A stretch of 64,000 nt of DNA from positions 1 to 64,000 of IMG/VR virus record IMGVR_UViG_3300042923_000281, one strand, 5' to 3'. A model generated the notes under the pieces. That model had not been told where the DNA came from and ran no database searches. It saw nothing but the letters and a program-made list of their open reading frames with translations. Made by a program: the position numbers and the translations under genes. Numbering within the stretch: the first letter of the stretch is position 1; every line of letters starts with the position of its first letter. This document shows, piece by piece, positions 1-64,000 of this stretch.

Positions 1-1231
1 CGAGTTCATCCCGTTGCAGGGTACGGTCTTTGCCAACGCCACCCGAAGCAGGACGACGAGGCAGGTCCGACAGGCGTGTACTGACTGCACGGAAGGAGAT
101 GTCTTCCAGTGTGAACACCGGGCCTTCCAGTTGAGTGGTCGTGACGTGGTTACGGTCCAGACGCAGACTGCCGTCTTTGTCGAGGATGTAAACGTCGCCC
201 TTGCCTTCAGCTTCGTCGTTCATGCGCACACGTTCAACGTGAACCTTGCCAGCGTAAGCCACAGGGCCGGTAATCGCCTTGACCACGTAATGGCTCAGGT
301 GCTTGCGTGCCAGCGGTGAGGTTTCACTGTTCAGTACGGCACGGACCAGTTCTTCCAGGTTGTCAGCACCGAACATGTCGTACAGTTCTTGCTCGAAGAG
401 CTTGGACTGAGGAATGAAGTTGGCACCGGCTTCCGGGAAGTCAAACAGGTGAGGCACCACCGGTTTGGCCGTCTGACGTTTCACGTCGCTGACCTTGATC
501 AGTACGTGAGTTTCAGGATCGAGCTTGACAGTGTCGACGATCGGGTCCTTGGCCACAGCGAACATGTCCTTGGATTCGAAGTCCAGACGGAACAGGGTGA
601 CCTGCTCGCCCACGATGACCACCTGCGGAACCAACGAACTTGGATCGCCGATGACTGCGTAGAACTCCAGCTCGAACGCATTCGGTTCACGCAGCGCTTC
701 GATGTTGTGAGCCACGACTGCAATCACGTTGCGGGCGTAGTTCTCTTCAGCACGGAAGTTGCCGAAACGGTCAACGTCGGTTGGGTTCTGGAACACGACG
801 GTTGCGCTCAGACCTTCATGTTGCCATGCGGTCTTGACCGGACCTTCACCCAGCTCCAGTTGGATGATGCGCTCCTGGCCTTGCGCTGCTGGATCGGCCA
901 TGCCGTCTTTCTGCGCTTTAAGACTGGTACGTGTCCAGTTCATCAGCACAGTGCTGCCGATGATTGGATCGACCACGACCAGACCTTTGTTGTCTTCGCT
1001 GATGCCCAGTGGCAGATACGCTTCGCTGTCCATTTCCAGCTCGACGCTCATGGCACCGCGCTGACCACGACGTACGCGGAACATTTCATACGGCTGGAAC
1101 TGAACGAAGTCGCCATTGACACTGGTGAAGCCTTCGACCTGCTGGAGCAGTTGGAAGATCGTGAAGATCTTGCCAGACTTGGTCATGCTCTCTTTGCCCT
1201 GGGTAATTTTCAACTCAGCATTAGGTTGCAT
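1..1231 (-). CDS. Hypothetical phage protein, >410 aa, runs off the window start (MQPNAELKITQGKES...)
   Basis: Read by hand: ATG at 1231 with AAGGAG RBS, open to base 2. Absent from the ORF track because it has no stop in the window. Preceded by the early-type promoter motif. Confidence 0.8.
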   Translation of the reverse strand, partial: MQPNAELKITQGKESMTKSGKIFTIFQLLQQVEGFTSVNGDFVQFQPYEMFRVRRGQRGAMSVELEMDSEAYLPLGISEDNKGLVVVDPIIGSTVLMNWTRTSLKAQKDGMADPAAQGQERIIQLELGEGPVKTAWQHEGLSATVVFQNPTDVDRFGNFRAEENYARNVIAVVAHNIEALREPNAFELEFYAVIGDPSSLVPQVVIVGEQVTLFRLDFESKDMFAVAKDPIVDTVKLDPETHVLIKVSDVKRQTAKPVVPHLFDFPEAGANFIPQSKLFEQELYDMFGADNLEELVRAVLNSETSPLARKHLSHYVVKAITGPVAYAGKVHVERVRMNDEAEGKGDVYILDKDGSLRLDRNHVTTTQLEGPVFTLEDISFRAVSTRLSDLPRRPASGGVGKDRTLQRDEL

Positions 1232-1270
1232 TGCGTCACTCCTTGGTGGGATAGGTTACTCAACAGTATC

Positions 1271-1295
1271 ATGTATCGCTACAGAAAGTTTCAAT
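1271..1295 (-). promoter_or_regulatory. Putative early promoter (ATTGAA-N13-ATACAT)
   Basis: Same two boxes and spacing as at 3422, 4529 and 62942. Confidence 0.6.
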
Positions 1296-1302
1296 CGAGT
1301 GG

Positions 1303-1333
1303 GCATAAAGGGAGGGCTAGGCCCTCCGTCTAT
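1303..1333. terminator. Hairpin, GCATA-type terminator
   Basis: GGAGGGC-TAG-GCCCTCC at the stop of 1330..1698. Confidence 0.55.
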
Positions 1334-1698
1334 TTACGCACTTCAATCTGTGGATCAACGAAGTAGTCCAAGACGATCCATCCTTTACTGGAGGAGATCT
1401 TGAAGTGGTTCGTTTGCCACCCTCGCTTGACATCGCGTTGGTAGGGTGTGGTGTATTCAACAGGCTTACCGGGGAACTTATTGAGGTCCAACTCGAACCC
1501 CGGGTCCCGGATCAACTCACGCAGAGCCTGAATGCTCTCCACGTGTGCCATAGCGCGTAAATCGATGTTCTGGTCAACAGAGTATGCTGGTACGTTCGTG
1601 TCGCTCTCTACGGCCCTTATAGCAGCCTCTAAAGCGACATGGTTGTACTCGCTGTCATTGCTGATACCGTGCCCGATGTAATCTTCGAGCACGTCCAT
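1330..1698 (-). CDS. Hypothetical protein
   Basis: 122-aa ORF, translationally coupled to the upstream gene. Confidence 0.7.
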   Translation of the reverse strand: MDVLEDYIGHGISNDSEYNHVALEAAIRAVESDTNVPAYSVDQNIDLRAMAHVESIQALRELIRDPGFELDLNKFPGKPVEYTTPYQRDVKRGWQTNHFKISSSKGWIVLDYFVDPQIEVRK

Positions 1699-2204
1699 TA
1701 CTGGACCACACGGAACTGTGACTTACGCAATGCCCGAGCTTCAAGAGCCTCTTGAGTCTTCTTCAACTCTTCAGCATGTTCGACTTCCAGTTTGGCACAC
1801 AGGTCAAACACGGCCAACGCCTGAATCACACTGCCCACATCCATGAGATCGGAGTAGGGCGGGTGAGGGCATTCGCACGGGTGAGTCAGCAGACAGCCAC
1901 CGGTGATGGTGTTGATGTCCAGGACAATGCCACCAGCCTCTTCGATTTCTTCACCGTCCACCGCATCGAAACCCACAATGATGGTGAGGTTGAACCCATC
2001 GGTTGCTGAAGGATGGAACGACAACTTGATCAAGTCGTTGTCCGAATCCACCGAATCGCGGATGGTGTTGCCACCACTGTACACAGGGAAGTTACCGAAC
2101 TGGTAAGTCCAGGTCTCCTTCTGTTGAATTGCGGTCTCGATGCGTGACTCCATGACCCGGAGGATTCCAACCAACGCACCGGCCATAGGGGCCAGAAAGT
2201 CCAT
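1698..2204 (-). CDS. Hypothetical protein
   Basis: ORF with GAGG RBS before ATG at 2204. Confidence 0.7.
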   Translation of the reverse strand: MDFLAPMAGALVGILRVMESRIETAIQQKETWTYQFGNFPVYSGGNTIRDSVDSDNDLIKLSFHPSATDGFNLTIIVGFDAVDGEEIEEAGGIVLDINTITGGCLLTHPCECPHPPYSDLMDVGSVIQALAVFDLCAKLEVEHAEELKKTQEALEARALRKSQFRVVQ

Positions 2205-2211
2205 AGACACC

Positions 2212-2739
2212 TCAGTTGACGTGGTGGCGGATGGTAGTGAACTTACGCTTGCCTGAGGTCGCCACTTGGCCTGCCAGGACTTTAGGGATTGCCGCAGCTT
2301 TGTGGGCTACGTCTTTCGGATTCGTGCGCTTGACACGGTCTTCACGTGGGGTGTGTTTACGTTCACTCACGTAGAAGCCGGAGCAGCAATTCTTGAACAG
2401 GATCAGGTTCGCGTTCTGCGCCTTATCCTCGACTACTTCGATGCCAAACTCATCCCAGTTCGGTTCACCGCCAGCAATCACCTCGAGCAATTGAGGCTTG
2501 TAGTTGCGGACCAAGTTGTCGATACGGCTTTGCAGCGCAGTACCTACACAGAGCCCGTAGAAGAAACCGTTGTCCTTGTCCACTTGGCCAAGCCAGTTCA
2601 GGCCAGCTTTAGCGCGGTCACGGATGTCGTGCATGTTGTCGATGTCGTCGCTCATGATCAAGCGGAAGTAGACGCCAGTCTTGCGGAGGTCGCTACCAAT
2701 GGCTTCCAGCTCATCTTTCAAATACTGCAACTTGCTCAT
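2212..2739 (-). CDS. Hypothetical protein
   Basis: 175-aa ORF, AAGGAG RBS. Confidence 0.75.
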   Translation of the reverse strand: MSKLQYLKDELEAIGSDLRKTGVYFRLIMSDDIDNMHDIRDRAKAGLNWLGQVDKDNGFFYGLCVGTALQSRIDNLVRNYKPQLLEVIAGGEPNWDEFGIEVVEDKAQNANLILFKNCCSGFYVSERKHTPREDRVKRTNPKDVAHKAAAIPKVLAGQVATSGKRKFTTIRHHVN

Positions 2740-2804
2740 GGTCGCTCCTTGTTATTGCGCGGTGTATATTCTTGGTTTAGACAGAAAAAAGATCGCTGAC
2801 ATAA

Positions 2805-2830
2805 CCCAGCAGCCGGTGAAGGCTGCTGGG
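2805..2830 (-). terminator. Intrinsic terminator
   Basis: CCCAGCAGCC/GGCTGCTGGG stem, followed on the minus strand by TTATG and then a T-tract. Confidence 0.6.
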
Positions 2831-2850
2831 CTGGCCGGGCTACGCAGGTG

Positions 2851-3315
2851 TTACTTGTTGAACTGGGCAGCGAAGCTTTCGGAGACGTGAGTCACGATGC
2901 GCTTCAGGTCGCCACGCTTGGCAGCGGCGCCGGAGTCCAGCTTGAGGGAGACGTTGCCGAACTTCGGCTTTTCTTCGGACGAACCCGGGGCACGGACCAT
3001 GATCTTGCGATCGACGCTTGCGCGGATGGTGTTGTTGCCGTAGTCGATCGAACCGGTTACACGGTCGCAGCCAGCTTGTGCAGTCATGTGCACTTGAGCA
3101 GCGTTGCCCAGGCCCAGAGCCAGAGCACCGGCGAAGGTGGCTTCTTGATCTTGAACGAGCTTGACGGTTTCGAGGCTCAGTTCGGCAGGCAGGTTGTCTT
3201 TGACGAAGGTTTCAGGCAGGGTCGCGGCACCGTCGTCGTCGAAGGTGATGGAGTCCTGGATCTTTACGCCGAGGTCTTTGATGGACTGGCTGACTTTGTT
3301 CAGAGCATCGCTCAT
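2851..3315 (-). CDS. Hypothetical phage protein (MSDALNKV...)
   Basis: AGGAG RBS before ATG at 3315, strongly biased codons, own promoter motif at 3422. Confidence 0.8.
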   Translation of the reverse strand: MSDALNKVSQSIKDLGVKIQDSITFDDDGAATLPETFVKDNLPAELSLETVKLVQDQEATFAGALALGLGNAAQVHMTAQAGCDRVTGSIDYGNNTIRASVDRKIMVRAPGSSEEKPKFGNVSLKLDSGAAAKRGDLKRIVTHVSESFAAQFNK

Positions 3316-3421
3316 GGTGTAACTCCTAAGGGTGATGAAGGATTCATTCGACGTGTGTAGTCGCACAGTAAGCGCCGCCTACGTTTTTATTTACGCAAGT
3401 GGTTCATTGTACACCTTGATA

Positions 3422-3446
3422 ATGTATTATCGTAGATCCCTTGAAT
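3422..3446 (-). promoter_or_regulatory. Putative early promoter (ATTCAA-N13-ATACAT)
   Basis: Recurrent bipartite motif with fixed spacing. Confidence 0.6.
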
Positions 3447-3461
3447 GGAATGGAAACAAAC

Positions 3462-3492
3462 AAAGAAAAAGCCACGAGGGCCTTTTCTTTTT
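3462..3492 (-). terminator. Intrinsic terminator
   Basis: Short stem flanked by A/T tracts immediately after the 3496 stop. Confidence 0.5.
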
Positions 3493-3495
3493 GGG

Positions 3496-3810
3496 TCACG
3501 CCTTCGCAGTCCCTTGAGGACGCTCAGGGTGTTGGTACTCAGGATTGAGCAGGGTCTCTTTCGGATCGGCCGATGCAGCAGCCTCAGGGGCCGCTACAGG
3601 CGTGATGATGTCTGCCAGAGTAGCAGTGGGGGCTACGGCAGGAGCAGCCGCTTTAGCAGCCTTGTGGGCGCTCCAGCGACGCTTGGCATAAATGCCACCG
3701 CCGACCACCACCAGGCTACCACCGCCGATAGCGGCAGCAGCGACTGGGTTTTCTTTGATAGCTTCAACAGCGGTGCCAGCGAGTTCTTTCAGGGTGTCGA
3801 GGAAGGACAT
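3496..3810 (-). CDS. Small membrane-anchored Ala/Pro-rich protein
   Basis: 104 aa, hydrophobic AAAIGGGSLVVVGGGIYA then KRR; GGAG RBS. Confidence 0.75.
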   Translation of the reverse strand: MSFLDTLKELAGTAVEAIKENPVAAAAIGGGSLVVVGGGIYAKRRWSAHKAAKAAAPAVAPTATLADIITPVAAPEAAASADPKETLLNPEYQHPERPQGTAKA

Positions 3811-3875
3811 GGTGTATCTCCGGTATCAGGTGTAGCGAATGAGGGTTGGGGTGTTGGTCTAGCAGGGTGTTGCAA

Positions 3876-4013
3876 TTAGCAGCGGGTAGCACCGCGCAGC
3901 TTGGACTTCTGACGCTTGTCGTACGAGTGGCCGATGAAGCAGATGACCGCCAGTACCGCAAGAGTACCAACGATGACTGCGGCGTCGATCCATGGGTTAA
4001 AACCGATCATCAT
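3876..4013 (-). CDS. 45-aa single-TM peptide (MMIGFNPWIDAAVIVGTLAVLAVICFIGHSYDKRQKSKLRGATRC)
   Basis: Read by hand; AGGAG RBS and ATGA overlap with the upstream ORF. Confidence 0.65.
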   Translation of the reverse strand: MMIGFNPWIDAAVIVGTLAVLAVICFIGHSYDKRQKSKLRGATRC

Positions 4014-4162
4014 GCATCTCCTTTCTTGGCAGCTTCTTGTTCACGCAGTTTGGCCATCAGCAGGGTGTTCTCTTCTTTCAAGCGCTTACGCTCGTTAGAA
4101 GCGCCACGCAGCCAGAAGCCGATGGCGATGCCGGTACCGATGAGAATAGCTTCTTTAAACAT
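4010..4162 (-). CDS. 50-aa TM/coiled-coil peptide (MFKEAILIGTGIAIGFWLRG...)
   Basis: Read by hand; GGAG RBS. Confidence 0.65.
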   Translation of the reverse strand: MFKEAILIGTGIAIGFWLRGASNERKRLKEENTLLMAKLREQEAAKKGDA

Positions 4163-4186
4163 GGTTACATCTCCAATGATCAGGGG

Positions 4187-4471
4187 TTAGTTGGGAACCC
4201 AACGGCCGGTGCGGTTTATCACGTCGGCAATGAATTCCCGTTGGAACTGGACGTCATCGTTCAAGCCGATGACTTGGATCTCGATCTTGGTCCCTTTGAC
4301 CCAGGCCAAGATCTGGACGCATTCGAACTTCACGTGATCTTCACGATACGCGACGCCGAATGCATCTTCCAATTCCCTACGGACGAAGGAGTACTTGGCA
4401 TCCTTGTCACTGCCGAAGTTATCCTTGGCGTGCTTGATCGCGTCAAGCAGTTCTACGATGTCATGTTGCAT
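4187..4471 (-). CDS. Hypothetical protein
   Basis: 94 aa, AGGAGG RBS, first gene after the promoter at 4529. Confidence 0.75.
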   Translation of the reverse strand: MQHDIVELLDAIKHAKDNFGSDKDAKYSFVRRELEDAFGVAYREDHVKFECVQILAWVKGTKIEIQVIGLNDDVQFQREFIADVINRTGRWVPN

Positions 4472-4528
4472 GGTGTGTCCTCCTAAGGACTGGTAAGGTA
4501 AGTTTATTGCTTGGATCTCACTGGAATC

Positions 4529-4553
4529 ATGTATTGTTGAAATAAATTCGAAT
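4529..4553 (-). promoter_or_regulatory. Putative early promoter (ATTCGA-N13-ATACAT)
   Basis: Near-identical to the site at 62942. Confidence 0.65.
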
Positions 4554-4565
4554 CACATCGAAACG

Positions 4566-4598
4566 GCATAGAGAGCAGCCCTAGGGCTGCTCTCTATG
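4566..4598. terminator. GCATA...TATG hairpin terminator
   Basis: Perfect palindrome CATAGAGAGCAGCCCTAGGGCTGCTCTCTATG after the head-protein operon. Confidence 0.65.
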
Positions 4599-4603
4599 TT
4601 CTA

Positions 4604-5851
4604 TCAGCTACGGGAGTTCTTGCGAGCATCCTTCGCCACACGTTCAGCCGCGAGGTTGATCTCACGGATGATGAAGTACAGCACGGTCACGGCGCCGTTC
4701 AGGCACTGCCAGCCGAGACGAGAGGTCTCGATGATAGCGCGTTGTACGCCTTGCGCATCGCCAGAACCTTGCACGTCTTTCTTCATGCGCACGGTCAGTG
4801 CTTTGTGCTCAGACCACTTCTTCGGTGAGTTGGAACGCATCTGCTGGGTAGCACTGGCAGCAGCCAAGAACTTGTCCAGCGCGCCGGTCAGCTCTTCTAC
4901 CTTGATGACCCGCTTACGAGAGCCCTCAACCACCATCACGACGCCCGGATCGAAGATCATGTCCACCAGGGTGCTCTTCGGCCAGCTCACGTTCAGCGAG
5001 CCACCAGTGGCCCAGTTCTTCAGGCCATCAGGAGCGCCTTTGATGTCGAACTTCTTCACGTTCAGGCGACGGTTGCCCATGGTGAAGGTCTGGTCGAAGC
5101 GACGGTACACTTCAGCGATGTTCGGGTTGATGCCGTTGATCGCACTGATCGCCTTGTCAGCGGAAGCCTGGTCTTTCCAGTCAGCACGCATGGCAATGTC
5201 AGCCGCTTTCTTGGCGTCGTCAACCAACTGGGTGCCGTACTTGATCAGGTCACCGATGATGCCAGCGGTTTCACCAGCAGCCTTTGGAATGTTGTCAGGC
5301 ACGGAACCATCAACACGGAAGGCGTACACCAGCGAACGACCGAAGGCCGGTGTGATGGCCAGCTTGGCATGAGACGAGGCGTAGTTCTTCAGGACAGAGA
5401 CGTTGTCCTTCAGGTTCGGCACTTCACGGTTCAGCAAACCGATCTTGTCCCACAGGTCGGTCATGGAGTAGCTTTCCATGGCCACGGTGATCTGACCTTC
5501 GAGCGAGGCATTGATGCCACGGATCTGAGCAGCCAGTTCTTTGGCCTTCAAGCCCGGCTCAGCCGATTCCAGCGACGCGGTGTTCACGGTAATGCCGTAG
5601 CGACCCATGACGGCCGAAACCAGCGCAGCAGCGTTGTCCAGCGACTCCTGGCTGACCAGGGTGTCACCGTCGAGAACCACGGCAGTTTCTTCGAGCGTCC
5701 CCATGTCCTGCTCGAGTTCCAGCCGATCTTCCACGTAGCTGTCGGCCGATACCGGGTTCGGATCATCGCGGAGCTGGTCCAGCAGCTCTTCGCTGTTATC
5801 AACGCTTTCCTGCGACACTTTCAGTGCGGCAGTAAGAACGGAGTTTTTCAT
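4604..5851 (-). CDS. Internal head (inner body/ejection-type) virion protein
   Basis: Acidic N-terminal propeptide with several S/A-x-E sites (VSQES x2, ASLES, VAMES); next to the prohead protease. Confidence 0.7.
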   Translation of the reverse strand: MKNSVLTAALKVSQESVDNSEELLDQLRDDPNPVSADSYVEDRLELEQDMGTLEETAVVLDGDTLVSQESLDNAAALVSAVMGRYGITVNTASLESAEPGLKAKELAAQIRGINASLEGQITVAMESYSMTDLWDKIGLLNREVPNLKDNVSVLKNYASSHAKLAITPAFGRSLVYAFRVDGSVPDNIPKAAGETAGIIGDLIKYGTQLVDDAKKAADIAMRADWKDQASADKAISAINGINPNIAEVYRRFDQTFTMGNRRLNVKKFDIKGAPDGLKNWATGGSLNVSWPKSTLVDMIFDPGVVMVVEGSRKRVIKVEELTGALDKFLAAASATQQMRSNSPKKWSEHKALTVRMKKDVQGSGDAQGVQRAIIETSRLGWQCLNGAVTVLYFIIREINLAAERVAKDARKNSRS

Positions 5852-5860
5852 GGTCTTTCC

Positions 5861-7153
5861 TTACTTGGATTTCTTGAGGACTTCGTTGGAGATGATGGTG
5901 ATATTGCGGTACACGTAGGACGCATGGTCCTCCATCATGGTGGCGATGGCTTTGCCCAAGAACATGTACTGCGACACACTGCGGCGAGCCGAGCGGTACA
6001 GGGCACGAAGAGTCCTCAAACGAACGATGTTGTCGTTCATCTGCTTCTCGTCGTTGACGAAGCGATAGGCATCATCCATGTCGCCTGTCAGTCGAACAAT
6101 CCGCTCAGACATCGTTGCAGCCATCTGAGCAAACTTGACGGTCTGGTTGTTCAGGTTGATGGCCTTATCCACAACGGACATGAAACCACTCACGTCTGTC
6201 TCGCCACCAGTGGATTTGACCTGAGCCAACACCTGACGCTTGGCAGCCACGGCGTTCATACCAAGTACACCGGTGACTTCCTTCAGAGGACCACCGACAC
6301 TGAACCCATGGATCTGCTTCTTGGCGAGTTTGGTCTTGAGACCATTCTCATCGGAGTCCTTATTGGAGAACTTCCAAGGACTGCCATCCTTCTTGAACTG
6401 CGGGAAGCCCCGTTTGTCCAAGTAGACCGTACGGTTACCCAGCAAGTGGAATGCCGTCAGGTCTTCAAACTCACTGCGGTCGATCAAATGCTCGTCGAAG
6501 TAGTCGACAGCGCTACGGATTGCAGCATCGTCGTCTTCGTTGCACGCTTCACGGAACCGCTTGGCCAGATCTGTCGAAGTCTCGAACAGTTTCTGGTAAT
6601 GCTTCATGGCCGTGTCGATGAATTTGAGGTCTTCATCAATCGAACCCACCAACTTGACCGGTTTGTTGTCCCGAGTCAAGAAAGCATAAGAAGCAGCCGA
6701 GTCCAGGAGCACCGGACTGGCAGAGATCGCCGCCTTGTTCTGACCGATCTTGGACTTGATGTCAATCAGGTCCTTACCAAAGGTCTTCAAAGACAACGTC
6801 ATGGAACCGAAGGTGCGCTTGAGTTGCTGCACCAGATCAGATTCCATCGAGGGGCTGTTCAGCATTTCCATGGTGACACGGATCTCATCGACCAATGCAT
6901 CACCTGTCATCGCACGACCACGGATGACATCGTGGTGATCAGCACGCCAATCCAGGTAGGACTGCTCGGCTTCCAAGACATCCACCGTTGAACCGTCTGC
7001 CATGGTCAGTCGCTCGACGCATTGCTCGAGAACCATGCGACTGTCAGCAATATCTGCCATGTCGGAAATAACCGAAAGCGCAGGAGCCAGAGACGCCTCT
7101 GACTCCATTCGCTCAACAGCACCCACCAACGCTTCGTTGATGGTGTCTTGCAT
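5861..7153 (-). CDS. Internal head virion protein
   Basis: Acidic propeptide, PSMES site; same operon as the protease. Confidence 0.65.
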   Translation of the reverse strand: MQDTINEALVGAVERMESEASLAPALSVISDMADIADSRMVLEQCVERLTMADGSTVDVLEAEQSYLDWRADHHDVIRGRAMTGDALVDEIRVTMEMLNSPSMESDLVQQLKRTFGSMTLSLKTFGKDLIDIKSKIGQNKAAISASPVLLDSAASYAFLTRDNKPVKLVGSIDEDLKFIDTAMKHYQKLFETSTDLAKRFREACNEDDDAAIRSAVDYFDEHLIDRSEFEDLTAFHLLGNRTVYLDKRGFPQFKKDGSPWKFSNKDSDENGLKTKLAKKQIHGFSVGGPLKEVTGVLGMNAVAAKRQVLAQVKSTGGETDVSGFMSVVDKAINLNNQTVKFAQMAATMSERIVRLTGDMDDAYRFVNDEKQMNDNIVRLRTLRALYRSARRSVSQYMFLGKAIATMMEDHASYVYRNITIISNEVLKKSK

Positions 7154-7951
7154 TTACCACCTCCAGGCGCTAGGAACGTACACCCGGATTGGGCGCTCGA
7201 TCTCAGCAATAAGGGACATCATGTTCGCACCGGACTCAAAGCCCACGCCTGCACCAACGCCGACTGGGTTAGCCGCTGCTTCTTTACGCAGTGCATCAGC
7301 GTAGAAGACGGTTTCCAGTTCAGCTTCTGGCATGTGGATCAGGCCACCGGCAGCAGGAGCCGATTCCAGCGACGGTGTGGCGTACTTGGACGAGTTACGG
7401 ATGCCCGGCTCGTTCACAGTGTCCCACGTCACGATCTTCTTCAAGAACTTGGTCTTGACACCACCGACGATCTTGTCTTCGGTGAAGGAGCGGATGGAGA
7501 AGCAGACGTTCTCATCACGGTTCTCCAACTGACGGTCAAACCACGCACTTTCTTTACCCGACGCACGGACTTCACCGAGCACCATGGTAATTGCACGGCC
7601 ACGTTCGTCCTTCGCAGGATCGAGCATCAGGCGGCGCATGTGGAAGCAGACGTTCGGCTCGAAGATGTCGTTCACACGACCGAACCAAGCGAGCTGGTTC
7701 ATGCCAGCCTGGAAGCGCGGGTGACCGCACTCGCCACGCAGGGCGTTGTTCTGGTTGATCATCCGCATCAGGCCGGCAGAGCCTTCCATCAGTTGACGAC
7801 CTTCGCGCTCGTTGTAGAGCCAGCCAGCCTCGTTGAATGCACCGAGTGCACCCAGGCGGACTTCGTAGTAACCGTTGTCGAGCTTCTTCAGGTCCCCAAC
7901 CTTATTGATGCCCTTCAACACGTTACACTGATAAATGATTCTTTGATCCAT
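7154..7951 (-). CDS. Prohead (head maturation) protease, phiKZ gp175-like
   Basis: GECGHP and FSIRS catalytic His/Ser motifs, TWDxVNEPG, C-terminal PSLES autocleavage-type site. Confidence 0.85.
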   Translation of the reverse strand: MDQRIIYQCNVLKGINKVGDLKKLDNGYYEVRLGALGAFNEAGWLYNEREGRQLMEGSAGLMRMINQNNALRGECGHPRFQAGMNQLAWFGRVNDIFEPNVCFHMRRLMLDPAKDERGRAITMVLGEVRASGKESAWFDRQLENRDENVCFSIRSFTEDKIVGGVKTKFLKKIVTWDTVNEPGIRNSSKYATPSLESAPAAGGLIHMPEAELETVFYADALRKEAAANPVGVGAGVGFESGANMMSLIAEIERPIRVYVPSAWRW

Positions 7952-7961
7952 GGCGGAATCC

Positions 7962-8693
7962 TTACGTTCGGAGTACCATCTCGGTCCGCTCTACGCGATC
8001 GCCAGGGTTGACGATGGCGGAGGTCATGCCTTCATCGAAGCGGGAACCGGTAATCTTTGCGATGGTGTTAGTCGCACCGTAACTCACGTTACGAAGCGGG
8101 ATGATGGTCGGCGGTGTATACCGGATGTCTTCGTAGGTTTCTACCGATTGACGATAGTAGCGACGCAAGTCGCCTGTGTCACGGCAGATAACGCTGGCAA
8201 TGATTTCCATCACCGTCGGGGTCTTACCTACCCGAACGCCCGCATGTTTCAGCGAGGTTTGGAAGATCCCACCGAGTTCAGGGTAAAGGACGTACCAAGG
8301 CACGCGACCCTTTGCAATGATCTCGTCGTAGATCCGATAAAGCAAGTTGTCGATCATCACCAATTCGTCAGCCACGATGACCCGGTCACCGGGTTCGTAA
8401 TGCATCTCGATGTACTCGACATCGTCGATGACGGCGGTGTTGACCAGTGATGGTTCACTGCGGATGGGGGCACAAATACGGGACGCCATGTAATACTGAT
8501 CGTCCAACACTACGGCACAGATACCAACGAACGTGATCTCATCTTCGAACGTGGCCAGGTCGCGCTGAGGGAACCGAGAGGGAATGTACACCTTCAACGG
8601 CTTTAGTGCCACCATAGAACCTTCGGCGGTTTTCTCCCAGGCTTTGTGGACACGGGCAGCGTCTCGGGTGAACTTGCTCGATTTGATACTCAT
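7962..8693 (-). CDS. Conserved phiKZ-like protein (gp176 position)
   Basis: 243-aa ORF, syntenic between the protease and vRNAP beta. Confidence 0.7.
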   Translation of the reverse strand: MSIKSSKFTRDAARVHKAWEKTAEGSMVALKPLKVYIPSRFPQRDLATFEDEITFVGICAVVLDDQYYMASRICAPIRSEPSLVNTAVIDDVEYIEMHYEPGDRVIVADELVMIDNLLYRIYDEIIAKGRVPWYVLYPELGGIFQTSLKHAGVRVGKTPTVMEIIASVICRDTGDLRRYYRQSVETYEDIRYTPPTIIPLRNVSYGATNTIAKITGSRFDEGMTSAIVNPGDRVERTEMVLRT

Positions 8694-8744
8694 AGCGAAC
8701 TCTCGTTGATAGCTGGAGGGTCACCCCTCCAGCAGATGTGGGTG

Positions 8745-10097
8745 TCAGGCTTGTGCCAAGCCGAGTTGACGGCACAGCCAGAAGTTCACGTACTTGATGG
8801 TCGCCATCAGAGCCACTTCGCGAGGATCGGTGTCCTGAGCGAGGGTAGCGCCAACGCGGTTCATCAGACGAATGAACGTCAATGCATCGGTACGCGGGTA
8901 GAACACTTCGCAGACCAGTTCGGTCACGAGGGTGTTCAGGTCATCGCAGTTCTTTTCGTTGACCTTGCTCACCATCTCGATCAGACACTTGTTGGCGTCA
9001 ACCGAGGCTTCACCCAGATCACGAGCAGCGAGCTCGGTACCGAGGATACTACGCAGCGCATCACGAACGATGCTGGCCATCGAGGTTTGCACCTTGATCG
9101 CTTGCAGGTTCATTTCGCGGTTGTAGATGGTTTCGAGAATGGTTTTGTTCTCGATGAGCTGGCCTTGAGTGAAACGACGACTGGCCATTTCGTTGCCGAT
9201 CAGGGCTTCAGGAGTCAGGCCCTTTTCCAGCAGTGCACGGTAAGCTTTACCCATGACCACGATCTGGGTCAGGGATTCACGCCCGTCAGTGCTGTACAGA
9301 ACGCCCAGCTTTTCAGCTTCGGCATAACGCAACATGGCACCGCGCAGCAATTGGGCGCACTTGCCCAGCAGGCGGTTGACGTTGTCGTTGTACTCGACCA
9401 AGGTCAGGTTCACACCCGGCTCTGGTTCGTCGTAGATCGACTGAGCAGCGACCAGGACACCCGGGAGGTAGTCTTGGTTGATGGCTTGAACACCGACACG
9501 GCCTTGCAGCACGTCCATGACGGCGGCGTAGCCTTCGTTGTTCTTCATGCTGAGGGACAGGTCCAGTTCAGCGTCGAAACCAGCCATGCCGGTCTTGACG
9601 AGTTCCTTGACGCGATCCAACGTGACCGGAGCCAAGTTACGAACCACGTAGTCCAACTGCGATGGGGTTGGGTAACGATCCGCCAGTTGACGCAGGGCAG
9701 GGTTGCTGTAGACCGCAGGGATTTCTTTCATCACTACGGAATAAGGCAGCGAAGCCTCGAGACGACGGGCATTGACGTATTCCTGCACCTTGCCAGCCAG
9801 CTCTTTAATGGCAGGCAAGACTTGGTTGCGGGAGATGTCATGCAGACGGGACACCGATGCAGAGGCCAGACGGATGATGTCAGCCTTGGCAATACGGTGA
9901 GCCTCATCGCCAGCGCGTGATTGCAGGACGCTGATGATGTCAGTGTTTTCTACCAGGCTACGGTCGACCAGCGTGTTGTCAACCGCGAGGGTCAACGACA
10001 TCAGGGGACTGTTCTGGCTCGGCAGGATGCGGAGGCCACGCTCATCCAGACGCTGGGCAACCGGGAATGCTGCCTCGATGGCGATACGGTTAAGCAT
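8745..10097 (-). CDS. Conserved phiKZ-like protein (gp177 position)
   Basis: 450-aa ORF, synteny. Confidence 0.7.
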   Translation of the reverse strand: MLNRIAIEAAFPVAQRLDERGLRILPSQNSPLMSLTLAVDNTLVDRSLVENTDIISVLQSRAGDEAHRIAKADIIRLASASVSRLHDISRNQVLPAIKELAGKVQEYVNARRLEASLPYSVVMKEIPAVYSNPALRQLADRYPTPSQLDYVVRNLAPVTLDRVKELVKTGMAGFDAELDLSLSMKNNEGYAAVMDVLQGRVGVQAINQDYLPGVLVAAQSIYDEPEPGVNLTLVEYNDNVNRLLGKCAQLLRGAMLRYAEAEKLGVLYSTDGRESLTQIVVMGKAYRALLEKGLTPEALIGNEMASRRFTQGQLIENKTILETIYNREMNLQAIKVQTSMASIVRDALRSILGTELAARDLGEASVDANKCLIEMVSKVNEKNCDDLNTLVTELVCEVFYPRTDALTFIRLMNRVGATLAQDTDPREVALMATIKYVNFWLCRQLGLAQA

Positions 10098-10281
10098 TAT
10101 CGCGACCCTCGATGACGTTGTTGATGTCCGCAGCTGCGATGGCAGCGATGGTACGGTCGTTCAGCGGGACACCATCCAGATAACTGGAGATCTGGTTCCC
10201 CGCGACGTTTGCCACGATCTCTACCGAGAGGTCAATGGCATTCGCGACGAGCGCGAGGTTGTCAAAAGTAGTGGTGCTCAT
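10090..10281 (-). CDS. Small hypothetical protein
   Basis: AGGA RBS before MSTTTF; overlaps the next start. Confidence 0.6.
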   Translation of the reverse strand: MSTTTFDNLALVANAIDLSVEIVANVAGNQISSYLDGVPLNDRTIAAIAAADINNVIEGRDNA

Positions 10282-10353
10282 GAGCAAGTTCCTGTGAAAT
10301 TTCGAGGCGCTGTAAAGGAAGGTCCGGGAACCCTAGAGGCCCCCGGACTTCGA

Positions 10354-13300
10354 CTACTTGGTATCGTTGCTCATCCACATCTCTGCGGCCTTCTCGCCAA
10401 TGGCGCGTTGGACAGAGATAGACATGCCGATCAGCAGGGCCGAACTTACGATACGGTCCATGACCGACTTGGCGCCGAAGATGGCATTGATCCGTGCCCC
10501 AGATTTGGTTTCGTTGATACCGCTCAAGCGATGACCAACTACTGTCTTCATCTGGTTACAGAACACTGCCTTGTCACCGACACCCATGCCTTCACGGTGA
10601 GTGATGTAGACTTTGATCGCAACGTGATCGAGTTCCAGACCGTTCCCGTCAATACGAAGGGATTGGTCGACCTGACCTGTGACAACCGGTTTGCCGAGAC
10701 GTTTGGCCACCTTACGACGTTGTTTGTCGTGGGCAGTGACCAGCTCCAGTAGCGAGTCCGACATGTCGTCCGGGTCACCATGGTAGAACACCTCGATCTT
10801 CGAGACTTCGCCAACCGCACCTGCAAGAGGCGCCGCTGAGCCCATCTTGCGAAGGGTTTCAAGGTCTTCGTCCGAGAACAGTCCAGCTTCCGCCGTTACA
10901 GCATCTTCAATCGTGCATAGAATACTCGAGATGTCCGTGTGATCCCCCTGTTTGACCAGGTTACGAACTTGCTGCCCGAACTGTGCAACGATGGTCTTGA
11001 CCTTTGTAACTTCCGACCCCATTTGACCCGACAACCAATCGTCAATGGCAGAGGAGTCTTCCAGTGTGTAGGAAGCTTCCATCAAAGCCGTACGAGCAAT
11101 CACCCCAGCCTTCCACTGCACCTGGCGTGGTTCGAACCGGCTCGGCTTAAAGAAGCCCGAGTTATACTTCAAGATGTCGCCTACGTTGACTTTGTCACCC
11201 AACTGGAAGGTAGAGTCTTGTTTCTGCGGGTAGACCGAACCGGCGGAGATGCCGTACTGGGTGGTCAGGTCCAGATGCTCGAAGGTACCGTCATCGTACG
11301 CCACGACCATGTGAGTGTCGGTGCGTTCAATCACTTCACCCGACTTGGTAGCCGGGACAGCAAAGATCTCATCCACACGGTGGGCCAAGACATGGTCATA
11401 GCCGGTGGAGATTGGAGACTCACGATAACCTTCAGCGGAGATGACGTGAGATTGCTGGATACCGATGAAGTTCACCCGCTTAGGGTCGTCTCGGTCAGCG
11501 TAAGGACTGATCAAAGCGGAGGTCGATACAATGTTAGCCGCACCATCCTTCTCTTTGTCATACGCCCGCACCGTACCGCGCACACTGGTAATGTTCGCGT
11601 TTGGAGACATGTAGGTGATAACCGCCACGTCGCCGGAGTCTACGGTACTTTCCGAGATGAAGCCAATGTCGGATTCCTTGTACAGTCGCGCCTCGGCAGT
11701 CATCGACCGTCCACTGCGGCCACCACGGCCACCGTAGGTGATGATTTCTTTCTGCTTGAGGTTTTGAATCGGGTTGATGTCGTCGACAATGGCAGAAGCC
11801 GGGTCTTGAACGATGTTCGTCCAGACTTCGTGAGGCTTCATGGTCACTTGCGAACCAGAGCCTGCATTGCGAGAGTTGTAGACCCGGATAGACCGGACCA
11901 GCTCGGCGTAGATGGCACCCGGGATACGTTCATAGCCCTTGGCACGTTCTTGCCCATCAACCAACCCATCAGCGCCTTCAACCTTCGTCGGCACGTGACG
12001 GGTGACCAGCATTTCCACAGCACGCAACAGCAGCGGGATGTACTCGGTCGGCTCCTTCATCCACTCAAGGACGCCTTTGGTGATCGGGTCGACCCACATG
12101 GCGTTCATGAGATCGAGTTCACGCAAGTAGCGCAGCCCGATGCCGTTGGCCTCCAGGATGTTGAAGTACACGTCCTTGTCGTTGAAACTGTGACGCGAGA
12201 ACTGACGCACGGCTTTGTGGTATTGGAGGAAGCCAGCAAAGATCATGCTGTTCTTCACATCCGACTTGTCCATGATCAGCGTTTCATCGAGGAACTTGAT
12301 GGCGTACTCATCGTCCGACATCTGCACCCGGGTACCCAACGGCACAGCCCGGAACTTAGCCCCCGTCATCGTCAGCAGACCGTTCAAGCCCAACAGGTAC
12401 GCCAAAGCGATACCGACTGGCATGGTCTTACCGAAGATGCTGATCTCGGCCATGGAGACCGGTGACTTGTCCTTGTTCAAACCAAGGATGTCTTCGATCT
12501 GACCCAGTTCACTGACCTGGTTGTTCTTACTGTCCACCAGATAGAACGCACTCTCACGGTCCACCATGATGTAACGCTGGCCACGACGACCAACCACCAC
12601 CATGCCTTTGTGTTCCGTTTCCAGTGTCTCTACCAGCTTCATGTCGAACAGACGGCTGCGATCCCGGTTCTTGTAATCGAACCAGTAGTGGCCGTTGGAC
12701 TCAAAGCTCATCACCCGACTACCGATCACGGTGTACGCAGTCGGCAGATCCAGCGAGTAGTCTGCCACGTTGGCAATCTTCACGTTGGTGATGGAGGTGT
12801 CAGCGGGGTCCATGCCTTTAGCGATGATCTGCTTGGCAATCCAGTTGTCGTAGTTGAACACAGCACGTTGCGAACGCTCAATGAAGAGCTTGCTGTAGTA
12901 CGACGTCAGCGCTACCCGAATGGCACTGACCTTGCGGATCGGCACATCGGACTTCTGAGTACGCAGGCGGTACTTCTGACCGTTGGAGGTGTACGAGCCA
13001 CGTTTGTCAACCACCGGCACTCGGAACGAGATGGTCGACGGTTTACCAGTGACCGGAGTCAACTGGACTTTGTGGATCTCGTAATGACTGACGGCATCTT
13101 GCACGACTTCTACATCGTACCCTGTCACAGCCACACCCGCTTTCTGCACGGACATAACGGCGTTCAGGATGTCAGCCTTCATCACCTTCTCGATGTACTG
13201 GCTGTCCATCTTCTCGACGGTAGACTGCAACATCGACTTGTCACGGACCGATTCCATTTCAGGATACGGTTCAGACTCTTGAAGCACCAAGTCTTCCTGC

Positions 13301-14742
13301 TTGATGTCCAAGGACCCTTCAATGGTCTTTGACTTGTCCCACGGGTCTGGCATCGTCTTGTAGGACTCTGACAGGCGTTGCATGCGGCGATACTGAGCGG
13401 CAGTGATGATGTCCTTTTCCACCAGCTCGTCAATCTTGCTCTGGATCGAACTGGTCAGGGTGTGTTCCGTTGCCCCGTCCGCTACGATCTGAGACACCTG
13501 AGCAACAGGTTCAGCCCCGGTCTCAATGATCAGCTCACCGTCTTCATCTTCCATGATCGCATCAGAAGTCGAGACAGCCGGTTCGTCCAAAGACTCAGCC
13601 AGTTCTTCCTCTTCTTCTACCAGCATTTCATCCGCACCCGATTCCTTACGGGCTTGGACTTCCTGCTGCTGGTCTTCAGCCGCTTCCGCTGCATCGTCTG
13701 CTGCGGTGGCTTCTTGTTGCGCTTCGACTTCTTGCTGATTGACCACGGCTACCGGGTTGGTTTGGTCAATGACTTTAGCCAACAGCTTCAGGAAGCGCAC
13801 CTGCATGATCTTTGGATCAAGACCATTACCTGCTTCCATCGAGACGCCCATGTCAGGATCGAGGGTGTCATCCCCCAACTCTTCCATGGAAACATAGCGC
13901 TGGTAAGTGTCTTCGAAGTTGAAGTCCTCACTGACAGGCTGTTCGACGAAGGATTCCATCGAGACGCCTACGCCCTGTTTACGCCAACCGTTGAGCAGGC
14001 CAAGGTTCAGGCTGATCCAACCGCCGTCCTTACGGATGACCAGTTCGATCTCAGTCAGACGGGATTCGTCCAGCCGCGACATCGGTGCACGTTGACGGTT
14101 CTCACCCAACCACATGAAGAGGTCAAGCAAGTCCAACCGTTCACGGGTGTTGAACACCTGCATCAACGTTGGCGTCATGCCACGCTCAGCTTTACGCAGA
14201 TCCGACAGCGCTGGGAGCGTCTGAGGCACATCAAACAAGACGATGTGATGTCGTTCGTGCGTGGTCTTCAGCTGATTGAACTTCTCCCACTGAGTGGCTC
14301 TCAGGTTGCGCCAGTTCCACCAGCGACTCAAGGCCGACCGTTGGTACTTGTACATCTGAGCGACCATGGCGTAGTTCACCACGAGCATGGTCAGAGGGTC
14401 TTTCGCTGCCGCTTCATAATCCCGCATTGGGCGGATGTTCATGTTCTCGCGGCGGTACTGCTGCATCATCGGAGCGATGAGCTTGAACGTTGGACGGGGG
14501 TTGCCCTCCTTCGACAGCAGGTCAGGAACGTGGTCGATGTAGACCAGTCGCTGTGCTGCCTGAATGATCTGGCTAGAAGCAGCCGGACCCAGTTCAGTTT
14601 CATTCATCGGCATGTAGTGGACGTTGGCACCACGAGGCAAACCGAATCGTGCGATTGGTCGTACTCGTGGATTCTCCAACTCTCCCAGCCTACGGATGCC
14701 GAACAGTTTCATGTAGCGGTCATACAGAAACATTACGGCCAT
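10354..14742 (-). CDS. Virion RNA polymerase beta subunit, N-terminal/middle part (phiKZ gp178-like)
   Basis: 1462 aa; DDPKR, QQSH, EDS, GDK..QMKTV beta motifs; acidic N-terminal region with VSME repeats. Confidence 0.9.
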   Translation of the reverse strand: MAVMFLYDRYMKLFGIRRLGELENPRVRPIARFGLPRGANVHYMPMNETELGPAASSQIIQAAQRLVYIDHVPDLLSKEGNPRPTFKLIAPMMQQYRRENMNIRPMRDYEAAAKDPLTMLVVNYAMVAQMYKYQRSALSRWWNWRNLRATQWEKFNQLKTTHERHHIVLFDVPQTLPALSDLRKAERGMTPTLMQVFNTRERLDLLDLFMWLGENRQRAPMSRLDESRLTEIELVIRKDGGWISLNLGLLNGWRKQGVGVSMESFVEQPVSEDFNFEDTYQRYVSMEELGDDTLDPDMGVSMEAGNGLDPKIMQVRFLKLLAKVIDQTNPVAVVNQQEVEAQQEATAADDAAEAAEDQQQEVQARKESGADEMLVEEEEELAESLDEPAVSTSDAIMEDEDGELIIETGAEPVAQVSQIVADGATEHTLTSSIQSKIDELVEKDIITAAQYRRMQRLSESYKTMPDPWDKSKTIEGSLDIKQEDLVLQESEPYPEMESVRDKSMLQSTVEKMDSQYIEKVMKADILNAVMSVQKAGVAVTGYDVEVVQDAVSHYEIHKVQLTPVTGKPSTISFRVPVVDKRGSYTSNGQKYRLRTQKSDVPIRKVSAIRVALTSYYSKLFIERSQRAVFNYDNWIAKQIIAKGMDPADTSITNVKIANVADYSLDLPTAYTVIGSRVMSFESNGHYWFDYKNRDRSRLFDMKLVETLETEHKGMVVVGRRGQRYIMVDRESAFYLVDSKNNQVSELGQIEDILGLNKDKSPVSMAEISIFGKTMPVGIALAYLLGLNGLLTMTGAKFRAVPLGTRVQMSDDEYAIKFLDETLIMDKSDVKNSMIFAGFLQYHKAVRQFSRHSFNDKDVYFNILEANGIGLRYLRELDLMNAMWVDPITKGVLEWMKEPTEYIPLLLRAVEMLVTRHVPTKVEGADGLVDGQERAKGYERIPGAIYAELVRSIRVYNSRNAGSGSQVTMKPHEVWTNIVQDPASAIVDDINPIQNLKQKEIITYGGRGGRSGRSMTAEARLYKESDIGFISESTVDSGDVAVITYMSPNANITSVRGTVRAYDKEKDGAANIVSTSALISPYADRDDPKRVNFIGIQQSHVISAEGYRESPISTGYDHVLAHRVDEIFAVPATKSGEVIERTDTHMVVAYDDGTFEHLDLTTQYGISAGSVYPQKQDSTFQLGDKVNVGDILKYNSGFFKPSRFEPRQVQWKAGVIARTALMEASYTLEDSSAIDDWLSGQMGSEVTKVKTIVAQFGQQVRNLVKQGDHTDISSILCTIEDAVTAEAGLFSDEDLETLRKMGSAAPLAGAVGEVSKIEVFYHGDPDDMSDSLLELVTAHDKQRRKVAKRLGKPVVTGQVDQSLRIDGNGLELDHVAIKVYITHREGMGVGDKAVFCNQMKTVVGHRLSGINETKSGARINAIFGAKSVMDRIVSSALLIGMSISVQRAIGEKAAEMWMSNDTK

Positions 14743-16390
14743 GTTTGAATCGTCCTGTCAGGTTGGTTACGACGTACTTGATGGTGTCGTACTCGTAGGA
14801 AGATGTAAGGTTGCCCCCTGCATCGATCCAGTGGTTACGTGACCTGAGGATACGGTCATTCTCAACCAGAGCCTCTTGAGACATTACCAGTGTTGCTGAG
14901 CCAGTGTCACCGTCGAAGTCCGCTGCCAACCCAACCAGTTTGGTCGAGTGTGGGGACTGAGTGTCCATAAAGGAAGTCGATCCCGTTTTAGGGAACTCCT
15001 GCGCCACATGCTCGTCATCGTCATACGGTTGCCAGTTGTCATCCAGCTCCACACGGCGTTCACCGACCACAGTGGTCTTGACATAAACACGCGATGGGTA
15101 GATCGACCCCAAGCCCGAGATCGGGTAACGACAGATCTGTGCATAGTAGCGGTTCCAATATTGGTAACCACACAAGTACAGCAGCTCAACGAGGTTGATC
15201 GGGTGCACGTCATTGCGGTTCAGGTGAGCCGGCATGTCGTGGATGTCGAAGAACACCTTGAACGTGTTGTCCGGACCTTTGTAGATGAGGGCCAGGTAAT
15301 GACCTTCAATCTCCACAGGACGGGTACGCATCTCGGTCATCTGGTACCGGTCGATCACGCTGGTCAAACCATCACGGGTCGACCATTGGTCACGGGTATC
15401 GGGCGACAGACTCACCCACGTAGGACGCAGGGTCTTCGGATCGATCAACTGTGCTTGACCTTCACCGTTCTGAATCAGGTGCCCGAAGGTCCGACGCAGG
15501 TGGTGGATGGTCAACGGGGTCAAGCCTTTGATGACTTGGAACAACCCGAGGGTGGTACTATCAAAACCTGGAGCGTTGGTGTCGTTGAGGTTGGCAATGG
15601 AGGTGTCCATCACCGTCAACACGTTCCGCGTACCGTAGACCACTTTACGAGAGGCCCACTTGTCCAGGATAAAACCGTTCTTGCCTGCCAGCATGCCTTC
15701 AATGAGGTCATAGATCTCAGCAAGGCAGTTGGTCAGAGCGTTCCGAGCAATGTTGAGTGCCGGAGATTCCATGTCGCTGGTGATCGGGATCGTGTTGGAG
15801 ATCGACAGAGCCCGGTAGTACAGGTCGTGGATCTCGTTCTTGGTCGTCACACCGTTGTCATCGACTTCAATGTCGCGCATGCCCGCAGGCAGCACCGGAA
15901 TAAAACGAGTCAGGGCGAATTGACGCCACTGTTCGATGAACTCCACCCGAATACGACGGGTCGGTGACTTGGACTTACGCAGTTCCAGTTCAGGAAAGTG
16001 CTTCACAAAGAAAGCATAACCGGTTTCGGCTTTCTCAGAACTGTCTGCGATGAAGTCTTTGGTCACCGGGTCAAAGATCGCTGTCTCACGACCGGCCACA
16101 ATGGCACGATAGATGGACTTGAGGCTCATGAGGTCACGGAAGATCTTCGGGTGGAAGATTTGGACCTTCAGATCAATGTAAGAAAACGCGTTGTCACGTT
16201 CATCCGAACCCACGCGTCCGAAGATGGTGGTGGAGTACAAGCCTTGGTCGTGGAACTCAGCACTCGCCCCGTCATAAATGTCGAGACTGGTCACTGGAGT
16301 CATGCGGGCGACCCGTTCCCGAGTCAGCACCATTGGCCAGACCTTGGCGGGAGTCTGGGCGTATCGAATGCCCGAGCTAGAGTCTGTCAT
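14720..16390 (-). CDS. Virion RNA polymerase beta-prime catalytic subunit (phiKZ gp180-like)
   Basis: ADFDGD active-site motif, GLYSTTIFG, PVLPAGMRD, RYP; GGAG RBS before ATG at 16390. Confidence 0.9.
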   Translation of the reverse strand: MTDSSSGIRYAQTPAKVWPMVLTRERVARMTPVTSLDIYDGASAEFHDQGLYSTTIFGRVGSDERDNAFSYIDLKVQIFHPKIFRDLMSLKSIYRAIVAGRETAIFDPVTKDFIADSSEKAETGYAFFVKHFPELELRKSKSPTRRIRVEFIEQWRQFALTRFIPVLPAGMRDIEVDDNGVTTKNEIHDLYYRALSISNTIPITSDMESPALNIARNALTNCLAEIYDLIEGMLAGKNGFILDKWASRKVVYGTRNVLTVMDTSIANLNDTNAPGFDSTTLGLFQVIKGLTPLTIHHLRRTFGHLIQNGEGQAQLIDPKTLRPTWVSLSPDTRDQWSTRDGLTSVIDRYQMTEMRTRPVEIEGHYLALIYKGPDNTFKVFFDIHDMPAHLNRNDVHPINLVELLYLCGYQYWNRYYAQICRYPISGLGSIYPSRVYVKTTVVGERRVELDDNWQPYDDDEHVAQEFPKTGSTSFMDTQSPHSTKLVGLAADFDGDTGSATLVMSQEALVENDRILRSRNHWIDAGGNLTSSYEYDTIKYVVTNLTGRFKHGRNVSV

Positions 16391-16497
16391 GAGACTCCGT
16401 GCTTCAGTGGTCATAAAGGCGTCCCGTAAGTTTAGGAGTCGTTTCGACAGTTGGTATGAAGGAGGCTTAGTATAATAAGCCCATTTGGAGAATTTCG

Positions 16498-19400
16498 ATG
16501 GCAAAGAAAGATGTCGATTTGGACAATCTCGACCTCGACGATTTCGACTTTGACATCCCTGAGTGGAAGTCTGATACCGACATCGACGACAGTTCGAGAT
16601 CTCCCGTAGACCGAGTCACCAAAGGCGCTATCTCCGGGATTAAAGATGAGCTGACCAGCAAGAATGCCTTGCGCAAAGCCTTGACTCTGGCTTTGCCCTC
16701 GGGCTATGGCTTGGCCGCAGACACCATTGAGAACGTCGCAACCGACGCACGATCGCTATACGATAAGGTGACTGGCGACTCGCCGCAACTTGTTCGTGGT
16801 AGTAAAGCGTTCGGTCGTAAAGCCATGCAGTTGGTGGGTAACAAGCTTCTGACCAAGAAGGCTTCGGACCGCCTCAACTCTGCACTGGAAGATGACGACG
16901 ACAGCCCTGTTAAATCAGCGGCCCAATACCGTAAGGAACAAGAAGACAACGACCTCGCCCAGTTGGCTGAGATCTTCAAGGCCAAGACTGGCGCAGATGA
17001 AGAGCGTTTGAAGAAAGACGCTGCTGACAAGCTGGAAGATAAAGCCCTCGACCAGGTTCGCTTCAAGTCCAACATCCAAGTCCTGACTGCTATCAACCGC
17101 TCCATGGCGCGGATGGTTGGCTATCAAGACAAGATCACTGCCAAGTACCAGCAGAAGATGCTGGAACTCAACTACCGTCAGTTTGCGACTCAAAAGCAAC
17201 TGCTGGATGTGATGGCAGAAGCCACCCAGAAGCAAGCTCAGATCCTTGAAGCCATTCGCCACAACACCGCGCTCCCTGAGGCAGTGAAGATCCGTGGCAG
17301 TGAGATGTTCAAGCAGATGGCTCACCAGCGTCTGATGGGGAAAGGTCTCAACACCATCTCCAACTGGTCGCAGAACTACACCAAGCAGATCATGGACAAC
17401 GTCCAAGGTTTGGTTCAGGGTGTGGTTCAGCCGCTGACTGAAGCCCAAGGCATGACCGAAGGGATGGACATCGACAAACACGAGATGGGTGGTCGTGTTG
17501 TAGGTTCGATGATCGGTTCTGGCATCCGTGATCAAGCGTCGATGCACATTGCACCGTGGCTGAACAAAAGCAAGACCATTGCCAAAGGCGGTGAGATCCT
17601 GCGTAACAAGTTCACCGGGCTTCCACAGAAGGTCAACGAGTACGCACAGTCTGAAACCCAAGGCACTGGCTTCAAGTCTGTCATGACGCAGATGTTCAAA
17701 ACCTTCTTGCCGCAGTTCTCTTTGGACTCTCGGCCGGGTGGTGAAAGCGTCGACAAACTGGATGAGATTGGCACGTTCGACAAGATTGCTCGTCGTTCCC
17801 TGATCGAGATCATCCCGGGGTACCTGTCTGAGATTGCTCACTGGTCCAAAGTGGCAGTCACTGGCGAGAAGGATTCCGAGAAGCAAGTCTACAACGTGGT
17901 CCGTGGTGGCTTTACGTCCCAAGGTGAAAACCTGAAGGATGTGGGTCGTCAGATCATGAGCCGTTCGGAACGTGATTCGCTTCGTACTGCCGCTGATGAT
18001 TTCATCAAGCAGATCGGTGGCGACACCATGTCCTCCAAGGCCCAGCGTGCCCTCAAGAAGAAATTGCTTGACGAGCTGGCCAACGGTCGTGACCTTGTAC
18101 CTAAACGTCTGGTCGATCCTGCCGAATACCCTAACGTTGACGTTGGGATTGTGGATGAGATCACGTCTCTGATTGCGGACACCTTCAACCTGGATTACAA
18201 CGGTAACCAGCAAGATACCTCCGCTGAAGGCGCTGGGCGATTCAACGATATCCGTGACAAGTTCCTGAGCATGGCCAGTATGATCCCCGCTGCTGGTGAT
18301 CGTATTCGCATCTTGGGCGATGTCCTCGGCAAAGACTCCTTGCGCAAGCTGGGCTATGTTGAGCGTCAAGGCCGTGACGACCGGATCAACTACGACAAGA
18401 TCTGGGGGTCAGTACTCGATGAAGATGACGAAGACGGCGCAGGCGGAGCTCCGCAAGGTGGCCCGGATGCTGATAATCTCGGTGGTAAGCGTTCTAATCG
18501 TGGTTCTCGGTCTTCTAAAGGTCGTCGCGATCTTTCCCGTCGTGCTGATCGAGCTGATCGCATGGGGGGTGCTCGGAATTCGATCCGACAAGGAGCCTCC
18601 GGCCTAGAACAGTACCTGGGTGACAAGTCGACCCTCATTACCCTCATCACTCAGTCGCGTGACTTCCATTCGGAAACGGTGGAACTGCTCAAGCAACTGG
18701 CAGCCTGTGGTTGCAATCACGGTGAAGGTGGTGGGTCGCGTCAAGGCCGTCGGGTCGACTGGGACAAGGTGTCGAAGCGCCTGAAGGCCAAAGGCACTCA
18801 GGCTCAGTCCTGGGGGCAGGAGAAGTTCAAGCTGGGCCAAGAGAAGTACGGCACGGCTAAACAACTCGCCACGGACATCTGGATTCAGGGTGAAGATCAC
18901 CCACGCCTGCAAGAAGCCAAACTGAAGGCAGGTGAGTACCGCGACAAGGCCACCAACGAGGTGATCAAGAAGTGGGAAGACATCCAGGGTGACGTGGTCG
19001 ATCTCAAAGGTCGCACCGTAGCCCGTTATAACGAGATCATGGATGAAGGCGTTATTGCGGACTATAAAGGAAAGGTCAAGTCTACCTTTGCTGAGAAGTT
19101 CGGCAAGCTCAAGAACAGCGGTGCAGGTCTGTGGGCAGCCGGTGCTATCACTGGCGGTCGTAACCAGCTCAGCAAGATGGGCGGTGCTCTCAAGGACATG
19201 AAGGGCACAGGCGGGGCCAATGAGTTCATCGACAACCTCGGTCGTCGAGTGTCTGATAAAGGCGCCTCGGTCTCGAAAGAGCTTCAGCAACAACGTCGTA
19301 AGTTCAAGCCTCGTGTTAAACGCATGATGTCTCGATTCACTGGCGGTAAGGTGGGGGCGGATGTCACCAGCGAACTGACCGGCGATCAAGAACAAGACAT

Positions 19401-22400
19401 GCTGACCCTGACGCTTCGTTCTGTGCAGTTGCAGTACGAAACCTTGAAAGAGGTCACCAAGGAAAAGGTGCGTAAGGGTTCGTTCATGGAGATCAACTCC
19501 AAACGAGACGAGATGCTGAACAAAGCCAAGGAAATGGCGAAAGAGAAAGGTCAAGCGGTCCAAGGGTTGTTTGGTAAAGCAGGAGGTCTTGCCGGCCTCA
19601 TGGCAATGCTGAGCGGCAAGAAGGGCGGTCAAGACGAGGAAGATGGTGAAGGTGGGGGCGGGATGATGGACGGCCTCATGGACATGTTCGGCGGAGGCGA
19701 AGAAGGGAAGAAGCGCCGCGGCGGACGCACTGCTGCTCGTCGTGCAGGCCGTGTGGGCAGATTGGGCAAGATTGCCAACTGGGGTGGACGTACACTGGAC
19801 AAGATGGGTACTGCTGGTAAGATCCTGAAAGGGGGTTTGAAGGCAGGCAAGGGCGTGGCCAAACTCGGATGGTGGGGCGCTAAAACCGCCGGTCGTCTGG
19901 GGATGGGTGCGTTGCGGTTGGGCGGCAGTATCTTGACCAACCCTCTGACCCGGATGGCAGCAGGCTTCGCTGGCCGTATGGCCATGGGTGCTCTGCTCGG
20001 GGCTGCTGGTCTTGTCTCGGCACCAGTGCTTGCAGGTATCGCGGTTGTAGGCGGTGCTATTGCAGTCGGTGCGTACATCTACAGTCGCAACAAGGATAAG
20101 TTGCCTCCACTGACTCGTCTTCGCATGGTTCAGTACGGGATCAAACCCAAGACTGACAGCGATGAGCTGAAGACCCTGTTGGAACTGGAGAAGATCTTCG
20201 TTTCGCAGACTGCGGTCGACTCGGAAGGTAAAGCCACGGTTAACTCCCAAGGCCTGCCTCAAGACAAGATCATGCAGCTGTTCAAGATCGACACCAGCAT
20301 CCCAGCAGAAGAGAACGAAACGTACGGGCGACTGATCAAGTACCTGACGGGTCGTTTCTCCGCTGTCTTCCTTCAGCACGTCTCCAACATGCACGCCCTA
20401 ACCAAGTCCATGGACCTGAGTCAAATCGACGCCAAAGTAACCGGTAAGGCTGCAATGGGCTTCGTCGACAAAGTTGCGATGGCTGATCGTCAGGAAGTCT
20501 TCAATGCCATGGTCGGTCCTTTCGAGGACGAGAAACTGGACATGGACTCCGGTGACGTGAAAGACACCGTGGAAGAAGTCAAGGGAGAAATCCAGGAGTA
20601 CATCAATGAAAACAAAACCGGGCAGGAAAAGGCCGACCAGAACATGGTCGATGCTGTGGCCGCTGCTGGTGGGATCAGTGCTGCTGCTGTTGCTAAAACC
20701 GCAGCCAATGCTGATCGGCAGTCAGGCGCGAGTACAGCTGCCACGAAGCCATCCGGCGCTGGTATTGGCGTAGAAGCCACCAGCAAGACCGCCAGCGTTG
20801 CAGAGACTGTGGCTCAGACCAATGCATGGGCGGTGAAGGGTGCGGGTATCGGTGGTGTCGTTGCTGCGGCTTACATGACGACCGGTAACCGGGACGGTGA
20901 GATCGACGATGGCAAACCTGTTCGGTACCGTGTCTACGGTCTGACAGAAATGCTGATGATCAAAGTCGGTCAGTTGGACAGACTGGAGGGGGCTCTGTTC
21001 CCGATGGTCACGTACGACAACGAGAAGCAGGCGTTCTTCAAAGACCCAAGTGCTGCGTACGCCATTGCGGAGGCTTTGTTCTCCCCGATTGGTGCAGAGG
21101 CTGATGCGGTCTACGTCTGGTTCTACCGCCGGTTCATGCCAACGTTCCTGACATTCTGTTCTTCGGTACGTGCGCGGGCTAACATTGACGCCAAGGATGC
21201 TGCTGAACGTCTGAAACCGCAAGACCTGTTGGAAGTCCTGAGGGAAACCGCTAACGCCCGTGATAACGCCGGTATCTCCGTGTGGGATATTTCGGAGTCG
21301 CCATGGCCGGGCTACTACCTCAACGATGATGAAGAGACCGTCAAGGAACCTCTTTACATGCTGTCCACCAAAGTCAAAGACAAAACGCTGACCGAGAACG
21401 CTTCGGCGGTCGCAGCGCAAGTCCGAGACAAGGATGGCAAGATCATCGAGCAGGACGCCACCCAAGTCAACCGTCCTGCTTCGGCAGATGGTCAGGGTGG
21501 TCAATCCGCAGGCTCCGGTGGTCCTCAAGGCGGGAAGGAAGAGCAAGGCGTATTCTCCAGCATGTGGAGCGGCATCAAGTCCGTCTTCGGTGGTGGGGAA
21601 GAAAGCAAGGCTCCTCAGCAAGGCAACGTCAGTGCGTCCGGTCAACCGTCTAACGGTGCTTCTGGTCCAACGACCATGACACCGGGTACGCCACTCACTC
21701 ACCCGGGTGGTGGTTCAGGCGGTAACATCAACGACGTGCCAGCACCTACCGGTGATGGTTGGGCGGCTACACGCGCCACCTTGATGTCGGCGGCGAACAT
21801 GGTAGGGGTCGACCCTAATCTGGCAGCGTCTATTGCCGGTGTGGAATCGAACTTCAAGCCTAACGCCATTCCGTACAAGAACCCACGAAACCCAGGCGCA
21901 GGGGTTCTCTCCTCCGCAGCGTCGTTCTACCAGGTGATTAAAGGCACTTGGAAGTCGCTCATGGGCAAGTACGGTGCGAAGTACGGGATCAACCCGAACA
22001 CCACTCAGCATGACCCTCGGGCTAACGCCTTGCTGGGCCTTGAGTACATCAAGGAAAACATCGACGTCATCAAGAAGGTGAAGAGTAACGTCACGGATAC
22101 AGACGTCTACCTCGCTCACTTCCTGGGACCGTATGGAGCCAAGCGCTTCCTGTCGGCCCCTCCTGGTGATCCGGCGATCAACCACGTTGGTCCTGAACAA
22201 GCTGCGGCGAACCCGTCTATCTTCTACGATAAGAACAGGAACCCTCGTACCGTAGCAGCGGTGTATAACGACTTCGATGGGAAGTTGCAGAAGCACCGTC
22301 AAGCTGATGCCATGCAAATCGCCAGTTCCATGAAAGGTGGTGCGCCAATGGCAGCAGGCGGTCCGGATACCTCGGCCGCAGGACCTTCCACCGCAGCAGA

Positions 22401-22863
22401 AGAGCAAGCAGCCCCGCAATCGAGCTTGGCAGCCACTGGACCGTCTGTACCGTCCATGGTGAAACCGGCCGATGGAGGCACACCAAATACTGTGGCTGAA
22501 AGCCCAGCTAACGCTGACACGGCCGGGATGGCGGATAAAGCGGACGCCCGTCAAACGCAGAACACCACTGCGTCCTTGGCGATGGCGGCTAAAACGGCTG
22601 AGGTTCAAAGTTCCAGTCAGACCGCTGCGAACACCAACACCTACGGTGGCGCAGACAAGATGATGAGCCGTCTGGTTGAAGTCAACGAGGGTCAGCTTGA
22701 ACAGTTGATCTCCTTGGTGGAATTGATCAGGAACGGGGGTACTACGATGCCGAACGCTGCTCAAGGCGCTGACACGCCAAAGGTAGCCCAGACAACGCAG
22801 AACCCATCGATCAACACCCCTAAAGCTGCAAACAAGGGGACGGTCTCAGTCGGTCGGGTGTAA
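16498..22863 (+). CDS. Tail tape-measure/tail-associated lytic transglycosylase (phiKZ gp181-like)
   Basis: 2121 aa, Gly/Ala-rich helical body; C-terminal SLT motifs AGVESNF, FYQVIKGTW, YLAHFLG. Confidence 0.85.
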   Translation: MAKKDVDLDNLDLDDFDFDIPEWKSDTDIDDSSRSPVDRVTKGAISGIKDELTSKNALRKALTLALPSGYGLAADTIENVATDARSLYDKVTGDSPQLVRGSKAFGRKAMQLVGNKLLTKKASDRLNSALEDDDDSPVKSAAQYRKEQEDNDLAQLAEIFKAKTGADEERLKKDAADKLEDKALDQVRFKSNIQVLTAINRSMARMVGYQDKITAKYQQKMLELNYRQFATQKQLLDVMAEATQKQAQILEAIRHNTALPEAVKIRGSEMFKQMAHQRLMGKGLNTISNWSQNYTKQIMDNVQGLVQGVVQPLTEAQGMTEGMDIDKHEMGGRVVGSMIGSGIRDQASMHIAPWLNKSKTIAKGGEILRNKFTGLPQKVNEYAQSETQGTGFKSVMTQMFKTFLPQFSLDSRPGGESVDKLDEIGTFDKIARRSLIEIIPGYLSEIAHWSKVAVTGEKDSEKQVYNVVRGGFTSQGENLKDVGRQIMSRSERDSLRTAADDFIKQIGGDTMSSKAQRALKKKLLDELANGRDLVPKRLVDPAEYPNVDVGIVDEITSLIADTFNLDYNGNQQDTSAEGAGRFNDIRDKFLSMASMIPAAGDRIRILGDVLGKDSLRKLGYVERQGRDDRINYDKIWGSVLDEDDEDGAGGAPQGGPDADNLGGKRSNRGSRSSKGRRDLSRRADRADRMGGARNSIRQGASGLEQYLGDKSTLITLITQSRDFHSETVELLKQLAACGCNHGEGGGSRQGRRVDWDKVSKRLKAKGTQAQSWGQEKFKLGQEKYGTAKQLATDIWIQGEDHPRLQEAKLKAGEYRDKATNEVIKKWEDIQGDVVDLKGRTVARYNEIMDEGVIADYKGKVKSTFAEKFGKLKNSGAGLWAAGAITGGRNQLSKMGGALKDMKGTGGANEFIDNLGRRVSDKGASVSKELQQQRRKFKPRVKRMMSRFTGGKVGADVTSELTGDQEQDMLTLTLRSVQLQYETLKEVTKEKVRKGSFMEINSKRDEMLNKAKEMAKEKGQAVQGLFGKAGGLAGLMAMLSGKKGGQDEEDGEGGGGMMDGLMDMFGGGEEGKKRRGGRTAARRAGRVGRLGKIANWGGRTLDKMGTAGKILKGGLKAGKGVAKLGWWGAKTAGRLGMGALRLGGSILTNPLTRMAAGFAGRMAMGALLGAAGLVSAPVLAGIAVVGGAIAVGAYIYSRNKDKLPPLTRLRMVQYGIKPKTDSDELKTLLELEKIFVSQTAVDSEGKATVNSQGLPQDKIMQLFKIDTSIPAEENETYGRLIKYLTGRFSAVFLQHVSNMHALTKSMDLSQIDAKVTGKAAMGFVDKVAMADRQEVFNAMVGPFEDEKLDMDSGDVKDTVEEVKGEIQEYINENKTGQEKADQNMVDAVAAAGGISAAAVAKTAANADRQSGASTAATKPSGAGIGVEATSKTASVAETVAQTNAWAVKGAGIGGVVAAAYMTTGNRDGEIDDGKPVRYRVYGLTEMLMIKVGQLDRLEGALFPMVTYDNEKQAFFKDPSAAYAIAEALFSPIGAEADAVYVWFYRRFMPTFLTFCSSVRARANIDAKDAAERLKPQDLLEVLRETANARDNAGISVWDISESPWPGYYLNDDEETVKEPLYMLSTKVKDKTLTENASAVAAQVRDKDGKIIEQDATQVNRPASADGQGGQSAGSGGPQGGKEEQGVFSSMWSGIKSVFGGGEESKAPQQGNVSASGQPSNGASGPTTMTPGTPLTHPGGGSGGNINDVPAPTGDGWAATRATLMSAANMVGVDPNLAASIAGVESNFKPNAIPYKNPRNPGAGVLSSAASFYQVIKGTWKSLMGKYGAKYGINPNTTQHDPRANALLGLEYIKENIDVIKKVKSNVTDTDVYLAHFLGPYGAKRFLSAPPGDPAINHVGPEQAAANPSIFYDKNRNPRTVAAVYNDFDGKLQKHRQADAMQIASSMKGGAPMAAGGPDTSAAGPSTAAEEQAAPQSSLAATGPSVPSMVKPADGGTPNTVAESPANADTAGMADKADARQTQNTTASLAMAAKTAEVQSSSQTAANTNTYGGADKMMSRLVEVNEGQLEQLISLVELIRNGGTTMPNAAQGADTPKVAQTTQNPSINTPKAANKGTVSVGRV

Positions 22864-22870
22864 CTACGAG

Positions 22871-22906
22871 AGGTGAGTGGGGTGATCCCTGCTCACCTTT
22901 TCTTTT
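22871..22906 (+). terminator. Intrinsic terminator
   Basis: AGGTGAG...CTCACCT stem followed by TTTCTTTT. Confidence 0.6.
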
Positions 22907-22921
22907 ATCAGAGGTCAAGAC

Positions 22922-24997
22922 ATGGAAAACATTCTGGATGACAGCTGGGTAAAATCATCGTTCCTGCTGCCCTCCGATCAGATCATGGGTGGTAACCAGG
23001 CGGCCATCAATCGCATCTACTCCACGTCGATGCAGAAGGCTACTGATACGACCCTGGGTGGTAACTTCGTCATTAACCCACTGCCTCAATTCACGCGTTA
23101 CTGTGACCTGAAGCACAACATCCTCACCAAGCCTGAAGCCCGCGGTAAGAACACCTTGATTCCAAAGGTAAGTCGTTCTACGGGTACCAGTGCGAACTCG
23201 ACCAACGGCATGGGTCGGGTGTACAGTGAGAAGTTCGACGACAACATGCAGGTGGTCCACTTCCGGTGTGGTTATCCGCAGTTCAACAGCTTGACTTCGT
23301 TCTATGCCAACTACTACTCGATCCCCGCTGCCTCGATGGCACGTTCGGGTCGGGCCCCTGGGTTCTTCTATTCCTTGGGCTGGGCCGTTGGCTCGGTAGC
23401 CACCATTGGTCTCTTGCCGTTCATCATGGCCGGTAAGGCGATCAAGTTCTTCCTTCGTCGTCCTGCGTCGAAGTACTATTACCTCAAGCCGTCGATGCTG
23501 CCTTACTGGGGCGCTGTAAGCTCGATGGTCAACGCCATTGCTGCCAACATGGGCATCATCCCTCGACCTATCTACGAGGGCGCTAAGGCGCTCTACGAGA
23601 AGGAGAACGGGATGGATCAGACTGACGTCGATGCGTACCACCGTTTGATCCCGTCTATCTACCGTGCGAATGGCGGTATTGACGTGTTCGCTGTGGCTCA
23701 GCGTGGACAGAAGCTGGTTAACCATCGCCGGATGCTGTTGGACAAGCAGTTGAACAAGATCACCAACAAGGCTGAGATGCGTGCTGCATTCCAGAAACGC
23801 TTGTACGGTGAAGACATGGGCGACGTGTACGCCATTGTCAACAAGATCGACACCAGCTACGAAGCCTACGTGGACATCTGGAAGAACTCGGAGATGATGG
23901 GTCAGATCTCTGAAGCCGACACCAAGAACGAAGCGGTGGTGGAGAAGACAGGTCGTCTGGACGAAGGTCTGTGGGAGCGCACCAAGGCAGCCTTCAAATC
24001 TGAAGCCTCCATGGCCTCGGAGTTCATCAGTTTCCGTGTTGACCACACCGGTACTCAAACCGAGTCGTTCAGTAACGGCACGAAAGAGCCTTCCATCCAA
24101 GGTCAAATCAACGGCATCTCGGCATCTGCCCGTGAAACACGCTTCAGTATGTTCGATGGTAACATTGAAGGTTCTGGTATCGTTGCGGGTGCGTTGGGGG
24201 CCGTGAAAGACTTTGCATTGGGTGTGGGTCAAGGGATTGGTATTCAGGGTCTGGCGCAGTTGGCCGGTTCGGCGTACGTGGACATCCCGAAAGTCTGGGA
24301 CAGTTCAAGTGCTGAATTCAACAAGCTGTCCTTGAACATCCCTCTGCGTTCTCCGTACGGTGATCCACTGTCTCGGTTGCAGAACCTGATCCTGCCGATG
24401 TGTTGTCTGTTTGCCATGTCTGTTCCTCTGTCGACCGGTAAGCAATCGCACACCGCACCGTTCTTGATTGAGTACTTCGCTCAAGGCCGTGCTCACTCTC
24501 GGCTGGCCATTGTGGACAGTCTCACCATCACACGGGGTGTGGGTGACGTAGGGTGGAACAACACCGGTGGTTTCTTGGGTGTGGACATCCAACTTGGTTT
24601 GCTGGACTTGACCAACGCGGTCAACATGCCTCTGAATCCTGCGTTCGAGATCTCTGACCGGGTTATCCAAGCAGCGGGCTACGGCGTCGGTGCAGGCATT
24701 TCTTGGCTCGGGGGTGGGACAGCCTCCACGGGTGGTGAAAACGGCGTAGCGGTCTCCTCAGCCATGCTGGGCTCCACTTACGACGACGATAACAACTACA
24801 CGGACTACTTGGCCATCTTGGCAGGCATTCCGCTGGAAGCTGAAATCAACGGCCTACGCAAATGGGCAGTTCGATTGGCACGTCAACAGGCAGCGTTCGA
24901 CGACATGAAGTCGCCAGAGCGGATGTCCATGTGGGCGATGTCGGGAATGGCAGGCGAGGTCTGGAAAAGTCTCGGTCAAGCTACCGATCGTCAGTAA
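22922..24997 (+). CDS. Virion baseplate/tail structural protein (phiKZ gp182-like)
   Basis: 691 aa, follows the tape-measure gene; DTTLGGN.INP.PQFTRY motif. Confidence 0.7.
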   Translation: MENILDDSWVKSSFLLPSDQIMGGNQAAINRIYSTSMQKATDTTLGGNFVINPLPQFTRYCDLKHNILTKPEARGKNTLIPKVSRSTGTSANSTNGMGRVYSEKFDDNMQVVHFRCGYPQFNSLTSFYANYYSIPAASMARSGRAPGFFYSLGWAVGSVATIGLLPFIMAGKAIKFFLRRPASKYYYLKPSMLPYWGAVSSMVNAIAANMGIIPRPIYEGAKALYEKENGMDQTDVDAYHRLIPSIYRANGGIDVFAVAQRGQKLVNHRRMLLDKQLNKITNKAEMRAAFQKRLYGEDMGDVYAIVNKIDTSYEAYVDIWKNSEMMGQISEADTKNEAVVEKTGRLDEGLWERTKAAFKSEASMASEFISFRVDHTGTQTESFSNGTKEPSIQGQINGISASARETRFSMFDGNIEGSGIVAGALGAVKDFALGVGQGIGIQGLAQLAGSAYVDIPKVWDSSSAEFNKLSLNIPLRSPYGDPLSRLQNLILPMCCLFAMSVPLSTGKQSHTAPFLIEYFAQGRAHSRLAIVDSLTITRGVGDVGWNNTGGFLGVDIQLGLLDLTNAVNMPLNPAFEISDRVIQAAGYGVGAGISWLGGGTASTGGENGVAVSSAMLGSTYDDDNNYTDYLAILAGIPLEAEINGLRKWAVRLARQQAAFDDMKSPERMSMWAMSGMAGEVWKSLGQATDRQ

Positions 24998-25001
24998 AGC
25001 G

Positions 25002-25037
25002 GCATAAAGGCCAGGGGCAACTGCCCCTGGCCCTATG
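25002..25037. terminator. Bidirectional GCATA...TATG hairpin
   Basis: GGCCAGGGGCA/TGCCCCTGGCC stem between convergent genes. Confidence 0.65.
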
Positions 25038-25041
25038 TCCG

Positions 25042-26049
25042 TTAGGTCAGTGTCGTGACCATTCGAGGGAACTGTTTGCGGATGACTTCTTCCACGCTCA
25101 GTTCTGGCACAATCGGCGCTGCAATGGCGTAACGACCCAACACCGCGTGCAATTCAAACAACTGCAAGGCGTCTTGACTGGCAATGGTCAGGTTCGTGAA
25201 GTCCACGATGCGCTGATCAGGTCGCCGGTCGTACATGTACCAGTTGGCATCCAGTCGAGACAGAGTGTCCACCAGGTCATTACAGTAGGCCTCACGGGTC
25301 ACTGTCAACTCAGCGGGCATCTTGAACTGTTGCAGGAACGACTTGATGAAGTCAGGCTTGGTAGACATCACCACATCGGGCGTCATCTCCTTCAAGAGTT
25401 CCTTGACCGCTTCCAATGAGCCTGAAGTGGAGACCATGGGCACACTGTAGATCAACGCTTGTTGATAGACAGCCGGGTCAATGTACTGCTTCACGTCACC
25501 AATGTACTGGTACTGGCCGTACTCGATGGATTTGGAGATCGCTGAACCGAAGACCGCAGACTCAAGCCCTAGGTTAACGTAACTGGCCCATTTCTCATTG
25601 CCAGTCAGCTCACCCAACAGAGAAGTCAGTTCACCGTAGTTGGTCAGGTCACTGGGATCGCCGTATTGCAACCGACCAAAGAGTTGTTCACCGGTCCCTT
25701 TGATCTTGCTGACGGTTTCAGGGTTCAGGTCAATGAACTCAGCAGCCTTATCGAAGATGCCGTTACCAGCGGTCTTCAGGATACCCATCGTACTGGTGCC
25801 GAACATCCCGAGACCTGCCTCGAGCATCTGCTTACCGGTCGCGCCAGACTTCTTGGCACTGATCAAGCTCTGGATGCCCGTGGCAATCCCTTGACGACCC
25901 CCAAGGCGATCGTAGACGTTCTTAGCCCCGTCTTTGGCTGCGTCGTAGATCTTGTTGATGGGGCGGGAGTTTGAGATGTCGTAGGAGTCTGCCGCCTCGA
26001 GCTTCTCAGTTTTGTCCGTCTTAAAGAACGGGGTGGAAATCAAAGACAT
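25042..26049 (-). CDS. Hypothetical, probably virion structural protein
   Basis: GAGG RBS before MSLISTP; ~335 aa. Confidence 0.65.
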   Translation of the reverse strand: MSLISTPFFKTDKTEKLEAADSYDISNSRPINKIYDAAKDGAKNVYDRLGGRQGIATGIQSLISAKKSGATGKQMLEAGLGMFGTSTMGILKTAGNGIFDKAAEFIDLNPETVSKIKGTGEQLFGRLQYGDPSDLTNYGELTSLLGELTGNEKWASYVNLGLESAVFGSAISKSIEYGQYQYIGDVKQYIDPAVYQQALIYSVPMVSTSGSLEAVKELLKEMTPDVVMSTKPDFIKSFLQQFKMPAELTVTREAYCNDLVDTLSRLDANWYMYDRRPDQRIVDFTNLTIASQDALQLFELHAVLGRYAIAAPIVPELSVEEVIRKQFPRMVTTLT

Positions 26050-26085
26050 GTCGGCCTCGGACAAAGAAAAAAGAAAGAGGGAAGT

Positions 26086-26109
26086 CATGAGGACCCGAAG
26101 GTCCTCATG
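26086..26109 (-). terminator. Intrinsic terminator
   Basis: CATGAGGACC-CGAA-GGTCCTCATG (UUCG loop on minus strand) followed by a T-rich tract. Confidence 0.7.
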
Positions 26110-26117
26110 CGATCACA

Positions 26118-26687
26118 TCACTCAGCAACCTTTGGACTTTTCGGGTTGTCGAGGTGGTACTTGATCGACTCTTCCAGCTCGTTACGAATCACCTCGAGAG
26201 AGCCGGTGTTGATCAACGTACTGCGCAGCAAGATCCAGAAGTCAAGCTGCCACTGGTGGCGATCGAGTTGCATGATCTTCTTGCCACCGCCGTACGAGTA
26301 GTAGTGGGCCAGTGGCTTGTCGTTCTTGATCAGCTCCTGGATCAGCGCAGGGTTGCGCTCCAGTTTCACCAGCATGCCCAACTTGAACATCTTGTTGAAC
26401 AGTGGGTACGGTTCTGTTGGCATTGTCTTGCCCAGGTCACGGGCTGCCAGACCTTTCAGGATGCGGAACTGGTCATCCTTGAAGTTGGTCTTCATGTAGA
26501 ACCACAGGCCTTCCAGTGTGCGGAAGTGGCCGAAGTAGGGGTGTTCGATGTTGCATTCAGAGAGGTTGCTCAGACCTCGACCCAATGGTGTAGCGCCACG
26601 GGAGTAGACGTTGATGTGGGTAACGCCATCGTCCTCCGGCCGGTAGGGGAGTGTATTCTGAGGTTTCGCTTGGGTGTCAGTAGACAT
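26118..26687 (-). CDS. NADAR-like protein (T4 gp30.3-like)
   Basis: LSNL...HFRTLEGLW..MK...RILKGLAARDLG resembles the NADAR/gp30.3 pattern. Confidence 0.55.
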   Translation of the reverse strand: MSTDTQAKPQNTLPYRPEDDGVTHINVYSRGATPLGRGLSNLSECNIEHPYFGHFRTLEGLWFYMKTNFKDDQFRILKGLAARDLGKTMPTEPYPLFNKMFKLGMLVKLERNPALIQELIKNDKPLAHYYSYGGGKKIMQLDRHQWQLDFWILLRSTLINTGSLEVIRNELEESIKYHLDNPKSPKVAE

Positions 26688-26726
26688 GGCTGTGTTCCTG
26701 TTATACCTGGGTAGACGACCGAGGAC

Positions 26727-27323
26727 CTAGTCTTTGACTTGGGTCGTGTTCGTGCTAGCAGTCGAAAGAACTCGAGCTATGCGTGCACGTTTGTCGGGAC
26801 TGCGATGTGGATACACCGGACTTTGAATCTGATGAATCATCTCATCAACAGCTTCGTCAGTGATGTCGGGATCGGTCTCGTCATCGTCATAATCGACGTT
26901 GTCGTTCTCCGGGTTCAACCCTCTGCCTGTCACGACTGCATTGAGCGAATCGATCTGGGAATAGGGGTTGTTAATCATCCCGGTGGAGACTGTCACCTCT
27001 TTACCATCGCGCATGATCATGGTAATGCTCATAGAATACTTGAGCGGGCCCAGAATCTGGATGGCTTTCTGAAAGGTCTTGAACGTAATGTGTCGCTTCG
27101 CAATAGCTCGGTTGAAGTTATTGCGCTCTTGACCGATGTCTTTGGCGTTCTTGGGAACACGTGACAACGGGCTCTGAAGGAACGTGGTGAGGCGACGGTT
27201 CCACGACTGCGTTTCGACACGCATTTCCTTTAGAACACGACGGAACAGATTCGTCAGCGGGTTACCCGCTTCCTTAATCAGTTTATCGTCGTCGTTCATC
27301 ATGCGAACTTGTTCTTTACTCAT
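26727..27323 (-). CDS. Hypothetical protein
   Basis: 198-aa ORF, AGGA RBS. Confidence 0.7.
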   Translation of the reverse strand: MSKEQVRMMNDDDKLIKEAGNPLTNLFRRVLKEMRVETQSWNRRLTTFLQSPLSRVPKNAKDIGQERNNFNRAIAKRHITFKTFQKAIQILGPLKYSMSITMIMRDGKEVTVSTGMINNPYSQIDSLNAVVTGRGLNPENDNVDYDDDETDPDITDEAVDEMIHQIQSPVYPHRSPDKRARIARVLSTASTNTTQVKD

Positions 27324-27341
27324 GATGGGATTCCTGGGTGG

Positions 27342-27821
27342 TTATCTCAGACACTCCCGACTGGCTTTAAGCAAGGCAAGAAGGTCTTCGACTACGAAGT
27401 TGCATTTACGTTGGTAGTAGTCACGATCTGCGCTGTCCATTTGGAGGAACGCATCCAGTAACTTCACGATGTACAGCTTATGTTGGATCACCCAGTCAAT
27501 GGGGTGGACCAAGGCATTAGCCTCTGAGATGAAAGACTCGAGGGTACCCAACTCGTATTGAAGCGCCCGAGTGGTCCATCTGCCCGCTAGCGAATCGCCT
27601 TTGGTGATGGTCACGGATGCATCAATCAGATAGTCGGACAAGTCCTCTAGGTTGACCGTCGCCGTCCTGAGAAGCACGGTGCGGGTCTTGGGTAAGTTGA
27701 ATCCACGTTTGGCTATTTCATCGATGTCTTCCAGTTGGTTGAGGAGGGTTTCGTAGATGTTCTCGCCTTCCAAAGGCAAGGGTTCTTTACGCCGACACCA
27801 GGCGAAAAACTGCTTGAGCAT
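27342..27821 (-). CDS. Hypothetical protein
   Basis: 159-aa ORF. Confidence 0.65.
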   Translation of the reverse strand: MLKQFFAWCRRKEPLPLEGENIYETLLNQLEDIDEIAKRGFNLPKTRTVLLRTATVNLEDLSDYLIDASVTITKGDSLAGRWTTRALQYELGTLESFISEANALVHPIDWVIQHKLYIVKLLDAFLQMDSADRDYYQRKCNFVVEDLLALLKASRECLR

Positions 27822-27885
27822 GTGTGGGCCCTTATTCGCACCACTGATCCTATGAACCTATACCTTTTCCTAACGGAGTGGAGCT

Positions 27886-28428
27886 ATGAACTCTATCAAT
27901 CCGCTCGAAGGCGAATTCCTCGCTAGAGGCGATTTGGACCCTGTACAAGATGGGGAATACCTGGGTGCTGATCAAGCCCCCATCCATATCAATCAGTCAG
28001 TTGATCCCAGTGATGTGATCAAGACCACCCAAGGCATCCGCTTGAGAATCCTCAAGAGTCGGTTCGCCAAGGGCATCCCGTCTGACGACAAAGAGCTGAG
28101 CCTGAACATGCAGCTGCTGCGTGACTTGGACTCGGCTGCACTCACCACGCGGAAGATCGACGTGGAAGAGATGGGTGTCAACGAATCCGAGCGCTTGGCC
28201 AACGCCAACAACGAACTGCTCCGTATCCTGGGTGGCAAGAACCCGTTTGCTGTGGATGTGGGCACCATGCCTACAACCGTGCAACGTGCAGCTCCGGTAC
28301 TGCCAGAGCCACAACTGGTTCCTGACATCACCACCCAGGGCACTCAGCCGGTGGAGTACGACGACTTCGTTCAGTCTGTCGAAGCTTCTGAACGCGCCAT
28401 GCGTGAAGACCGCGACAAAGAGGACTGA
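27886..28428 (+). CDS. Hypothetical protein
   Basis: 180 aa, GGAG RBS. Confidence 0.7.
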   Translation: MNSINPLEGEFLARGDLDPVQDGEYLGADQAPIHINQSVDPSDVIKTTQGIRLRILKSRFAKGIPSDDKELSLNMQLLRDLDSAALTTRKIDVEEMGVNESERLANANNELLRILGGKNPFAVDVGTMPTTVQRAAPVLPEPQLVPDITTQGTQPVEYDDFVQSVEASERAMREDRDKED

Positions 28429-29189
28429 GGGTCTTCCATTTCCTCTTCTTCATCCGGCAGCTTGTACGTCCGCGGCAACAAGAAGCAAAAGTCAGACACG
28501 GGAATGTGCTCGATGTGGAGGAAGTCCTCCATGATCAACTCGAGCAGCCCGTGTTTGTCCATGTCCCGAAACGCCTCGATCTCATCGCCCACTAACTCCT
28601 CAGGCTCTTTCTTAAAGAGCTTGGGGGTTATGCACGCAACCTCGTTGATCGGTATACCCAGCAACTCTTCTTTATGAAGTGTCAGCCACGTGTCATGATC
28701 GTACGTGATCCACCCGTTGTAGTGCTTCTTCAAGAAGGTGGGGGTCATGCTCTCGGGGGAGTGACGGCACATGTTCACGTTCACGTACGTGGGCAGGAGA
28801 ATACGCAGGCAGTTTTGCAACGTGTCAGCGATGGGTCCTGGAATCACGTACGGGTACGAGTTGATGTCAACCGAAATAGAGCTGACATCGACACCCCGGA
28901 AGAATCGCTCCTTCAGGCTGTCGATGTAGTTCATCAAGACTGGCACCATCCCCGTGATAATGCACCGTTTAAGGGTCGCCAAGTCACGCCGAGCATATTG
29001 CTCGTTGAACGCCTCGGTGGTGATCAGACCGCCGGTTAAGGTTGTCCAATCATCCATCGTGCGTTGGCGGTACTGCGCAAGCGGGAGAATCTGAGCGATG
29101 TCATCCCGCATCCGTAACAGCGTCCCCATGCGGCTATCGTACATCGCGTCCAAATCGAACATGAGGTTGAAAGCACTGGATTTCTGCAT
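28371..29189 (-). CDS. Hypothetical protein (HAD-like N-terminus FDLDAMYD)
   Basis: 272-aa ORF; DxD-like start. Confidence 0.65.
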   Translation of the reverse strand: MQKSSAFNLMFDLDAMYDSRMGTLLRMRDDIAQILPLAQYRQRTMDDWTTLTGGLITTEAFNEQYARRDLATLKRCIITGMVPVLMNYIDSLKERFFRGVDVSSISVDINSYPYVIPGPIADTLQNCLRILLPTYVNVNMCRHSPESMTPTFLKKHYNGWITYDHDTWLTLHKEELLGIPINEVACITPKLFKKEPEELVGDEIEAFRDMDKHGLLELIMEDFLHIEHIPVSDFCFLLPRTYKLPDEEEEMEDPQSSLSRSSRMARSEASTD

Positions 29190-29227
29190 GGTATTGTCTC
29201 AAGGATAATGTATTGCTGAAAAAAGGA

Positions 29228-29713
29228 CTACTGGAGATCTAGCATGGACAGCAGGATCAGGAACACAGCCCAGTGGTTGCCCTTGAGGAACGCTTCGATC
29301 TGATCCTGCTTGGCAGCATACTGACGGATGTCATCCGGCACCAGCTTGCAGCGCGCCATCCATGACAGGTTGGTGGCCAAGTGGGTGATGAACGCATCGT
29401 AGTTCTCGGTCGACGTTGGGTTGTTCAACCAGATGTAGGATGCTCCGGTCACGTAGAAATCGAACACGGTTTCCTTGAGCTCACCTTCAAGCTCGGTGTT
29501 CTCCACGTAACGCTGCCACAGCTCCGCAGCATGGACCTCATCGTGCATCGCGTACCACCGCACACGCCGCAACTGAGGCATGTCGTTGTTCATGATCTGC
29601 TCACGCAGCCCAAGCGCAACGTTGGTGGTCTCAGCGAATTGGATCTGGGCCCACTTGAGCAGGGTCTGGTTCAGTCCTTCCAGCGTGCTGCGGTCTGTTT
29701 CAGTTGCAGACAT
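29228..29713 (-). CDS. Hypothetical protein
   Basis: 161 aa, GAGG RBS. Confidence 0.7.
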   Translation of the reverse strand: MSATETDRSTLEGLNQTLLKWAQIQFAETTNVALGLREQIMNNDMPQLRRVRWYAMHDEVHAAELWQRYVENTELEGELKETVFDFYVTGASYIWLNNPTSTENYDAFITHLATNLSWMARCKLVPDDIRQYAAKQDQIEAFLKGNHWAVFLILLSMLDLQ

Positions 29714-29716
29714 CTG

Positions 29717-30418
29717 TTACACCTCGTCAATGTCGGTATCAATCATCATGCCCCGGAACAGTTTACCCACAGTCGACGTGGACGTGGTCACACCACCGCC
29801 CGCGGTGACATCGACGATGCTGGCTTCCCCGTTCTCGATCAACTGACGATCGAATTCTACTTGTGCGGCACGGTCACCGCCTCGCACCTTGATCTCTTCG
29901 ATCAAAGTGTGCTCAAGCCCTTGGGCGAGCTGTGCCTGTAGTTCAGGGAACGAAATCTTGGAGCCTTTCGACTTCCCGGTCACCTGGCCTGACATCTCAT
30001 CGACGTGGCGCGAGTTCTCCGGGATCGAAGACTTCTTGGTGAGCATCTGGGCCTGACGCCTTACGGTCATGTCAAGCACGAGATACTTCTGAGGGGTGAG
30101 GAATACCCGACCTGTCTGCGGGTCTGTCAGCCATAGCTGTTCAAAGAACTCAAAGCCGATCATGTCTGCCACCTTCAAGAGGTTAGGCATTGTGACCCGT
30201 GGATCTTTCAGGTTAGGAGAGTAGAACGGCAGGATTTCCTGCGTCGCAATCCCTTCTTCAGTCGTTGGCTTCGCCAGTGCACGCACGTACTCATCGAACT
30301 CTTCATCCGACATGGCGTCAAGGCGCTTCTTGGTCAGGTCGCTGTTATAGGTGTCACCCGGAATAATCTCCGCAATGGCCCCTACAATAAACGCAGTGAC
30401 TTCTACACGACTGGCCAT
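29717..30418 (-). CDS. Virion RNA polymerase beta subunit, C-terminal part (phiKZ gp149-like)
   Basis: RRQAQMLTKK...SGQVTGKSKGSKISFPE...KVRGGD corresponds to the beta C-terminal region. Confidence 0.8.
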   Translation of the reverse strand: MASRVEVTAFIVGAIAEIIPGDTYNSDLTKKRLDAMSDEEFDEYVRALAKPTTEEGIATQEILPFYSPNLKDPRVTMPNLLKVADMIGFEFFEQLWLTDPQTGRVFLTPQKYLVLDMTVRRQAQMLTKKSSIPENSRHVDEMSGQVTGKSKGSKISFPELQAQLAQGLEHTLIEEIKVRGGDRAAQVEFDRQLIENGEASIVDVTAGGGVTTSTSTVGKLFRGMMIDTDIDEV

Positions 30419-30428
30419 CTAACGTACC

Positions 30429-30713
30429 TCAGTGAATGGTGGGCAGATCGTGCGAGACGATCGTTGGCAGCACCAGTTGTTCAAAATGACGCAGCCAATC
30501 ACGCGGGGCCACTTCATCAACCAAGCACGTACGCGCCGAGATGGTCGAGGAGTGAAGACGAATCAACTGGTCACGCCAGTAACGATTCAGTTCACGGATT
30601 TCATCGCGCTCATCGCCAGGGCGGACATTGAAGTCCCGGGCGAAACGAGTCGCTGCATTAGGGTTACGGTCCGCCAGCATATCAACGACGGCGGACACAA
30701 TCGAGTTGCTCAT
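30429..30713 (-). CDS. Small conserved hypothetical protein
   Basis: 94 aa, GGAGG RBS. Confidence 0.65.
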   Translation of the reverse strand: MSNSIVSAVVDMLADRNPNAATRFARDFNVRPGDERDEIRELNRYWRDQLIRLHSSTISARTCLVDEVAPRDWLRHFEQLVLPTIVSHDLPTIH

Positions 30714-30775
30714 GAGAGTGCCTCCAGGGATTGTGAGATAGAGGCCGGCGGCTTGCGCACACCGGCCTCAGATGA

Positions 30776-32338
30776 TTAGGAAACTTTCGCGTCCTGACGG
30801 GCAGCGATCTTCTTCAACAGATCAGCGCCTGTAACGGGCTTCGGAAGGTCCGGTTGCTGCGAAGGTGCAGCGGCTGTAGCCACAGCCTTGGTAGCGATGC
30901 CTTTAGCTTTCAGGGCAGCGTCGTACCAGTACGGACGGTAGGTGCCGGCACGCATGTTGAGCAGGTCCATCGTCGACAAGAACGGAATGTCGGCGTAGGT
31001 GCCTTTCTCTTCAAGCGGCAGCCAGAAGCCACGGGTGTCCAACAACAAGTCCCAATCGTACCCAGCGGCGATAATGCTGTCGTAGAGTTCTTTCGGGGTG
31101 CACAGCAGGTCCTCTGGCAGGTCGTGCCACAGGTTACGCATCATGCACAGCTCAGCAGTGATGTTCATGGCGCGTTGCAGACGCGAATTGGTTTCCAGCA
31201 GCATGCGGACCGTTTTACGCGTGAGGTTTTGTTGCGGGTACAGATCAAGGCGGAAGTTTGGTTTGCCCTTCGCCTTGTTGCCGTCTTTGTCCGAGATACC
31301 AAAGTACTCGAAACCTTTGCAGTAGCTGAACTCGGTCAGCTCTGGCTTGAGGCCTTCCGACTGAGACACCACCACTTCGAACGGGATACCGGACGGCCCG
31401 GACTTCCCGCGCAGGTTCACCAACGTGATGCAGATCAGGTCAGTGTCGCCCTTCAGATCGTCTTCATCGTCACGTGGGTATTCAGGCTGCTTGTCGCCAT
31501 CGAGCAGAGGCTGGAGGGACACGCAGTACCAGCAGTTCGCCGTGAGGAAGGAGAAGTTCTCTGGGACCTTCTTCATCTTGAGGTCGCCTTTCAGGAACTT
31601 CAAGCGCTTCACGTTCGGCTTGTACATGTCGAGCTGGTATTCCTGACCGACGTGCGCAGTCATGGTCAGCAACAGGCCCGAACCACTGGTCACCGAAGTG
31701 ACTTGGTCGATCAACTGGCTCTTCGCACCGGCAGCCTTCATGGCCACCATGTTCAACTCTTTGTTACCGATGTCGCCCTTGTCGTACATGTTCATGACGC
31801 CTTCAGTCTGGAGACCAGACAGGGAGTCAAGGAACGAAAGGGTTGGACTCGGGATCTTGATGAGCTCACCACTCGACTCATCGACGAATGGCGTGGTGAT
31901 CAGGATCGACTTGTCCTTGCGACGGCTTTCACCGTACTCGCGCATGACGTTCCACCATTCGTTACCGTTGTACACGGTAGCGTCGGTGAATAGGAGGCGG
32001 CCCTGCTCGACCAGATCGATGCCGAACAGTTCAGGGAACTGACGGAATACGTTCATGATACGGCCGGGGGACAGCGTATTCTCTGAGTCATGCGCCATCA
32101 TAATGGCCAGTGAGACTCGGTTCAATACGGAACCTTGCTGAAAGAGCGAGATGACCGTCTTGAACATGTTGGGCAAGCCTGCTACGCCGGTGAAGTGGTT
32201 GAGACCACCGCACAGGATCGATTCGCCGTGCTTGCCCTTATAGTACTTACCGGTCTGGATGTCGAAGAGCGCGCCGATGTTCCACATGGGACGAATCGAC
32301 GGAGCCTTCTTGAACATGGCAAAAGGGTTGTTGGACAT
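30776..32338 (-). CDS. uvsX: UvsX/RecA-like recombinase (phiKZ gp152-like)
   Basis: 520 aa from MSNNPF; divergent Walker A GLPNMFKT, DSE, FLDSLS Walker B, RGKSGPSG. Confidence 0.75.
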   Translation of the reverse strand: MSNNPFAMFKKAPSIRPMWNIGALFDIQTGKYYKGKHGESILCGGLNHFTGVAGLPNMFKTVISLFQQGSVLNRVSLAIMMAHDSENTLSPGRIMNVFRQFPELFGIDLVEQGRLLFTDATVYNGNEWWNVMREYGESRRKDKSILITTPFVDESSGELIKIPSPTLSFLDSLSGLQTEGVMNMYDKGDIGNKELNMVAMKAAGAKSQLIDQVTSVTSGSGLLLTMTAHVGQEYQLDMYKPNVKRLKFLKGDLKMKKVPENFSFLTANCWYCVSLQPLLDGDKQPEYPRDDEDDLKGDTDLICITLVNLRGKSGPSGIPFEVVVSQSEGLKPELTEFSYCKGFEYFGISDKDGNKAKGKPNFRLDLYPQQNLTRKTVRMLLETNSRLQRAMNITAELCMMRNLWHDLPEDLLCTPKELYDSIIAAGYDWDLLLDTRGFWLPLEEKGTYADIPFLSTMDLLNMRAGTYRPYWYDAALKAKGIATKAVATAAAPSQQPDLPKPVTGADLLKKIAARQDAKVS

Positions 32339-32413
32339 TGACTCTATTCCATCTGAAAGAGGTTCGGTTGTGCGCAAACGATATGAAAAACTACTTTCTT
32401 TTAACACGGAGCC

Positions 32414-33250
32414 ATGTGGATGACCACCGACTACCAAACCGCCCTCGACACCGTATCCATGGAAGATTTGACGAACCTTGCTCGCGTCATCTCCATGGAA
32501 CACGCCACCGTACCCACCTTCACCATTGACTCGAAGCAGCGCTTCGGCCAGTTCTTCAAGCGGGCAGGCACCTTCTTCAACGCAATGAAGATGCCGTTCC
32601 TCGCTGGCGTCAAGTTGTTCTCCAATGACATGGATGGTCTCGTCGGCAAAGTCGGCTTCGTCGATGCGGCCAGCAAGAACATCATTGTCCCTGAAGGCTT
32701 CATCGGCCTGTGGCTGCCTTACTCTGCCCTCCTCAACGAGGCCATGGGTCGTGCGGTCAAAACCGAATACATGATCCGTAGCTTCAACGAGACACTGGGC
32801 CAGTTGGCAAATGACCCGATGCTGCTCGAATCGGCTTCCGGTATCGGCTACAGCGGTCCGACCGATCTCGGCCTGACCACCAGCATGCAAGACGTAGGCA
32901 AGACCTACTTCGATGGCAACAGCAACAACATCACGCGCACCCTGGGTGCTGTGGTTGAGCGTGCTGCTGACATCCGTGCGGTGCACAACAACATCAACGA
33001 TGCCATTGCCAAGGACAAAGCTCACCCAGCGTCCAAGTCGTTGGCTGCGGTGCAGCGCTCCATGGAGTTGTCTGAGAAGCTCATGCCTTACGTGGAAGGT
33101 AACTCCCGCGTGTCCAAGGCATCGATCCAAGAGCTGATCGACATCACCTTGCAGATCGCCAAAGAGATGGAATCGTACGGCGTCTTGCTGTTCCGTATCC
33201 GCCAATTCTCCGAGGCCCTGAAAGACAGTGTCAAAGAGCTGAAAAAGTAA
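32414..33250 (+). CDS. Virion (head) protein with S-x-E propeptide
   Basis: VSMED and ISMEH near the N-terminus; phiKZ gp153 position. Confidence 0.7.
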   Translation: MWMTTDYQTALDTVSMEDLTNLARVISMEHATVPTFTIDSKQRFGQFFKRAGTFFNAMKMPFLAGVKLFSNDMDGLVGKVGFVDAASKNIIVPEGFIGLWLPYSALLNEAMGRAVKTEYMIRSFNETLGQLANDPMLLESASGIGYSGPTDLGLTTSMQDVGKTYFDGNSNNITRTLGAVVERAADIRAVHNNINDAIAKDKAHPASKSLAAVQRSMELSEKLMPYVEGNSRVSKASIQELIDITLQIAKEMESYGVLLFRIRQFSEALKDSVKELKK

Positions 33251-33255
33251 CAGCC

Positions 33256-33297
33256 GCATAAAGTCGATGGGAGGGCACGAGTCCCTCCCATCTATGC
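33256..33297. terminator. Bidirectional GCATA...TATG hairpin
   Basis: GATGGGAGGG/CCCTCCCATC stem between convergent genes. Confidence 0.65.
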
Positions 33298-33301
33298 TGC
33301 G

Positions 33302-33682
33302 TCATGCCAATCTTTCGTGGTGCTGCGACTGACGAAGAACACGTTCAACGTCACGGCACATGGTTTCCCTGTCCAAGTAACGCAACCATTTAGGCATGGT
33401 TCCATAGACCAGTTCAACCGCCTGTTTATAATCGCCTTCCTCACAGCACTTAACGATCTGGTCGACATTCTTACCCTTCCAAAGCATCCGAGCAGACATC
33501 GCTGGGAAAGAAAGGGTCGTTGGGTCATTGACCAGGTAGAAAAGCTTGTTGAACTCTGCAAGTAGGGAATCGTCAGGGTCGTAGTTCCGAATCAAACGGA
33601 AGTACAGACTTACCACAAACACAATGCGTTTGAAGGAAGTCCAGAACCCCATTGACTGGTTTATCGCAACAGATCGGTACAT
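33302..33682 (-). CDS. Hypothetical protein
   Basis: 126-aa ORF. Confidence 0.65.
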   Translation of the reverse strand: MYRSVAINQSMGFWTSFKRIVFVVSLYFRLIRNYDPDDSLLAEFNKLFYLVNDPTTLSFPAMSARMLWKGKNVDQIVKCCEEGDYKQAVELVYGTMPKWLRYLDRETMCRDVERVLRQSQHHERLA

Positions 33683-33692
33683 AGCCGAGCCC

Positions 33693-35192
33693 TTAGTTCA
33701 CAAGTTTGAAATTGCCGAACGGGTTGGCCCAGATCCCAATGTCGTGCTCTGTCTCGATAATGGTTGCGTAACGGATCACCGAATCAGACTCACGCCAGGT
33801 CAGAGCCACCACTCGCTTGACTACATCCGCGAGCGCCGACAGCGCATTTCGACCAATGATGTCGGAACCCACGATGAGTCGGACTTTCGCCTTCGTCGTC
33901 GGGACCTCGTCCATCGCCCTCAGCTCGCGGGCGAAGCCAGTGTTGTAATCCACGTTCACATCAAGGTGTTTCACCGCTGAGGTGATTTCCTTGCGCAACT
34001 TGCGCGTGACCACTGCCTTCTTTTCCACGGCTTCATATAGTAGGTCGGTCAAATCGGTAGCGATCACCGACTTGTCACCCTCCATGAACTGATCAAGGAT
34101 GATCGACATACATTCCAGGTTGTCTACGTTGTAGTAGGACAACCCGGTGGGTGTAACGTGATGGATGACCGGGATCTTCTTCTCCGTCTGAAGACTCCAG
34201 TTGGCCTTGTTCCGCCTGAGCACGTCCATACCGAAACGCAAGATGTCTTCGGTGGTGTTCACGTTCAGGATGTTACGCAAGGCACCTACAAACAGGTGAC
34301 CTTCTTGGTTCTTGTCCATCTCGACAAAGTGTTGACGCACTTTTCTCAAGACTTCAACGTCGTCTTTCAAATAAAGAACAGCGTTGCTTGAGTCAGACTG
34401 CGGCTTCGCAATGTCTTCATCATCCCCATGCTGACCCGTCCAGAAGACGTGGCGACCATCCTTTGAGACCCTGCGCTCCATAGCGTCGGAACTGAAATAC
34501 CACTTAGGCTGGTCAAACATGCGGTTGTAGGTACCGGATGACTTCCAGTAACCTTCCGGCTTTTGCTCGATCTTGTACGTGAGCTCATAGCCATTGAGGC
34601 CCAGACTGTTGCCCTTACCGGCCCAGCCGTCTGCTTTCTCATTCCCGGTGTGGCCGTTGTGCCCTTTGATCCACGCCAGGGTGACTTTGTTCTCTTTGTC
34701 GCGCAACTGACCCAGCAGGGTATCCACAGCGACCCAGTCAGCCTTGTTGGCCACTTCTTCGCCGTCCTGCTTACGCCAACCGGTTTGCTTCCATTTGTTC
34801 AGGTACTGGTTAACACCTTTGACCACATACTGGGAATCCGAGTAGATGATCGTTTCAGTTAACCCTTTATCGAGGACGTACGATAATGCCTCCTTTGCAG
34901 CGAGTAGCTCAGTGTGGTTGTTGCTGCCTGCTTTAGGCACCCCACCGAAGCTGTCGATGTAATTGAGAACGTTGACGGCTTTCTGCTCATCCTTCGTGTC
35001 GGAGTAGCCATTAGCCGTAGGTGTCGATCCTGGTACACCACTGCCACGGGTCTTGTCCGGTAACGCGTCTGCCGTGTACACGTAACCGTGCAAGCCCCAC
35101 CCCCCAGCGCGTTCACTGCTATAAAACCCACCGTCGGCGTACAATACCCCATTGTAGCCTACGGGTGCCGGGCTTTCCTTAACATCCGTCAT
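33693..35192 (-). CDS. Ribonuclease HI with C-terminal extension
   Basis: YADGG, SNNHTEL, YSDSQY, VANKADW, WIKGHNGHTGNEKAD. Confidence 0.9.
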   Translation of the reverse strand: MTDVKESPAPVGYNGVLYADGGFYSSERAGGWGLHGYVYTADALPDKTRGSGVPGSTPTANGYSDTKDEQKAVNVLNYIDSFGGVPKAGSNNHTELLAAKEALSYVLDKGLTETIIYSDSQYVVKGVNQYLNKWKQTGWRKQDGEEVANKADWVAVDTLLGQLRDKENKVTLAWIKGHNGHTGNEKADGWAGKGNSLGLNGYELTYKIEQKPEGYWKSSGTYNRMFDQPKWYFSSDAMERRVSKDGRHVFWTGQHGDDEDIAKPQSDSSNAVLYLKDDVEVLRKVRQHFVEMDKNQEGHLFVGALRNILNVNTTEDILRFGMDVLRRNKANWSLQTEKKIPVIHHVTPTGLSYYNVDNLECMSIILDQFMEGDKSVIATDLTDLLYEAVEKKAVVTRKLRKEITSAVKHLDVNVDYNTGFARELRAMDEVPTTKAKVRLIVGSDIIGRNALSALADVVKRVVALTWRESDSVIRYATIIETEHDIGIWANPFGNFKLVN

Positions 35193-35249
35193 TTACTGCA
35201 CCCTATAAAGTGTTAGGCACTTGTCACAGTGCTCATGTGATACACCGGA

Positions 35250-35618
35250 TTATTTCTGAAAAACAGGACTCGCGGTCCGACCACATTTCATGTTGTGTCG
35301 GTTGATGTCTTCGCGCAAATACTGCTCTTCATGATCGATGTATTGCTTGACCTTTTCGGTGTGGGCAAGGAGCACGTCATTGATCTCATCCGGCGTGAGC
35401 TTGGTGATGTCGACCTTGGGGAATTGGGGTCTGACGTGCTGTAGGTAGACGGTGCGTTTGAATTCACCGCAGGGTTGCTCAGCGGTCTCGTCCGTCAGCT
35501 GGAAGGAGAAGACAGTGGTGCGGTTGTCGATGGTCTGCACTACGCTGCACGAACCAAGGAACACAAATATCCAGCACAGGTGGAAGATCCGGCTTCCTTT
35601 CAGTAAACCAGTAACCAT
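35250..35618 (-). CDS. Lipoprotein, candidate o-spanin
   Basis: Short hydrophobic signal ending in lipobox FLGS-C. Confidence 0.55.
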   Translation of the reverse strand: MVTGLLKGSRIFHLCWIFVFLGSCSVVQTIDNRTTVFSFQLTDETAEQPCGEFKRTVYLQHVRPQFPKVDITKLTPDEINDVLLAHTEKVKQYIDHEEQYLREDINRHNMKCGRTASPVFQK

Positions 35619-35628
35619 GGTGGTGAAC

Positions 35629-36066
35629 CTATTGGCTAAGCCGTTTCCAACGTTCGACGAGATCGTTGTTCGGCGGGCGAATGATAACCGGCTTTTCTTC
35701 CGGTGACTTGGGTTGGGGTTTGCGTGGCTCTGGAGGGCCAGTGGTGGTTGGGGTTTGAGGAGTCTTGGACTTGAGTTCGTAATAGCGATCGCGGTACCAC
35801 TCCATTCTCTCTTTGAGATATGGAATCTGTTCGTCGATCTCCTTCTTCATGGCAGCTTGAGTTCGCTCGTGTTCAGCGATGACATCTTCTTGGTCGAGTA
35901 CGATCAGATAGACGTGGATGAACATGAGAGTCATGATCACGAATCCCACCGTCGTAACGATTAATGAAAGGTTGTCTCGGACAAACTGTCGGAAGGTACG
36001 ATCACGCAGCCAAATCTCCCGGACAAAGCGGAAGAGTGCTTTAAGCACCTTAAAGAGCGTTATCAT
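35629..36066 (-). CDS. Single-TM coiled-coil protein, candidate i-spanin
   Basis: N-terminal TM (LSLIVTTVGFVIMTLMFIHVYLIVL), coiled coil, Pro-rich linker. Confidence 0.55.
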   Translation of the reverse strand: MITLFKVLKALFRFVREIWLRDRTFRQFVRDNLSLIVTTVGFVIMTLMFIHVYLIVLDQEDVIAEHERTQAAMKKEIDEQIPYLKERMEWYRDRYYELKSKTPQTPTTTGPPEPRKPQPKSPEEKPVIIRPPNNDLVERWKRLSQ

Positions 36067-36150
36067 CTTATTCCCTGGAAATGGTATGGACGTTCCGAGT
36101 ATTCTTTAACGATTGTCATAGAGTACGTGACAATCAGCACGGAGATAGAC

Positions 36151-37506
36151 ATGTATAAACTCAAGGCTTTTTGCCAGATCGCCGCGTTGATTGACAACAC
36201 GGTCGACATCGTGGCACCGATCGGGGAATTGTCCGATCGTGGATTTACCTACGGTCGGAATAAAGAGAAGTTGAACTCGGCAGCCTCCCCTGGCTACACC
36301 TTGATTGGCTTCTCCAGCAAACGTGATGGCACCGATGAGCAGATCAATGGCATCTTGGCTCAAGACCTGCTGGCCGTCTGCAAGTGGGCCTACGAATCGG
36401 CCCTCTCTGGCAAGTTCAACGCGACCAGCGAAAGCTTCCGCGTAGCGTTCGTTCAGAAGTGGAACGCCAAGTACTCCATCTACACCACCGGTTCCATGCT
36501 GGCCGCCTCTCAGGGCGTCTGGATGCCTACGGTCATTGAGATCCGTGACATCGCCAACGATGAACTCCAGTACAAGCTGTGGTTCGCCTCAGACACCTTC
36601 GAGCAGCAATACGACGAGTACCATATCGAAGTAGTGCCGCCGGTGGAAGAACTGGACGTGTTCTTCTTGGGTCGCCAAGCGGTCATCACTGCACTGGCTG
36701 CTGAAACCCACGAAATCAAGATGGAGAAAGTCCAGGCCATCCGTGAAGTCTACCCTGAGTCGTTCATCAGCGGTCCGATGTACGAGTGGTACGACCCGAC
36801 TGACCCGTTGGACAAGACCCGTCGCATTGCCACCTACTGGACCCCATTGGTCTACGGCATTGCCGGTAACAACGTCGACGCGATCAAAGAGGCTCTGCGC
36901 GATTACATCCTGAGCCATTCCACCCACACCAAGGATGAATGGGCAGCGATCTTCCCAGAGATCTTCACCTCGACAGAGTTCGTCTTTGTTCCGATGTGGA
37001 AGAAGTACTCCATCCCCAACCGTGAACTGGCCACCGGTCTCTACAGTTCGGTGGCCAACCTGAACTACGCCAAGGCAGAGCTGATCCGTCTGGTGCGGGG
37101 TGAGGGCTACACGGACACCTACCTTGACGCTAACGCTGAGATCTTCGGTGCAAGCCACAAGGCAATCACGGTCGCTGTAGCCGGTGGTCCTCACAACCGT
37201 GACGGCGTCACCAGCTTCGTGCAGCGCTACTACGACTACATCAACGTGGACTCGGTCTCCTTGGACTTCATGCGAATGAACCCAGAGACTCGCCGCATGG
37301 TGTTGGCGTTGGCAGAGATGCTGGCTGTGGCGGAGGACATGACACCTGACTCGGCTGTTCCGGTCAAGTTCACTCGTCTGGTGCGTGACGGTGTGCTGTA
37401 CGTCTCCTACACCTTGGATCGTTTCCAGTTGATCGTGACGTCCAAGTGGTCGGCAGAAGACGCCACCCTGCAAGGCAACGGCACTGAAGAGCCAGTGCTG
37501 AACTGA
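36151..37506 (+). CDS. Virion structural protein
   Basis: GGAG RBS before MYKLKAF; ~451 aa; lies in the structural block. Confidence 0.7.
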   Translation: MYKLKAFCQIAALIDNTVDIVAPIGELSDRGFTYGRNKEKLNSAASPGYTLIGFSSKRDGTDEQINGILAQDLLAVCKWAYESALSGKFNATSESFRVAFVQKWNAKYSIYTTGSMLAASQGVWMPTVIEIRDIANDELQYKLWFASDTFEQQYDEYHIEVVPPVEELDVFFLGRQAVITALAAETHEIKMEKVQAIREVYPESFISGPMYEWYDPTDPLDKTRRIATYWTPLVYGIAGNNVDAIKEALRDYILSHSTHTKDEWAAIFPEIFTSTEFVFVPMWKKYSIPNRELATGLYSSVANLNYAKAELIRLVRGEGYTDTYLDANAEIFGASHKAITVAVAGGPHNRDGVTSFVQRYYDYINVDSVSLDFMRMNPETRRMVLALAEMLAVAEDMTPDSAVPVKFTRLVRDGVLYVSYTLDRFQLIVTSKWSAEDATLQGNGTEEPVLN

Positions 37507-37508
37507 CA

Positions 37509-37542
37509 GCATAGAGAGCGGGCCAATGGCCCGCTCTCTATG
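37509..37542. terminator. Bidirectional GCATA...TATG hairpin
   Basis: CATAGAGAGCGGGCCA-A-TGGCCCGCTCTCTATG. Confidence 0.7.
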
Positions 37543-37547
37543 TCGTT

Positions 37548-37892
37548 TCACCGAGGACAGCCTAATGTATCGAGGATCTCATCCTTGGACTCCTTCAGGT
37601 AGACTCCTGGAGAAGCTGCCAACAACGCGATCAACTTACCTTCACCGAAGTGCTTGGCAAAGTCATCCACTTTCATCAAGCGCATGCCCTGCCCTTCAAC
37701 GAATGCCACCATGCAGCCCCAAGCCCGCCAATCGGCAATGCTCGGTTCAATTGAGCACGACCGACCGGGAGCCCACTGTCGACGATAGAGGAAAGGCAAG
37801 TCACGCCCTGGGGCAGACCACTTGCCCTTCCCTTCACCCATCGTTCCAGCTCCCATAAAGAACTGTACCGTGTGATCCTGAATCCTCATCAC
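37548..37892 (-). CDS. Hypothetical protein
   Basis: 114 aa, GTGA overlap with the sbcC stop. Confidence 0.5.
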   Translation of the reverse strand: MMRIQDHTVQFFMGAGTMGEGKGKWSAPGRDLPFLYRRQWAPGRSCSIEPSIADWRAWGCMVAFVEGQGMRLMKVDDFAKHFGEGKLIALLAASPGVYLKESKDEILDTLGCPR

Positions 37893-40372
37893 GCAATCTC
37901 CACATGTTCGTTGTACGTCCGCGTCATGGAGACATGTGTATCGTCCATTACCACGATCTGACTGTTAGGGTAACTATTCTGGCTCTCGAAGGAGTGACTG
38001 ATGAAGAACACCTGCGAATAGGTGTCATCGTCAATCAGGTCTTTGATGGCCAGTGTCAGGTTCAGGCGGTGGACTTCATCGAACGTGCGACCCAATTCAT
38101 CGAGATACAGCGGGAATTGCTGCAACTCAAGGAACTTGTACACCACCAGAATGAACGCTTGGTTGACAATGTCAACTTGGCTGTCTGACCCATACTTGAT
38201 GTCAGGGATCAGGTTATCCGAGGAGTGCACGTAGATCGGGAACTTGTAGTCCAGCTCGCCCCCTTCAAGGTTGCAAGTGTCCAACGCAAGGTTGTAACCC
38301 CATACCTTAGCAATAACGTCGTTGATCGCGCCAATGAAGGTATTGATGAAGACCATGATCTGTTCAGCGATGATCCCATCTTTAGGGGACAGGAGTCGCT
38401 CCAACTGGATCAGGGCTTCTTCTTCATCACGGGCATCCTCGAGTGACCGGTTAAGGTCATTGATGATGCCCATCTGGACTTCAGCCTCAGCCAACGACTG
38501 TTCCAGCATACCGAGTTGGACTTGGTGACGCTTGACCTGTGCCTCAACTTCTTCCACGGCCACGAACTTGGTCATGTTGTCCATCAGTTCATTGAGGCGA
38601 GCCATGCCCATCTCAACGGTCCGACTGATTTCACGTGCCTCGATCATGCGAGCGTGGAATTGCTCGACGTCCTTCAGTGTTACCCGAGCGTCCATCAGGT
38701 GTTGTTTCAGGTCCAAGACCCGATCACCCAAGGAGTTGGCCACTTCACGCAAATGACCGGACTTGTCCATGCGTGCCAAAGCTGCTTCACGTTCCCGCAG
38801 AGGATGTAACTCACGCTCAAGGTCAGCGATGGCCATGTTGGTCTTCACGTCACCCATGAACTGCGTGCAGAGTGGGATCAGACCACGCCCTACACGGAAG
38901 CCACCATTGCGGTTAATGACATCCCACAGTGCATCGAGGTCAGGGTTGCGATCACGGAGCTGCTGAACGGCGTACAAGCCTTCGCCAACGGTGTTCGCTT
39001 CCTGAATCCACGTACCAATGCTGTCGATCTTCTCCTGCATCGACTGACGGAACGCATAGCCCTTAGACAACGAGGCTTTGATCTCGTCTTCCTCACTGAC
39101 ATTCACGCCTTCTTTGAACGTGTGGTTGCAGTTTGGGCACAGCGTGGACTTGCAGTTGCGGATGTGCTCGAGGCGGTACTCCAATTCCCCGATCCGAGAC
39201 TGACCTTTCATCATGTTGTTCTGATGATCGGCCAGTTCACGCTGCTTGGCGACGTAGATGTTGCGATCCAAGTACGTGTCGTCTTGAATGTTGACCTGAT
39301 GGAGCAGGTTCATCACTTCGTTGATGGTCGAGAAGCAGTATTCGCTCACTGGGAGACGACTGCCTTCGGTCACCAACTTGAAACGGGCTATCAAGTCCTG
39401 TTTCTTGTCGCACAGTTCCGTGATTCGCTCGGCCAGTTCCTTCGGATTGATCTCCTCCAGCTCTGTCAGGTCATGCAACTGCTTGTCGATCTCGTGATGA
39501 CGCTCTGAGACCTCCTGTAAGGCCGCCTCAAGCATTTGCACACGGGACTTGAGGCTATCCTTGAGTTGGACGACCTCATCGTTACCGGTGTCTGTGACGA
39601 TCGCAGGCGCTGAACCCTTCAAGTACTTGGTGCGTTGTAGCAGACCGTCAATGTCAGCCAGCAACTCATGGTACTCGCGCTCGTAATGAGCGAAGGTTGG
39701 AGCCAACCCATCCCGACGAGAGACCTGATGCAGCTTCATCAACCGATCGTAGACTTCTGCTGACTGTTTACGCAGGGTCTGGAAGGTATCGTCGTCGATC
39801 TTCTTCGCAGTCTCGTTAACCAATCGGCCAGAGAGGTGCTTGATGACCGCGTTAGTGTCTCGGACAGCCCGCTTGATCCGACCGTGCAGTTTAATGACGT
39901 AGTCGAAGTCCGCAGAAGAGAGCAGAGTGATCCACTCACGACGTTGGATACTGCTCATCTCAGTGAACTTGAGCTGACCGGTCAGCACTTCATGCAACGC
40001 GTTGGTCATGCCGAAGTGTTCACGGACCAGTTCACGTTGAACCGCCCCCGTGTGACCTTCGTTCAGCTCTTCGAACTCTTCCTCGTTGAGCCAGACCTTG
40101 AAACTGTGGGACATGGCCTTACCGGCGTATTCGCTACGCAGTTCGTACATGCGACCATTGTTGAACACCTTGACGTATTTGTAGCCACCTTTCTCAAAGT
40201 CGTCTTTCTCGCCTGGGAGGACACTGAAGCCTACCTTGAGTAGACTTGACTTACCCGAACCATTGGTACCCAGTACAATCTGGGTCTTGAGGCTTGGGGT
40301 GATCCTCAGGGTCTCAATGCCCTTGAGATAAAAACGATTGCATCGGTGTAAGACCATTTCAGAAATAAACAT
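37889..40372 (-). CDS. sbcC: SbcC/Rad50-like SMC ATPase
   Basis: Walker A GTNGSGKS, coiled coils, zinc hook CPNC, Walker B LYLDELG, H-loop FISH. Confidence 0.9.
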   Translation of the reverse strand: MFISEMVLHRCNRFYLKGIETLRITPSLKTQIVLGTNGSGKSSLLKVGFSVLPGEKDDFEKGGYKYVKVFNNGRMYELRSEYAGKAMSHSFKVWLNEEEFEELNEGHTGAVQRELVREHFGMTNALHEVLTGQLKFTEMSSIQRREWITLLSSADFDYVIKLHGRIKRAVRDTNAVIKHLSGRLVNETAKKIDDDTFQTLRKQSAEVYDRLMKLHQVSRRDGLAPTFAHYEREYHELLADIDGLLQRTKYLKGSAPAIVTDTGNDEVVQLKDSLKSRVQMLEAALQEVSERHHEIDKQLHDLTELEEINPKELAERITELCDKKQDLIARFKLVTEGSRLPVSEYCFSTINEVMNLLHQVNIQDDTYLDRNIYVAKQRELADHQNNMMKGQSRIGELEYRLEHIRNCKSTLCPNCNHTFKEGVNVSEEDEIKASLSKGYAFRQSMQEKIDSIGTWIQEANTVGEGLYAVQQLRDRNPDLDALWDVINRNGGFRVGRGLIPLCTQFMGDVKTNMAIADLERELHPLREREAALARMDKSGHLREVANSLGDRVLDLKQHLMDARVTLKDVEQFHARMIEAREISRTVEMGMARLNELMDNMTKFVAVEEVEAQVKRHQVQLGMLEQSLAEAEVQMGIINDLNRSLEDARDEEEALIQLERLLSPKDGIIAEQIMVFINTFIGAINDVIAKVWGYNLALDTCNLEGGELDYKFPIYVHSSDNLIPDIKYGSDSQVDIVNQAFILVVYKFLELQQFPLYLDELGRTFDEVHRLNLTLAIKDLIDDDTYSQVFFISHSFESQNSYPNSQIVVMDDTHVSMTRTYNEHVEIA

Positions 40373-40437
40373 TAGCTAGGTCCTTCCCCTAATTCTGTAG
40401 GATAGGTCGTGGTGTTTCATTTTAACAAGAGGTGTCT

Positions 40438-41235
40438 ATGGCAGAACAATCCGCCAGTATGTTCCGTTTGGTGGCTGTCGGGACAGCTGCTGAAAACCTC
40501 AAGCTGGGGTCCGTCGAATTGATGGTCAACCCGCACGAGAAGCTGGGCTTCCAAGACGGTGAGACCGTCGATCGCGTCGACGCTATGGAATACGGTCACC
40601 AGAACAGTGACGGTAAAGAAAGCAGTGGTGTAGCGTTTGTGTCCGGTAACCATCCGGCCACATGGATTCCAGACAGCAACCGTAAAACCCCACCGAACAT
40701 CCGTCGGGGTGAGCGGATCAAGATCTACCAGTTCGGCGCTAACGAGAAGTACTACTGGCGTGTCTTTGGTCTGGACGATCACCTGCGGCGCTTGGAGACA
40801 GTGGTCTTCGGGATCAATGCCAACCCGGCTGAAGGGCAGGACGGGGCAGATCCAGAGAACATGTACTTCGTTGAATGGTCGGCTCACAAGAAGATGATCA
40901 CCCTGAGCACCAGTAACAAGAATGGTGAGGTGTGTACATACGACGTGCAGTTCGACATGGCTACCGGCAAGATCGTCATTCAGGACGACAAAGGCAACCA
41001 CATTCTGTTTGACACGGCGAACACGCACATCCTCATCAAGAACATGTTGGGGACGTTCATCGAGCTGAACAAGCAGGACATCAATGGGTACGCTCCGAAG
41101 AACATCAGTCTGACCGCTGATACGAACGTCGACGTCAAAGCCAAGAAGATCACCCTCAATGGGGGCGGCAGTATCTTCACACTGCAAGGTGGCGGCACGA
41201 CGCTCAAAACCCCACGTTTCGATGGAGGCAGCTAA
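40438..41235 (+). CDS. Baseplate central spike (gp5/VgrG-like)
   Basis: OB-fold-type TPPNIRRGE region, beta-helix-like C-terminus, followed by a PAAR gene. Confidence 0.75.
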   Translation: MAEQSASMFRLVAVGTAAENLKLGSVELMVNPHEKLGFQDGETVDRVDAMEYGHQNSDGKESSGVAFVSGNHPATWIPDSNRKTPPNIRRGERIKIYQFGANEKYYWRVFGLDDHLRRLETVVFGINANPAEGQDGADPENMYFVEWSAHKKMITLSTSNKNGEVCTYDVQFDMATGKIVIQDDKGNHILFDTANTHILIKNMLGTFIELNKQDINGYAPKNISLTADTNVDVKAKKITLNGGGSIFTLQGGGTTLKTPRFDGGS

Positions 41236-41501
41236 TGAGTAACCCCGTCTCGTTGGTCGGTGTCGATCAAGCCGGTGGAAAGATCCTCGGGCCAGGCAAA
41301 CCTAATTGGACATGGAACGGCATTCCGATGTCTGTCCAAGGCGATGCAGTAGAGCCACACGCTCCGGGACCTCACATGGCGGCTACGATCAAGACCGGCA
41401 GTCCATGGATGAGCATTGATGGCATTCCTGTCACTCGTGCTACCAGTCCGGCCACCTGTGATCACGTTGCTTCAGGTTCTGCGCAGATGTTCATCCCGTA
41501 A
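41235..41501 (+). CDS. PAAR-like spike tip protein
   Basis: 88 aa; GDAVEPH..GPH, IDGIPV, ATCDH. Confidence 0.8.
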   Translation: MSNPVSLVGVDQAGGKILGPGKPNWTWNGIPMSVQGDAVEPHAPGPHMAATIKTGSPWMSIDGIPVTRATSPATCDHVASGSAQMFIP

Positions 41502-41505
41502 TGCG

Positions 41506-41538
41506 GCATAGAGGAGGAGCCTAGGCTCCTCCTCTATG
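41506..41538. terminator. Bidirectional GCATA...TATG hairpin
   Basis: CATAGAGGAGGAGCCTAGGCTCCTCCTCTATG perfect palindrome. Confidence 0.7.
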
Positions 41539-41541
41539 TTG

Positions 41542-42837
41542 TCACTCAACCGGTTCCACGATCTCAACGGTGCTGGTGCTCCATTGGATCAGTTCACCCC
41601 GGGCAAAGGTCTGAGGCTGCGAAGAGACTCGCTTCTCATCCACCTTAGGTTGCAAGGTGTAGTCCGTGGTGTTCATGAAGCGGTGCTGGTACAGGTTGTT
41701 GCTGACCCGCAGTACCCAGACGCCATTCTCTTCTTCACTGACGTAGGAAGGCAGAGCCCCCAGTTCAGTGCGCAGTGGCCACAGTGGACGTTCGTCCAAG
41801 TAGAAGCGCCCTGGCAAGTGCGTACGGCCCGTCTGGATGACATCAGTCACCAGATGGTCCACTTCAATACCCACGATGAACGATTGACTCAAGGTCAACA
41901 GTTCCAGCATGCACTCGTTACTGTAGAACCCTTGCAGGTCGTAGTCGAGTTCATTGCCCGCAGCCACTTCATGGAAACGCTCCATGGACGTCTGGTCAAT
42001 GATGTACCGAGACGACATGTAACGCTCAAGGAATGGCAGACGACGCATCTCCACTTTCATGGAGTTGCTACCGATGACCTTGATGTCCTTCGTGGCCAAG
42101 TGCAGGTAACCGCCAATGACGATGCCCATGACCTTGTTGGTCGTGTCGAACGGAACCTTGACGTAGAAGTTGTACGACAGCTTCTTGGCTTCGTCAGGTT
42201 GGTAGACCATCTCAGGAGTGATCGAGGCTGTGTGAACACGCCCCAAGTTCTTGAAGCTGATCAGACCTACCAGAGCGCTCTGTGAACGACGGAATGTAGT
42301 CCCGCCATCCTTGATGTACGCTCCGTCACTGTCGGCATCCAGTCGGTGCACCAGGCCGTTAACCGTTGCCAGGCAATGGCGCTGCACATCGACGTAATCA
42401 ATGTCGATCTCTTGTTTGGCGTCTGCCTCAAGATCACGCTTGAGCCAGATGTCGGTCTTGTCCGCATCCAGCGCGTCGTTGAACGGTGAACCAATCGGTA
42501 GGCACAGGTCGAGCTTGTACCCAGCCTGCCAGGCATCACGTGCCAGTGCAGTATGAGTAGTCGGCTTAGGAATGCCCTTGACCGTAGGTAGTGTCAGGTT
42601 TCCATTTGCCGTCAGCCACTGAAGCACCGTCACGGTTTCCAGAACTGTCGCCAAGCGGTCATTGACGTCGGTCAATTTAAGCGTGTGTTTCTCACCAAGG
42701 ACTGGGTGAGTGAGGATTAGGTAGACTTCGGCATAAATGCGCAGGAGCGACTTTACCGGAATGTTGCTGACGTTCATTTCCTCGAATTTCACGTCAGGCT
42801 TTCGGTGTTTGACCAAAGCGCCTTGGTATTCGTACAT
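41542..42837 (-). CDS. Conserved virion structural protein
   Basis: 431 aa, GGAG RBS, CLATVNG motif; divergent from the tail-fibre genes. Confidence 0.7.
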   Translation of the reverse strand: MYEYQGALVKHRKPDVKFEEMNVSNIPVKSLLRIYAEVYLILTHPVLGEKHTLKLTDVNDRLATVLETVTVLQWLTANGNLTLPTVKGIPKPTTHTALARDAWQAGYKLDLCLPIGSPFNDALDADKTDIWLKRDLEADAKQEIDIDYVDVQRHCLATVNGLVHRLDADSDGAYIKDGGTTFRRSQSALVGLISFKNLGRVHTASITPEMVYQPDEAKKLSYNFYVKVPFDTTNKVMGIVIGGYLHLATKDIKVIGSNSMKVEMRRLPFLERYMSSRYIIDQTSMERFHEVAAGNELDYDLQGFYSNECMLELLTLSQSFIVGIEVDHLVTDVIQTGRTHLPGRFYLDERPLWPLRTELGALPSYVSEEENGVWVLRVSNNLYQHRFMNTTDYTLQPKVDEKRVSSQPQTFARGELIQWSTSTVEIVEPVE

Positions 42838-42982
42838 TTATCGAGTCTCCCACGATAATGGTATGCCAGTTGTCTGATATTCAATATTAGACAAGCTTCG
42901 TTTTTAAGTAACGCCCCAAAGATTTCACGGCCCCTTTTCCAAGCGGCATCTGAACCGATGGAGATCCCAACGGAGAGCATAA

Positions 42983-45373
42983 ATGAGTACTGTCCTTCCA
43001 CAATACCCTTTCGATCCGACGGGTGTCGCGGCAACAAACAAGGTGACCGAGACCCAATCGATTCGTTCGCGGGGTACATTCGATCATTATTTCATCATTC
43101 CGCGCAGCGGTCCGTTCTACGCCACTGGCGTGAAACTGCGACTGTATCCGCAGGGTGCAAACGTCAACAACCCATCGTTGGGTGTCGACCTTCACGAAGG
43201 CGAACACTACAACTTCGGGTATCACTTCGCTTACGCGTCTCATACCATTGGTTTGCCGGTCTACGGCGCCATCACGTTCTACGACCGCAATCTCGAAGGT
43301 CAGCTCCGTATGGAGTACCAGACCCTCGGTGACGATTGGGTACTGGACGATCAGAAGTTCGCTGAGCTTCTGCTTAATGTGGCGTACAACCCGCGCATTG
43401 CAAACTGGGAACAGGTGGTTGAACTGCCTCGTGAATTCCCGGTGGTCAACCATGACTTCAACATTGACGACTTTGTCGGCATGTCGGAAGTGGTTGATGA
43501 GTTGGCGGACATCGAGAAGGCCTTGCTTCAACAAGGCGTCGGCGGTATCGCAGAACACATCGCTGACAAGTCCAACCCTCACGCGGTGACCAAATCGCAA
43601 GTGGGTCTGGCACTGGTGGATAACTTCCCGACTGCTACAGTAGGTGAAGCAACCGCCGCGGTGGCCAATAACCGTTTTATGACGCCTCTGCGAACCAAGC
43701 AGTTGATCGATGCCGTTGCCACTGCTGCGCTCAATGCGCACATGGCCGACATGAACAACCCGCACCAGGTGACCAAGGCGCAAGTCGGTCTGGGGAGTGT
43801 ACAGAACTTTGCCCTGGCCTCTCAGGCTGAAGCTGAAGCCGGTGCCTCGAACGCCCGCTACATGACTCCCCTGCGGACTCGTGAAGCCATCGAAGCCATT
43901 GTCGGTGGAAAGATCGACACGCACATCGCCGACAAGAACAACCCTCATGCCACTACCAAGGCACAGGTTGGCTTGGGCAACGTCGTTAACATTGGTATCG
44001 CAACCAATGCGGCGGCTTTGTCTGGTGCGGACGACTCCGGCATCATTACTCCACGACTGCTGTCGCTGGTGTTGAGTGAAACAGTGGGGTCGGGTGTTAC
44101 TGACCACATCAACAACTTCAACAACCCGCACGGCACCACCAAGTCTCAAGTAGGCTTGGGTAGCGTTGAAAACTTCGGTATTGCCACTCCTGCTGAAGCC
44201 GCTGATGCCACGGCCAACAACAAGTACATGACTCCTCTGGCGGTTCGTCAGGCGATCAATGCCTTGGTGGGTGACAGTTCGAATGCTCACGTCAGTGACT
44301 TCAACAACCCGCACAAGGTGACCGCGGCTCAGGTGGGTACCTACACCGAGCAAGAGATCGATGCGCTGTTGCTGGACAAGCTGGACGTCAACACAGCGGC
44401 GTCTAACGCCCTGAAGGTCTACGGCTTGACGCAGCCTCAGTTGGCAGCGTGGGTCGGTCAGCAGAAGGCAGGTGACTCCCTCCTGTTCGACGGCAAGACC
44501 TACATCGATGTCATGAACACGTTCCTCGCCAGTAAGGTTGCTGACACGTCGAAGTTTGACGGTAAGACCTACGCTGAAGTGAAGCAGGACATGGCAGGCC
44601 AAGTGGCGGGCAGCAAGATCCAATACGCTGTCCCAGAAATGCCACTGTTGATCGACGGCACAGGTAATGAAGTCCCTGCTCCGGTCCACTGGATCTTGCT
44701 GGGTAGCTTCAAGGCTCCAATCAATGGCCTGCATGCAGATCTGACGTTGATGCTGACCGGTGGTCGTAACGACGAATCCCTCAATGCCGATAAGCAACAC
44801 ACGGCGCTGCTGGAGATCGGTGCGACGTACGATCAGGAAGGTGGTGTGGGTGACTTCACTCTGCATCCTCGTGGTGCGGCAGTCAAACACATGTCGGCTG
44901 GTGCGTACCCAATGACCTTGGGCTTTGTGGTGACAGGTACCAACCTGAACTCGAAGATCGATGTCTACCTTAAAGGTGTAGGGCAGCGCAACCCGATCAA
45001 CATCACCGAGCTGTCGGACAAGCTCTGGATTCCGGCTACGTTCCCGGCGTGGGAAGATCTGGCTGACGTCGTCACTGTGGAACCTGCTGGGATTGTGTAT
45101 CCAGCGGTCTTCACGGACGGTACTGCTGACATCGCGGCATTGCAGGCTTTCCAAGCCCGTCGTGATAACCCACACGCGGTAACCAAGGCACAAGTAGGAC
45201 TTGGCTCTACGCCGAACTACGCTGCGGCCACCAACGCCCAGGCGGTTACAGGCACTGCAACGAACCTGTTGATGACTCCTGCTACAACCACCGCCAAAGT
45301 CGATGATTCTATCGGCAAGATGTGCGATGAGTTGATTACGGTCATTGATGCGTCGATGCCGCTGTTCGCTTGA
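42983..45373 (+). CDS. Tail fibre-like protein with NPH repeats
   Basis: YPFDPTG baseplate-anchor N-terminus; six NPHxxTxxQVG repeats. Confidence 0.8.
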   Translation: MSTVLPQYPFDPTGVAATNKVTETQSIRSRGTFDHYFIIPRSGPFYATGVKLRLYPQGANVNNPSLGVDLHEGEHYNFGYHFAYASHTIGLPVYGAITFYDRNLEGQLRMEYQTLGDDWVLDDQKFAELLLNVAYNPRIANWEQVVELPREFPVVNHDFNIDDFVGMSEVVDELADIEKALLQQGVGGIAEHIADKSNPHAVTKSQVGLALVDNFPTATVGEATAAVANNRFMTPLRTKQLIDAVATAALNAHMADMNNPHQVTKAQVGLGSVQNFALASQAEAEAGASNARYMTPLRTREAIEAIVGGKIDTHIADKNNPHATTKAQVGLGNVVNIGIATNAAALSGADDSGIITPRLLSLVLSETVGSGVTDHINNFNNPHGTTKSQVGLGSVENFGIATPAEAADATANNKYMTPLAVRQAINALVGDSSNAHVSDFNNPHKVTAAQVGTYTEQEIDALLLDKLDVNTAASNALKVYGLTQPQLAAWVGQQKAGDSLLFDGKTYIDVMNTFLASKVADTSKFDGKTYAEVKQDMAGQVAGSKIQYAVPEMPLLIDGTGNEVPAPVHWILLGSFKAPINGLHADLTLMLTGGRNDESLNADKQHTALLEIGATYDQEGGVGDFTLHPRGAAVKHMSAGAYPMTLGFVVTGTNLNSKIDVYLKGVGQRNPINITELSDKLWIPATFPAWEDLADVVTVEPAGIVYPAVFTDGTADIAALQAFQARRDNPHAVTKAQVGLGSTPNYAAATNAQAVTGTATNLLMTPATTTAKVDDSIGKMCDELITVIDASMPLFA

Positions 45374-46680
45374 TCTTGAGACACGCTGCGTCTAACGGCG
45401 TAGCGTGTTGTTTTCGAAACTATTCGGATGATGGAGTTTCTCCATGAGTGTACCACCGATTATCCAGTACCCTCTTGACCTAGACGGTACGTCACCGACG
45501 AATAAGATCGTTGGTGAGCGACGGGAGATCAGTACAAACACGGCTCGCGCGTTTGTTCCCAAAGCAGGTCCTTTCTACACCAGCTCGTTTGTCATCATCA
45601 ACGCAGACACCGGTAAGCCACTGGTGCCGGTAGACGACTACGTGTTGGTTCAACCGTTCTCTCAGGCTTCCTTGCGAAGCGGTAAGGACGTGCAGTGTGC
45701 GGTGGTCCTTAAAGTGCAGGCCCCTATCACGGTGATCATGGATTACCAAGTGGTCGGCGGTGAGTACTCGTGGAACCTGTCGGCTCTGGCTGACTTGATC
45801 GCGCAACTGAACCTCGATGACCGTCCTATCAAATGGGGTTCCATCATCGGGCGTCCTACGGCGTATCCACCGGCTCCGCACATCCACGACATCGGCGATA
45901 CCTACGGCTGGGAATACGTGGTGTGGCAATTGGAGCGGATCACCAACGCGATTCTGGTCGGTGATGAAGCGTCTCACGATGAACTGCGTCAACAGATGCA
46001 ATTCATTCGGGATCAACTGCAAGCGAACATCGATGCAGTGGACCTGAAGATCGACAATCACCTGAATGACTTCAACAACCCACACCAGACCACGAAAGCT
46101 CAGGTCGGTTTGTCGTTGGTGGAGAACTATCAGGTTGCGTCGAACGCCGAGGCTCTGGCGGGTACTGTGGGCAACCGTTACATGACCCCAACCTTGGTGG
46201 CGATTCTGGCTAACCGTATCTCTCAGGAGATCACGGACGCTCACGAAGCCAAGAAGAACAACCCTCACGCCGTTACAAAGGCGCAGGTTGGTCTGGGCAG
46301 TGTCGACAACTTTGCCACGGCTACCCAAGCCCAAGCAGAAGCTGGTGCCGCGACTAACGTGTTCATGACACCGCAGCGCACGTACCAGGCGATCATGGTG
46401 TTCGCAGGTAACAAGATCAACCAGCACGTGGCGGACATGAACAACCCGCACAACACCACGAAAGCACAGGTTGGCCTTGGCTTGGTTGACAACTTCCAGA
46501 CTGCCACGGCAGCAGAAGCTCAGCAAGGCATCCTGAACGATCGGTTTATGACCCCTGCTCGTACCAAGGCGGCTATTGATGCCATGGTCGGTAACGTCAT
46601 CAACCAGCACATCTCGAACTTCAACAATCCACACAACACGACCAAAGCGCAAGTGGGGTTGGGGAACATCCCTAACAACA
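43550..46680 (+). repeat. Degenerate ~180-nt coding repeats (NPH..TKAQVGLG) in both fibre genes
   Basis: Recurring AACAACCCGCAC...AAGGCGCAAGTCGGT-like blocks. Confidence 0.8.
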
Positions 46681-46889
46681 TCACGCGTGCTCGTGGGTTG
46701 AACTCCGACGATTACCTGTTGACCGCCGGTGGCATGTTCGATCACGTGAACTCCGCTGACCACGATGCCCGTTACGCTCCGAAGAACGCTGCGGGTGTTG
46801 ACTGCTCGGTGCACTGGAACGGCAACGCCGCCTACATCTGGGGTGGTGGTGCGTGGCGCCAAGTCTGGCCGCCTCTGTGGCAAGACTGA
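45444..46889 (+). CDS. Second tail fibre-like protein with NPH repeats
   Basis: Paralogous YPLDLDG N-terminus, four repeats, Trp-rich end WGGGAWRQVWPPLWQD. Confidence 0.8.
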   Translation: MSVPPIIQYPLDLDGTSPTNKIVGERREISTNTARAFVPKAGPFYTSSFVIINADTGKPLVPVDDYVLVQPFSQASLRSGKDVQCAVVLKVQAPITVIMDYQVVGGEYSWNLSALADLIAQLNLDDRPIKWGSIIGRPTAYPPAPHIHDIGDTYGWEYVVWQLERITNAILVGDEASHDELRQQMQFIRDQLQANIDAVDLKIDNHLNDFNNPHQTTKAQVGLSLVENYQVASNAEALAGTVGNRYMTPTLVAILANRISQEITDAHEAKKNNPHAVTKAQVGLGSVDNFATATQAQAEAGAATNVFMTPQRTYQAIMVFAGNKINQHVADMNNPHNTTKAQVGLGLVDNFQTATAAEAQQGILNDRFMTPARTKAAIDAMVGNVINQHISNFNNPHNTTKAQVGLGNIPNNITRARGLNSDDYLLTAGGMFDHVNSADHDARYAPKNAAGVDCSVHWNGNAAYIWGGGAWRQVWPPLWQD

Positions 46890-46917
46890 TGTAAAACTAC
46901 CGCTTGAGGACTGCATC

Positions 46918-47424
46918 ATGTTTCAACGAATGGAAAACCTGTTCACTGAAATCAGTGAAGAACTGCTGGACCTCGATGTCCTGATGATGAGTCCTCATGT
47001 GTACGAGCAGGGCTTGGTGAAGTTTATCAAGAACGGCGGTAGTCACGATGTTTTCACTATTTCTGATTACCTTGAGATCGACGACTGTCCTGTCAAGGTA
47101 GAAGGCATGGAACGCCTCAACAGAACCATGTGGAACGTCTGTAAACGGTTGGCAGATCACTTCGGCCATGATGGCCCGGTGACCTGTCACCTGTTTATCT
47201 CCCCAAGGGACGGGGTAAGTTTCCCTATGCACACTGACTTGGACGATGTGGTTATCTACATGGTCACAGGACAAAAGACTTTCGAGTCACTGGACGGGTC
47301 GATGGACCTTGTAGCCGGTGACGCTATCTACATCCCGAGAGGTACGGAACACCGTGCCATCAACACTGACAGTTCCTTGATGCTGAGTTTCGGCCTGGAA
47401 CTCTTCACGGAAGCTAAACTGTGA
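46918..47424 (+). CDS. JmjC/cupin (RoxA/NO66-like) 2OG-Fe(II) hydroxylase
   Basis: FPMHTD..D, G-K, L.AGDAIYIPRGTEH; GAGGA RBS. Confidence 0.75.
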   Translation: MFQRMENLFTEISEELLDLDVLMMSPHVYEQGLVKFIKNGGSHDVFTISDYLEIDDCPVKVEGMERLNRTMWNVCKRLADHFGHDGPVTCHLFISPRDGVSFPMHTDLDDVVIYMVTGQKTFESLDGSMDLVAGDAIYIPRGTEHRAINTDSSLMLSFGLELFTEAKL

Positions 47425-48458
47425 ATCAAAAGACCATTTACGTCAAGACCACCGGTACTTGCAACCTGAACTGTCAGCACTGTTTCACCAACGGGAAGAA
47501 CGGGGATAAGACCCACTTCAACCCAGAGGCGACAGTGGCCTGGATCAAAGACTTTATGTCTCGGTATCCGGAAGACACTCATTACCACATCGAATTCCAC
47601 GGCGGGGAGCCTTTCCTTGTGCCGCTGGAGAAGATGAAGATCGTAGCCGATGCGTTCATTGAACAAGAGAACGTGTCCATGTGTGCCAACAGCAACTTGA
47701 CCTTCAAGCTGACTGACGCGCACATCGACTTCATCAAGCATTATTTTGGTGGTTACATTGGGACCAGTTGGGATCATTGGATTCGCTGGAGCAACGAGAA
47801 GCAGGTGAACCTGTGGAAGAGTAATCTTCGGTTGCTGAACTCCCACGACATTGACATTGGTCTCAAGGTGTCTGTCAGTCGTCCTCTTATCGAGACCACG
47901 CCTGATTGGTTCCTCGATCAGATGGAGGCCATTGCGGTGGACGATGTGTCACTGGAGCGTTTGACCCATGACGGCAGTGCTGAGGTCAATCCAGACATCT
48001 TCCCCAACAACGAGGCTCAGGATAACTGGTACCTCGCGCTTTATTTGCGTTACAAAGAACGGAACCCACGCGTAAAGATTCGCACCTTGGACATCATCGA
48101 GCAAAAGCTCAAGATGAAGATGGTGAAGGTCGACACCAACTGCCGTAACTGTGAGCAGAACCTTGTGACCATGAACCCAGACGGGTCGTTGTCCGGTTGC
48201 CCTAACGCAGCCACCAAGCTTCACCATGCCAAGTTAGAACAGGGCGTCGATGCGTTCCTTCAATCCGAATCTCGGGTCGAAGAGATCGTGACTGAATTGA
48301 CGTGGGGTGATACGTGCATTACGTGCGACGTGTTCGATCTATGTGGGGGCGATTGTCATCGACTTCCATGGCAGAAAGGCCGTTGTGGTGGTCTCAAGAA
48401 CACCCTTCGTTTTTTGTCGGGTCGAACTCAACAGTCCAACCTGATTATAAAGGTGTGA
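47421..48458 (+). CDS. Radical SAM/SPASM protein 1
   Basis: CNLNCQHC, FHGGEP; C-terminal CRNC..GC..CITCDVFDLCGGDC..C. Confidence 0.9.
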   Translation: MNQKTIYVKTTGTCNLNCQHCFTNGKNGDKTHFNPEATVAWIKDFMSRYPEDTHYHIEFHGGEPFLVPLEKMKIVADAFIEQENVSMCANSNLTFKLTDAHIDFIKHYFGGYIGTSWDHWIRWSNEKQVNLWKSNLRLLNSHDIDIGLKVSVSRPLIETTPDWFLDQMEAIAVDDVSLERLTHDGSAEVNPDIFPNNEAQDNWYLALYLRYKERNPRVKIRTLDIIEQKLKMKMVKVDTNCRNCEQNLVTMNPDGSLSGCPNAATKLHHAKLEQGVDAFLQSESRVEEIVTELTWGDTCITCDVFDLCGGDCHRLPWQKGRCGGLKNTLRFLSGRTQQSNLIIKV

Positions 48459-48459
48459 T

Positions 48460-48996
48460 ATGGCCGAAGTAATTACTCGGAACCGGATGGCCGTCAATGC
48501 CAACTCCATTCTGAAGAACAACATGAACAGTGGGATCAGTTGGGGTACGAATAACTACCCTGCCAACTCCCTGCCGGGCTGGTTTGCTGGAACGACTGCT
48601 GGGGTGGACTTCACTGCCGTGGCGGGTCACTTCCAAGCCGGTAAGCCCAGTGCGTCTCAGACAGTAGCTGTGCTGCGTAACATCGCTAACACCTTTGGTG
48701 GTGTGCGGACTACGCGGATCGTCATCTACTACAACAACAACGGGAACCTGCAAGTCCAGTACGATGGAACTGCGGTGGCCAACACTATATACGGTGTAGG
48801 TGATTTCGCCTCCCAAGCCAACCTTGCTGGCCTTGGAGTGAATACTCCATTGTCCTTGAACATGTTCAACGCTGCCTGTCAGGCGCTCTGGAACGTGTAC
48901 GTGGCCAACTGCCGGAACCAAGTCCTTACTCTGACCAACACCGTTTGCCACACGAGCTGTCACACCAGTTGCCACTCGTCCCGCGGTCGTCGGTAA
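48460..48996 (+). CDS. Asn/Gly-rich protein with C-terminal (CHxS)3-RGRR tail; candidate substrate of the cluster
   Basis: 178 aa, AAGG RBS, ends VCHTSCHTSCHSSRGRR. Confidence 0.8.
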   Translation: MAEVITRNRMAVNANSILKNNMNSGISWGTNNYPANSLPGWFAGTTAGVDFTAVAGHFQAGKPSASQTVAVLRNIANTFGGVRTTRIVIYYNNNGNLQVQYDGTAVANTIYGVGDFASQANLAGLGVNTPLSLNMFNAACQALWNVYVANCRNQVLTLTNTVCHTSCHTSCHSSRGRR

Positions 48997-49013
48997 TCAT
49001 CAAGGAGAACATC

Positions 49014-49823
49014 GTGGATCAGACTACCGAAGTGGAAGTCAAGAAAGAGCCTAACAAGCTACCTGAACCGCGCTTTGCAGCCATCGAAGGCCCGCAGGTT
49101 GTCATCGAGACAACCGTACCTGTACCTATCGCCATCATGCGCCGCAAGTTCAGTGAGAACATCAAGTTCATCGTGGACTACGACAACAGTCGCCACAAGG
49201 GCAAGGTGTTCATCACGTACCTCACCAACTTGAACGTTGAGTGTGAGCTGCGCTTTGGCTCAGTGGAGTCGAAACTGGAGCTGGTGAAAGAGTACCTGCA
49301 CATCACCTCCATGGTCGACCTGCCTCAGCTGGAAGACATCGTGATCAACCTGTTGCTGGCAGCGACGGGCAAGCCGTACCACTTGGACTTCAATCCTCTG
49401 GACTTCATTCTGGAGAACGAAGCGATCCTTCAGGTATGGATGCGTAACTGCTGCATGATCCCGACGTACGCCTTGCACAGTTACCCGCCGACTGAAGAGT
49501 TGGTAAAGAACTACGAAGAGATCCCAGGCGAAGACCTGACCGGTATCAACTTCGTGCACTTGGCCAGCCACCTGATGTTCCCGATGCTGATTTCCGACGT
49601 CCCTGAAGAGCACTGGTGCTGGAACAAGACGTTCTTCAAAGAGTACTGCTTCGGTGGTCACAACCTGTTCTACTACACGCAGTCGGAGAACAACCCGTTC
49701 TTCATGGCGTTGCTGGTGGTCAGTGAGCCGGAAGCAGTGGGTGATCTGGGGATTGCAGCGGCCACTATCCTGCAAGAAAACCACACTTACCTAAAGGGCC
49801 TCGAACATGTACCATCTGCTTAA
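49014..49823 (+). CDS. Hypothetical protein (rSAM cluster)
   Basis: AAGGAG RBS before GTG at 49014; 269 aa. Confidence 0.7.
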   Translation: MDQTTEVEVKKEPNKLPEPRFAAIEGPQVVIETTVPVPIAIMRRKFSENIKFIVDYDNSRHKGKVFITYLTNLNVECELRFGSVESKLELVKEYLHITSMVDLPQLEDIVINLLLAATGKPYHLDFNPLDFILENEAILQVWMRNCCMIPTYALHSYPPTEELVKNYEEIPGEDLTGINFVHLASHLMFPMLISDVPEEHWCWNKTFFKEYCFGGHNLFYYTQSENNPFFMALLVVSEPEAVGDLGIAAATILQENHTYLKGLEHVPSA

Positions 49824-50862
49824 CCAGACGTACGTCGATACTGAAACACGGATCGACCGTACGGCCAATACGATCACCATCTCCCCGCAGGTGGGCTTCG
49901 AGTACATCCCTCAGGCCAATGAGAAGGTCGGCACCCATTTGGGTTACGGCACCAGTCTCGATGCGTTCACGCCTGAGCAGTTCCTCGACCTCATGATTGC
50001 CGCGCGTGATCTGGAAGAGAAGGTCGTCATCTACACTGATGGTAAGACCTACGCTCGCATGTACGCCATGTTGATCAAAGCGGTGTTTCCAAGCATCGAC
50101 TTCGAGAACTTCCGCTGGTTCATGCTCTGCAAGAAGGCCACCTTCAACTCGATCATCGTAGCCATGGGTGAACCCCGTGTTGACGTGCTCTCGAGTGTGG
50201 TCATCAACACAGCGCTGTGCCAAGAGCTGTTCGATAAGGAAGAGGCTCTGCAAGAGGTCTTCAACGAACTGGTGGCAGAAGACGCCGATGCACTGTCGCT
50301 GGAATGGCACATTGCTCGACTGCGTACCGAAGACATTGCGGGAAAGATCCCTAAGGCAACCAAGACCATCCTGCGTCGTATCGCTCTGTCGAACGCCCAT
50401 GATGCCATGGATGTCTGGGCACGTCACTTGACCCGTCCTGAGTTCTGGGACATGGCCGGTGCTGACATGGAAACGTTGCTCAATGCACCGTCCGTGTTTG
50501 AAGGCTGCTTGGGTCTGCCTCACCTGGCCTCTCAGCAGTTGCTGCGTCCTGGCCTGTACGACTTCCGTCCGAACGATACGTGGATCAAAGGCATGCTGCG
50601 TGAAGCAGTGGACCTGATGCACCGTCTGGAAGACGACTCGTCGGCTGACCGTGCGGCTGAGATCCTGCGCTTGCTGGAAGACGACCGGAACATGGTAGAG
50701 GCAGCTAACTGCCTTGATCGTGTCAACCGGATGTTCAACGGCGAGATGCGGATTGCGTTGGCCATGCGTGACACAGGCAAGTACGACGAGAACCTCATTC
50801 GTCACATCCTGAACATGGAGCTGTCGAGCCTCAAGGCAGCTTTGGAAGGAGCGGCCTGGTAA
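49807..50862 (+). CDS. Hypothetical protein (rSAM cluster)
   Basis: 351-aa ORF overlapping both neighbours. Confidence 0.75.
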   Translation: MYHLLNQTYVDTETRIDRTANTITISPQVGFEYIPQANEKVGTHLGYGTSLDAFTPEQFLDLMIAARDLEEKVVIYTDGKTYARMYAMLIKAVFPSIDFENFRWFMLCKKATFNSIIVAMGEPRVDVLSSVVINTALCQELFDKEEALQEVFNELVAEDADALSLEWHIARLRTEDIAGKIPKATKTILRRIALSNAHDAMDVWARHLTRPEFWDMAGADMETLLNAPSVFEGCLGLPHLASQQLLRPGLYDFRPNDTWIKGMLREAVDLMHRLEDDSSADRAAEILRLLEDDRNMVEAANCLDRVNRMFNGEMRIALAMRDTGKYDENLIRHILNMELSSLKAALEGAAW

Positions 50863-51857
50863 TGGAACTGATCCCTGTAGTGAACATACTCAGGGAGAAG
50901 AAGGGTCGCCGTAAGGAGGCCCATCTGATCCTGTTCGAATGGTGCAACCTGCGGTGTTCCTTTTGCCATCAGGACCATGATTCCAAAGTGGGCTTCGATG
51001 CAGTTGACATGATCCGGAAAGCACAGACACTGATTGATTCGGTGGACAGTGAATCCGAGATCGTGATCAACATCACCGGCGGTGAACTGTTCATGGACGA
51101 TGTACCGGACTGGATGTTCGGCTACTACCTGACGATTGGCAAGATGCTGCTCGAGAACTTCCCTCATGCCAAACTGGTCTGGGGGACGAACTTGATCTTC
51201 AAGGACGTCTGGCGGGTAGCGCGGTTGATCCACATGCTGAGACCGTATGGCAAAGTCGTTCTGGCTACATCGTACGATCCGGCTGGCCGTTTCAATGAGA
51301 TGCAACGAGTCCGCTTCTTCGAGGTGCTTGAGGAAGTGGCTCCGTTGGTTGAAACTGTCAACGTGGTGATTACCAAGCAGAACATCGAATCGTTCCTTGC
51401 GGGGCGTGAAGGTCGTGAGGTGGCTTGGCTCTGTGAACAGTTCGACGTGTACTTCGACCACTACATCCCTAGCCAGATGTACGAGTACATTCAGCCGGAT
51501 GAAGAGCTCATCAGTGCGCTCTACCTGCACCTCAACAAGAAGTACCCCAACTCCTACCCGATCAAGGACTGGAAGGCTAACGTGATCAATGAGACCACGT
51601 GCCGCTCCACCAAGATCATCAACAAGGACGGCGTTGTCAGTACTTGTTGGTCTGAGGCGGGCAAGGGTGCGATCTTGGATGAGGCTGAAGGTCTGCGGGC
51701 TAAGGATGAAGCAGAGATTGCGTTCGTGGAACATTACGACTGCTTCTCCTGCGAGTACTACACCCGGTGTGGCTTGCGGTGCTTCCTCCATGACACTGTC
51801 TTGGGTGAGAAGTCCAAGGTGTGCAGCATCAAGACCATGTTCAAAGCAATTCTGTGA
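50862..51857 (+). CDS. Radical SAM protein 2
   Basis: CNLRCSFC, ITGGELF; C-terminal C..C..CFSCEYYTRCGLRC..C. Confidence 0.9.
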   Translation: MELIPVVNILREKKGRRKEAHLILFEWCNLRCSFCHQDHDSKVGFDAVDMIRKAQTLIDSVDSESEIVINITGGELFMDDVPDWMFGYYLTIGKMLLENFPHAKLVWGTNLIFKDVWRVARLIHMLRPYGKVVLATSYDPAGRFNEMQRVRFFEVLEEVAPLVETVNVVITKQNIESFLAGREGREVAWLCEQFDVYFDHYIPSQMYEYIQPDEELISALYLHLNKKYPNSYPIKDWKANVINETTCRSTKIINKDGVVSTCWSEAGKGAILDEAEGLRAKDEAEIAFVEHYDCFSCEYYTRCGLRCFLHDTVLGEKSKVCSIKTMFKAIL

Positions 51858-51870
51858 CACGACATACGGA

Positions 51871-51907
51871 GCATAGGGAGATGACATGGCGTCATCTCCA
51901 CTTATGC
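51871..51907 (+). terminator. GCATA...TATG hairpin inside the cluster
   Basis: GGAGATGAC/GTCATCTCC stem followed by TTATGCCGTTTT. Confidence 0.55.
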
Positions 51908-51994
51908 CGTTTTCTACACTTGGCCATACTAAACGTCCAGTGGTTATTTTTTTACATGAGGCATCTCTATGAATATATCTGGAGGGTAGCACCC

Positions 51995-52207
51995 ATGACC
52001 GATTCCATCTTGCCAATACGTCGCCGTACGCCACTCGTGCCTCGTATCTCCCGTAAACTGGGCGATGATGCGTGGCTTCGTGAGAAGCTCAAAGAAGCGC
52101 AGTGTCCAGAAGCAGAGCAACGCCGACGTGACTACCTCGGTCAATGGACCGCCCAGCCTGCTGATAAGGAAACGCCCGATGGACCTGATCGTCAAGCCGA
52201 CCGTTAA
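51995..52207 (+). CDS. 70-aa small protein
   Basis: GGAGG RBS; overlaps the start of rSAM 3. Confidence 0.55.
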   Translation: MTDSILPIRRRTPLVPRISRKLGDDAWLREKLKEAQCPEAEQRRRDYLGQWTAQPADKETPDGPDRQADR

Positions 52208-53267
52208 ATGTAACTTCAAGTGCACGTTCTGCTCGAGCACCCACCTCTCTGAAGATCCGAAAGAGATCGTAGAGCTGGAACAGATCGAGCGGTTCGTGCA
52301 ACGCTTCAATGTGAACACCATCATCGTCAACGGCGGTGATCCTCTGATGATGCCTCCTGAGTACTACTGGAGCCTCATCGAGATCCTAGACCGTAACGAC
52401 AGCGATGCGTCGATCAGCTTCACGTCCAACCTGTGGCCGTTCTACGTCAAGCCAGAGAAGTGGGAAGAACTGTTCAAGCATGAGCGCATGGGTGTCACGA
52501 CCTCCTTTCAGTACGGCGACAAGCGTCTGAAGGGCGATGGCAGTGTCTTTACCCAAGAAGACTTCCAGAAGGTCTCAGACCTCTTCCTGGAGCGCATTGG
52601 GTATCGTCCAGAGTTCATTGCGGTCATTGATCGGGACAACGAGCACACCGTGCTGGATACCGTGCGCCTAGCTAAGGAGATGGGCGTGGTGGCTAAGGTC
52701 AACTACGTCATGGGTTCAGGTCCTGAAGTGGTCCGGGGTGGCATCACCATCGGTGGACAGAACCAGTTCTTCACGCAGGCGGACATGTACGGTCACTACA
52801 TCGAGATCTACGACGCGGGTCTCATGGAGTGGGAAAGCAACACCAAGCAGATGGCCAAGCGACTTCAGCACAAGCACACCACGTGTCCACTGGCCCGTAA
52901 CTGTGATGAAGGTATCCGCACTCTGCAACCGGGTGGTGGGTACTTTTCCTGCGGTGCCTTTGCTGATGACGGCGCGTACCCGATTGACTTCGAGAAGGAG
53001 ATGACGACTGACGTGATAGCGTTGCCTCTGCGTTACGAAGCCGATCTGGATTCCATGAAGGAGTCGTGCTACACCTGCCCTATGTTTTCCATCTGCAATG
53101 GCTGCCGTAAGACCGTGGCTGACACCAAGCGGTTTGGGCTGGTTGAACACCACTGTCGCAAGATGAAAAGCCAAGCTGCCAAGATCATCGAAATCAATGG
53201 CATGTCCGCTCACCTAGAGCCGACGCCGTATGAAGACGAATCACTTCCTTTGATTGCGCGAGGTTAA
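52179..53267 (+). CDS. Radical SAM/SPASM protein 3
   Basis: MDLIVKPTVKCNFKCTFC, NGGDP; CPLARNC..C..CYTCPMFSICNGC..C. Confidence 0.9.
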   Translation: MDLIVKPTVKCNFKCTFCSSTHLSEDPKEIVELEQIERFVQRFNVNTIIVNGGDPLMMPPEYYWSLIEILDRNDSDASISFTSNLWPFYVKPEKWEELFKHERMGVTTSFQYGDKRLKGDGSVFTQEDFQKVSDLFLERIGYRPEFIAVIDRDNEHTVLDTVRLAKEMGVVAKVNYVMGSGPEVVRGGITIGGQNQFFTQADMYGHYIEIYDAGLMEWESNTKQMAKRLQHKHTTCPLARNCDEGIRTLQPGGGYFSCGAFADDGAYPIDFEKEMTTDVIALPLRYEADLDSMKESCYTCPMFSICNGCRKTVADTKRFGLVEHHCRKMKSQAAKIIEINGMSAHLEPTPYEDESLPLIARG

Positions 53268-53268
53268 C

Positions 53269-53484
53269 ATGTCCGTCCCTATCCTGGATCAAATGGCGTT
53301 CTTCCCACCCGGTCATGAACTCAAGCTTCAGATCCCTGAGGTCTTGAAGAAGATCGTGCTCAAGCGCTGTGTCGAAAGCGTTGACGACTTCCTCGACGTC
53401 GTGAGCGATTCCCGGGGTATTAAACTGAGCCCTTACCAGCGAGATTTCTACAAATGCCTAAGTCAAGAATCAACGTCTCGCTGA
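53269..53484 (+). CDS. 71-aa small protein
   Basis: GAGG RBS; fills the gap between rSAM 3 and rSAM 4. Confidence 0.55.
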   Translation: MSVPILDQMAFFPPGHELKLQIPEVLKKIVLKRCVESVDDFLDVVSDSRGIKLSPYQRDFYKCLSQESTSR

Positions 53485-54386
53485 ACCCGTGGTACTACTG
53501 CAACTTTCGGTGTGACTTCTGTTACCTCACTGAGCAGCAGTTAAGCGACAAGCGATTCATTCCGCTGGACGTCTTTGAACAACGCATTGATGAACTGCTG
53601 GAGCACTTTGAGATTGGCCACATCGACATCTACGGTGGGGAAGTCTTCCTGTTGCCTCAGCAGTACTTGATGGACATCAAAGACATTCTGCACATGCGAG
53701 GGATTGATGACATCGTCGTCGTGACCAACCTGTCGCACGTACCGGACATCGTCCACGACCCGGCATTTGACATCTCGGTGTCGTATGACTTCGGGGCGCG
53801 TGAGAAGCACGATCAGGTGTTGCAGAACATCTTCCAGCTCAGCAACAAGTTCAACATCCTGACGTTGGCAGGCCGTACGTTCTTGGATCTGGTGACTCCT
53901 GACGAGTACGTACAGACCATGAACGGGTTCCCACATCTGAAAGGCTGTGAGATCAAACCGTACAGTGCCAACCAAGCCAACGATCAGGACATCTCGTTCA
54001 AGGAGTTTGAGGAGTTCGTCTGGGCAGTCATCACCCACCCAGAGCGTAAGTTCTATTTCGAGAACGAGACTCAGGTCAAGGAAGCCGTAGAAGGCAGTCG
54101 TAATGCTTTCTCTGATGACCACATCTACATCACTCCGACTGGCGATTTCGCTGTACTGGAGTTTGACAAGGATGATCGTGAGTTCTTCCTGACCGTTGAT
54201 GGGGTTGAAGGTTACCTCAACTGGTGCGGACAAGAGTATGAGCGAGTAGCGGACAATCCGTTCTGTGCATCGTGTACGTTCCACGGCGGGTGTCTGTCTG
54301 AGCACTTGCGGGAAGTCACAACCCTTGAGAACTCCTGCAATGGGTTCAAGGGTCTCTTGTTAAAGTGGGTGGAGCATGGATCTTGA
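53454..54386 (+). CDS. Radical SAM protein 4
   Basis: CNFRCDFC, YGGEV; C-terminal CASCTFHGGCLSEH..C. Confidence 0.9.
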   Translation: MPKSRINVSLNPWYYCNFRCDFCYLTEQQLSDKRFIPLDVFEQRIDELLEHFEIGHIDIYGGEVFLLPQQYLMDIKDILHMRGIDDIVVVTNLSHVPDIVHDPAFDISVSYDFGAREKHDQVLQNIFQLSNKFNILTLAGRTFLDLVTPDEYVQTMNGFPHLKGCEIKPYSANQANDQDISFKEFEEFVWAVITHPERKFYFENETQVKEAVEGSRNAFSDDHIYITPTGDFAVLEFDKDDREFFLTVDGVEGYLNWCGQEYERVADNPFCASCTFHGGCLSEHLREVTTLENSCNGFKGLLLKWVEHGS

Positions 54387-55413
54387 ATTTGTAGAGCACC
54401 GGCAGCGGTTGGAAATCACCCTCGACATCTTTCGGGGGTGCCAACACCATTGTTCAGGGTGCATGATCGATAAGCAGTTGGGTGGGGACGTTGATGACAT
54501 TCCTCAACTGGCTGCTATGATCAAGGAAATGATGGAGGCTGGGTACGTGGCCTTTGACATGGGGATCGGTCCTACCGACTACATGTCCTCGGACAACACC
54601 AGCGACGTCATGAGTCATCCTGTCTTCCAAGAGATGGCGCAATGGTTCCATCAAGTGACGTTCAACGCAGCGTTCCTTGAGAAGGACATGGACAAGTACA
54701 AGGTGATGTGTGAGGAGATCGATGCCTCCATCCCCGGTAAGGCTGTCCGCTTCCTGATGCCGGCTGCTCCGCACTTCTTCAAGAGCGACAAGTTCGGCAA
54801 CATGATCACCGAGAAGCTTGAGTTCGTCAAAGAGCACCTGAAGGTCGCTTACTTGAACGAAGCGGGCTTTGTGGTCAACTGCACACACGAGACTGTGGGT
54901 GAGGATTTCGATGACTTGATGAAGAATGGGTTCGCTGTGGATTTCCCAGTGGACAAGGACGACATCTTGAACATCCCGTATGGTCGTCTCAAGGTCAAAG
55001 ACCTGATGACTGCTCAGCGGATCACCCGCATGTCTCACCGGATCACGCAGTTCTACTCAGGCCTCAATGGGACTGATGAGCGTCGTCGTAATCCTGACCT
55101 CTGTTACCACACCGGAACGATGGTCAATCTGCTGTACACCGGCGGTAAGCTGTATTGGGTGCCTTTTCTTAAAGACGACTGTCCGTTCCTTGAGGACGAG
55201 TTCGTCGTTCCTCGCCCCTGGTCTATGGATAACCTTCTGAACACCCGTCAGAAGGCCATGGAGCGCGCTATGGAGTATCTTAAAGACACTCCGTGCATGA
55301 GTTGCGTCTACATGAGTAGTTGTAGCGAAAAGGGGATCATCAATATCATGGAACGGATGCAGATCCGTGAATGCCTCGTGGGGTTGCAGTATGTCGACAA
55401 TGATTCAGAGTAG
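54376..55413 (+). CDS. Divergent radical SAM-like protein 5
   Basis: CQHHCSGC, no GGE motif; C-terminal CMSCVYMSSC..C. Confidence 0.7.
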   Translation: MDLEFVEHRQRLEITLDIFRGCQHHCSGCMIDKQLGGDVDDIPQLAAMIKEMMEAGYVAFDMGIGPTDYMSSDNTSDVMSHPVFQEMAQWFHQVTFNAAFLEKDMDKYKVMCEEIDASIPGKAVRFLMPAAPHFFKSDKFGNMITEKLEFVKEHLKVAYLNEAGFVVNCTHETVGEDFDDLMKNGFAVDFPVDKDDILNIPYGRLKVKDLMTAQRITRMSHRITQFYSGLNGTDERRRNPDLCYHTGTMVNLLYTGGKLYWVPFLKDDCPFLEDEFVVPRPWSMDNLLNTRQKAMERAMEYLKDTPCMSCVYMSSCSEKGIINIMERMQIRECLVGLQYVDNDSE

Positions 55414-56416
55414 AGCGTTCAACCTGACGCTTGAGATTCTACAAGGCTGTAAGTTCCAATGCGTCGGCTGTATGGTGGACAAGGACTTCGATCCCGGTCC
55501 CTTCAATAAAGACCGGCGTGAGCTGCTGGACATGGTCGATGACATGAAGGCTGCGGGCTATCGCCTGCGTGAATTCACCATCGGGCCTGTAGATGTGATC
55601 GCCTCCAAGGCCGGGGTGGACATCCTTGACCACCCGTTGATCTTCCAGTTGGCTCAGCGTTACGATTCGATGGTGTTGCCGCTGGCTCTGTTGACGGACG
55701 ACGGACTGGAGGAGCTGTGTGAGAAGGTCAACTTCCTGATGAAAGGGAAGTCCTTCACGATTGCCACCCCGTTCCCACTCAAGAGCACGTACAACCCCAA
55801 GCACCAAGAGCTGATCAACCGTCGTGTGCAGTACGTCATTGACCACCTGCCTGATGTGAAGTTCGAACTGCTCTACCTGACCGTGAACATGACCGGTGAC
55901 TCCATTGACCAGTTCAGTGTCGAGACCAATCAGGCCATTCATGAGTTGGACTTCGGGGTGAAACGGCTGGTGGAGTACGTGTTCCCTCATGTACGCAAAG
56001 GGTTCGATGACCTGATGAACCGTTCTGCCTTCCTGAGGGCTTTTGGGAAGTTCTGTGACGTGATTCACGCATGTAAGGACACAGAGTTCACCCGGTACCT
56101 GATCAAGCCTCTGGCGGACTCTCTGGAGGCCACGTATCGTTCGGGCAAGTTGTACTACACACCGACCTTGATCGAGAAGTTCCCGATCTTCCATCATGAC
56201 TTTGTCGTGCCGAAGCCATGGTGCAACGCAACCATCGAGCAGTTCGAGGAAGATCAGTACATGGAGCAGTTGGTCAACAACAGCAACAACCAACCGTGCA
56301 GCGATTGCATGCACTTGGACCGTTGTGCTCGCGGTGATGTTCAAGCCATCATGGCACACCTGTGCAGCACTGACTGCCTCGTCGACATGAAAAACCGTTG
56401 GGATGTGCCTGTATGA
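55391..56416 (+). CDS. Divergent radical SAM-like protein 6 (paralog of 5)
   Basis: CKFQCVGC; C-terminal CSDCMHLDRC..C. Confidence 0.7.
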   Translation: MSTMIQSRAFNLTLEILQGCKFQCVGCMVDKDFDPGPFNKDRRELLDMVDDMKAAGYRLREFTIGPVDVIASKAGVDILDHPLIFQLAQRYDSMVLPLALLTDDGLEELCEKVNFLMKGKSFTIATPFPLKSTYNPKHQELINRRVQYVIDHLPDVKFELLYLTVNMTGDSIDQFSVETNQAIHELDFGVKRLVEYVFPHVRKGFDDLMNRSAFLRAFGKFCDVIHACKDTEFTRYLIKPLADSLEATYRSGKLYYTPTLIEKFPIFHHDFVVPKPWCNATIEQFEEDQYMEQLVNNSNNQPCSDCMHLDRCARGDVQAIMAHLCSTDCLVDMKNRWDVPV

Positions 56417-56859
56417 TCAATGATAAATGGTGGGTCGATAAACGTTACAAGGTGGAGATCCCTGAGTGGCTTTTGGAACAGGCGTTCTGTGAAGTCAACA
56501 AGGAGTACATCGAAACTGAAACAGTTGTTGACTGGGCGCTGGAGAACATCCTGCCATTTGCTCAGAAGATGATGAGCACCCAAGACATCACAATCTGTGC
56601 CAACCATTTCCACATGGGAACGGCTGGCCTTACCCCTCATGACCACTTGCCTCATGCGTTCACGTCGATCCTGTATCTGACAGACGCTGAAGGTGAGCTG
56701 GTCATCCATCTACCGGACGGAAAGTTCATGCACGTCACACCAGAAGCAGGGTTGCTGGTTACGTTCCCTGCCCACCTGGTGCATCACGTCGAACAGTCCC
56801 CTTTTGACGAGCTTCGTGTCTCGTTGGCGAGCAACTATGAATTCACAACACCCGTATAA
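56413..56859 (+). CDS. 2OG-Fe(II) oxygenase
   Basis: PHDH, ILYL, FPAHLVHHV, RVS. Confidence 0.8.
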   Translation: MINDKWWVDKRYKVEIPEWLLEQAFCEVNKEYIETETVVDWALENILPFAQKMMSTQDITICANHFHMGTAGLTPHDHLPHAFTSILYLTDAEGELVIHLPDGKFMHVTPEAGLLVTFPAHLVHHVEQSPFDELRVSLASNYEFTTPV

Positions 56860-57271
56860 AGACTATCAGCGCCTCTACAACGAGATGGTGACTGATCACC
56901 CCGACGCATTTGCCAACATGGAGATCGTCGAATCCGAAGAGCTGGTGGACAACGCGTTGCATTACTTCCGTGAAGCGACGTTCCCGTTGTACTACCCGGC
57001 CAAGTCGTACTCGGTCGCGATCATCTACGCGTTCAAGCTGTTTGAACTCTACGGGATCGGGATCTACGACGCCTTGCGTGACGAAGACCTGTTCTTGGGT
57101 CAAGACCCTTTCTTCGTGCCGTACGACGAAGACCCAGACACCTACGACGCTATCCTGATTGGGTTGCAACAGATCCCGAACTGGATCGAGTCGGGCTGGG
57201 CACCGCAGACCGTCAAGTACTTCATGCTCGAGTGCACGGAGGAAGGGGTTCAATCCGTCCTTGGAGGTTAA
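56837..57271 (+). CDS. Acidic hypothetical protein
   Basis: 144 aa from MNSQHPY; overlaps the upstream gene. Confidence 0.7.
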   Translation: MNSQHPYKDYQRLYNEMVTDHPDAFANMEIVESEELVDNALHYFREATFPLYYPAKSYSVAIIYAFKLFELYGIGIYDALRDEDLFLGQDPFFVPYDEDPDTYDAILIGLQQIPNWIESGWAPQTVKYFMLECTEEGVQSVLGG

Positions 57272-57272
57272 C

Positions 57273-57830
57273 GTGGAAATCATCCAGCCCTGGAAAACCG
57301 AAATCGCTCGCATCAACGTCAGGGATCAGTTCGACATGGAGGCCTTTTCCAACGAGGTCTTCATGATGTACTCCATGACGCAAGGGGAAGCCAACTCGCA
57401 GGAGAAGATCAACGCTGAGAACTTCCCTGTCACGATGGACATGCGGGACAACCTCATCACCCCTCTGATTCAGAAGTTTGCCAAGCGCTGCTTCGACACG
57501 ACCTTGGACGACTTCTACGTCGAGACCAATGGCAAGTGGATAGAACCGGGTGAAGGCCTGTTCCCGCACTACCATCCAGGCTCTGTGGTATCCGCGATCT
57601 GCTACCCGTGTGACTCGAACAATGGCATGACCATGTTTGACCCACGGGGCAATGCGTGTCGCGGATACCCAAAACCTATGCGACAAGCCCACTTTGGCAA
57701 TTTCACGATCTCGCCACGGGCAGGGGACATCTTCATCTTCCCCAGCTATATCCAACACAGTGTCCCTCATGTGACGGAGGACATCAGACTGTCCCTGCTA
57801 CATGAGTACTACGTCACTCGAAACTTATAG
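57273..57830 (+). CDS. 2OG-Fe(II) oxygenase (TIGR02466-like)
   Basis: GGAGG RBS before GTG; PHYHP, FDPRG, FPSYIQHSV, RLS. Confidence 0.8.
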   Translation: MEIIQPWKTEIARINVRDQFDMEAFSNEVFMMYSMTQGEANSQEKINAENFPVTMDMRDNLITPLIQKFAKRCFDTTLDDFYVETNGKWIEPGEGLFPHYHPGSVVSAICYPCDSNNGMTMFDPRGNACRGYPKPMRQAHFGNFTISPRAGDIFIFPSYIQHSVPHVTEDIRLSLLHEYYVTRNL

Positions 57831-57841
57831 AAGGCTCGATA

Positions 57842-58393
57842 ATGAACATCATCCAACCTTGGAAGATCGAGATCGCCCAAATCAACCTGCTGGATAAGGT
57901 TGATAACGACGAACTCGCCAACGAGATTCACATGCTTCATTGCTTGTGTCCTCGTAGCAGCCAAACACCTCTGGACGTGACGCCTGAGCAGTTCCCTGCA
58001 TTGGCTCACTTCCGTGATGAGATCCTGCGTCCGATTGCTGAAGAATACATCCGTCGCTGCTTCGGTGTTGATCCGAAAGAGATCACCATCGACACCTTTG
58101 GCAAGTCGTTCGAGAACGGTGAATCCCTGGGGTCTCACCTGCATGGCAACAGCTGCCTGACCAGTGTGTACTACCCGGAAGATTCGAAAGCCGGTATGTC
58201 ACTGGTCGATCCTCGCTTCAATGCCTCGCGTGGTTATCCGCGTGCTGTGCGTGACACTCACTTCGGTGAGCATTACGTAGCGCCGAAGGCTGGTGACCTG
58301 TGGCTGATGCCAAGTTACATCCAACACAGCGTTGAAGCCAACCCGGCTGACATGCGTCTGTCCCTCATCAACGACTTCCACTTCAAGGCGTAA
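57842..58393 (+). CDS. 2OG-Fe(II) oxygenase (TIGR02466-like), tandem paralog
   Basis: HLH, DPR, PSYIQHSV, RLSL. Confidence 0.8.
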   Translation: MNIIQPWKIEIAQINLLDKVDNDELANEIHMLHCLCPRSSQTPLDVTPEQFPALAHFRDEILRPIAEEYIRRCFGVDPKEITIDTFGKSFENGESLGSHLHGNSCLTSVYYPEDSKAGMSLVDPRFNASRGYPRAVRDTHFGEHYVAPKAGDLWLMPSYIQHSVEANPADMRLSLINDFHFKA

Positions 58394-58395
58394 TC

Positions 58396-59049
58396 ATGGC
58401 TGACGAACAACCTCTTTACCTGGGTGCGGATCGTGGACACTTCCGTACCATGCGTTTGATCGACAACGCAGGTGTGGTACTGCGAGCCAACTGCCGGATC
58501 AAAGAAGCCACGGTCTTCAACTACCTGAGCGACCTTCAGTACGCCATCGTGGGTTACTCCATTGAATGGTGGCCTGAACAAGACCCTGCTCCGCACTTGG
58601 GTGGTGAAGCGCATCCGTACATCCCGCGCAATCGCCCGAACGTGACCAAGCTGTACTTCCGCATGAAGACCTCGGCCACCTCGAAGATGCTGCATCTGGA
58701 AGACGCGATCATCAACGACTTCCTGAACAGCAAAGTGCTGGCAGAGCCGATGACGTTGCAGTCCTTCTCTCAAGAAGCGGCTGAGCAGATCACCAGTTCC
58801 AGTAAATGGCGCGTGTTGCAGAAGTCCCAGTGGGATTACTCCAACGCCGTGCACATCACCAAGTACGAAGCGACCTCCAACGCTCCGTTGACGCTGGTGC
58901 AAGAAGGGCTGCGCTTTGACTGGCGTCTGACTGGTCGTGATGATCAGATGGAAGCGGCGCAGATGAGCAACTATCCCTTCGCCAAACTCCGGGACTGCTA
59001 CCCGGCCATGCAAACCTACCTTGAAGGGCTCCACAATGGCAGCAACTAA
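58396..59049 (+). CDS. Hypothetical protein
   Basis: 217 aa, coupled to the endolysin. Confidence 0.7.
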   Translation: MADEQPLYLGADRGHFRTMRLIDNAGVVLRANCRIKEATVFNYLSDLQYAIVGYSIEWWPEQDPAPHLGGEAHPYIPRNRPNVTKLYFRMKTSATSKMLHLEDAIINDFLNSKVLAEPMTLQSFSQEAAEQITSSSKWRVLQKSQWDYSNAVHITKYEATSNAPLTLVQEGLRFDWRLTGRDDQMEAAQMSNYPFAKLRDCYPAMQTYLEGLHNGSN

Positions 59050-59758
59050 AGAACAACTGAAGGAACTCCAGCGTAACCTCAAAGCGCTGGGTTTCTACAC
59101 GGGCATCATCGACGGTCTGTGGGGCGGTGCCTCTCACGGTGCTTTCCTGAACGCTCGCCGGAAGGCCGTGAACATGTCGAAGCCGTCTACGGCTGCCGAC
59201 GGTATCAATGGCTTGCTGTTTGCTTACTGCAAGGCTCCTGCGTGGTCTGTCAAGGTCTCCGATGAGTTCCTGCGCAAGACCAACAAGATCGCGACCGATC
59301 TGGCCCTGCCATGGGACGGTACTGACACCCTGATGGCCTGCATGGCGTTCGAGAGTGGCTTCAGTCCGACTATCCAGAATGGTGCAGGTGCTCCGTTCTA
59401 CGGTCTGATCCAGTTCGGTGCCGCAGCAGCCAAGGACTCGGGTACCACGATCCCTGCGCTGTTGAAGATGTCGGCCGAGCAACAACTCGACTACGTCTAC
59501 AACTTCTTCAAGCCGTACAAGGGCAAGCTGAAGACCCTCAGCGACATCTACATGCGCATCCTCCTACCTACTGCTGTGGGCAAGCCGGAAGACTACGTGC
59601 TGTTCAGCGAAGCGAACACCAAGTCCAAGGCCTACCTTCAGAACAAAGGGCTGGATGCCAACCGTGATGGTCTGATCACCAAAGCGGAAGCCGCTGCCAA
59701 GGTAGCGCAGAAGTACGTCGACGGTCTGCACCCGAACAACCTGCGCATCGCAGCGTAA
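59036..59758 (+). CDS. Modular endolysin (PG-binding + lysozyme-like/lytic transglycosylase domain)
   Basis: LQRNLKALGFYTGIIDGLWG PG_binding_1 pattern; MAFESGF..GLIQF; DANRDGLITKAE. Confidence 0.85.
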   Translation: MAATKEQLKELQRNLKALGFYTGIIDGLWGGASHGAFLNARRKAVNMSKPSTAADGINGLLFAYCKAPAWSVKVSDEFLRKTNKIATDLALPWDGTDTLMACMAFESGFSPTIQNGAGAPFYGLIQFGAAAAKDSGTTIPALLKMSAEQQLDYVYNFFKPYKGKLKTLSDIYMRILLPTAVGKPEDYVLFSEANTKSKAYLQNKGLDANRDGLITKAEAAAKVAQKYVDGLHPNNLRIAA

Positions 59759-59774
59759 CAAAGAAAAAAGAAAG

Positions 59775-59808
59775 ACGTGAGAGGGAGCCCTAGGGCTCCC
59801 TCTTATGC
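59775..59808. terminator. Bidirectional hairpin terminator
   Basis: GAGGGAGCCCTAGGGCTCCCTC + TATG, A-tract on the left, between convergent genes. Confidence 0.7.
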
Positions 59809-59811
59809 CGT

Positions 59812-60552
59812 TTAGCTGATCAACTGGTCCCAACGGGCCTGGATTACTTCCCAGTACACGGAAGGCTCGATCCCGTCGTACGCCCCGATGGAGAAACCGT
59901 CATTGAGTTCAACCAATGCAGTCTGTCCTGTAGAGAGTACACCGAAGTCCACTGCGTAGCCTGCTGGTGCAGCACTTTCAGTCAAGTCCCGGACAGCGTC
60001 TAAGATGATGCCGCGATTGGGTTTGATGTTACGGTCCCCGCCGTGATCCGCAAAGCGAATGTCCAGCAAGCAACCGTTGGCCACGTAGCAACGCCATTCA
60101 CTGACGAACTCTACGACCTCACCGACCCACACTGGCAGCTTATCCGACGCCCCATTGAACCGAGGGTCCATGGAGTCACAAGTAACAAACCCTGTGAAAC
60201 GTTTCAAGGCAACCGGTTTGACGAAATGTGAACCCACGTCTTCGATCAGGTTCTTTGCATCACGCAGCGTGAACATCTTGGCGACGTTACGATGCAGGTG
60301 ATGGTACAAGCACTCTGGATAGCAGTCCTCGTCAGGCAGTACTTTATCAAATTGACGCAGAGCGTGCTTCATGAACGGTACACTGCCAGCCACCAGATCC
60401 GTGGCGTACAATGGGATCTGGTTACGGGACATCTGTTTCTCGTAGCAGATCAGCACCGGGATGTGATGTTCTTCTGCATGACTCATGAGAAGTTGTTCTT
60501 CTAGACCGAGCCGCCCGTTACGACGTTCGATGACTAAGCGTTCTGGCTTCAT
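59812..60552 (-). CDS. ATP-grasp protein, DUF4343/R2K-like
   Basis: FVKP..KRFTG, V.FVSEWRCYV, AVDFG, LVELNDGFSIGAY. Confidence 0.75.
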   Translation of the reverse strand: MKPERLVIERRNGRLGLEEQLLMSHAEEHHIPVLICYEKQMSRNQIPLYATDLVAGSVPFMKHALRQFDKVLPDEDCYPECLYHHLHRNVAKMFTLRDAKNLIEDVGSHFVKPVALKRFTGFVTCDSMDPRFNGASDKLPVWVGEVVEFVSEWRCYVANGCLLDIRFADHGGDRNIKPNRGIILDAVRDLTESAAPAGYAVDFGVLSTGQTALVELNDGFSIGAYDGIEPSVYWEVIQARWDQLIS

Positions 60553-60607
60553 GGTGATTCCTAAATGATGAAAAAGAAAAGAACCCGAAGGCTCTTTTCT
60601 GTAGGTG

Positions 60608-60991
60608 TTAATCGAACGGCCACTGTCCTTTCGACGGAGGGATCTCAATGACCGTGATGTTTTCTTTTGGTTGTTTCTCCACCGCCTCGAAGTACTCCTG
60701 AGCAGCTTTCGCTTGCTCGGGGGTCGGAGGTGGGAAGAAGACCTCATCGATGATCTGACTGATCTCACGAACGTCGCGCTTGTTACCTTCAGCGTCAATG
60801 AAGTAGCCAGTGACGCCTTTAGGACCCGGTGTGCTGTCGTTCAACCCCTCGACCACGTCACGCAGTACCGCTTTGCAGTACTTGAGTTTCATGGTCAGTG
60901 AGGCATTGTTCAACCGCTGACGGACATTCGACAGGTCTGGTTTGATTTTCATCTTGGCTTGCATGTCCAAGACTTCTTGACTCAGGCTCAT
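60608..60991 (-). CDS. Hypothetical protein
   Basis: 127 aa, AAGGAG RBS. Confidence 0.7.
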   Translation of the reverse strand: MSLSQEVLDMQAKMKIKPDLSNVRQRLNNASLTMKLKYCKAVLRDVVEGLNDSTPGPKGVTGYFIDAEGNKRDVREISQIIDEVFFPPPTPEQAKAAQEYFEAVEKQPKENITVIEIPPSKGQWPFD

Positions 60992-61001
60992 GTCGCGCTC
61001 C

Positions 61002-61382
61002 TTAGTAGGTCATGACTTCGAGGCCGTGCTTAGCGCCTTCTTCCCACGCGATGTCAGCCAACTTCATGGCCATCTCATCGCTGTTGAACGGGATGCCCAC
61101 CAACTTGTTACCGATGACTTCTTGTGGCAGCTTGTCACAGACGTCCAGTGCGTAGAGTGCCTTCTTGGCATCCTTCGGAACACCTTCCACGTTCATGCGC
61201 TTGACGATCTCGCCAATAGCACGAGTGCGGAAGGACAGATCCGATTCACCGTGGATCTTACGGCCAAAGCTAGCAGCGATCTGCTGCATGCACTTGGAGA
61301 TCCCACCAGCCATCTTGTCTTCCCATGCGGTACGGACAGCGATTTGAGTGCGGATCTGGTTAACAGTCAATACTTGTGCCAT
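61002..61382 (-). CDS. Hypothetical protein
   Basis: 126 aa, GGAG RBS. Confidence 0.7.
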   Translation of the reverse strand: MAQVLTVNQIRTQIAVRTAWEDKMAGGISKCMQQIAASFGRKIHGESDLSFRTRAIGEIVKRMNVEGVPKDAKKALYALDVCDKLPQEVIGNKLVGIPFNSDEMAMKLADIAWEEGAKHGLEVMTY

Positions 61383-61408
61383 GGTTCTACTCCGGAGTAG
61401 CGGTTAGG

Positions 61409-61951
61409 TTATTGATCAGCGGCAGCGGCCGCAGCTGCGGCAGTTGCGACACCGATGATTACGGTAGCAACACCCAGTGCCAACCAACCACGTTTGGTCG
61501 TTGGCATCTTGATGGGTTGTACAGGACGGCTGTAGTTCGGGGTGGAGCGATTGCGGTGACCACTGACAGCGAACTCTTCAGCAGTGTCCCAGTTCGATGC
61601 GTGACGCACCGGCTGAGGCTGTGGGGAGTCGATGATGATCGTGTGGGTGATGCCAGTCACGGCGCCCAGGGTGATCACTTCAGAACCCACCTTCACCGAG
61701 GTGATGTTCAGCAACATCATTGCTGCAACCAGCATGACGTTTTCTTCGTGGCTCAACTCATCCACCTTGCTGGTGAACATGAAGAGGCTCAGGTCGTAGT
61801 CGTCACGGATGCGGGACAGCTCGTAACCCATACCGCGACGGCTGAAGGTCACGTCAGAACCGCTGTTGAACTCCACGGTCAGACCGCGGACTTTACCGAT
61901 GCGGGTCAGAGCGATACAAGCGGCGGTAGGGTTGTAAGTGAAAACTTTCAT
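61409..61951 (-). CDS. Hypothetical protein with C-terminal TM anchor
   Basis: 180 aa, ends WLALGVATVIIGVATAAAAAAADQ; AGGAG RBS. Confidence 0.7.
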   Translation of the reverse strand: MKVFTYNPTAACIALTRIGKVRGLTVEFNSGSDVTFSRRGMGYELSRIRDDYDLSLFMFTSKVDELSHEENVMLVAAMMLLNITSVKVGSEVITLGAVTGITHTIIIDSPQPQPVRHASNWDTAEEFAVSGHRNRSTPNYSRPVQPIKMPTTKRGWLALGVATVIIGVATAAAAAAAADQ

Positions 61952-62027
61952 GGTGTATCTCCTGTGATACGGGGTAGGGGTAATTGGATCATGTGAAAGC
62001 TCTCGGTTAGAAAGCCTTCAGACTGAT

Positions 62028-62147
62028 TCAACTCGGGGTGTTAGGTGCTTGGGTTTCGAAGCACTTCTTGGCGATCGCATGGAGTGCCAGGTTGGCGGCT
62101 ACACGAACGGTGACGATAACAGCAACAGCAACGATGAAATTACGCAT
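62028..62147 (-). CDS. 39-aa hydrophobic peptide (MRNFIVAVAVIVTVRVAANLALHAIAKKCFETQAPNTPS)
   Basis: Read by hand; AGGAG RBS. Confidence 0.55.
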   Translation of the reverse strand: MRNFIVAVAVIVTVRVAANLALHAIAKKCFETQAPNTPS

Positions 62148-62205
62148 GGTGAAACTCCTGGTTTCGAATGGGGGGTAAAGCTAGGGGTGTTGCCACCCCC
62201 AGTTG

Positions 62206-62313
62206 TTACGAGTTGCGGGTCATCAGTCGTTGCCGAAACTTCGACGTCGAGTAGATATCCATGGCGACACGGATAACGATGACTGTTGCAACGGTGGTCA
62301 GGATACGAGCCAT
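62206..62313 (-). CDS. 35-aa hydrophobic peptide (MARILTTVATVIVIRVAMDIYSTSKFRQRLMTRNS)
   Basis: AAGGAGG RBS. Confidence 0.6.
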   Translation of the reverse strand: MARILTTVATVIVIRVAMDIYSTSKFRQRLMTRNS

Positions 62314-62323
62314 GATGGCCTCC

Positions 62324-62881
62324 TTACTTTTGCATTGCGCTGATGAAGTCTTTGAACTGCTCAACAGTGAGGCTGCCGTTTGGCAGTTGGTCACGGTATT
62401 GAGTAGCCGAGTTGTGCACCACCACGAATGGGCCATGGCCCAGAGTGAAGCGTTCGAAGAACACAGCAGTTCCGAACTCAGTGCCGATCAGGATCAAACG
62501 ACGGCCACAGTCGCCAGTCGCTTTAGCCATGTTGCCATTGGCCAGGCCGACAGTCTGAGCACCGTTGAAGTAACCGGTGCCATTCTTCCAGCGAGGATCG
62601 AAGTCCAGCAGGGTGTCGATGTTGGCGTAGACGTGATCGAAGGTAGCTTCGAGTGGGCTACGGTCACCAGGGCCACGACCGGACTTGGCTTTCAGGTTGT
62701 TGATCAGTTCGTTGTTCGCATTGATGCGAGACAATTCAACAGCCGTTTTGGCAGTCGCTACGAGTTCAGGAGTGACGGCCTTCTTGGCGACCATCTTCGA
62801 GATCGTGCGTTTTGCCAACCAGCCCAGACCTGCAACAGCAGCGGTACCGGCAACAGCAACAGCGATTTGTTTAGCTTCCAT
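62324..62881 (-). CDS. Hypothetical protein with N-terminal membrane anchor
   Basis: 185 aa, AGGAG RBS, first gene after the promoter at 62942. Confidence 0.75.
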   Translation of the reverse strand: MEAKQIAVAVAGTAAVAGLGWLAKRTISKMVAKKAVTPELVATAKTAVELSRINANNELINNLKAKSGRGPGDRSPLEATFDHVYANIDTLLDFDPRWKNGTGYFNGAQTVGLANGNMAKATGDCGRRLILIGTEFGTAVFFERFTLGHGPFVVVHNSATQYRDQLPNGSLTVEQFKDFISAMQK

Positions 62882-62941
62882 GGTGTTTCTCCTACAAGGT
62901 TAGTATTGGCAAGTAGATTATTCTCCTTGCTCACTGTAACT

Positions 62942-62966
62942 ATGTATTGTCCAAATAAATTCGAAT
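62942..62966 (-). promoter_or_regulatory. Putative early promoter (ATTCGA-N13-ATACAT)
   Basis: Near-identical to the 4529 site, including the ATTTATTT spacer and downstream CAGTGAG. Confidence 0.65.
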
Positions 62967-62977
62967 CGCATTTAAAC

Positions 62978-63019
62978 AAAGAAAAAAGAAGCCTAGGGAA
63001 TTACCCCTAGGCCTTTATG
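62978..63019 (-). terminator. Intrinsic terminator
   Basis: GCCTAGGG/CCCTAGGC stem followed by a T-tract on the minus strand. Confidence 0.65.
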
Positions 63020-63739
63020 TCACATCATGAACGATGGGAACGTTTGTACAATGTGTTTCTCGCCCTTGTGCAGATCGAACGTTGAACCCCCTGCACCGTG
63101 TGCACGGATGCGCAGATGACGATCACCCACCAGCCCTGTCATGGCTTTGCAGAAGCCAGGCACGTCAGCCAGTGCCAGACCCAACGGATACATGGCCACC
63201 AGAGCCACCTGCCCATCTTCGCAGAGCAACTTCACAGTGCCGAGACCGTGCTTGATCATGAGTGGGATTACCTGCTCATGAAGTTCAGCCAAGTCTTTGT
63301 GCTCTGGGGTGTCTTCGTAGTCCGTGGACGCTCCCCATGTGGCGGCGTTGCCGGGCTGGGTGAAGACATTGATGTCGCGGTCCTGAATACCCAGCTCTTC
63401 ACAAAGTTGTTTGATGGTGAGCTGTTTATCACCGTACCACGTCTTCATCAACGGAGCATCTTGCGGGAAGTCTTCGAGGTACTTCCCATCTTTGTCATTG
63501 ACCAGCAGCCGTGACAGAGACAGCGTACCCAATGGGTCAAGTTTGCTGTATTCGATATACGGAGTCCCCGGTGACAAGTAGCCGATGAAGCGGACGCAGT
63601 GCTCTTGCCATTCGAACTGGATGTGCACTGTGTACAGGACTTGATCGTAGTTGATGTCAGGAAACGACGGAGGTTGTTTCTTGAATGGCGGTTGAGCTGC
63701 CATGTCGACACGGGTAGTGATTGCTTTGGGTTTCGGCAT
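63020..63739 (-). CDS. Hypothetical protein
   Basis: 239 aa, AGGAGG RBS. Confidence 0.7.
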   Translation of the reverse strand: MPKPKAITTRVDMAAQPPFKKQPPSFPDINYDQVLYTVHIQFEWQEHCVRFIGYLSPGTPYIEYSKLDPLGTLSLSRLLVNDKDGKYLEDFPQDAPLMKTWYGDKQLTIKQLCEELGIQDRDINVFTQPGNAATWGASTDYEDTPEHKDLAELHEQVIPLMIKHGLGTVKLLCEDGQVALVAMYPLGLALADVPGFCKAMTGLVGDRHLRIRAHGAGGSTFDLHKGEKHIVQTFPSFMM

Positions 63740-63765
63740 GATGTCCTCCTGGTGATTGTGCGGTG

Positions 63766-64000
63766 TTACAGTAAGAATGTCGGCCAGCGGTAAGTGCCGC
63801 TACGACCGTTGTTGACGTAGACCAATGTCTCACCACCCACGCTGGTCTGGATGTTCAGTCGGACGTCGGGCAGGACTTCTAGCTTATCGAGCATGGCAGC
63901 GATGCCCATGTATGACATCGTCCCTACTGTGCCGACGGAGATAGCATCCCATGAACCGCCCTGCATACGGAACTCACCACTCAAGAGGTTGTTCACGATG
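63766..64000 (-). CDS. Hypothetical protein, 3' part (start probably beyond the window)
   Basis: Open reading frame to the window edge. Confidence 0.5.
   Translation of the reverse strand, partial: IVNNLLSGEFRMQGGSWDAISVGTVGTMSYMGIAAMLDKLEVLPDVRLNIQTSVGGETLVYVNNGRSGTYRWPTFLL

Follow-up and report, generated by a model that had tools for sequence, protein, structure and literature searches.

A radical-SAM gene cassette linked to a Cys/His-tailed protein encoded behind phage tail-fibre genes and proposed to mature it

Gene content and organization of the cassette

The 64,000-nucleotide stretch of jumbo phage DNA that was analysed (IMG/VR record IMGVR_UViG_3300042923_000281, positions 1 to 64,000; hereafter the window) contains, at positions 46918-59049, a block of 16 tightly packed genes, all on the + strand, with two further short ORFs that are doubtful. 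The block comprises six radical-SAM (rSAM) proteins with an N-terminal CxxxCxxC motif and C-terminal SPASM/twitch-like Cys clusters, one JmjC/cupin, three PF13759 2OG-Fe(II) oxygenases, five unknowns, and a 178-aa protein ending VCHTSCHTSCHSSRGRR, confirming the gene content proposed in an earlier note made from the sequence alone. Most junctions overlap or lie within 13 nt, the only real gaps being about 140-320 nt before rSAM3 and about 190 nt before rSAM4. Upstream of the block lie two tail-fibre-like genes, gene 1 (42983-45373, +, 796 aa) and gene 2 (45444-46889, +, 481 aa), which match PHROG virion-structural, tail, and tail-fibre families with E values down to 4.5e-131 and tail and fibre families with E values down to 8.8e-133, respectively, and gene 1 is syntenic in phages DT01 and RSL2. 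The block starts 28 nt after the stop of gene 2. As the earlier note had stated, no + strand terminator-like site lies at this junction, and terminator-like sites in the region are no more frequent than in shuffled sequences.

The first gene of the cassette (46918-47424, +) encodes a JmjC/cupin Fe(II) oxygenase of 168 aa, which matches JmjC_2 (PF08007) at 36.1 bits (cut-off 22) and Cupin_2 (PF07883) at 34.4 bits and contains the triad H105-x-D107...H145; a homologue precedes rSAM1 in 66 loci. It is followed by rSAM1 (47421-48458, +), with CxxxCxxC at residue 14 and a full 7-Cys SPASM pattern, and by the gene for the 178-aa protein (48460-48996, +), hereafter the CHxS protein, which ends in CHTSCHTSCHSSRGRR and is the only such ORF in the 64-kb window. 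Immediately downstream is unknown A (49014-49823, +, 269 aa), which has a GTG start behind an AAGGAG Shine-Dalgarno sequence, matches phrog_20767, and has no Pfam, PDB, or Foldseek match despite a predicted structure with a pLDDT of 90.8. Unknown B (49807-50862, +, 351 aa) has no family match, but homologues were found in 29 loci, always between A and rSAM2.

The remaining rSAM genes are rSAM2 (50862-51857, +), with CxxxCxxC at residue 28, a SPASM Cys pattern, a match to phrog_1802, and a conserved position in 70 loci; rSAM3 (52065 or 52179-53267, +, the likely start being ATG 52179), a SPASM-type enzyme by its Cys pattern; rSAM4 (53454-54386, +), with a shorter, twitch-like C-terminal Cys cluster; and rSAM5 (54376-55413, +) and rSAM6 (55367-56416, +), which form a separate type, rSAM5 being divergent. 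In all six the CxxxCxxC motif lies at residues 14-49 and is accompanied by C-terminal CxxCx5C(x3C) clusters. Pfam Radical_SAM (PF04055) matches five of the six, including rSAM3 (50.4 bits), rSAM4 (35 bits), and rSAM6 (20.9 bits), but only two of these matches exceed the gathering score. rSAM5 has no Pfam hit, yet it carries the motif at residue 22 and a C-terminal CxxCx5C and is a paralogue of rSAM6 (E 2.5e-36). A small ORF of 70 aa and unknown function (51995-52207, +) precedes rSAM3 and is conserved with DT01 gp061, sharing an 'RDY..W..QP' stretch with positions 10553-10732 of locus L001.

The 3′ part of the cassette contains 2OG_a (56413-56859, +), unknown C (56837-57271, +, 144 aa), 2OG_b (57267-57830, +), 2OG_c (57842-58393, +), and unknown D (58396-59049, +, 217 aa). 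The three oxygenases match PF13759 above its cut-off of 27 (29.4, 45.5, and 44.8 bits, respectively), with 2OG_c being a paralogue of 2OG_b (E 8e-51). Unknown C matches phrog_20737 (E 5.7e-39) and follows rSAM4 in 21 loci, whereas unknown D has no family match and is conserved only in close relatives (2 loci). The end of the cassette overlaps a peptidoglycan-binding transglycosylase gene (59036-59758, +). The description of this last gene as an endolysin in the earlier note is only loosely supported, as the PG_binding and SLT Pfam hits are weak, while phrog_4928 (E 1.1e-63) and phrog_196 (baseplate hub) match strongly and the DT01 orthologue is annotated as a putative transglycosylase.

Conservation of the CHxS tail and its co-occurrence with radical-SAM genes

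The CHxS protein is composed of an α/β domain, predicted by AlphaFold2 to be folded (pLDDT 90.8) with no fold match in the PDB, and a C-terminal tail, V-CHTS-CHTS-CHSS-RGRR (C-terminal peptide NQVLTLTNTVCHTSCHTSCHSSR). The tail is conserved where the rest of the protein varies: the window protein and its DT01 orthologue are 57% identical overall, but from C163 the tail is identical except for one residue. All 87 clusters found by homology end in the tail, as do 124 of 140 further representatives, most of the rest carrying variants, and the tail defines a family of at least 693 clusters at 50% identity. Position X3 of each H-x-x triad is restricted to S, N, or A. Loci found with a DNA pattern have the Cys, His, and Arg positions fixed by construction, and only the homology-derived sets test those positions. 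Synonymous codons vary freely in 154 distinct tails, and the conserved Ser uses both AGY and TCN codons, so selection acts on the peptide. The same tail is also found on unrelated carrier domains (hhalign probability 2% with tails trimmed), each time with rSAM genes, and it therefore behaves as a portable substrate module.

The CHxS gene and the enzymes are almost never found apart. In loci seeded on the tail, an rSAM gene abuts upstream in 61 of 67 cases, A, which appears to be an obligate partner, abuts downstream in 60 of 67, and an rSAM gene lies within 1.5 kb in 76 of 82. Seeding on rSAM1 gave 397 viral contigs, and 76 of 78 assessable loci have a CH-tail ORF ending a median of 590 nt downstream. 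The two exceptions carry four CHxS repeats fused to a Peptidase_S74 tail-fibre chaperone domain; in this variant (loci L190/L191) the repeats are followed by Peptidase_S74 (44.8 bits, cut-off 22), the self-cleaving chaperone domain of trimeric fibres and spikes. Genes of the rSAM5 type belong to a second module type, with 3-6 tandem copies following pairs of about 130-aa CHxS genes in roughly 25 loci. The system is wider than the earlier note, which described a jumbo-phage cluster, had supposed: it also occurs in T4-like marine myophage contigs and in genomes of Bdellovibrionota, predatory Bdellovibrio-like bacteria.

This two-way co-occurrence bears on whether the enzymes could serve DNA or nucleotide modification or a general boosting of host metabolism, with the linkage to the CHxS protein being incidental. 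The DT01 paper ascribes its six rSAM genes to DNA repair and metabolism boosting, RSL2-type phages have a dihydrofolate reductase gene inside the cluster, and rSAM enzymes do take part in thymidine hypermodification in other phages. However, the co-occurrence is far too tight to be incidental, the dihydrofolate reductase gene was seen only in RSL2-type phages and is absent from the window and DT01, the cassette lies in the structural, host-recognition region, and the enzymes carry SPASM-type auxiliary clusters and match peptide maturases best. This explanation is therefore considered highly unlikely.

Association with tail-fibre genes and virions

The cassette sits directly behind tail-fibre genes in 9 loci of the DT01/RSL2 type, and in 71 further loci it follows fibre proteins of a different type with collagen repeats and a shared C-terminal domain, a domain that the fibre genes of the window lack. 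In pelagimyophages, rSAM cassettes lie in the 'host recognition cluster' (PMC7029224). A homologue of the CHxS protein in Agrobacterium phage Atu_ph07, gp170 (31.9 kDa), ends in CHSSCHASCHNSRSRR and was detected in virions with 8 peptides and 35% coverage, whereas gp165-169, 171, and 172, which include the orthologue of A (gp169), were not detected. Moreover, gp170 peaked in the top gel band (band 1), alongside proteins of 87-139 kDa, whereas proteins of about 30 kDa normally peak in bands 7-8. Three times 31.9 kDa is 96 kDa, which fits an SDS-stable trimer, although a high apparent mass in SDS-PAGE is common for unmodified fibre trimers and the Atu_ph07 fibres gp288, gp327, and gp472 also run high. 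RSL2 ORF068 is not annotated as a virion protein, although its neighbour ORF065 is, and in at least one Bdellovibrionota genome the system is chromosomal with no obvious phage context, so that a role outside virions is possible.

An alternative is that the Cys/His tail is an unmodified metal-binding site, for example layers of Cys3 and His3 on the axis of a trimer, with the enzymes acting on a different target such as the upstream tail-fibre protein or a host envelope component. The Cys and His residues repeat with period 4 and the tail is modelled by AlphaFold2 as a short helix, albeit at low confidence, so they would line one face, and metal sites probably occur on the threefold axes of other phage fibres and spikes. 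A tail-fibre gene also lies next to the cassette in most loci. Conversely, the upstream fibres are extremely diverse (387-2800 aa) and those of the window lack the domain that the others share, so they offer no common recognition motif. The CHxS tail is the only near-invariant peptide and tracks the rSAM genes in both directions, and neither the restriction of X3 nor the conserved R-G-R-R-COOH is explained by metal binding alone. This reading appears unlikely, but the two ideas are not mutually exclusive.

It is also conceivable, but very doubtful, that the tail is the precursor of a released small product, such as a cofactor, a metallophore, or an antimicrobial RiPP, in the manner of PQQ or mycofactocin, with the N-terminal domain being only a large leader. 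A conserved C-terminal core with a variable N-terminal part resembles PqqA and MftA, SPASM enzymes make such products, and several tailoring oxygenases are present. However, no peptidase or exporter is recognisable in the cassette by family searches, and the N-terminal domain is confidently predicted to be folded and has its own invariant residues (P34, R86, and D102). The presence of gp170 in virions and the variant with a fibre chaperone domain after the repeats also argue against a released product.

Proposed function and comparison with characterized systems

Taken together, these data support the proposal of the earlier note that the enzymes modify a phage protein, most likely the 178-aa protein. 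The favoured explanation, held with moderate confidence, is that the cassette is a dedicated post-translational maturation system for one protein of the host-recognition (tail-fibre) module, in which the tail, [VI]-C-H-x-S-C-H-x-[S/N]-C-H-x-[S/A]-R-G-R-R-COOH, would be the shared recognition and modification site. The rSAM/SPASM enzymes (rSAM1-4, plus the separate rSAM5/6 type) would install carbon-carbon or carbon-sulfur cross-links on the His, Ser, and Cys residues, one possibility being a three-residue His-to-Cβ cyclophane on each H-x-S triad, and the JmjC/cupin and the three PF13759 oxygenases would hydroxylate or oxidise tail residues (His, Arg, or Cys). Cross-linking and oxidation remain inferences, as no mass-spectrometric or biochemical evidence of any modification exists for this family. 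No protease is recognisable in the cassette, so the modified tail would stay on the protein, which is probably a trimer that becomes part of the virion near the fibres or baseplate, while the enzymes and the partner proteins A, B, and C would not be packaged. The likely outcome would be a rigid, chemically stapled, and possibly metal-binding C-terminal cap that stabilises the host-recognition apparatus or takes part in its function. In agreement with the earlier note, which knew of no characterised system of this kind in phages, literature searches revealed no paper describing this system and only passing notes of 'radical SAM genes'.

The enzymes belong to the peptide- and protein-modifying rSAM/SPASM clade, although all similarities to characterised maturases fall far below the family cut-offs, so the chemistry cannot be read from homology. 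For rSAM1, TIGR04085 (SPASM) just passes its cut-off (27.6 against 27), full-length weak matches were found to DarE, DynA, and anSME, and the closest PDB relatives are 8vpo, 4k36, and 5wgg; rSAM3 likewise has full-length weak matches to DynA and anSME. The best NCBIfam hit of rSAM1 is YhhB (51 bits against a cut-off of 445), a characterised His-modifying cyclophane synthase. The triceptide (three-residue cyclophane) maturases YhhB, HaaB, HtkB, FxsB, and GrrM are rSAM/SPASM enzymes that act on aromatic-X-X triads, including His-x-x, often in tandem repeats (PMC11499958), and X3 is a small residue here, as in the HAA motif. In the present system, however, the substrate would be a folded protein of 125-365 aa rather than a short leader-core peptide, each His is preceded by a conserved Cys, and many more enzymes are involved. 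SPASM-domain enzymes are also known to modify Cys or Ser in ribosomal proteins or peptides, as with QhpD on QhpC, anSME on sulfatases, the CteB/PapB sacti- and ranthipeptide synthases, and the methanogen protein thioether system (PMC13692751). anSME and CteB are among the closest solved relatives of rSAM1, but there is no family membership, the substrate motif differs, the context is viral, and the cassette is combined with JmjC and 2OG oxygenases.

The closest characterised analogue is the bacterial HXS antiphage system (HxsA-D; PMC13128918), in which two rSAM enzymes and a small protein mature a full-length, DNA-binding effector with short His-x-Ser repeats rich in basic residues, the modification being mapped to SHRSS and remaining on the protein. 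HXS is bacterial and defensive, whereas the present system is phage-encoded and probably structural, with six rSAMs and four Fe(II) oxygenases. HxsA has a peptidoglycan-binding domain, N-terminal processing and export, and five HxS repeats without Cys, compared with three C-H-x-S units at the extreme C terminus followed by RGRR-COOH. A phage counterpart of HXS, in which a matured basic protein would act in the periplasm on DNA entry, either helping the phage's own genome to enter or excluding competing phages, is possible but improbable. The phage tail reads SCHSSRGRR and is basic, a virion-borne protein near the baseplate could be delivered into the periplasm, and a peptidoglycan-binding transglycosylase is translationally coupled to the cassette. 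However, matches to HxsB and HxsC are no better than to many other rSAM families (28 and 21-24 bits against cut-offs of 370 and 268), and there is no significant family-level match to HxsA, B, C, or D. The CHxS protein matches neither HxsA nor any other NCBIfam model and has no peptidoglycan-binding domain and no evident signal peptide, and its conserved Cys residues are not part of the HxS motif.

In genomic position, the cassette resembles tail-fibre accessory genes (T4 gp38 and Tfa-type proteins), which also lie directly behind the fibre gene, and the Peptidase_S74 variant recalls the self-cleaving fibre chaperone domains Peptidase_S74 and Peptidase_G2. No sequence or fold similarity to any known fibre chaperone or adhesin was found, and no known fibre accessory protein has a dedicated enzymatic maturation system. 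The short CHxS genes of about 130 aa overlap the stop of the fibre gene by about 10 nt.

Gene content of the cassette and the CHxS tail family

The region 46918-59049 is a run of 16 co-oriented + strand genes, with two additional short ORFs of doubtful status, and most junctions overlap or lie within 13 nt. It begins 28 nt after the second of two tail-fibre-like genes (42983-45373 and 45444-46889), which match PHROG tail, fibre, and virion-structural families with E down to 1e-131 to 1e-133, and ends overlapping the gene for a putative peptidoglycan-binding transglycosylase. Both fibre-like proteins contain several copies of a repeat of about 60 aa with the motif NNPHxxTKAQVGLGxVxN, for which Pfam gave no hit at E 0.1. 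No + strand terminator-like site lies at the junction between the fibre genes and the cassette, and such sites are no more frequent in the region than in shuffled sequence. The only strong intrinsic-terminator-like hairpin in the scanned 42000-61500 stretch (60600-60575, - strand; an 11-bp stem followed by a T run) lies inside a mechanically called minus-strand ORF (59812-60798), just beyond the cassette.

All six of the proposed radical-SAM proteins carry an N-terminal CxxxCxxC, the motif for the SAM-binding [4Fe-4S] cluster, at residues 14-49, together with C-terminal Cys clusters of the type associated with SPASM/twitch auxiliary-cluster domains. The full CX2CX5CX3C pattern with flanking Cys residues is seen in rSAM1-3, whereas rSAM4-6 show CxxCx5C plus further Cys residues. 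Pfam PF04055 matches five of the six, two of them above the gathering score, and TIGR04085 scores 27.6 bits against a cut-off of 27 for rSAM1 but is below the cut-off for rSAM2. No Pfam hit was obtained for rSAM5, although it is a clear paralogue of rSAM6 (E 2.5e-36), and rSAM1-4 are mutually very distant. The cupin is JmjC_2/Cupin_2 (PF08007) with an HxD...H triad, and three further proteins match the 2OG-Fe(II) oxygenase family PF13759. These four proteins all score above their cut-offs, and the iron-binding triads were located. A 70-aa ORF (51995-52207, +) in the gap before rSAM3 shares an 'RDY..W..QP' stretch with the 60-aa gene gp061 of the Pseudomonas jumbo phage pPa_SNUABM_DT01 (DT01). 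It overlaps the long reading of rSAM3, which probably starts at ATG 52179. The second doubtful ORF (53254-53484, 76 aa) has homologues only in DT01-like loci (L001, L007, and L075).

The 178-aa CHxS protein (48460-48996) ends VCHTSCHTSCHSSRGRR, with the tryptic C-terminal peptide NQVLTLTNTVCHTSCHTSCHSSR, and is the only such ORF in the window. The observation made in the earlier note, of a multi-radical-SAM/oxygenase cluster next to the tail-fibre genes, is therefore confirmed.

The closest cultured relative is the 265-kb phage DT01, which is 73-75% identical in nucleotide sequence over this region, with the whole cassette syntenic. The DT01 paper only lists 'six radical SAM genes' and links them to DNA repair and metabolism. 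A DT01-like jumbo phage (JPTI55) that transduces genomic islands in P. fluorescens SBW25 has also been described (bioRxiv 10.1101/2024.08.29.610337).

A homology search with the 178-aa protein returned 87 clusters of 108-193 aa (all but one 174-193 aa), every one of which ends in C-H-x-S-C-H-x-x-C-H-x-x-R-x-R-R, five of them with an extra Gly or a substitution at one position. Between the window and DT01 the protein is 57% identical overall, yet the tail from C163 is identical except for one residue. An exhaustive profile search found 693 representative clusters at 50% identity with E <= 1e-3. Of 140 new top hits, 124 end in the strict tail, and most of the rest are variants with two or four repeats, RSRR endings, or truncated contigs. 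Across 234 distinct tails the consensus is [VI]-C-H-[S/T/A]-S(93%)-C-H-x-[S 67%/N 29%]-C-H-x-[S 73%/A 22%]-R-G-R-R-COOH, where the Cys, His, and Arg positions of the pattern-derived loci are fixed by the search and are tested only by the homology-derived sets. Codon usage shows that the constraint is on the peptide, as TGT/TGC and CAT/CAC are each used about equally and the conserved Ser uses both AGY and TCN codons.

Co-occurrence of the tail and the radical-SAM genes

Two architectures were found in loci seeded on the tail. The common one is cupin - rSAM1 - [CHxS protein] - A - (B) - rSAM2 - rSAM3 - (2OG) - rSAM4 - C - 2OG, where A, B, and C are proteins of unknown function, whereas the second has one or two tandem CHxS genes of about 130 aa followed by three to six rSAM5-type genes. 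In about 25 viral loci of the second kind (L003, L021, L028, L057, L078, and about 20 others), tandem pairs of CHxS proteins of about 126-140 aa sit directly behind a giant (1500-2800 aa) fibre gene and are followed by 3-6 paralogous rSAM5-type genes, with no cupin, rSAM1, or A. Searches by tblastn with the 259-aa and the about 130-aa CHxS types found no cultured phage. The window and DT01 combine both enzyme sets with a single CHxS gene.

For the long form, an rSAM abuts upstream in 61 of 67 loci, A abuts downstream in 60 of 67, and an rSAM lies within 1.5 kb in 76 of 82. The reverse test, which started from an rSAM1 alignment and is independent of the tail, found 397 viral contigs. Of the best 80 loci, 78 had enough downstream sequence, and 76 of those have a CH-tail ORF ending a median of 590 nt after rSAM1. 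One contig recovered with rSAM1 (L174, IMGVR_UViG_3300042923_000281, 276,978 bp) is 100% identical to the rSAM1 of the window over all 345 residues (match 3501-4535). The N-terminal domains of the short and long forms are unrelated (hhalign probability 2% with the tails removed). The tail is therefore a portable module that comes with radical-SAM genes, which is the behaviour expected of a substrate or recognition motif and is the strongest argument that the CHxS protein is the target.

This linkage also bears on the possibility that the enzymes serve DNA or nucleotide modification, which would call for only a loose association with the CHxS gene. A nucleotide-related role was considered because RSL2/RSF1/FLC6-type phages have a dihydrofolate reductase gene inserted in the middle of the cassette, between two rSAM genes (Ralstonia phage RSL2, 10690-11226). 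However, that gene was seen only in RSL2-type phages and not in the window or DT01, and the linkage of the enzymes to the CHxS gene is too tight for this explanation.

Evidence for a virion role and the predicted structure of the CHxS protein

In the window, DT01, and RSL2 the cassette follows the two fibre-like genes. In 71 other loci the ORF just upstream is a fibre-like protein of 387-2800 aa; these proteins have collagen repeats and PHROG tail-fibre matches, and share a C-terminal domain of about 145 aa that weakly matches Peptidase_G2 (24 bits against a cut-off of 25). The short CHxS genes overlap the stop codon of that fibre gene by about 10 nt, the usual place of fibre accessory genes. 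A study of pelagimyophages noted radical-SAM cassettes inside the 'host recognition cluster' downstream of VrlC (PMC7029224). A gp8-like baseplate gene on contig L049 returned 537 cyanophage and pelagiphage hits, which say nothing about the CHxS family and only show that this contig is a T4-like marine myophage. An alternative is that the tail is an unmodified metal site and that the enzymes act on another target. This would need a common motif in that target, and the fibres are too diverse to offer one.

The Agrobacterium jumbo phage Atu_ph07 has the cassette (gp172-gp165), and its gp170 (296 aa) ends FCHSSCHASCHNSRSRR. It is also the best non-family structural neighbour of our model in BFVD. 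In the published virion ESI-MS/MS table, gp170 (31.89 kDa) has 8 unique peptides and 35% coverage, and was found in bands 1-9 but was most abundant in band 1, where proteins of 87-139 kDa peak, whereas proteins of 29-34 kDa normally peak in bands 7-8 (PMC6102473, Table S5). The products gp165-169, 171, and 172 are absent from the list. Three times 31.9 kDa is 96 kDa, which fits an SDS- and heat-stable trimer, although it does not prove covalent linkage because unmodified fibres also run high. Presence in virions is thus shown for this homologue rather than for the phage of the window, and RSL2 ORF068 is not flagged as structural. The Ralstonia phage RP31 has its own rSAM/MoaA/MgoB gene group (ORF72-76) and a nearby 22.9-kDa virion protein of unknown function, ORF78 (PMC5468394, Table S3), but this protein could not be linked to the family, as no RP12 or RP31 record appeared among the tblastn hits with the rSAM1 of the window.

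The two loci in the rSAM1-seeded set that lacked a terminal tail (L190, 4553-5500, and L191) encode a 315-aa homologue with four CHxS repeats, in which the RGRR end is replaced by a Gly/Asp-rich linker and a Peptidase_S74 intramolecular chaperone domain (PF13884, 44.8 bits against a cut-off of 22, with the SDERLK site). That domain is the self-cleaving module of trimeric tail fibres and spikes. The representative P0198 belongs to the same variant, and several others (P0170, P0174, and P0218) end in CH..CH..CH..CHGDGPG... and may be this variant cut off at contig ends.

AlphaFold2 gives a confident compact α/β domain for residues 1-163 of the CHxS protein (mean pLDDT 90.8) and a low-confidence helical tail. 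No significant fold match was found in the PDB (best E 0.4), and BFVD gave only uncharacterised phage proteins. Partner A is also confidently modelled (pLDDT 90.8), with no Pfam, PDB, or Foldseek match (best E 0.68). Sequence or profile searches of A, B, C, and the unknown protein D against the PDB were uninformative, as were those of rSAM1, and Pfam and NCBIfam scans of A, B, C, D, and the small ORFs found nothing. NCBIfam has no model for any CHxS protein, including one from Bdellovibrionota. A classical RiPP cluster would be expected to contain a short leader-core precursor, with a leader peptidase and/or an exporter. By contrast, the proposed substrate is predicted to be a folded protein and no peptidase or transporter domain was found in the cassette, so that the system is RiPP-like in enzymology only. 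Together with the detection of the homologue in virions, this argues against a released cofactor or RiPP as the product.

Proposed chemistry and distribution beyond phages

Alignment of rSAM1 and rSAM3 with SPASM peptide and protein maturases (YhhB, PapB, DarE, DynA, and anSME) extends over their full length, but far below the family cut-offs. The closest solved relatives of an rSAM1 profile are 8vpo, anSME 4k36, CteB 5wgg, ChlB 9gm3, and SuiB 5v1q. The best NCBIfam hit of rSAM1 is YhhB, at 51.1 bits against a cut-off of 445, and the other curated cyclophane synthase families (AmcB, FxsB, and GrrM) score 24-42 bits against 310-425, which is resemblance and not membership. The tail offers three conserved H-x-[S/N/A] triads, and characterised rSAM/SPASM 'triceptide' synthases cross-link His-C2 to the C-β of the third residue in H-x-x motifs (HaaB on HAA, YhhB on HNR, and HtkB on HTK; PMC11499958). 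It is possible that similar cross-links form on the CHxS tail. The three invariant Cys residues are candidates for thioether formation by other SPASM enzymes. Relatives of JmjC_2 may hydroxylate Arg or His in proteins, and the tail has three of each.

The bacterial HXS system shows that rSAM enzymes do mature a His-x-Ser repeat protein, with a modification mapped to SHRSS (PMC13128918). A phage version of HXS acting on DNA entry was considered, but no family-level match supports it. HxsB and HxsC were not recognised in the cassette (TIGR03978, 28.3 bits against 370; TIGR03977, 20.8-24.1 bits against 268). The CHxS protein matches no NCBIfam or Pfam model, has H-x-S triads that are spaced by Cys, and lacks a peptidoglycan-binding domain, and neither small ORF matches any NCBIfam model, HxsD included. 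As none of these family memberships is reached at curated cut-offs, the comparison concerns how the system may work.

Taken together, the comparative and proteomic evidence supports the proposal of the earlier note that a dedicated machinery cross-links and oxidises a phage protein, most likely the 178-aa protein, although the chemistry and function are inferred. The enzymology belongs to a known kind, SPASM radical-SAM maturation of ribosomal products, whereas the substrate family, the accessory proteins, the virion and host-recognition context, and the spread across phages and predatory bacteria are new. Our literature searches found only incidental mentions of these genes. To our knowledge, radical-SAM maturation has not been described for virion proteins, and the known covalent stabilisation, such as the HK97 capsid cross-links, is self-catalysed. 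A machine of about ten genes that appears devoted to one 16-residue tail, conserved across at least 693 protein clusters in jumbo phages, marine T4-like myophages, and predatory bacteria, implies a strong and general selective benefit at the host-recognition step. Such a system would add radical-SAM chemistry on Cys-His-x-Ser motifs, explain the 'radical SAM cassettes' repeatedly noted in phage genome papers, give a phage-side counterpart to the HXS defence system, and possibly provide a portable tag for enzymatic stapling of proteins. The proposed substrate, the enzymes, and several cultivable phages (DT01, RSL2/FLC6, Atu_ph07, and JPTI55-like) are now identified.

A more far-reaching and only tentative possibility is that phages of Gram-negative bacteria and predatory Bdellovibrionota share a previously unrecognised class of enzymatically 'stapled' surface proteins. 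Here, the three C-terminal CHxS-RGRR tails of a trimeric host-recognition protein would be covalently cross-linked, within or between chains, and oxidised by a dedicated battery of radical-SAM and Fe(II) enzymes, giving a rigid, possibly metal-binding cap needed for adsorption or envelope penetration. This would be the first enzyme-installed radical cross-link in a virion protein.

Beyond phages, about 22 of the 34 prokaryotic-genome hits are in Bdellovibrionota MAGs, including 2.4- and 2.8-Mb contigs, with the same partner genes. Several other hits are probably phage contigs binned into MAGs. On a 2.84-Mb Bacteriovoracaceae contig (L161) the CHxS gene lies beside A, rSAM-like genes, and a 2355-aa Ig/RCC1/WD40 surface-type protein, and the surrounding genes are ordinary chromosomal ones.

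Follow-up and report, generated by a model that had tools for sequence, protein, structure and literature searches.

What function can be assigned to a small phage protein that ends in a Cys-His repeat and is encoded directly behind a radical-SAM gene? The question is raised by an ORF at positions 48460-48996 (+) of a 64,000-nucleotide stretch of IMG/VR virus record IMGVR_UViG_3300042923_000281, which is referred to below as the window. The ORF encodes a protein of 178 aa ending in VCHTSCHTSCHSSRGRR. A preliminary description, made from the sequence alone, regarded it as a candidate substrate with a ranthipeptide/SCIFF-like C-terminal core, a folded-protein precursor whose tail is stapled or hydroxylated, and named a Cys/His metal site and a non-canonical CX3CH heme-type motif as alternatives. 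The observation itself was confirmed in every detail that was checked, whereas the interpretation placed on it was supported only in part.

Conservation of the C-terminal tail

The ORF translates without stops to 178 aa and ends in LTNTVCHTSCHTSCHSSRGRR followed by the stop codon. Its five Cys lie at residues 140, 151, 163, 167 and 171, all within the last 39 aa, and the last three are spaced at i/i+4/i+8. The protein contains 24 Asn, 21 Ala and 16 Gly but only 4 Asp plus Glu, and its pI is 9.55. The tail itself, residues 163-178 (48946..48993, +), reads CHTS-CHTS-CHSS-RGRR, that is, three C-H-x-S/N units plus an R-G-R-R cap. The three units are encoded by tgc cac acg agc, tgt cac acc agt and tgc cac tcg tcc. 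The pattern CH..CH..CH occurs once in the six-frame translation of the whole window.

The target is a member of a large family that is almost confined to phages, with 87 homologues found by a word-indexed search and 692 clusters found by an HMM search. All 227 family members fetched carry the CH repeats, and 211 of them end in the canonical tail. Part of this collection was seeded by the tail itself, and the statement that the tail is always present is therefore firm only for the strong HMM hits. In a logo of 277 distinct canonical tails, the first unit was C100 H100 x S95/N5, the second C100 H100 x S62/N36, the third C100 H99 x S69/A21/N10, and the cap R100 G83 R100 R100. Only the three tail Cys are conserved; Cys140 and Cys151, which the preliminary description had counted together with them, are not.

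The tail is strongly selected at the protein level. Identity in the body falls to about 30% (mean 31% to ten distant loci), while in 70 distinct tail DNAs the Cys, His, Ser-4 and Arg codons are scrambled between synonymous codons, including AGY versus TCN for Ser and AGR versus CGN for Arg, to the point of saturation, and the amino acids stay invariant. The repeat is also a modular unit, as its copy number runs from 2 to about 16, with blocks separated by NVPV. Other rSAM substrates, such as CrpA and the HxS repeats of HxsA, are likewise repeated motifs.

Searches of the target against family databases gave little. No Pfam or NCBIfam family was found (for NCBIfam, no hit at E<=0.1), and PHROGs returned only phrog_35144, of unknown function. 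Searches with distant members by tblastn against cultured phages found only DT01, or nothing; cultured carriers were found through rSAM3, a neighboring gene described below.

Gene cassette

The target sits in a fixed cassette that follows tail-fibre genes and occupies about 10 kb. Two tail-fibre-like genes of 796 aa and 481 aa (42983..46889, +) precede it, with matches to phrog_2163, phrog_13857 and tail-fibre PHROGs at E values down to 1e-133. A large fibre-like ORF, with a median length of 521 aa, precedes the cassette in most loci. The preliminary description noted that the target resembles the neighboring fibres in composition, but profile–profile comparison of the target with the 481-aa fibre showed no relationship, and the similarity is therefore not homology. 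The same comparison with hypA, the gene immediately downstream, also showed none.

The first cassette gene (46765..47424, +) encodes a cupin/JmjC-type Fe(II) oxygenase (PF08007, E=1.2e-8; PF07883, E=3e-8). Its true start is probably near 46918, by comparison with the 168-aa homologue in phage DT01. It was present in 49 of 50 loci with full flanks and is replaced by a 2OG oxygenase in L031, the locus of a variant discussed below. The second gene, rSAM1 (47421..48458, +), ends one base before the ATG of the target and encodes a radical-SAM/SPASM enzyme with no N-terminal RRE. It contains CX3CX2C at residues 14-21 (C14, C18 and C21) and eight further invariant Cys at 241, 244, 260, 299, 302, 308, 312 and 322, including CX2CX5CX3C at 299-312, and the SPASM model TIGR04085 scores 27.6 bits against a cut-off of 27. 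These features identify rSAM1 as a genuine SPASM enzyme of the peptide/protein-modifying group.

Two proteins of unknown function are encoded downstream of the target. The gene hypA (49014..49823, +) has a GTG start after an AAGGAG ribosome-binding site, matches phrog_20767, and lies immediately downstream of the target in 81 of 83 loci. Its AF2 model has a pLDDT of 90, and no PDB match was found by fold (Foldseek) or by sequence profile. The gene hypB (49807..50862, +) is weakly conserved in sequence and was detected in at least 31 of 50 loci; it had no Pfam match, and its profile search of PDB sequences returned only noise. Pfam scans of every member of the hypA and hypB alignments gave only scattered chance hits. 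Neither protein has an invariant Cys, and the target is the only protein in the neighborhood with an invariant Cys-containing linear motif.

Several rSAM paralogues follow. The SPASM-type rSAM2 (50862..51857, +) carries CX3CX2C at residue 28 and CX2CX5CX3C at 294-307, and was present in 49 of 50 loci, being absent from L031. The rSAM3 gene (52065..53267, +) is the most conserved of the cassette, with a mean identity of 56% to ten distant loci against 31% for the target body, and it shows weak full-length matches to DynA and anSME. The rSAM4 gene (53454..54386, +; PF04055, E=2e-8) was present in 49 of 50 loci. Two extra paralogues, rSAM5 (54376-55413) and rSAM6 (55367-56416), together spanning 54376..56416 (+), both carry the CX3CX2C motif and were detected in 21 of the 50 full-flank loci, among them the jumbo-phage loci closest to the window. 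The region 56398..58393 (+) contains three 2OG-Fe(II) oxygenase genes (56398-56859, 57159-57830 and 57842-58393), recognized by PF13759 hits, and a conserved small protein (56693/56837-57271) present in 44 of 50 loci.

The preliminary description had proposed that homologues lacking the CHxS tail or rSAM neighbors would count against its reading. This was examined and did not refute it, as the homologues keep the tail and an rSAM gene lies within 120 nt upstream of the target in 75 of 79 loci. In the 50 loci with full flanks, rSAM1, rSAM3 and hypA were each present in 50.

Predicted structure and probable virion association

The AF2 model of the target has a mean pLDDT of 89 and a pTM of 0.82. 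Residues 1-163 are confidently predicted to form an alpha/beta body, while confidence falls to 70 and then 51 over the last two 10-residue blocks, which hold the tail, suggesting that the tail is flexible. A Foldseek search found nothing significant in the PDB, and a profile search of PDB sequences also found nothing, so the predicted fold appears to be novel. These results support the view that the protein is a folded protein and not a short peptide. They also bear on covalent c-type heme attachment. The tail does contain two overlapping C-x3-C-H strings, but they share the middle Cys, the N-terminus shows by inspection no hydrophobic signal peptide, and residues 7-22 are a helix of the predicted fold. 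Heme c attachment is periplasmic, and the Ser/Asn and RxRR conservation would be left unexplained. This reading is very improbable.

Association with the virion is indicated by a single homologue. In purified virions of Agrobacterium phage Atu_ph07, the homologue gp170 was identified by 8 peptides with 35% coverage, whereas gp165, gp168, gp169 (the hypA homologue), gp171 and gp172 are absent from the list, and the cassette enzymes were not found. The gp170 protein peaked in the top gel slice after heating at 95 C in SDS, despite a molecular weight of 31.9 kDa (checked as 31.89 kDa). However, this high position is shared by ordinary fibre proteins, and the sample was not reduced, so SDS-stable trimers or disulfides would explain it. 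It has also to be considered that the rSAM enzymes install inter-chain cross-links that covalently lock a trimer or tie the protein to a fibre subunit, which would fit the gel position and the trimer implied by the S74 variant described below. This possibility is unlikely, as disulfides suffice and known SPASM cross-links, as in the CrpA, QhpC and triceptide precedents, are intramolecular.

Variants of the family strengthen the connection to fibres. Some are fused to a Gly-rich fibre domain, and one (protein P0198 of locus L031) carries a Peptidase_S74 intramolecular chaperone after the repeats (PF13884, 44.8 bits against a cut-off of 22). This domain marks trimeric fibre or spike C-termini and implies a trimer; it is absent from the window protein.

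The S74 variant adds some weight to the main rival, a structural metal site, because it places the array where trimeric fibre stems sit. In this reading, the protein trimerizes, the Cys and His of the C-H-x-S units from the three chains coordinate Zn or Fe ions along the axis in an arrangement that would resemble the HxH iron sites in the needle of the T4 long tail fibre tip, no covalent modification is made, and the rSAM and oxygenase products act on other substrates such as the fibre repeats. Invariant Cys and His are a classic metal-ligand pair, the homologue migrates with oligomeric fibre proteins, and the expanded arrays look metallothionein-like. However, metal ligation alone does not explain the 95% Ser at position 4, S/N only at position 8, or the invariant RxRR, nor does it explain the translational coupling to a SPASM enzyme, and NVPV-interrupted arrays of 2-3 units do not suggest one continuous axial stack. 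A metal site is therefore considered the less likely reading, although it is the strongest of the alternatives.

Proposed maturation of the tail

The best reading, with a probability of about 0.55, is that the gene encodes a fibre-associated virion protein of about 19 kDa whose C-terminal C-H-x-S/N units are cross-linked by the neighboring SPASM enzymes. By homology with gp170, the protein is probably a virion component of a jumbo phage, in which a globular alpha/beta body would present a flexible array capped by R-G-R-R. In this view, rSAM1, translationally coupled to the target, is the most likely first modifier, rSAM3 would also take part, and rSAM2 and rSAM4 may be involved too. Each enzyme would abstract a hydrogen from a residue within a unit and close a small ring, costing 2 Da per ring. 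Two chemistries fit. First, a thioether could link the Cys sulfur to the alpha or beta carbon of the Ser/Asn three residues on, a C-x-x-acceptor ring as in CrpA. Second, His-C2 could be joined to the beta carbon of Ser/Asn in a three-residue cyclophane, as in triceptides. The Fe(II) oxygenases may add hydroxylations. The product would be a rigid, basic C-terminal tip, resistant to reduction and proteolysis, on a probably trimeric fibre-associated protein.

The analysis established the motif with its conservation and copy-number variation, the synteny, the SPASM features, the fold prediction, the presence of one homologue in virions, and the S74 and Gly-rich fusions. That the tail is modified at all, which enzyme acts on it, the type of bond, the formation of a trimer and a role at the fibre tip are inferences, with no experimental mass or alkylation data for any family member behind them. 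Besides the selection on the tail, its modular nature, the synteny and the absence of another candidate substrate nearby, the reading rests on the SPASM features of rSAM1, whose nearest solved relatives are anSME, CteB and ChlB, on the fit of the unit to known substrate motifs, on the match between the best-conserved enzyme (rSAM3) and the best-conserved peptide, on the presence of the gp170 homologue but not of the enzymes in Atu_ph07 virions, and on the fibre context. On the other hand, the enzymes could instead act on the adjacent fibre proteins, and the chemistry cannot be read from homology, as the rSAM scores are far below every curated family cut-off. A third possibility, that the C-terminal peptide is modified and then cut off to give a cofactor or metallophore, as with PqqA or MftA, would fit a conserved C-terminal core beside several rSAM enzymes and oxygenases. 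This is very unlikely, because no peptidase was recognized in the cassette, the protein is found in virions (those of Atu_ph07), the body is a conserved 160-aa fold, and arrays of up to 16 units are hard to reconcile with a single cofactor.

Radical-SAM cross-linking is known for small peptides and for a handful of cellular proteins (QhpC, CrpA, HxsA), but no phage structural protein is known to be matured in this way. Authors of several isolate papers have noted the rSAM genes as an unexplained oddity; literature searches for jumbo phages with rSAM genes together with JmjC or RiPP found no description of the system, and a search for the motif strings returned only unrelated words. It is about as likely as not that this family, of about 700 protein clusters at 50% identity, is the first class of phage virion proteins matured by RiPP-type radical-SAM chemistry. 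The distal C-terminal tip would then be built from 2-16 enzymatically cyclised C-H-x-S units, made by a dedicated cassette of 2-6 SPASM enzymes plus Fe(II) oxygenases that is widespread in phiKZ-like and other jumbo myoviruses and in many uncultured phages. If the tail is modified, it would define a new substrate class and probably new enzyme specificities, would explain why these phages carry so many Fe-S enzymes, and would point to a chemically reinforced or chemically novel host-contact structure.

Comparison with known systems

Membership of SCIFF or the ranthipeptides, as suggested in the preliminary description, is not supported. Like SCIFF/CteB and PapA/PapB, the target has a period-4 Cys motif with Thr/Ser in between and a SPASM partner, and the CteB (SCIFF maturase) structure 5wgg is among the best PDB matches to the rSAM1 profile. 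However, the protein has 178 aa and not about 45, and no NCBIfam model for SCIFF, HxsA or any other precursor matches it. No ScfB hit was obtained for rSAM1 among the 25 best families, and the only related hit was "not_ScfB", at 16.9 bits against 855, for rSAM4. The PapB model (NF047865) gives 44.6 bits against a cut-off of 340, and there is no CX3D motif, as Asp is absent at +4.

CrpA/CrpC of Methanococcus voltae (PMC13692751) provides a system in which a whole protein, not a short peptide, carries a repeated C-terminal Cys motif and is encoded next to a SPASM rSAM that makes thioethers, in that case protein ranthionine cross-links. The C-x-x-(S/N) of the target resembles the C-X-X-Q/D thioether motif of CrpA. 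There is no sequence relationship. CrpC has an RRE and CrpA a leader-like N-terminus, whereas rSAM1 has no RRE; the window protein is viral, its acceptors would be Ser/Asn, its His is invariant, and four to six rSAM paralogues are present. In QhpC/QhpD, three Cys of a small protein (the quinohemoprotein amine dehydrogenase gamma subunit) are cross-linked by one SPASM rSAM, but the acceptors there are Asp/Glu, the target has no dehydrogenase context, and rSAM1 scores 23.8 bits against 453 for the QhpD model (TIGR03906).

Triceptides (PMC11499958) are three-residue cyclophanes, with HaaB acting on HAA, HtkB on HTK and YhhB on HNR, and their precursors often carry several motifs. The three H-x-(S/N/A) strings of the target fit the aromatic-X2-X3 motif. 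YhhB is the top NCBIfam hit of rSAM1, and the triceptide synthase ChlB is among its PDB hits, but the scores place rSAM1 outside the characterized 3-CyFE families (YhhB 51 bits against 445, AmcB 42 against 425, FxsB 39 against 370). Triceptide motifs need no Cys, and those substrates are short peptides.

In the HXS antiphage system (PMC13128918), HxsA, a protein rich in basic residues with tandem His-x-Ser repeats, is matured by two rSAM enzymes, HxsB and HxsC, and its last repeat (SHRSS) is covalently modified. That system is bacterial and defensive, and HxsA has a peptidoglycan-binding domain and no invariant Cys. Three H-x-S strings are present in the target, but the HxsA model gives no hit, HxsB scores 28.3 bits against 370, HxsC 20.8-24.1 bits against 268, and HxsD gives no hit.

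The anaerobic sulfatase-maturating enzyme (anSME) is the only solved SPASM enzyme that aligns with rSAM1 over its full length. It lacks an RRE and acts on a protein, at the C/S-x-P/A-x-R formylglycine site of sulfatases, and the last unit of the target, C-H-x-x-R, has an invariant Arg at +4. However, position +2 is S33/G30/C16 and only A3, the anSME model (TIGR03942) scores 38 bits against 349, and there is no sulfatase. Finally, trimeric phage fibre tips with Peptidase_S74 chaperones or HxH metal sites share with the target family a position in the fibre module, the S74 domain of one variant and, in Atu_ph07, presence in virions, but the predicted body of the target is globular and matches no fibre fold, and the repeat is C-H-x-S, not HxH.

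Gene and Its Source

The open reading frame at 48460-48996 on the plus strand is intact and encodes 178 codons ending in NTVCHTSCHTSCHSSRGRR. Its cysteine residues lie at positions 140, 151, 163, 167, and 171, and the codons of the three C-terminal units differ synonymously. The protein is rich in Asn, Ala, and Gly, contains four acidic residues, and has a pI of 9.55. The preceding gene, rSAM1 (47421-48458), ends one base before the ATG. The string CH..CH..CH occurs only once in the six-frame translation of the 64-kb window. The preliminary description had drawn attention to several of these features, including the synonymous differences between the repeat codons, and every detail that it gave was found to be correct.

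The window corresponds to bases 1-64000 of the 277-kb IMG/VR contig UViG_3300042923_000281. Its nearest cultured relative is the Pseudomonas jumbo phage pPa_SNUABM_DT01, in which the whole region is syntenic and the homologue is annotated as a hypothetical protein. The DT01 homologue is 57% identical overall, and in the tail it differs at a single residue (S to A at position 12 of the tail).

Distribution of the Family

A word-indexed search found 87 homologues of 108-193 aa, all but one of them 174-193 aa, down to about 30% identity. An unindexed HMM search of 1.8 billion representatives found 692 clusters at E<1e-3, and 148 relatives lie on viral contigs. A pattern scan of one genome for each of 185,579 bacterial and archaeal species found two. 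One is a 4-kb contig, and the other is a 92-kb contig of a metagenome bin on which the gene follows a 1979-aa ORF with repeated motifs that is taken to be a fibre. Both appear to be phage DNA.

Cultured carriers include DT01, Ralstonia phages RSL2 and RSF1, Burkholderia phages FLC6, FLC8, and SURPRISE13, Agrobacterium phage Atu_ph07, and Sinorhizobium phage Phosso. In the lineages that were read, the tails are CHSSCHTSCHGSRGRR (RSL2 and FLC6), CHSSCHASCHNSRSRR (Atu_ph07), and CHTSCHASCHSSRSRR (Phosso). No Pfam or NCBIfam model matches the protein, and its only label is phrog_35144, of unknown function.

Conservation of the Cys-His Tail

The sequence logo of the tail was derived from 277 distinct canonical tails. 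The residue before the first unit is V or I. In the first unit, Cys and His are each 100% conserved and are followed by a variable residue and S (95%) or N (5%). In the second unit, Cys and His are again each 100% conserved, and the fourth position is S (62%) or N (36%). In the third unit, Cys is 100% and His 99% conserved, and the fourth position is S (69%), A (21%), or N (10%). The cap consists of R (100%), G (83%), R (100%), and R (100%). The other two cysteines of the window protein are not conserved.

In 70 distinct tail DNAs, TGT and TGC, as well as CAT and CAC, are each used about equally, the Ser at tail position 4 uses both AGY and TCN codons, and Arg uses both AGR and CGN codons, while the amino acids never change. 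These results indicate strong protein-level selection. All 227 family members that were retrieved carry CH repeats. However, the word-indexed search, the collection of relatives on viral contigs, and the pattern scan were partly seeded by the tail itself. Universality of the tail is therefore firm only for the strong hits of the HMM search, and tail-less remote homologues cannot be excluded.

The unit is modular. Some members have two units and some have four, and three lineages have 13-16 units in blocks separated by NVPV (the relatives' loci L024 and L032, and the family member P0091). Such expanded arrays, with blocks separated by NVPV or NVV instead of three units, are found at L024:9992-10675, L032:10001-10705, and L085:3-362 as well as in P0091, and the rSAM gene set of these members is the same as in relatives with three units.

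Predicted Structure of the Body

An AF2 model based on a 66-sequence alignment gave a mean pLDDT of 89 and a pTM of 0.82. The predicted secondary structure is H7-22, E26-29, H65-77, E82-93, E96-109, H133-152, and E156-163. Confidence falls to 70 and then 51 over the last two 10-residue blocks, which hold the tail. A Foldseek search found no match in the PDB. In BFVD, it found the DT01 and Atu_ph07 homologues, one uncultured-phage protein, and three larger proteins of one uncultured myovirus whose tails could not be read. These results suggested a folded protein of novel predicted fold with a flexible C-terminal peptide.

Organization of the Gene Cassette

Across about 80 loci, the gene order is fibre gene(s), cupin/JmjC oxygenase, rSAM1, the gene for the Cys-His tail protein, hypA, (hypB), rSAM2, rSAM3, rSAM4, a small conserved protein, and then 2OG oxygenase(s). 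rSAM1 lies within 120 nt upstream in 75 of 79 loci, and hypA lies directly downstream in 81 of 83 loci. Among the 50 loci with full 10-kb flanks, rSAM1, hypA, and rSAM3 are each present in 50, the cupin gene, rSAM2, and rSAM4 in 49 each, the small conserved protein in 44, and rSAM5 and rSAM6 in 21 each. The longest-ORF starts of the cupin gene and of the small conserved gene (46765-46917 and 56693-56836, respectively) overlap upstream genes and are not supported by the DT01 annotation, and the likely true starts are near 46918 and 56837.

All six rSAM genes of the window have CX3CX2C and C-terminal CX2CX5C-type motifs. rSAM1 has eight further invariant cysteines, which make up a full SPASM set, and starts directly with the rSAM core, so that it has no RRE. 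It reaches the SPASM domain cut-off but no family cut-off. The rSAM1 profile matches anSME over its full length, and also matches CteB (SCIFF maturase), ChlB (cyclophane synthase), YydG, and MoaA. rSAM3 (52065-53267, plus strand) is far better conserved than any other cassette gene. It averages 56% identity to ten distant loci, compared to 31% for the body of the Cys-His tail protein, and gives a tblastn E of about 1e-120 to Atu_ph07, which implies a very constrained substrate. hypA (AF2 pLDDT 90) and hypB match nothing known.

The cassette seems to tolerate mobile or accessory insertions at fixed junctions. Insertions of about 1.5-2.3 kb lie between rSAM2 and rSAM3 in several relatives (L006:13398-14860, L008:13386-15646, L020:13342-14913, L022:13389-15009; L087:12941-14090; L089:2052-2960). 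In RSL2 and FLC6, genes annotated as dihydrofolate reductase occupy that position, and in FLC6 a GIY-YIG nuclease lies between the fibre and cupin genes.

Probable Association with Fibres and Virions

Several lines of evidence support a probable role of the protein as a fibre-associated virion component. First, the gene follows tail-fibre genes in the window, and it does so in distant loci whose upstream ORFs carry tail-fibre C-terminal domains. The metagenome-bin contig, from Rhodobacteraceae (L086:121-6879), carries two tandem short copies of 137 and 134 aa, each with the full tail, directly after the 1979-aa fibre-like ORF, which has repeated PIFYDSNDTxYYxDP motifs. On this contig, rSAM1 lies 5 kb away in a rearranged cassette.

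Second, two family members are fused to other domains. P0161 has an N-terminal Gly_rich_2 fibre domain, while P0198 (L031:10001-10948) has the body, four CHxS units, a GD-rich linker, and a Peptidase_S74 intramolecular chaperone, with PF13884 at 44.8 bits against a cut-off of 22. The Peptidase_S74 domain drives trimerisation of fibre and spike C-termini and is then cleaved off. The CHxS array would therefore again be the mature C-terminal tip, and the protein is probably a trimer. This variant ends in the chaperone and lacks RGRR, and its cassette (L031:8268-13861) is reduced to a 2OG oxygenase, rSAM1, the variant gene itself, hypA, hypB, and rSAM3, with no rSAM2 or rSAM4. These observations suggested that rSAM1 and rSAM3 are the partners tied to the CHxS units, and that rSAM2 and rSAM4 may relate to the RxRR cap or to other substrates, although this is an inference from a single locus.

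Third, in the published ESI-MS/MS study of purified Atu_ph07 particles, the homologue gp170 gave 8 unique peptides and 35% coverage in gel slices 1-9 and was most abundant in slice 1. Its identity was confirmed as a protein of 296 aa and 31.89 kDa. Proteins of about 32 kDa normally peak in slices 7-8, while annotated tail fibres peak in slices 1-2. Because the loading buffer contained no reductant, the high position of gp170 shows an oligomer or adduct but not its nature. The cassette enzymes gp165, gp168, gp171, and gp172, and the hypA protein gp169, are not in the published list. The 4449-aa gp180 (Atu_ph07 locus L088:1-2025), annotated as a virion structural protein and encoded a few genes upstream of the cassette, is also absent from this list, while the small gp170 is present.

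Possible Mechanisms and Comparison with Other Systems

The most economical reading is that each C-H-x-(S/N) unit is a modification module for the SPASM enzymes, and two known chemistries fit the spacing. First, a Cys thioether could be formed to the residue at +3. CrpA of M. voltae, a 28.8-kDa protein, is cross-linked in C-X-X-acceptor motifs by the SPASM enzyme CrpC. Second, a His-C2 to C-beta three-residue cyclophane could be formed, as HaaB acts on HAA, HtkB on HTK, and YhhB on HNR. The bacterial HXS defence system, in which a protein with HxS repeats is matured by two rSAM enzymes, provides a further precedent. The conserved Ser/Asn, which a pure metal site would not require, favours covalent chemistry. 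However, the invariant Cys plus His and the probable trimeric context keep a metal site alive as the main rival. The conservation of the tail, the order of the cassette, the SPASM features of rSAM1, the domain fusions, and the presence of gp170 in Atu_ph07 particles were established by the analysis or from published data, whereas modification of the tail, its chemistry, the enzymes responsible, and the trimer are inferred.

Compared to described systems, the protein and its neighbours fall outside each one that was examined, namely SCIFF, PapB, HxsA, QhpD, anSME, and the characterised triceptide synthases. It would therefore work like an rSAM-matured protein without belonging to a described family. 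The interpretation in the preliminary description, in which the tail of a folded precursor with a SCIFF-like core is modified, is only partly supported. Papers on the isolates only remark on the odd abundance of rSAM genes, and no description of the system was found in the literature. While rSAM-modified proteins are already known, the setting in the phage virion would be new.

The fibre-like proteins encoded upstream of the cassette (42983-46889, plus strand) may also be considered as substrates. Both carry 4-6 copies of a motif of about 60 aa, [D/N]xNNPHxxTKAQVGLGxVxN...A..A..G....[YF]MTP, which is not recognised by Pfam. Its invariant Asn, Pro, His, and Lys would be plausible targets for the JmjC/2OG oxygenases of the cassette.

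What the first reader, a model, noticed from the sequence alone, without database searches (positions are those of the whole stretch)
54376..56416. Tandem pair of atypical radical-SAM paralogs (CxxxCxGC, no GGE motif)
Seen: the two proteins share TL(D/E)I..GC...C.GCM(I/V)DK, IGP(T/V)D in place of GGEP, GKLY..P, FVVP(R/K)PW and a C-terminal CxxCx5C...C. Both have Gly instead of the usual aromatic residue before the third Cys. Established: that aromatic residue and the GGE motif contact SAM. Inference: a new subfamily with altered chemistry, or Fe-S scaffold/electron-transfer partners, possibly a heterodimer.
Basis: partly seen in the sequence, partly recalled or inferred. Interest (0 to 1): 0.6.

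Follow-up and report, generated by a model that had tools for sequence, protein, structure and literature searches.

The report
Divergent phage radical-SAM maturase pair
Two neighbouring jumbo-phage genes encode an uncharacterised, virus-centred branch of the radical-SAM/SPASM protein-modifying enzymes, and they sit in a widespread phage operon built around a small protein with an almost invariant Cys-His-x-Ser x3 C-terminal tail.

Summary
ORF1 (54376-55413) and ORF2 (most likely 55391-56416) are paralogs (25% identity, E 4e-36). Both carry CxxxCxGC, GP(T/V)D where GGE normally sits, and a C-terminal CxxCx5C...C.

They belong to a distinct family: 195 clusters at 50% identity among 1.84 billion proteins, and no Pfam or NCBIfam model passes its cut-off. 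The family signature is GCxxxCxGC, GPTD, N74, N168, R204 and four invariant C-terminal Cys. The fold is a radical-SAM barrel plus a SPASM-like domain (anSMEcpe Z 15.4). That domain keeps only the Aux-II ligand set. The adjacent canonical rSAM "D" shares this layout and is the nearest relative.

Gly before the third Cys does not prove altered chemistry, because E. coli NrdG has CVHECPGC. Copy number runs from 1 to 7 per phage, apparently through repeated tandem duplication. The complex prediction for a heterodimer gave no verdict.

The pair lies in an operon of four canonical rSAM-SPASM enzymes, a cupin and 2OG oxygenases. The operon also encodes a 178-aa protein ending CHTSCHTSCHSSRGRR, a tail found in at least 120 viral loci and 32 cellular genome loci.

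Best reading: accessory rSAM maturases acting on that tail. SAM cleavage and the substrate remain untested.

The parts
54376..55413 (+). ORF1, atypical radical-SAM / half-SPASM protein (345 aa): CQHHCSGC at 22-29, GPTD at 65-68, C307xxC310x5C316x16C333.
   Evidence: AF2 model pLDDT 93. Best solved match anSMEcpe, Z 15.4. GGTGGAG ribosome-binding site 4 nt before the ATG; the start overlaps the stop of gene D by 11 nt.
55391..56416 (+). ORF2, paralog of ORF1 (341 aa from ATG 55391; the longest frame starts at GTG 55367): CKFQCVGC, GPVD, CxxCx5C...C.
   Evidence: PF04055 scores 20.9 bits, below the 29.5 cut-off.
53454..54386 (+). Canonical rSAM 'D' (CNFRCDFC, YGGEV) with the same four-Cys C-terminal layout (CxxCx5Cx14C). 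It is the nearest relative of the atypical family.
   Evidence: hhalign of the family against D: probability 88%, E 3.6e-7 over 280 columns. The family HMM hits D orthologues at E 4.5e-5 and 7.9e-4.
48460..48996 (+). 178-aa protein ending VCHTSCHTSCHSSRGRR*; proposed substrate of the operon's rSAM enzymes.
   Evidence: The tail is invariant across 32 divergent homologues. AF2 gives a folded N-domain (pLDDT 87) and a low-confidence tail. No PDB fold match.
47421..48458 (+). Canonical rSAM-SPASM 'A' (CNLNCQHC, HGGEP, full 7-Cys SPASM).
   Evidence: TIGR04085 SPASM domain 27.6 bits; phrog_1802 E 2.5e-52.
50862..51857 (+). Canonical rSAM-SPASM 'B' (CNLRCSFC, TGGEL, CxxCx5Cx3C).
52065..53267 (+). 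Canonical rSAM-SPASM 'C' (CNFKCTFC, NGGDP, CxxCx5Cx3C). The true start is probably downstream, because the DT01 orthologue is 363 aa.
   Evidence: PF04055 50.4 bits.
48945..49823 (+). Conserved hypothetical 'X' (phrog_20767), co-inherited with the tail protein.
49807..50862 (+). Conserved hypothetical 'Y', co-inherited with the tail protein.
46765..47424 (+). Cupin / JmjC-like protein at the head of the operon (start uncertain).
56413..56859 (+). 2OG-Fe(II) oxygenase (PF13759). Its ATG overlaps the ORF2 stop codon (ATGA).
57159..57830 (+). 2OG-Fe(II) oxygenase (PF13759).
57842..58393 (+). 2OG-Fe(II) oxygenase (PF13759).

Best explanation
ORF1 and ORF2 are diverged radical-SAM enzymes of the SPASM (peptide/protein maturase) lineage. 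Each has an N-terminal partial TIM barrel whose invariant CxxxCxxC should hold the SAM-binding [4Fe-4S] cluster. Each also has a C-terminal SPASM-derived domain that has lost the Aux-I cysteines and keeps only the four Aux-II-type cysteines, so two clusters per protein are expected. They arose from the neighbouring canonical 'D'-type enzyme by in-operon duplication and then duplicated again. They serve as accessory tailoring enzymes of a conserved phage operon (cupin, rSAM A, tail protein, X, Y, rSAM B, C, D, atypical copies, 2OG oxygenases). The operon's shared target is most likely the exposed, invariant (CHxS)3-RGRR C-terminal tail of the 178-aa protein at 48460-48996. The proposed mechanism is reductive SAM cleavage, then H-atom abstraction from a tail residue, with each paralog handling a different position or step. 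Shown here: paralogy, fold class, cysteine layout, family signature, operon conservation, and the association with tail proteins. Inferred: cluster content, SAM cleavage, the identity of the substrate, and the division of labour.
For: Paralogy. Invariant Cys triad and four C-terminal Cys across 153 family members, with GPTD, N168 and R204 conserved at the C-terminal ends of predicted strands beta2, beta5 and beta6, where rSAM enzymes bind SAM. AF2 pLDDT 93, with best solved matches all rSAM-SPASM/twitch maturases: anSMEcpe Z 15.4 over 295 residues, then ChlB, SuiB, SkfB, CteB, EpeE. CxxCx5C plus a distal C equals the anSME Aux-II ligand set C317/C320/C326/C348 (PMC5715301). Gene D shares that layout and is the nearest relative. 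NrdG shows that Gly at this position is compatible with SAM cleavage. Start and stop codons overlap along the operon. The same operon occurs in DT01, RSL2 and metagenomic phages. The tail is invariant while the rest of the protein diverges. 106 of 120 tail loci hold an rSAM-like ORF and 34 hold 1-6 atypical copies. The atypical family goes with short tail proteins, 26/33 against 8/83. dN/dS is 0.09 and 0.15.
Against: No biochemical data exist. At least 11 loci have A-D plus the tail but no atypical copy within 1.5-8 kb downstream of D, so the family is not needed for basic tail maturation. In anSME geometry an Aux-II-only cluster would lie about 27 A from the radical-SAM cluster, which is awkward for an intramolecular redox role. 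The association counts are not phylogenetically independent. The substrate could be another protein or a small molecule.
Confidence: 0.55

Rival explanations
1. The pair are non-catalytic (pseudo-enzyme) Fe-S proteins. They would keep their clusters but no longer cleave SAM, and would serve the canonical enzymes A-D as electron conduits, cluster donors or substrate-holding chaperones.
For: GGE is replaced by GPTD and the aromatic residue is lost. Wherever the contigs are long enough, the family sits beside canonical rSAM genes. It is optional. Only the distal, Aux-II-type cluster site is kept, about 27 A from the radical-SAM site in anSME. Intermolecular electron transfer between rSAM maturases has been proposed (Eastman et al. 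2023, seen only as a reference-list entry in PMC13012085; the paper itself was not read).
Against: The CxxxCxxC triad is 99% conserved. Polar residues are conserved at the ends of beta2, beta5 and beta6, which points to a ligand pocket under selection. NrdG shows that CxxxCxGC enzymes cleave SAM. Expansion to 6-7 diverged copies per phage fits site-specific catalysts better than a generic redox partner.
Confidence: 0.2
2. ORF1 and ORF2 form an obligate heterodimer, the descendant of a homodimer that was fixed after duplication.
For: Tandem copies seem to have arisen independently in several lineages: window/DT01 pair, L003 pair, L004 pair, L005 triple. Overlapping genes suggest equal dosage.
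Against: RSL2-type phages manage with one copy. Copy number varies from 1 to 7, which does not fit a fixed 1:1 complex. To my knowledge the structural relatives matched act as monomers. There is no positive evidence for an interface.
Confidence: 0.15
3. The pair act on something other than the tail protein, for example a nucleotide, DNA base, lipid or another phage or host protein. The link to the tail protein would then be only operon hitch-hiking.
For: The family is dispensable in many tail-containing operons. Cupin and 2OG oxygenases are generic tailoring enzymes. The operon lies next to tail-fibre-like and peptidoglycan-degrading genes.
Against: All strong structural matches are peptide- or protein-modifying rSAM enzymes. 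Copy number tracks the type and number of tail-protein genes. The own genome holds no other copies.
Confidence: 0.1

Closest known systems
Anaerobic sulfatase-maturating enzyme anSMEcpe (AtsB family, rSAM-SPASM)
   Same: Best structural match (Z 15.4, rmsd 4.2 A, 295 residues aligned along the whole chain). Shares the CxxxCxxC radical-SAM core followed by a Cys-rich C-terminal domain with CxxCx5C and a distal Cys. It acts on a short Cys/Ser-containing protein motif.
   Different: 7-8% identity. No NCBIfam or Pfam score near the cut-offs. The Aux-I cysteines and the fourth Cys of CX2CX5CX3C are missing. GGE is replaced by GPTD, and Tyr before the third Cys is replaced by Gly.
EpeE/YydG epimerase (rSAM with one auxiliary cluster in a 'T-SPASM' extended twitch domain)
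   Same: Top Foldseek hit (E 1.7e-5). It is a precedent for a SPASM-lineage maturase with a single auxiliary [4Fe-4S] cluster (PMC13012085).
   Different: Z is only about 11. Which cluster site is retained could not be compared. Sequence motifs and substrate differ.
Neighbouring phage rSAM 'D' (window 53454-54386; phrog_1802)
   Same: Same operon and similar length. Same four-Cys C-terminal layout without Aux-I cysteines. It is the only family the atypical profile reaches.
   Different: D keeps the canonical CNFRCDFC and YGGEV motifs and passes PF04055 (35 bits against a 29.5 cut-off). Overall similarity to the pair is about 12% identity in hhalign.
E. coli NrdG (class III ribonucleotide reductase activase)
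   Same: GCxxxCxGC motif with Gly before the third Cys, and a non-GGE variant (GGD).
   Different: Small (154 aa) glycyl-radical activase with no SPASM-like domain. This is a motif precedent only, not a relative.
HXS antiphage system (HxsA His-Xaa-Ser repeat effector matured by rSAM HxsB/HxsC; PMC13128918)
   Same: Several rSAM enzymes mature a protein through a short, basic, His-x-Ser repeat region. The modification lies in the last repeat (SHRSS). The phage tail reads (C-H-x-S)x3-R-G-R-R.
   Different: HXS is a bacterial defence system, not a phage operon. Its repeat has period 3 and no Cys. HxsB and HxsC models score only E 7e-7 to 1e-4 on the canonical neighbours and give no hit on the pair.

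Membership tests
Radical SAM superfamily (PF04055) | CxxxCxxC cysteine triad after strand beta1 | tested here: met
   C22/C26/C29 are invariant in 57 orthologues and 99% conserved in 153 family members.
Radical SAM superfamily (PF04055) | Partial (beta/alpha)6 TIM-barrel fold | tested here: met
   The AF2 model (pLDDT 93) has six alternating strand and helix elements, and its best matches are rSAM structures at Z 10-15.
Radical SAM superfamily (PF04055) | Score above Pfam's gathering cut-off (29.5 bits) | tested here: not met
   ORF1 has no hit at E<=0.1. ORF2 scores 20.9 bits.
Radical SAM superfamily (PF04055) | GGE motif at the end of beta2 and an aromatic residue before the third Cys | tested here: not met
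   The pair has GP(T/V)D and Gly. Neither feature is strictly required, since NrdG has CxxxCPGC and GGD.
Radical SAM superfamily (PF04055) | Reductive cleavage of SAM on a [4Fe-4S] cluster | not testable with these tools
   This needs anaerobic reconstitution and a 5'-deoxyadenosine assay.
SPASM domain (TIGR04085; CX9-15GX4C...CX2CX5CX3C...C) | Seven-cysteine motif binding two auxiliary clusters | tested here: not met
   Only CX2CX5C plus a distal C is present, and the hairpin GKLY..P carries no conserved Cys. There is no TIGR04085 hit, whereas neighbour A scores 27.6 bits.
Twitch domain (Aux-I only) | Retains the first half of SPASM and lacks CX2CX5CX3C | tested here: not met
   The opposite half is retained: CX2CX5C is present and the Aux-I cysteines are absent.
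Anaerobic sulfatase maturase (TIGR03942) | Score above the curated cut-off of 349 bits | tested here: not met
   No hit for ORF1 or ORF2. Neighbours A and C reach only 38-41 bits.
HxsB/HxsC maturases (TIGR03978/TIGR03977) | Score above the curated cut-offs; HxsA/HxsD partners present | tested here: not met
   No hit for the pair, and only weak generic hits for the neighbours. The putative substrate has a different repeat.

The most novel reading that the evidence does not exclude
The atypical family would be a catalytically distinct rSAM clade (no GGE, no aromatic residue, a lone distal auxiliary cluster) that installs a new kind of modification on an invariant (Cys-His-x-Ser)3-Arg-Gly-Arg-Arg tail. 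The operon as a whole would make a peptide-derived metal-binding or redox-active group, comparable in logic to PQQ or mycofactocin, which phages and predatory Bdellovibrionota use when attacking bacterial cells. It could be a mirror image of the bacterial HXS defence.
Probability: 0.2. Interest if true: 0.85.

Novelty: new variant of a known kind. Interest (0 to 1): 0.6.

Why it matters
Radical-SAM/SPASM enzymes are a main source of new post-translational chemistry. This family has no curated model and lives almost entirely in viruses. It breaks two textbook motifs in a conserved way, and it keeps the 'wrong' half of the SPASM domain. It also points to a widespread, undescribed phage system: several rSAM enzymes plus oxygenases gathered around an invariant 16-residue tail, in at least 120 viral loci and in Bdellovibrionota chromosomes. 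Finding what is made and what it does could reveal new enzyme chemistry and a new element of phage-host interaction. A cultured relative, Pseudomonas phage pPa_SNUABM_DT01, carries the same operon, so the question can be tested directly.

Tried and rejected
1. Complex prediction for ORF1+ORF2 gave ipSAE 0.00 in two runs and 'no answer' as the verdict. It is not evidence for or against binding.

2. A profile search of PDB sequences found only a marginal MiaB cluster-motif hit (E 0.029) and spurious PI3K p85 hits.

3. hhalign of the family against single neighbour sequences A, C and D was uninformative (probabilities 0.6-14%). Only a four-sequence D profile gave a usable global alignment. Even there the GGE region is not aligned reliably, so residue-by-residue equivalence of GPTD and GGE is not claimed.

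4. I first read the 'atypical-rich' loci (L082, L035 and others) as systems without canonical rSAM enzymes. Whole-contig searches showed canonical PF04055 genes next door, so that claim was dropped.

5. The search for related loci with alignment A2 failed because no stretch was conserved enough. It was replaced by a degenerate DNA pattern for the tail.

6. A careful IQ-TREE run did not return. The tree used is FastTree, midpoint-rooted, and its support values were not inspected, so the statements about 'independent duplications' are provisional.

7. The RP12/RP31 virion proteomics paper concerns a different rSAM cluster and did not help.

8. Foldseek of the tail-protein model against the PDB found nothing.

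9. Literature searches found only gene lists for these phages and no functional study.

Full report
**What is there.** The window is the first 64 kb of a complete 276,978-bp phage genome with direct terminal repeats. Its nearest cultured relative is Pseudomonas phage pPa_SNUABM_DT01, with 82% amino-acid identity for ORF1. The two ORFs named in the finding are real and lie on the + strand. ORF1 is 54376-55413 (345 aa). ORF2 is 55367-56416 in its longest frame, but it most likely starts at the ATG at 55391 (341 aa), because orthologues are 337-351 aa and begin MS.MI.. BLASTP gives 25% identity over 330 residues, E 4e-36. Both genes are under purifying selection relative to DT01 (dN/dS about 0.09 and 0.15, with dS saturated). 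The genome holds exactly these two copies.

**A distinct family.**
- Pfam gives no hit for ORF1 and a sub-threshold PF04055 hit for ORF2 (20.9 bits against a 29.5 cut-off).
- NCBIfam gives nothing. PHROGs gives only partial hits to phrog_31457, 'unknown function'.
- Word-based searches found 99 orthologue clusters for ORF1 and 37 for ORF2, all in metagenomes and many on contigs of 200-290 kb.
- A profile of both clades searched against 1.84 billion representatives found only 195 clusters at E<=1e-3, of which 175 are at E<=1e-10. Nearly all are 330-390 aa.
- In 153 members the conserved positions (ORF1 numbering) are G21, C22, C26, G28 (88%), C29, G65-P66-T67-D68 (D 99%), N74, N168, R204, G257, Y260, P263, and C307, C310, C316, C333 (100%).
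- The residue before the third Cys is Gly in 124 of 134 representatives and otherwise Asp, Asn or Ala. The exceptions lie in the ORF2 clade.
- The ESM Atlas places ORF1 among viral 'hypothetical protein' clusters, followed by viral rSAM clusters of about 310 aa.

**Fold.**
- The AlphaFold2 model of ORF1 is confident (pLDDT 93, pTM 0.90). It has alternating beta/alpha elements, then a beta-hairpin and a helical Cys-rich end.
- Foldseek and VIA-align both rank rSAM-SPASM/twitch maturases first. anSMEcpe scores Z 15.4 (rmsd 4.2 A, 295 residues over the whole chain), followed by ChlB, SuiB, SkfB, CteB, TigE and EpeE. Viperin and MoaA come lower.
- The Cys triad follows strand beta1. GPTD sits at the C-terminal end of beta2, where GGE normally lies. 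N168 ends beta5 and R204 follows beta6. These are the places where rSAM enzymes bind SAM. That mapping is an inference from secondary structure, because model coordinates could not be inspected.

**The C-terminal domain.**
- The SPASM motif is CX9-15GX4C...CX2CX5CX3C...C.
- In anSMEcpe, Aux II is ligated by C317, C320, C326 and C348: the first three Cys of CX2CX5CX3C plus the last Cys. Twitch domains lack that motif and keep Aux I (PMC5715301).
- The pair has exactly CX2CX5C plus a distal Cys, and no conserved Cys in the hairpin. By sequence it therefore keeps the Aux-II set only, the reverse of a twitch domain.
- In anSME that cluster lies about 27 A from the radical-SAM cluster. This keeps an electron-relay role in play.
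- EpeE is a precedent for a single auxiliary cluster in a modified SPASM domain.

**Origin.**
- The gene immediately upstream, D (53454-54386), is a canonical rSAM (CNFRCDFC, YGGEV; PF04055 35 bits) with the same four-Cys C-terminal layout.
- D is the only other family the atypical profile reaches. hmmsearch gives E 4.5e-5 and 7.9e-4 on D orthologues. hhalign gives probability 88%, E 3.6e-7 over 280 columns.
- The other three rSAM genes of the operon (A 47421, B 50862, C 52065) have full SPASM cysteine sets and GGE/GGD.
- The atypical family therefore looks like a diverged offshoot of a D-like gene.

**Do the motif changes mean altered chemistry?** Not necessarily. E. coli NrdG, a proven SAM-cleaving activase, reads SGCVHECPGCYN and SGGDP. 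Variation of GGE among bona fide rSAM enzymes is also established knowledge (recalled, not tested here). The invariance of the triad and of polar residues at the barrel's C-terminal face argues for a ligand pocket under selection.

**Copy number.**
- The family occurs once in Ralstonia phage RSL2 (ORF071).
- It occurs twice in the window, DT01, L003 and L004, three times in L005, and up to 6-7 times in some viral contigs.
- In a FastTree phylogeny the ORF1 and ORF2 clades are sisters. The tandem copies of L003, L004 and L005 group with each other rather than with ORF1 or ORF2, which suggests repeated independent duplication. This is provisional, because support values were not inspected.
- A complex prediction for ORF1+ORF2 gave no verdict.

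**Context.**
- The pair sits in a tightly packed, probably translationally coupled operon (overlapping start and stop codons). The order is: cupin/JmjC, rSAM A, a 178-aa protein, hypotheticals X and Y, rSAM B, C, D, ORF1, ORF2, three PF13759 2OG-Fe(II) oxygenases, then a peptidoglycan-binding transglycosylase.
- The same order is found in DT01, RSL2 and distant metagenomic phages.
- The 178-aa protein ends VCHTSCHTSCHSSRGRR*. This tail is conserved in every homologue, while the rest of the protein falls to about 20-30% identity.
These hold 140 tail ORFs of about 127, 140, 180-200 or 257 aa.
- 106 of the 120 loci hold at least one rSAM-like ORF, and 34 hold 1-6 atypical copies.
- Short (<=145 aa), often duplicated, tail proteins go with the atypical family (26/33), while long ones mostly do not (8/83). 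Fisher's p is 7e-13, but the loci are not phylogenetically independent.
- At least 11 loci have A-D and the tail but no atypical copy within 1.5-8 kb downstream of D, so the family is an optional add-on.
- The tail protein's N-terminal domain folds confidently (pLDDT 87) but matches no solved fold. The tail itself has low confidence, as expected for an exposed substrate segment.

**Interpretation.**
- The best-supported reading is that ORF1 and ORF2 are accessory rSAM maturases acting on the (CHxS)3-RGRR tail, with each paralog taking a different site or step.
- The main rival is a non-catalytic Fe-S partner of A-D.
- A heterodimer, or a different substrate, is less likely but not excluded.
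- The nearest characterised analogue of the whole system is the bacterial HXS defence. There, two rSAM enzymes mature a His-x-Ser repeat effector and modify its last repeat (PMC13128918). Membership is not supported.

**Literature.** The published papers on DT01, FLC6 and phage S13 only list these genes. Other searches found no functional study.

**Verdict.** This is a new variant of a known kind, embedded in a widespread uncharacterised phage system.

Noticed in passing
window 48460-48996; loci L007-L126: A protein family defined by an almost invariant C-terminal tail, CH[x]S-CHxx-CHxx-R[GS]RR followed by the stop codon. It is nearly always beside rSAM genes. No description of it was found in the searchable literature.
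   Followed up: partly
L127-L158 (genome contigs), e.g. L140 2955-3644 and L139, L155: The same tail motif, with rSAM neighbours that include atypical-family members, occurs in 32 loci of cellular genomes. About 20 of these are Bdellovibrionota (predatory bacteria), some on contigs of 1.3-2.8 Mb. In L140 the cluster lies next to lspA (signal peptidase II), which suggests a chromosomal rather than a prophage setting.
   Followed up: partly
L002 (Ralstonia phage RSL2, AP014693) 9971-11035: RSL2 ORF071, the single atypical-family member, is annotated as starting at locus position 10076. The open frame and the homology begin upstream (MTLKDAS... at about 9971). The annotated start cuts off the GCQFNCKGC cluster motif, so the gene is probably mis-started.
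   Followed up: partly
window 59812-60798 (-) and 59021-59758 (+): An R2K-clade ATP-grasp protein (PF18299, E 2e-29) lies convergent to the operon. A peptidoglycan-binding SLT-like transglycosylase lies at the operon's end.
   Followed up: no
window 56398-56416: The first 2OG oxygenase most likely starts at the ATG at 56413, which overlaps the ORF2 stop codon (ATGA), and not at the TTG at 56398 given by the longest-ORF rule.
   Followed up: yes
L003 13250-14854: A related metagenomic phage operon additionally carries a B12-binding radical-SAM gene (PF02310 + PF04055, 534 aa) among the 2OG oxygenases. This gene is absent from the window.
   Followed up: no
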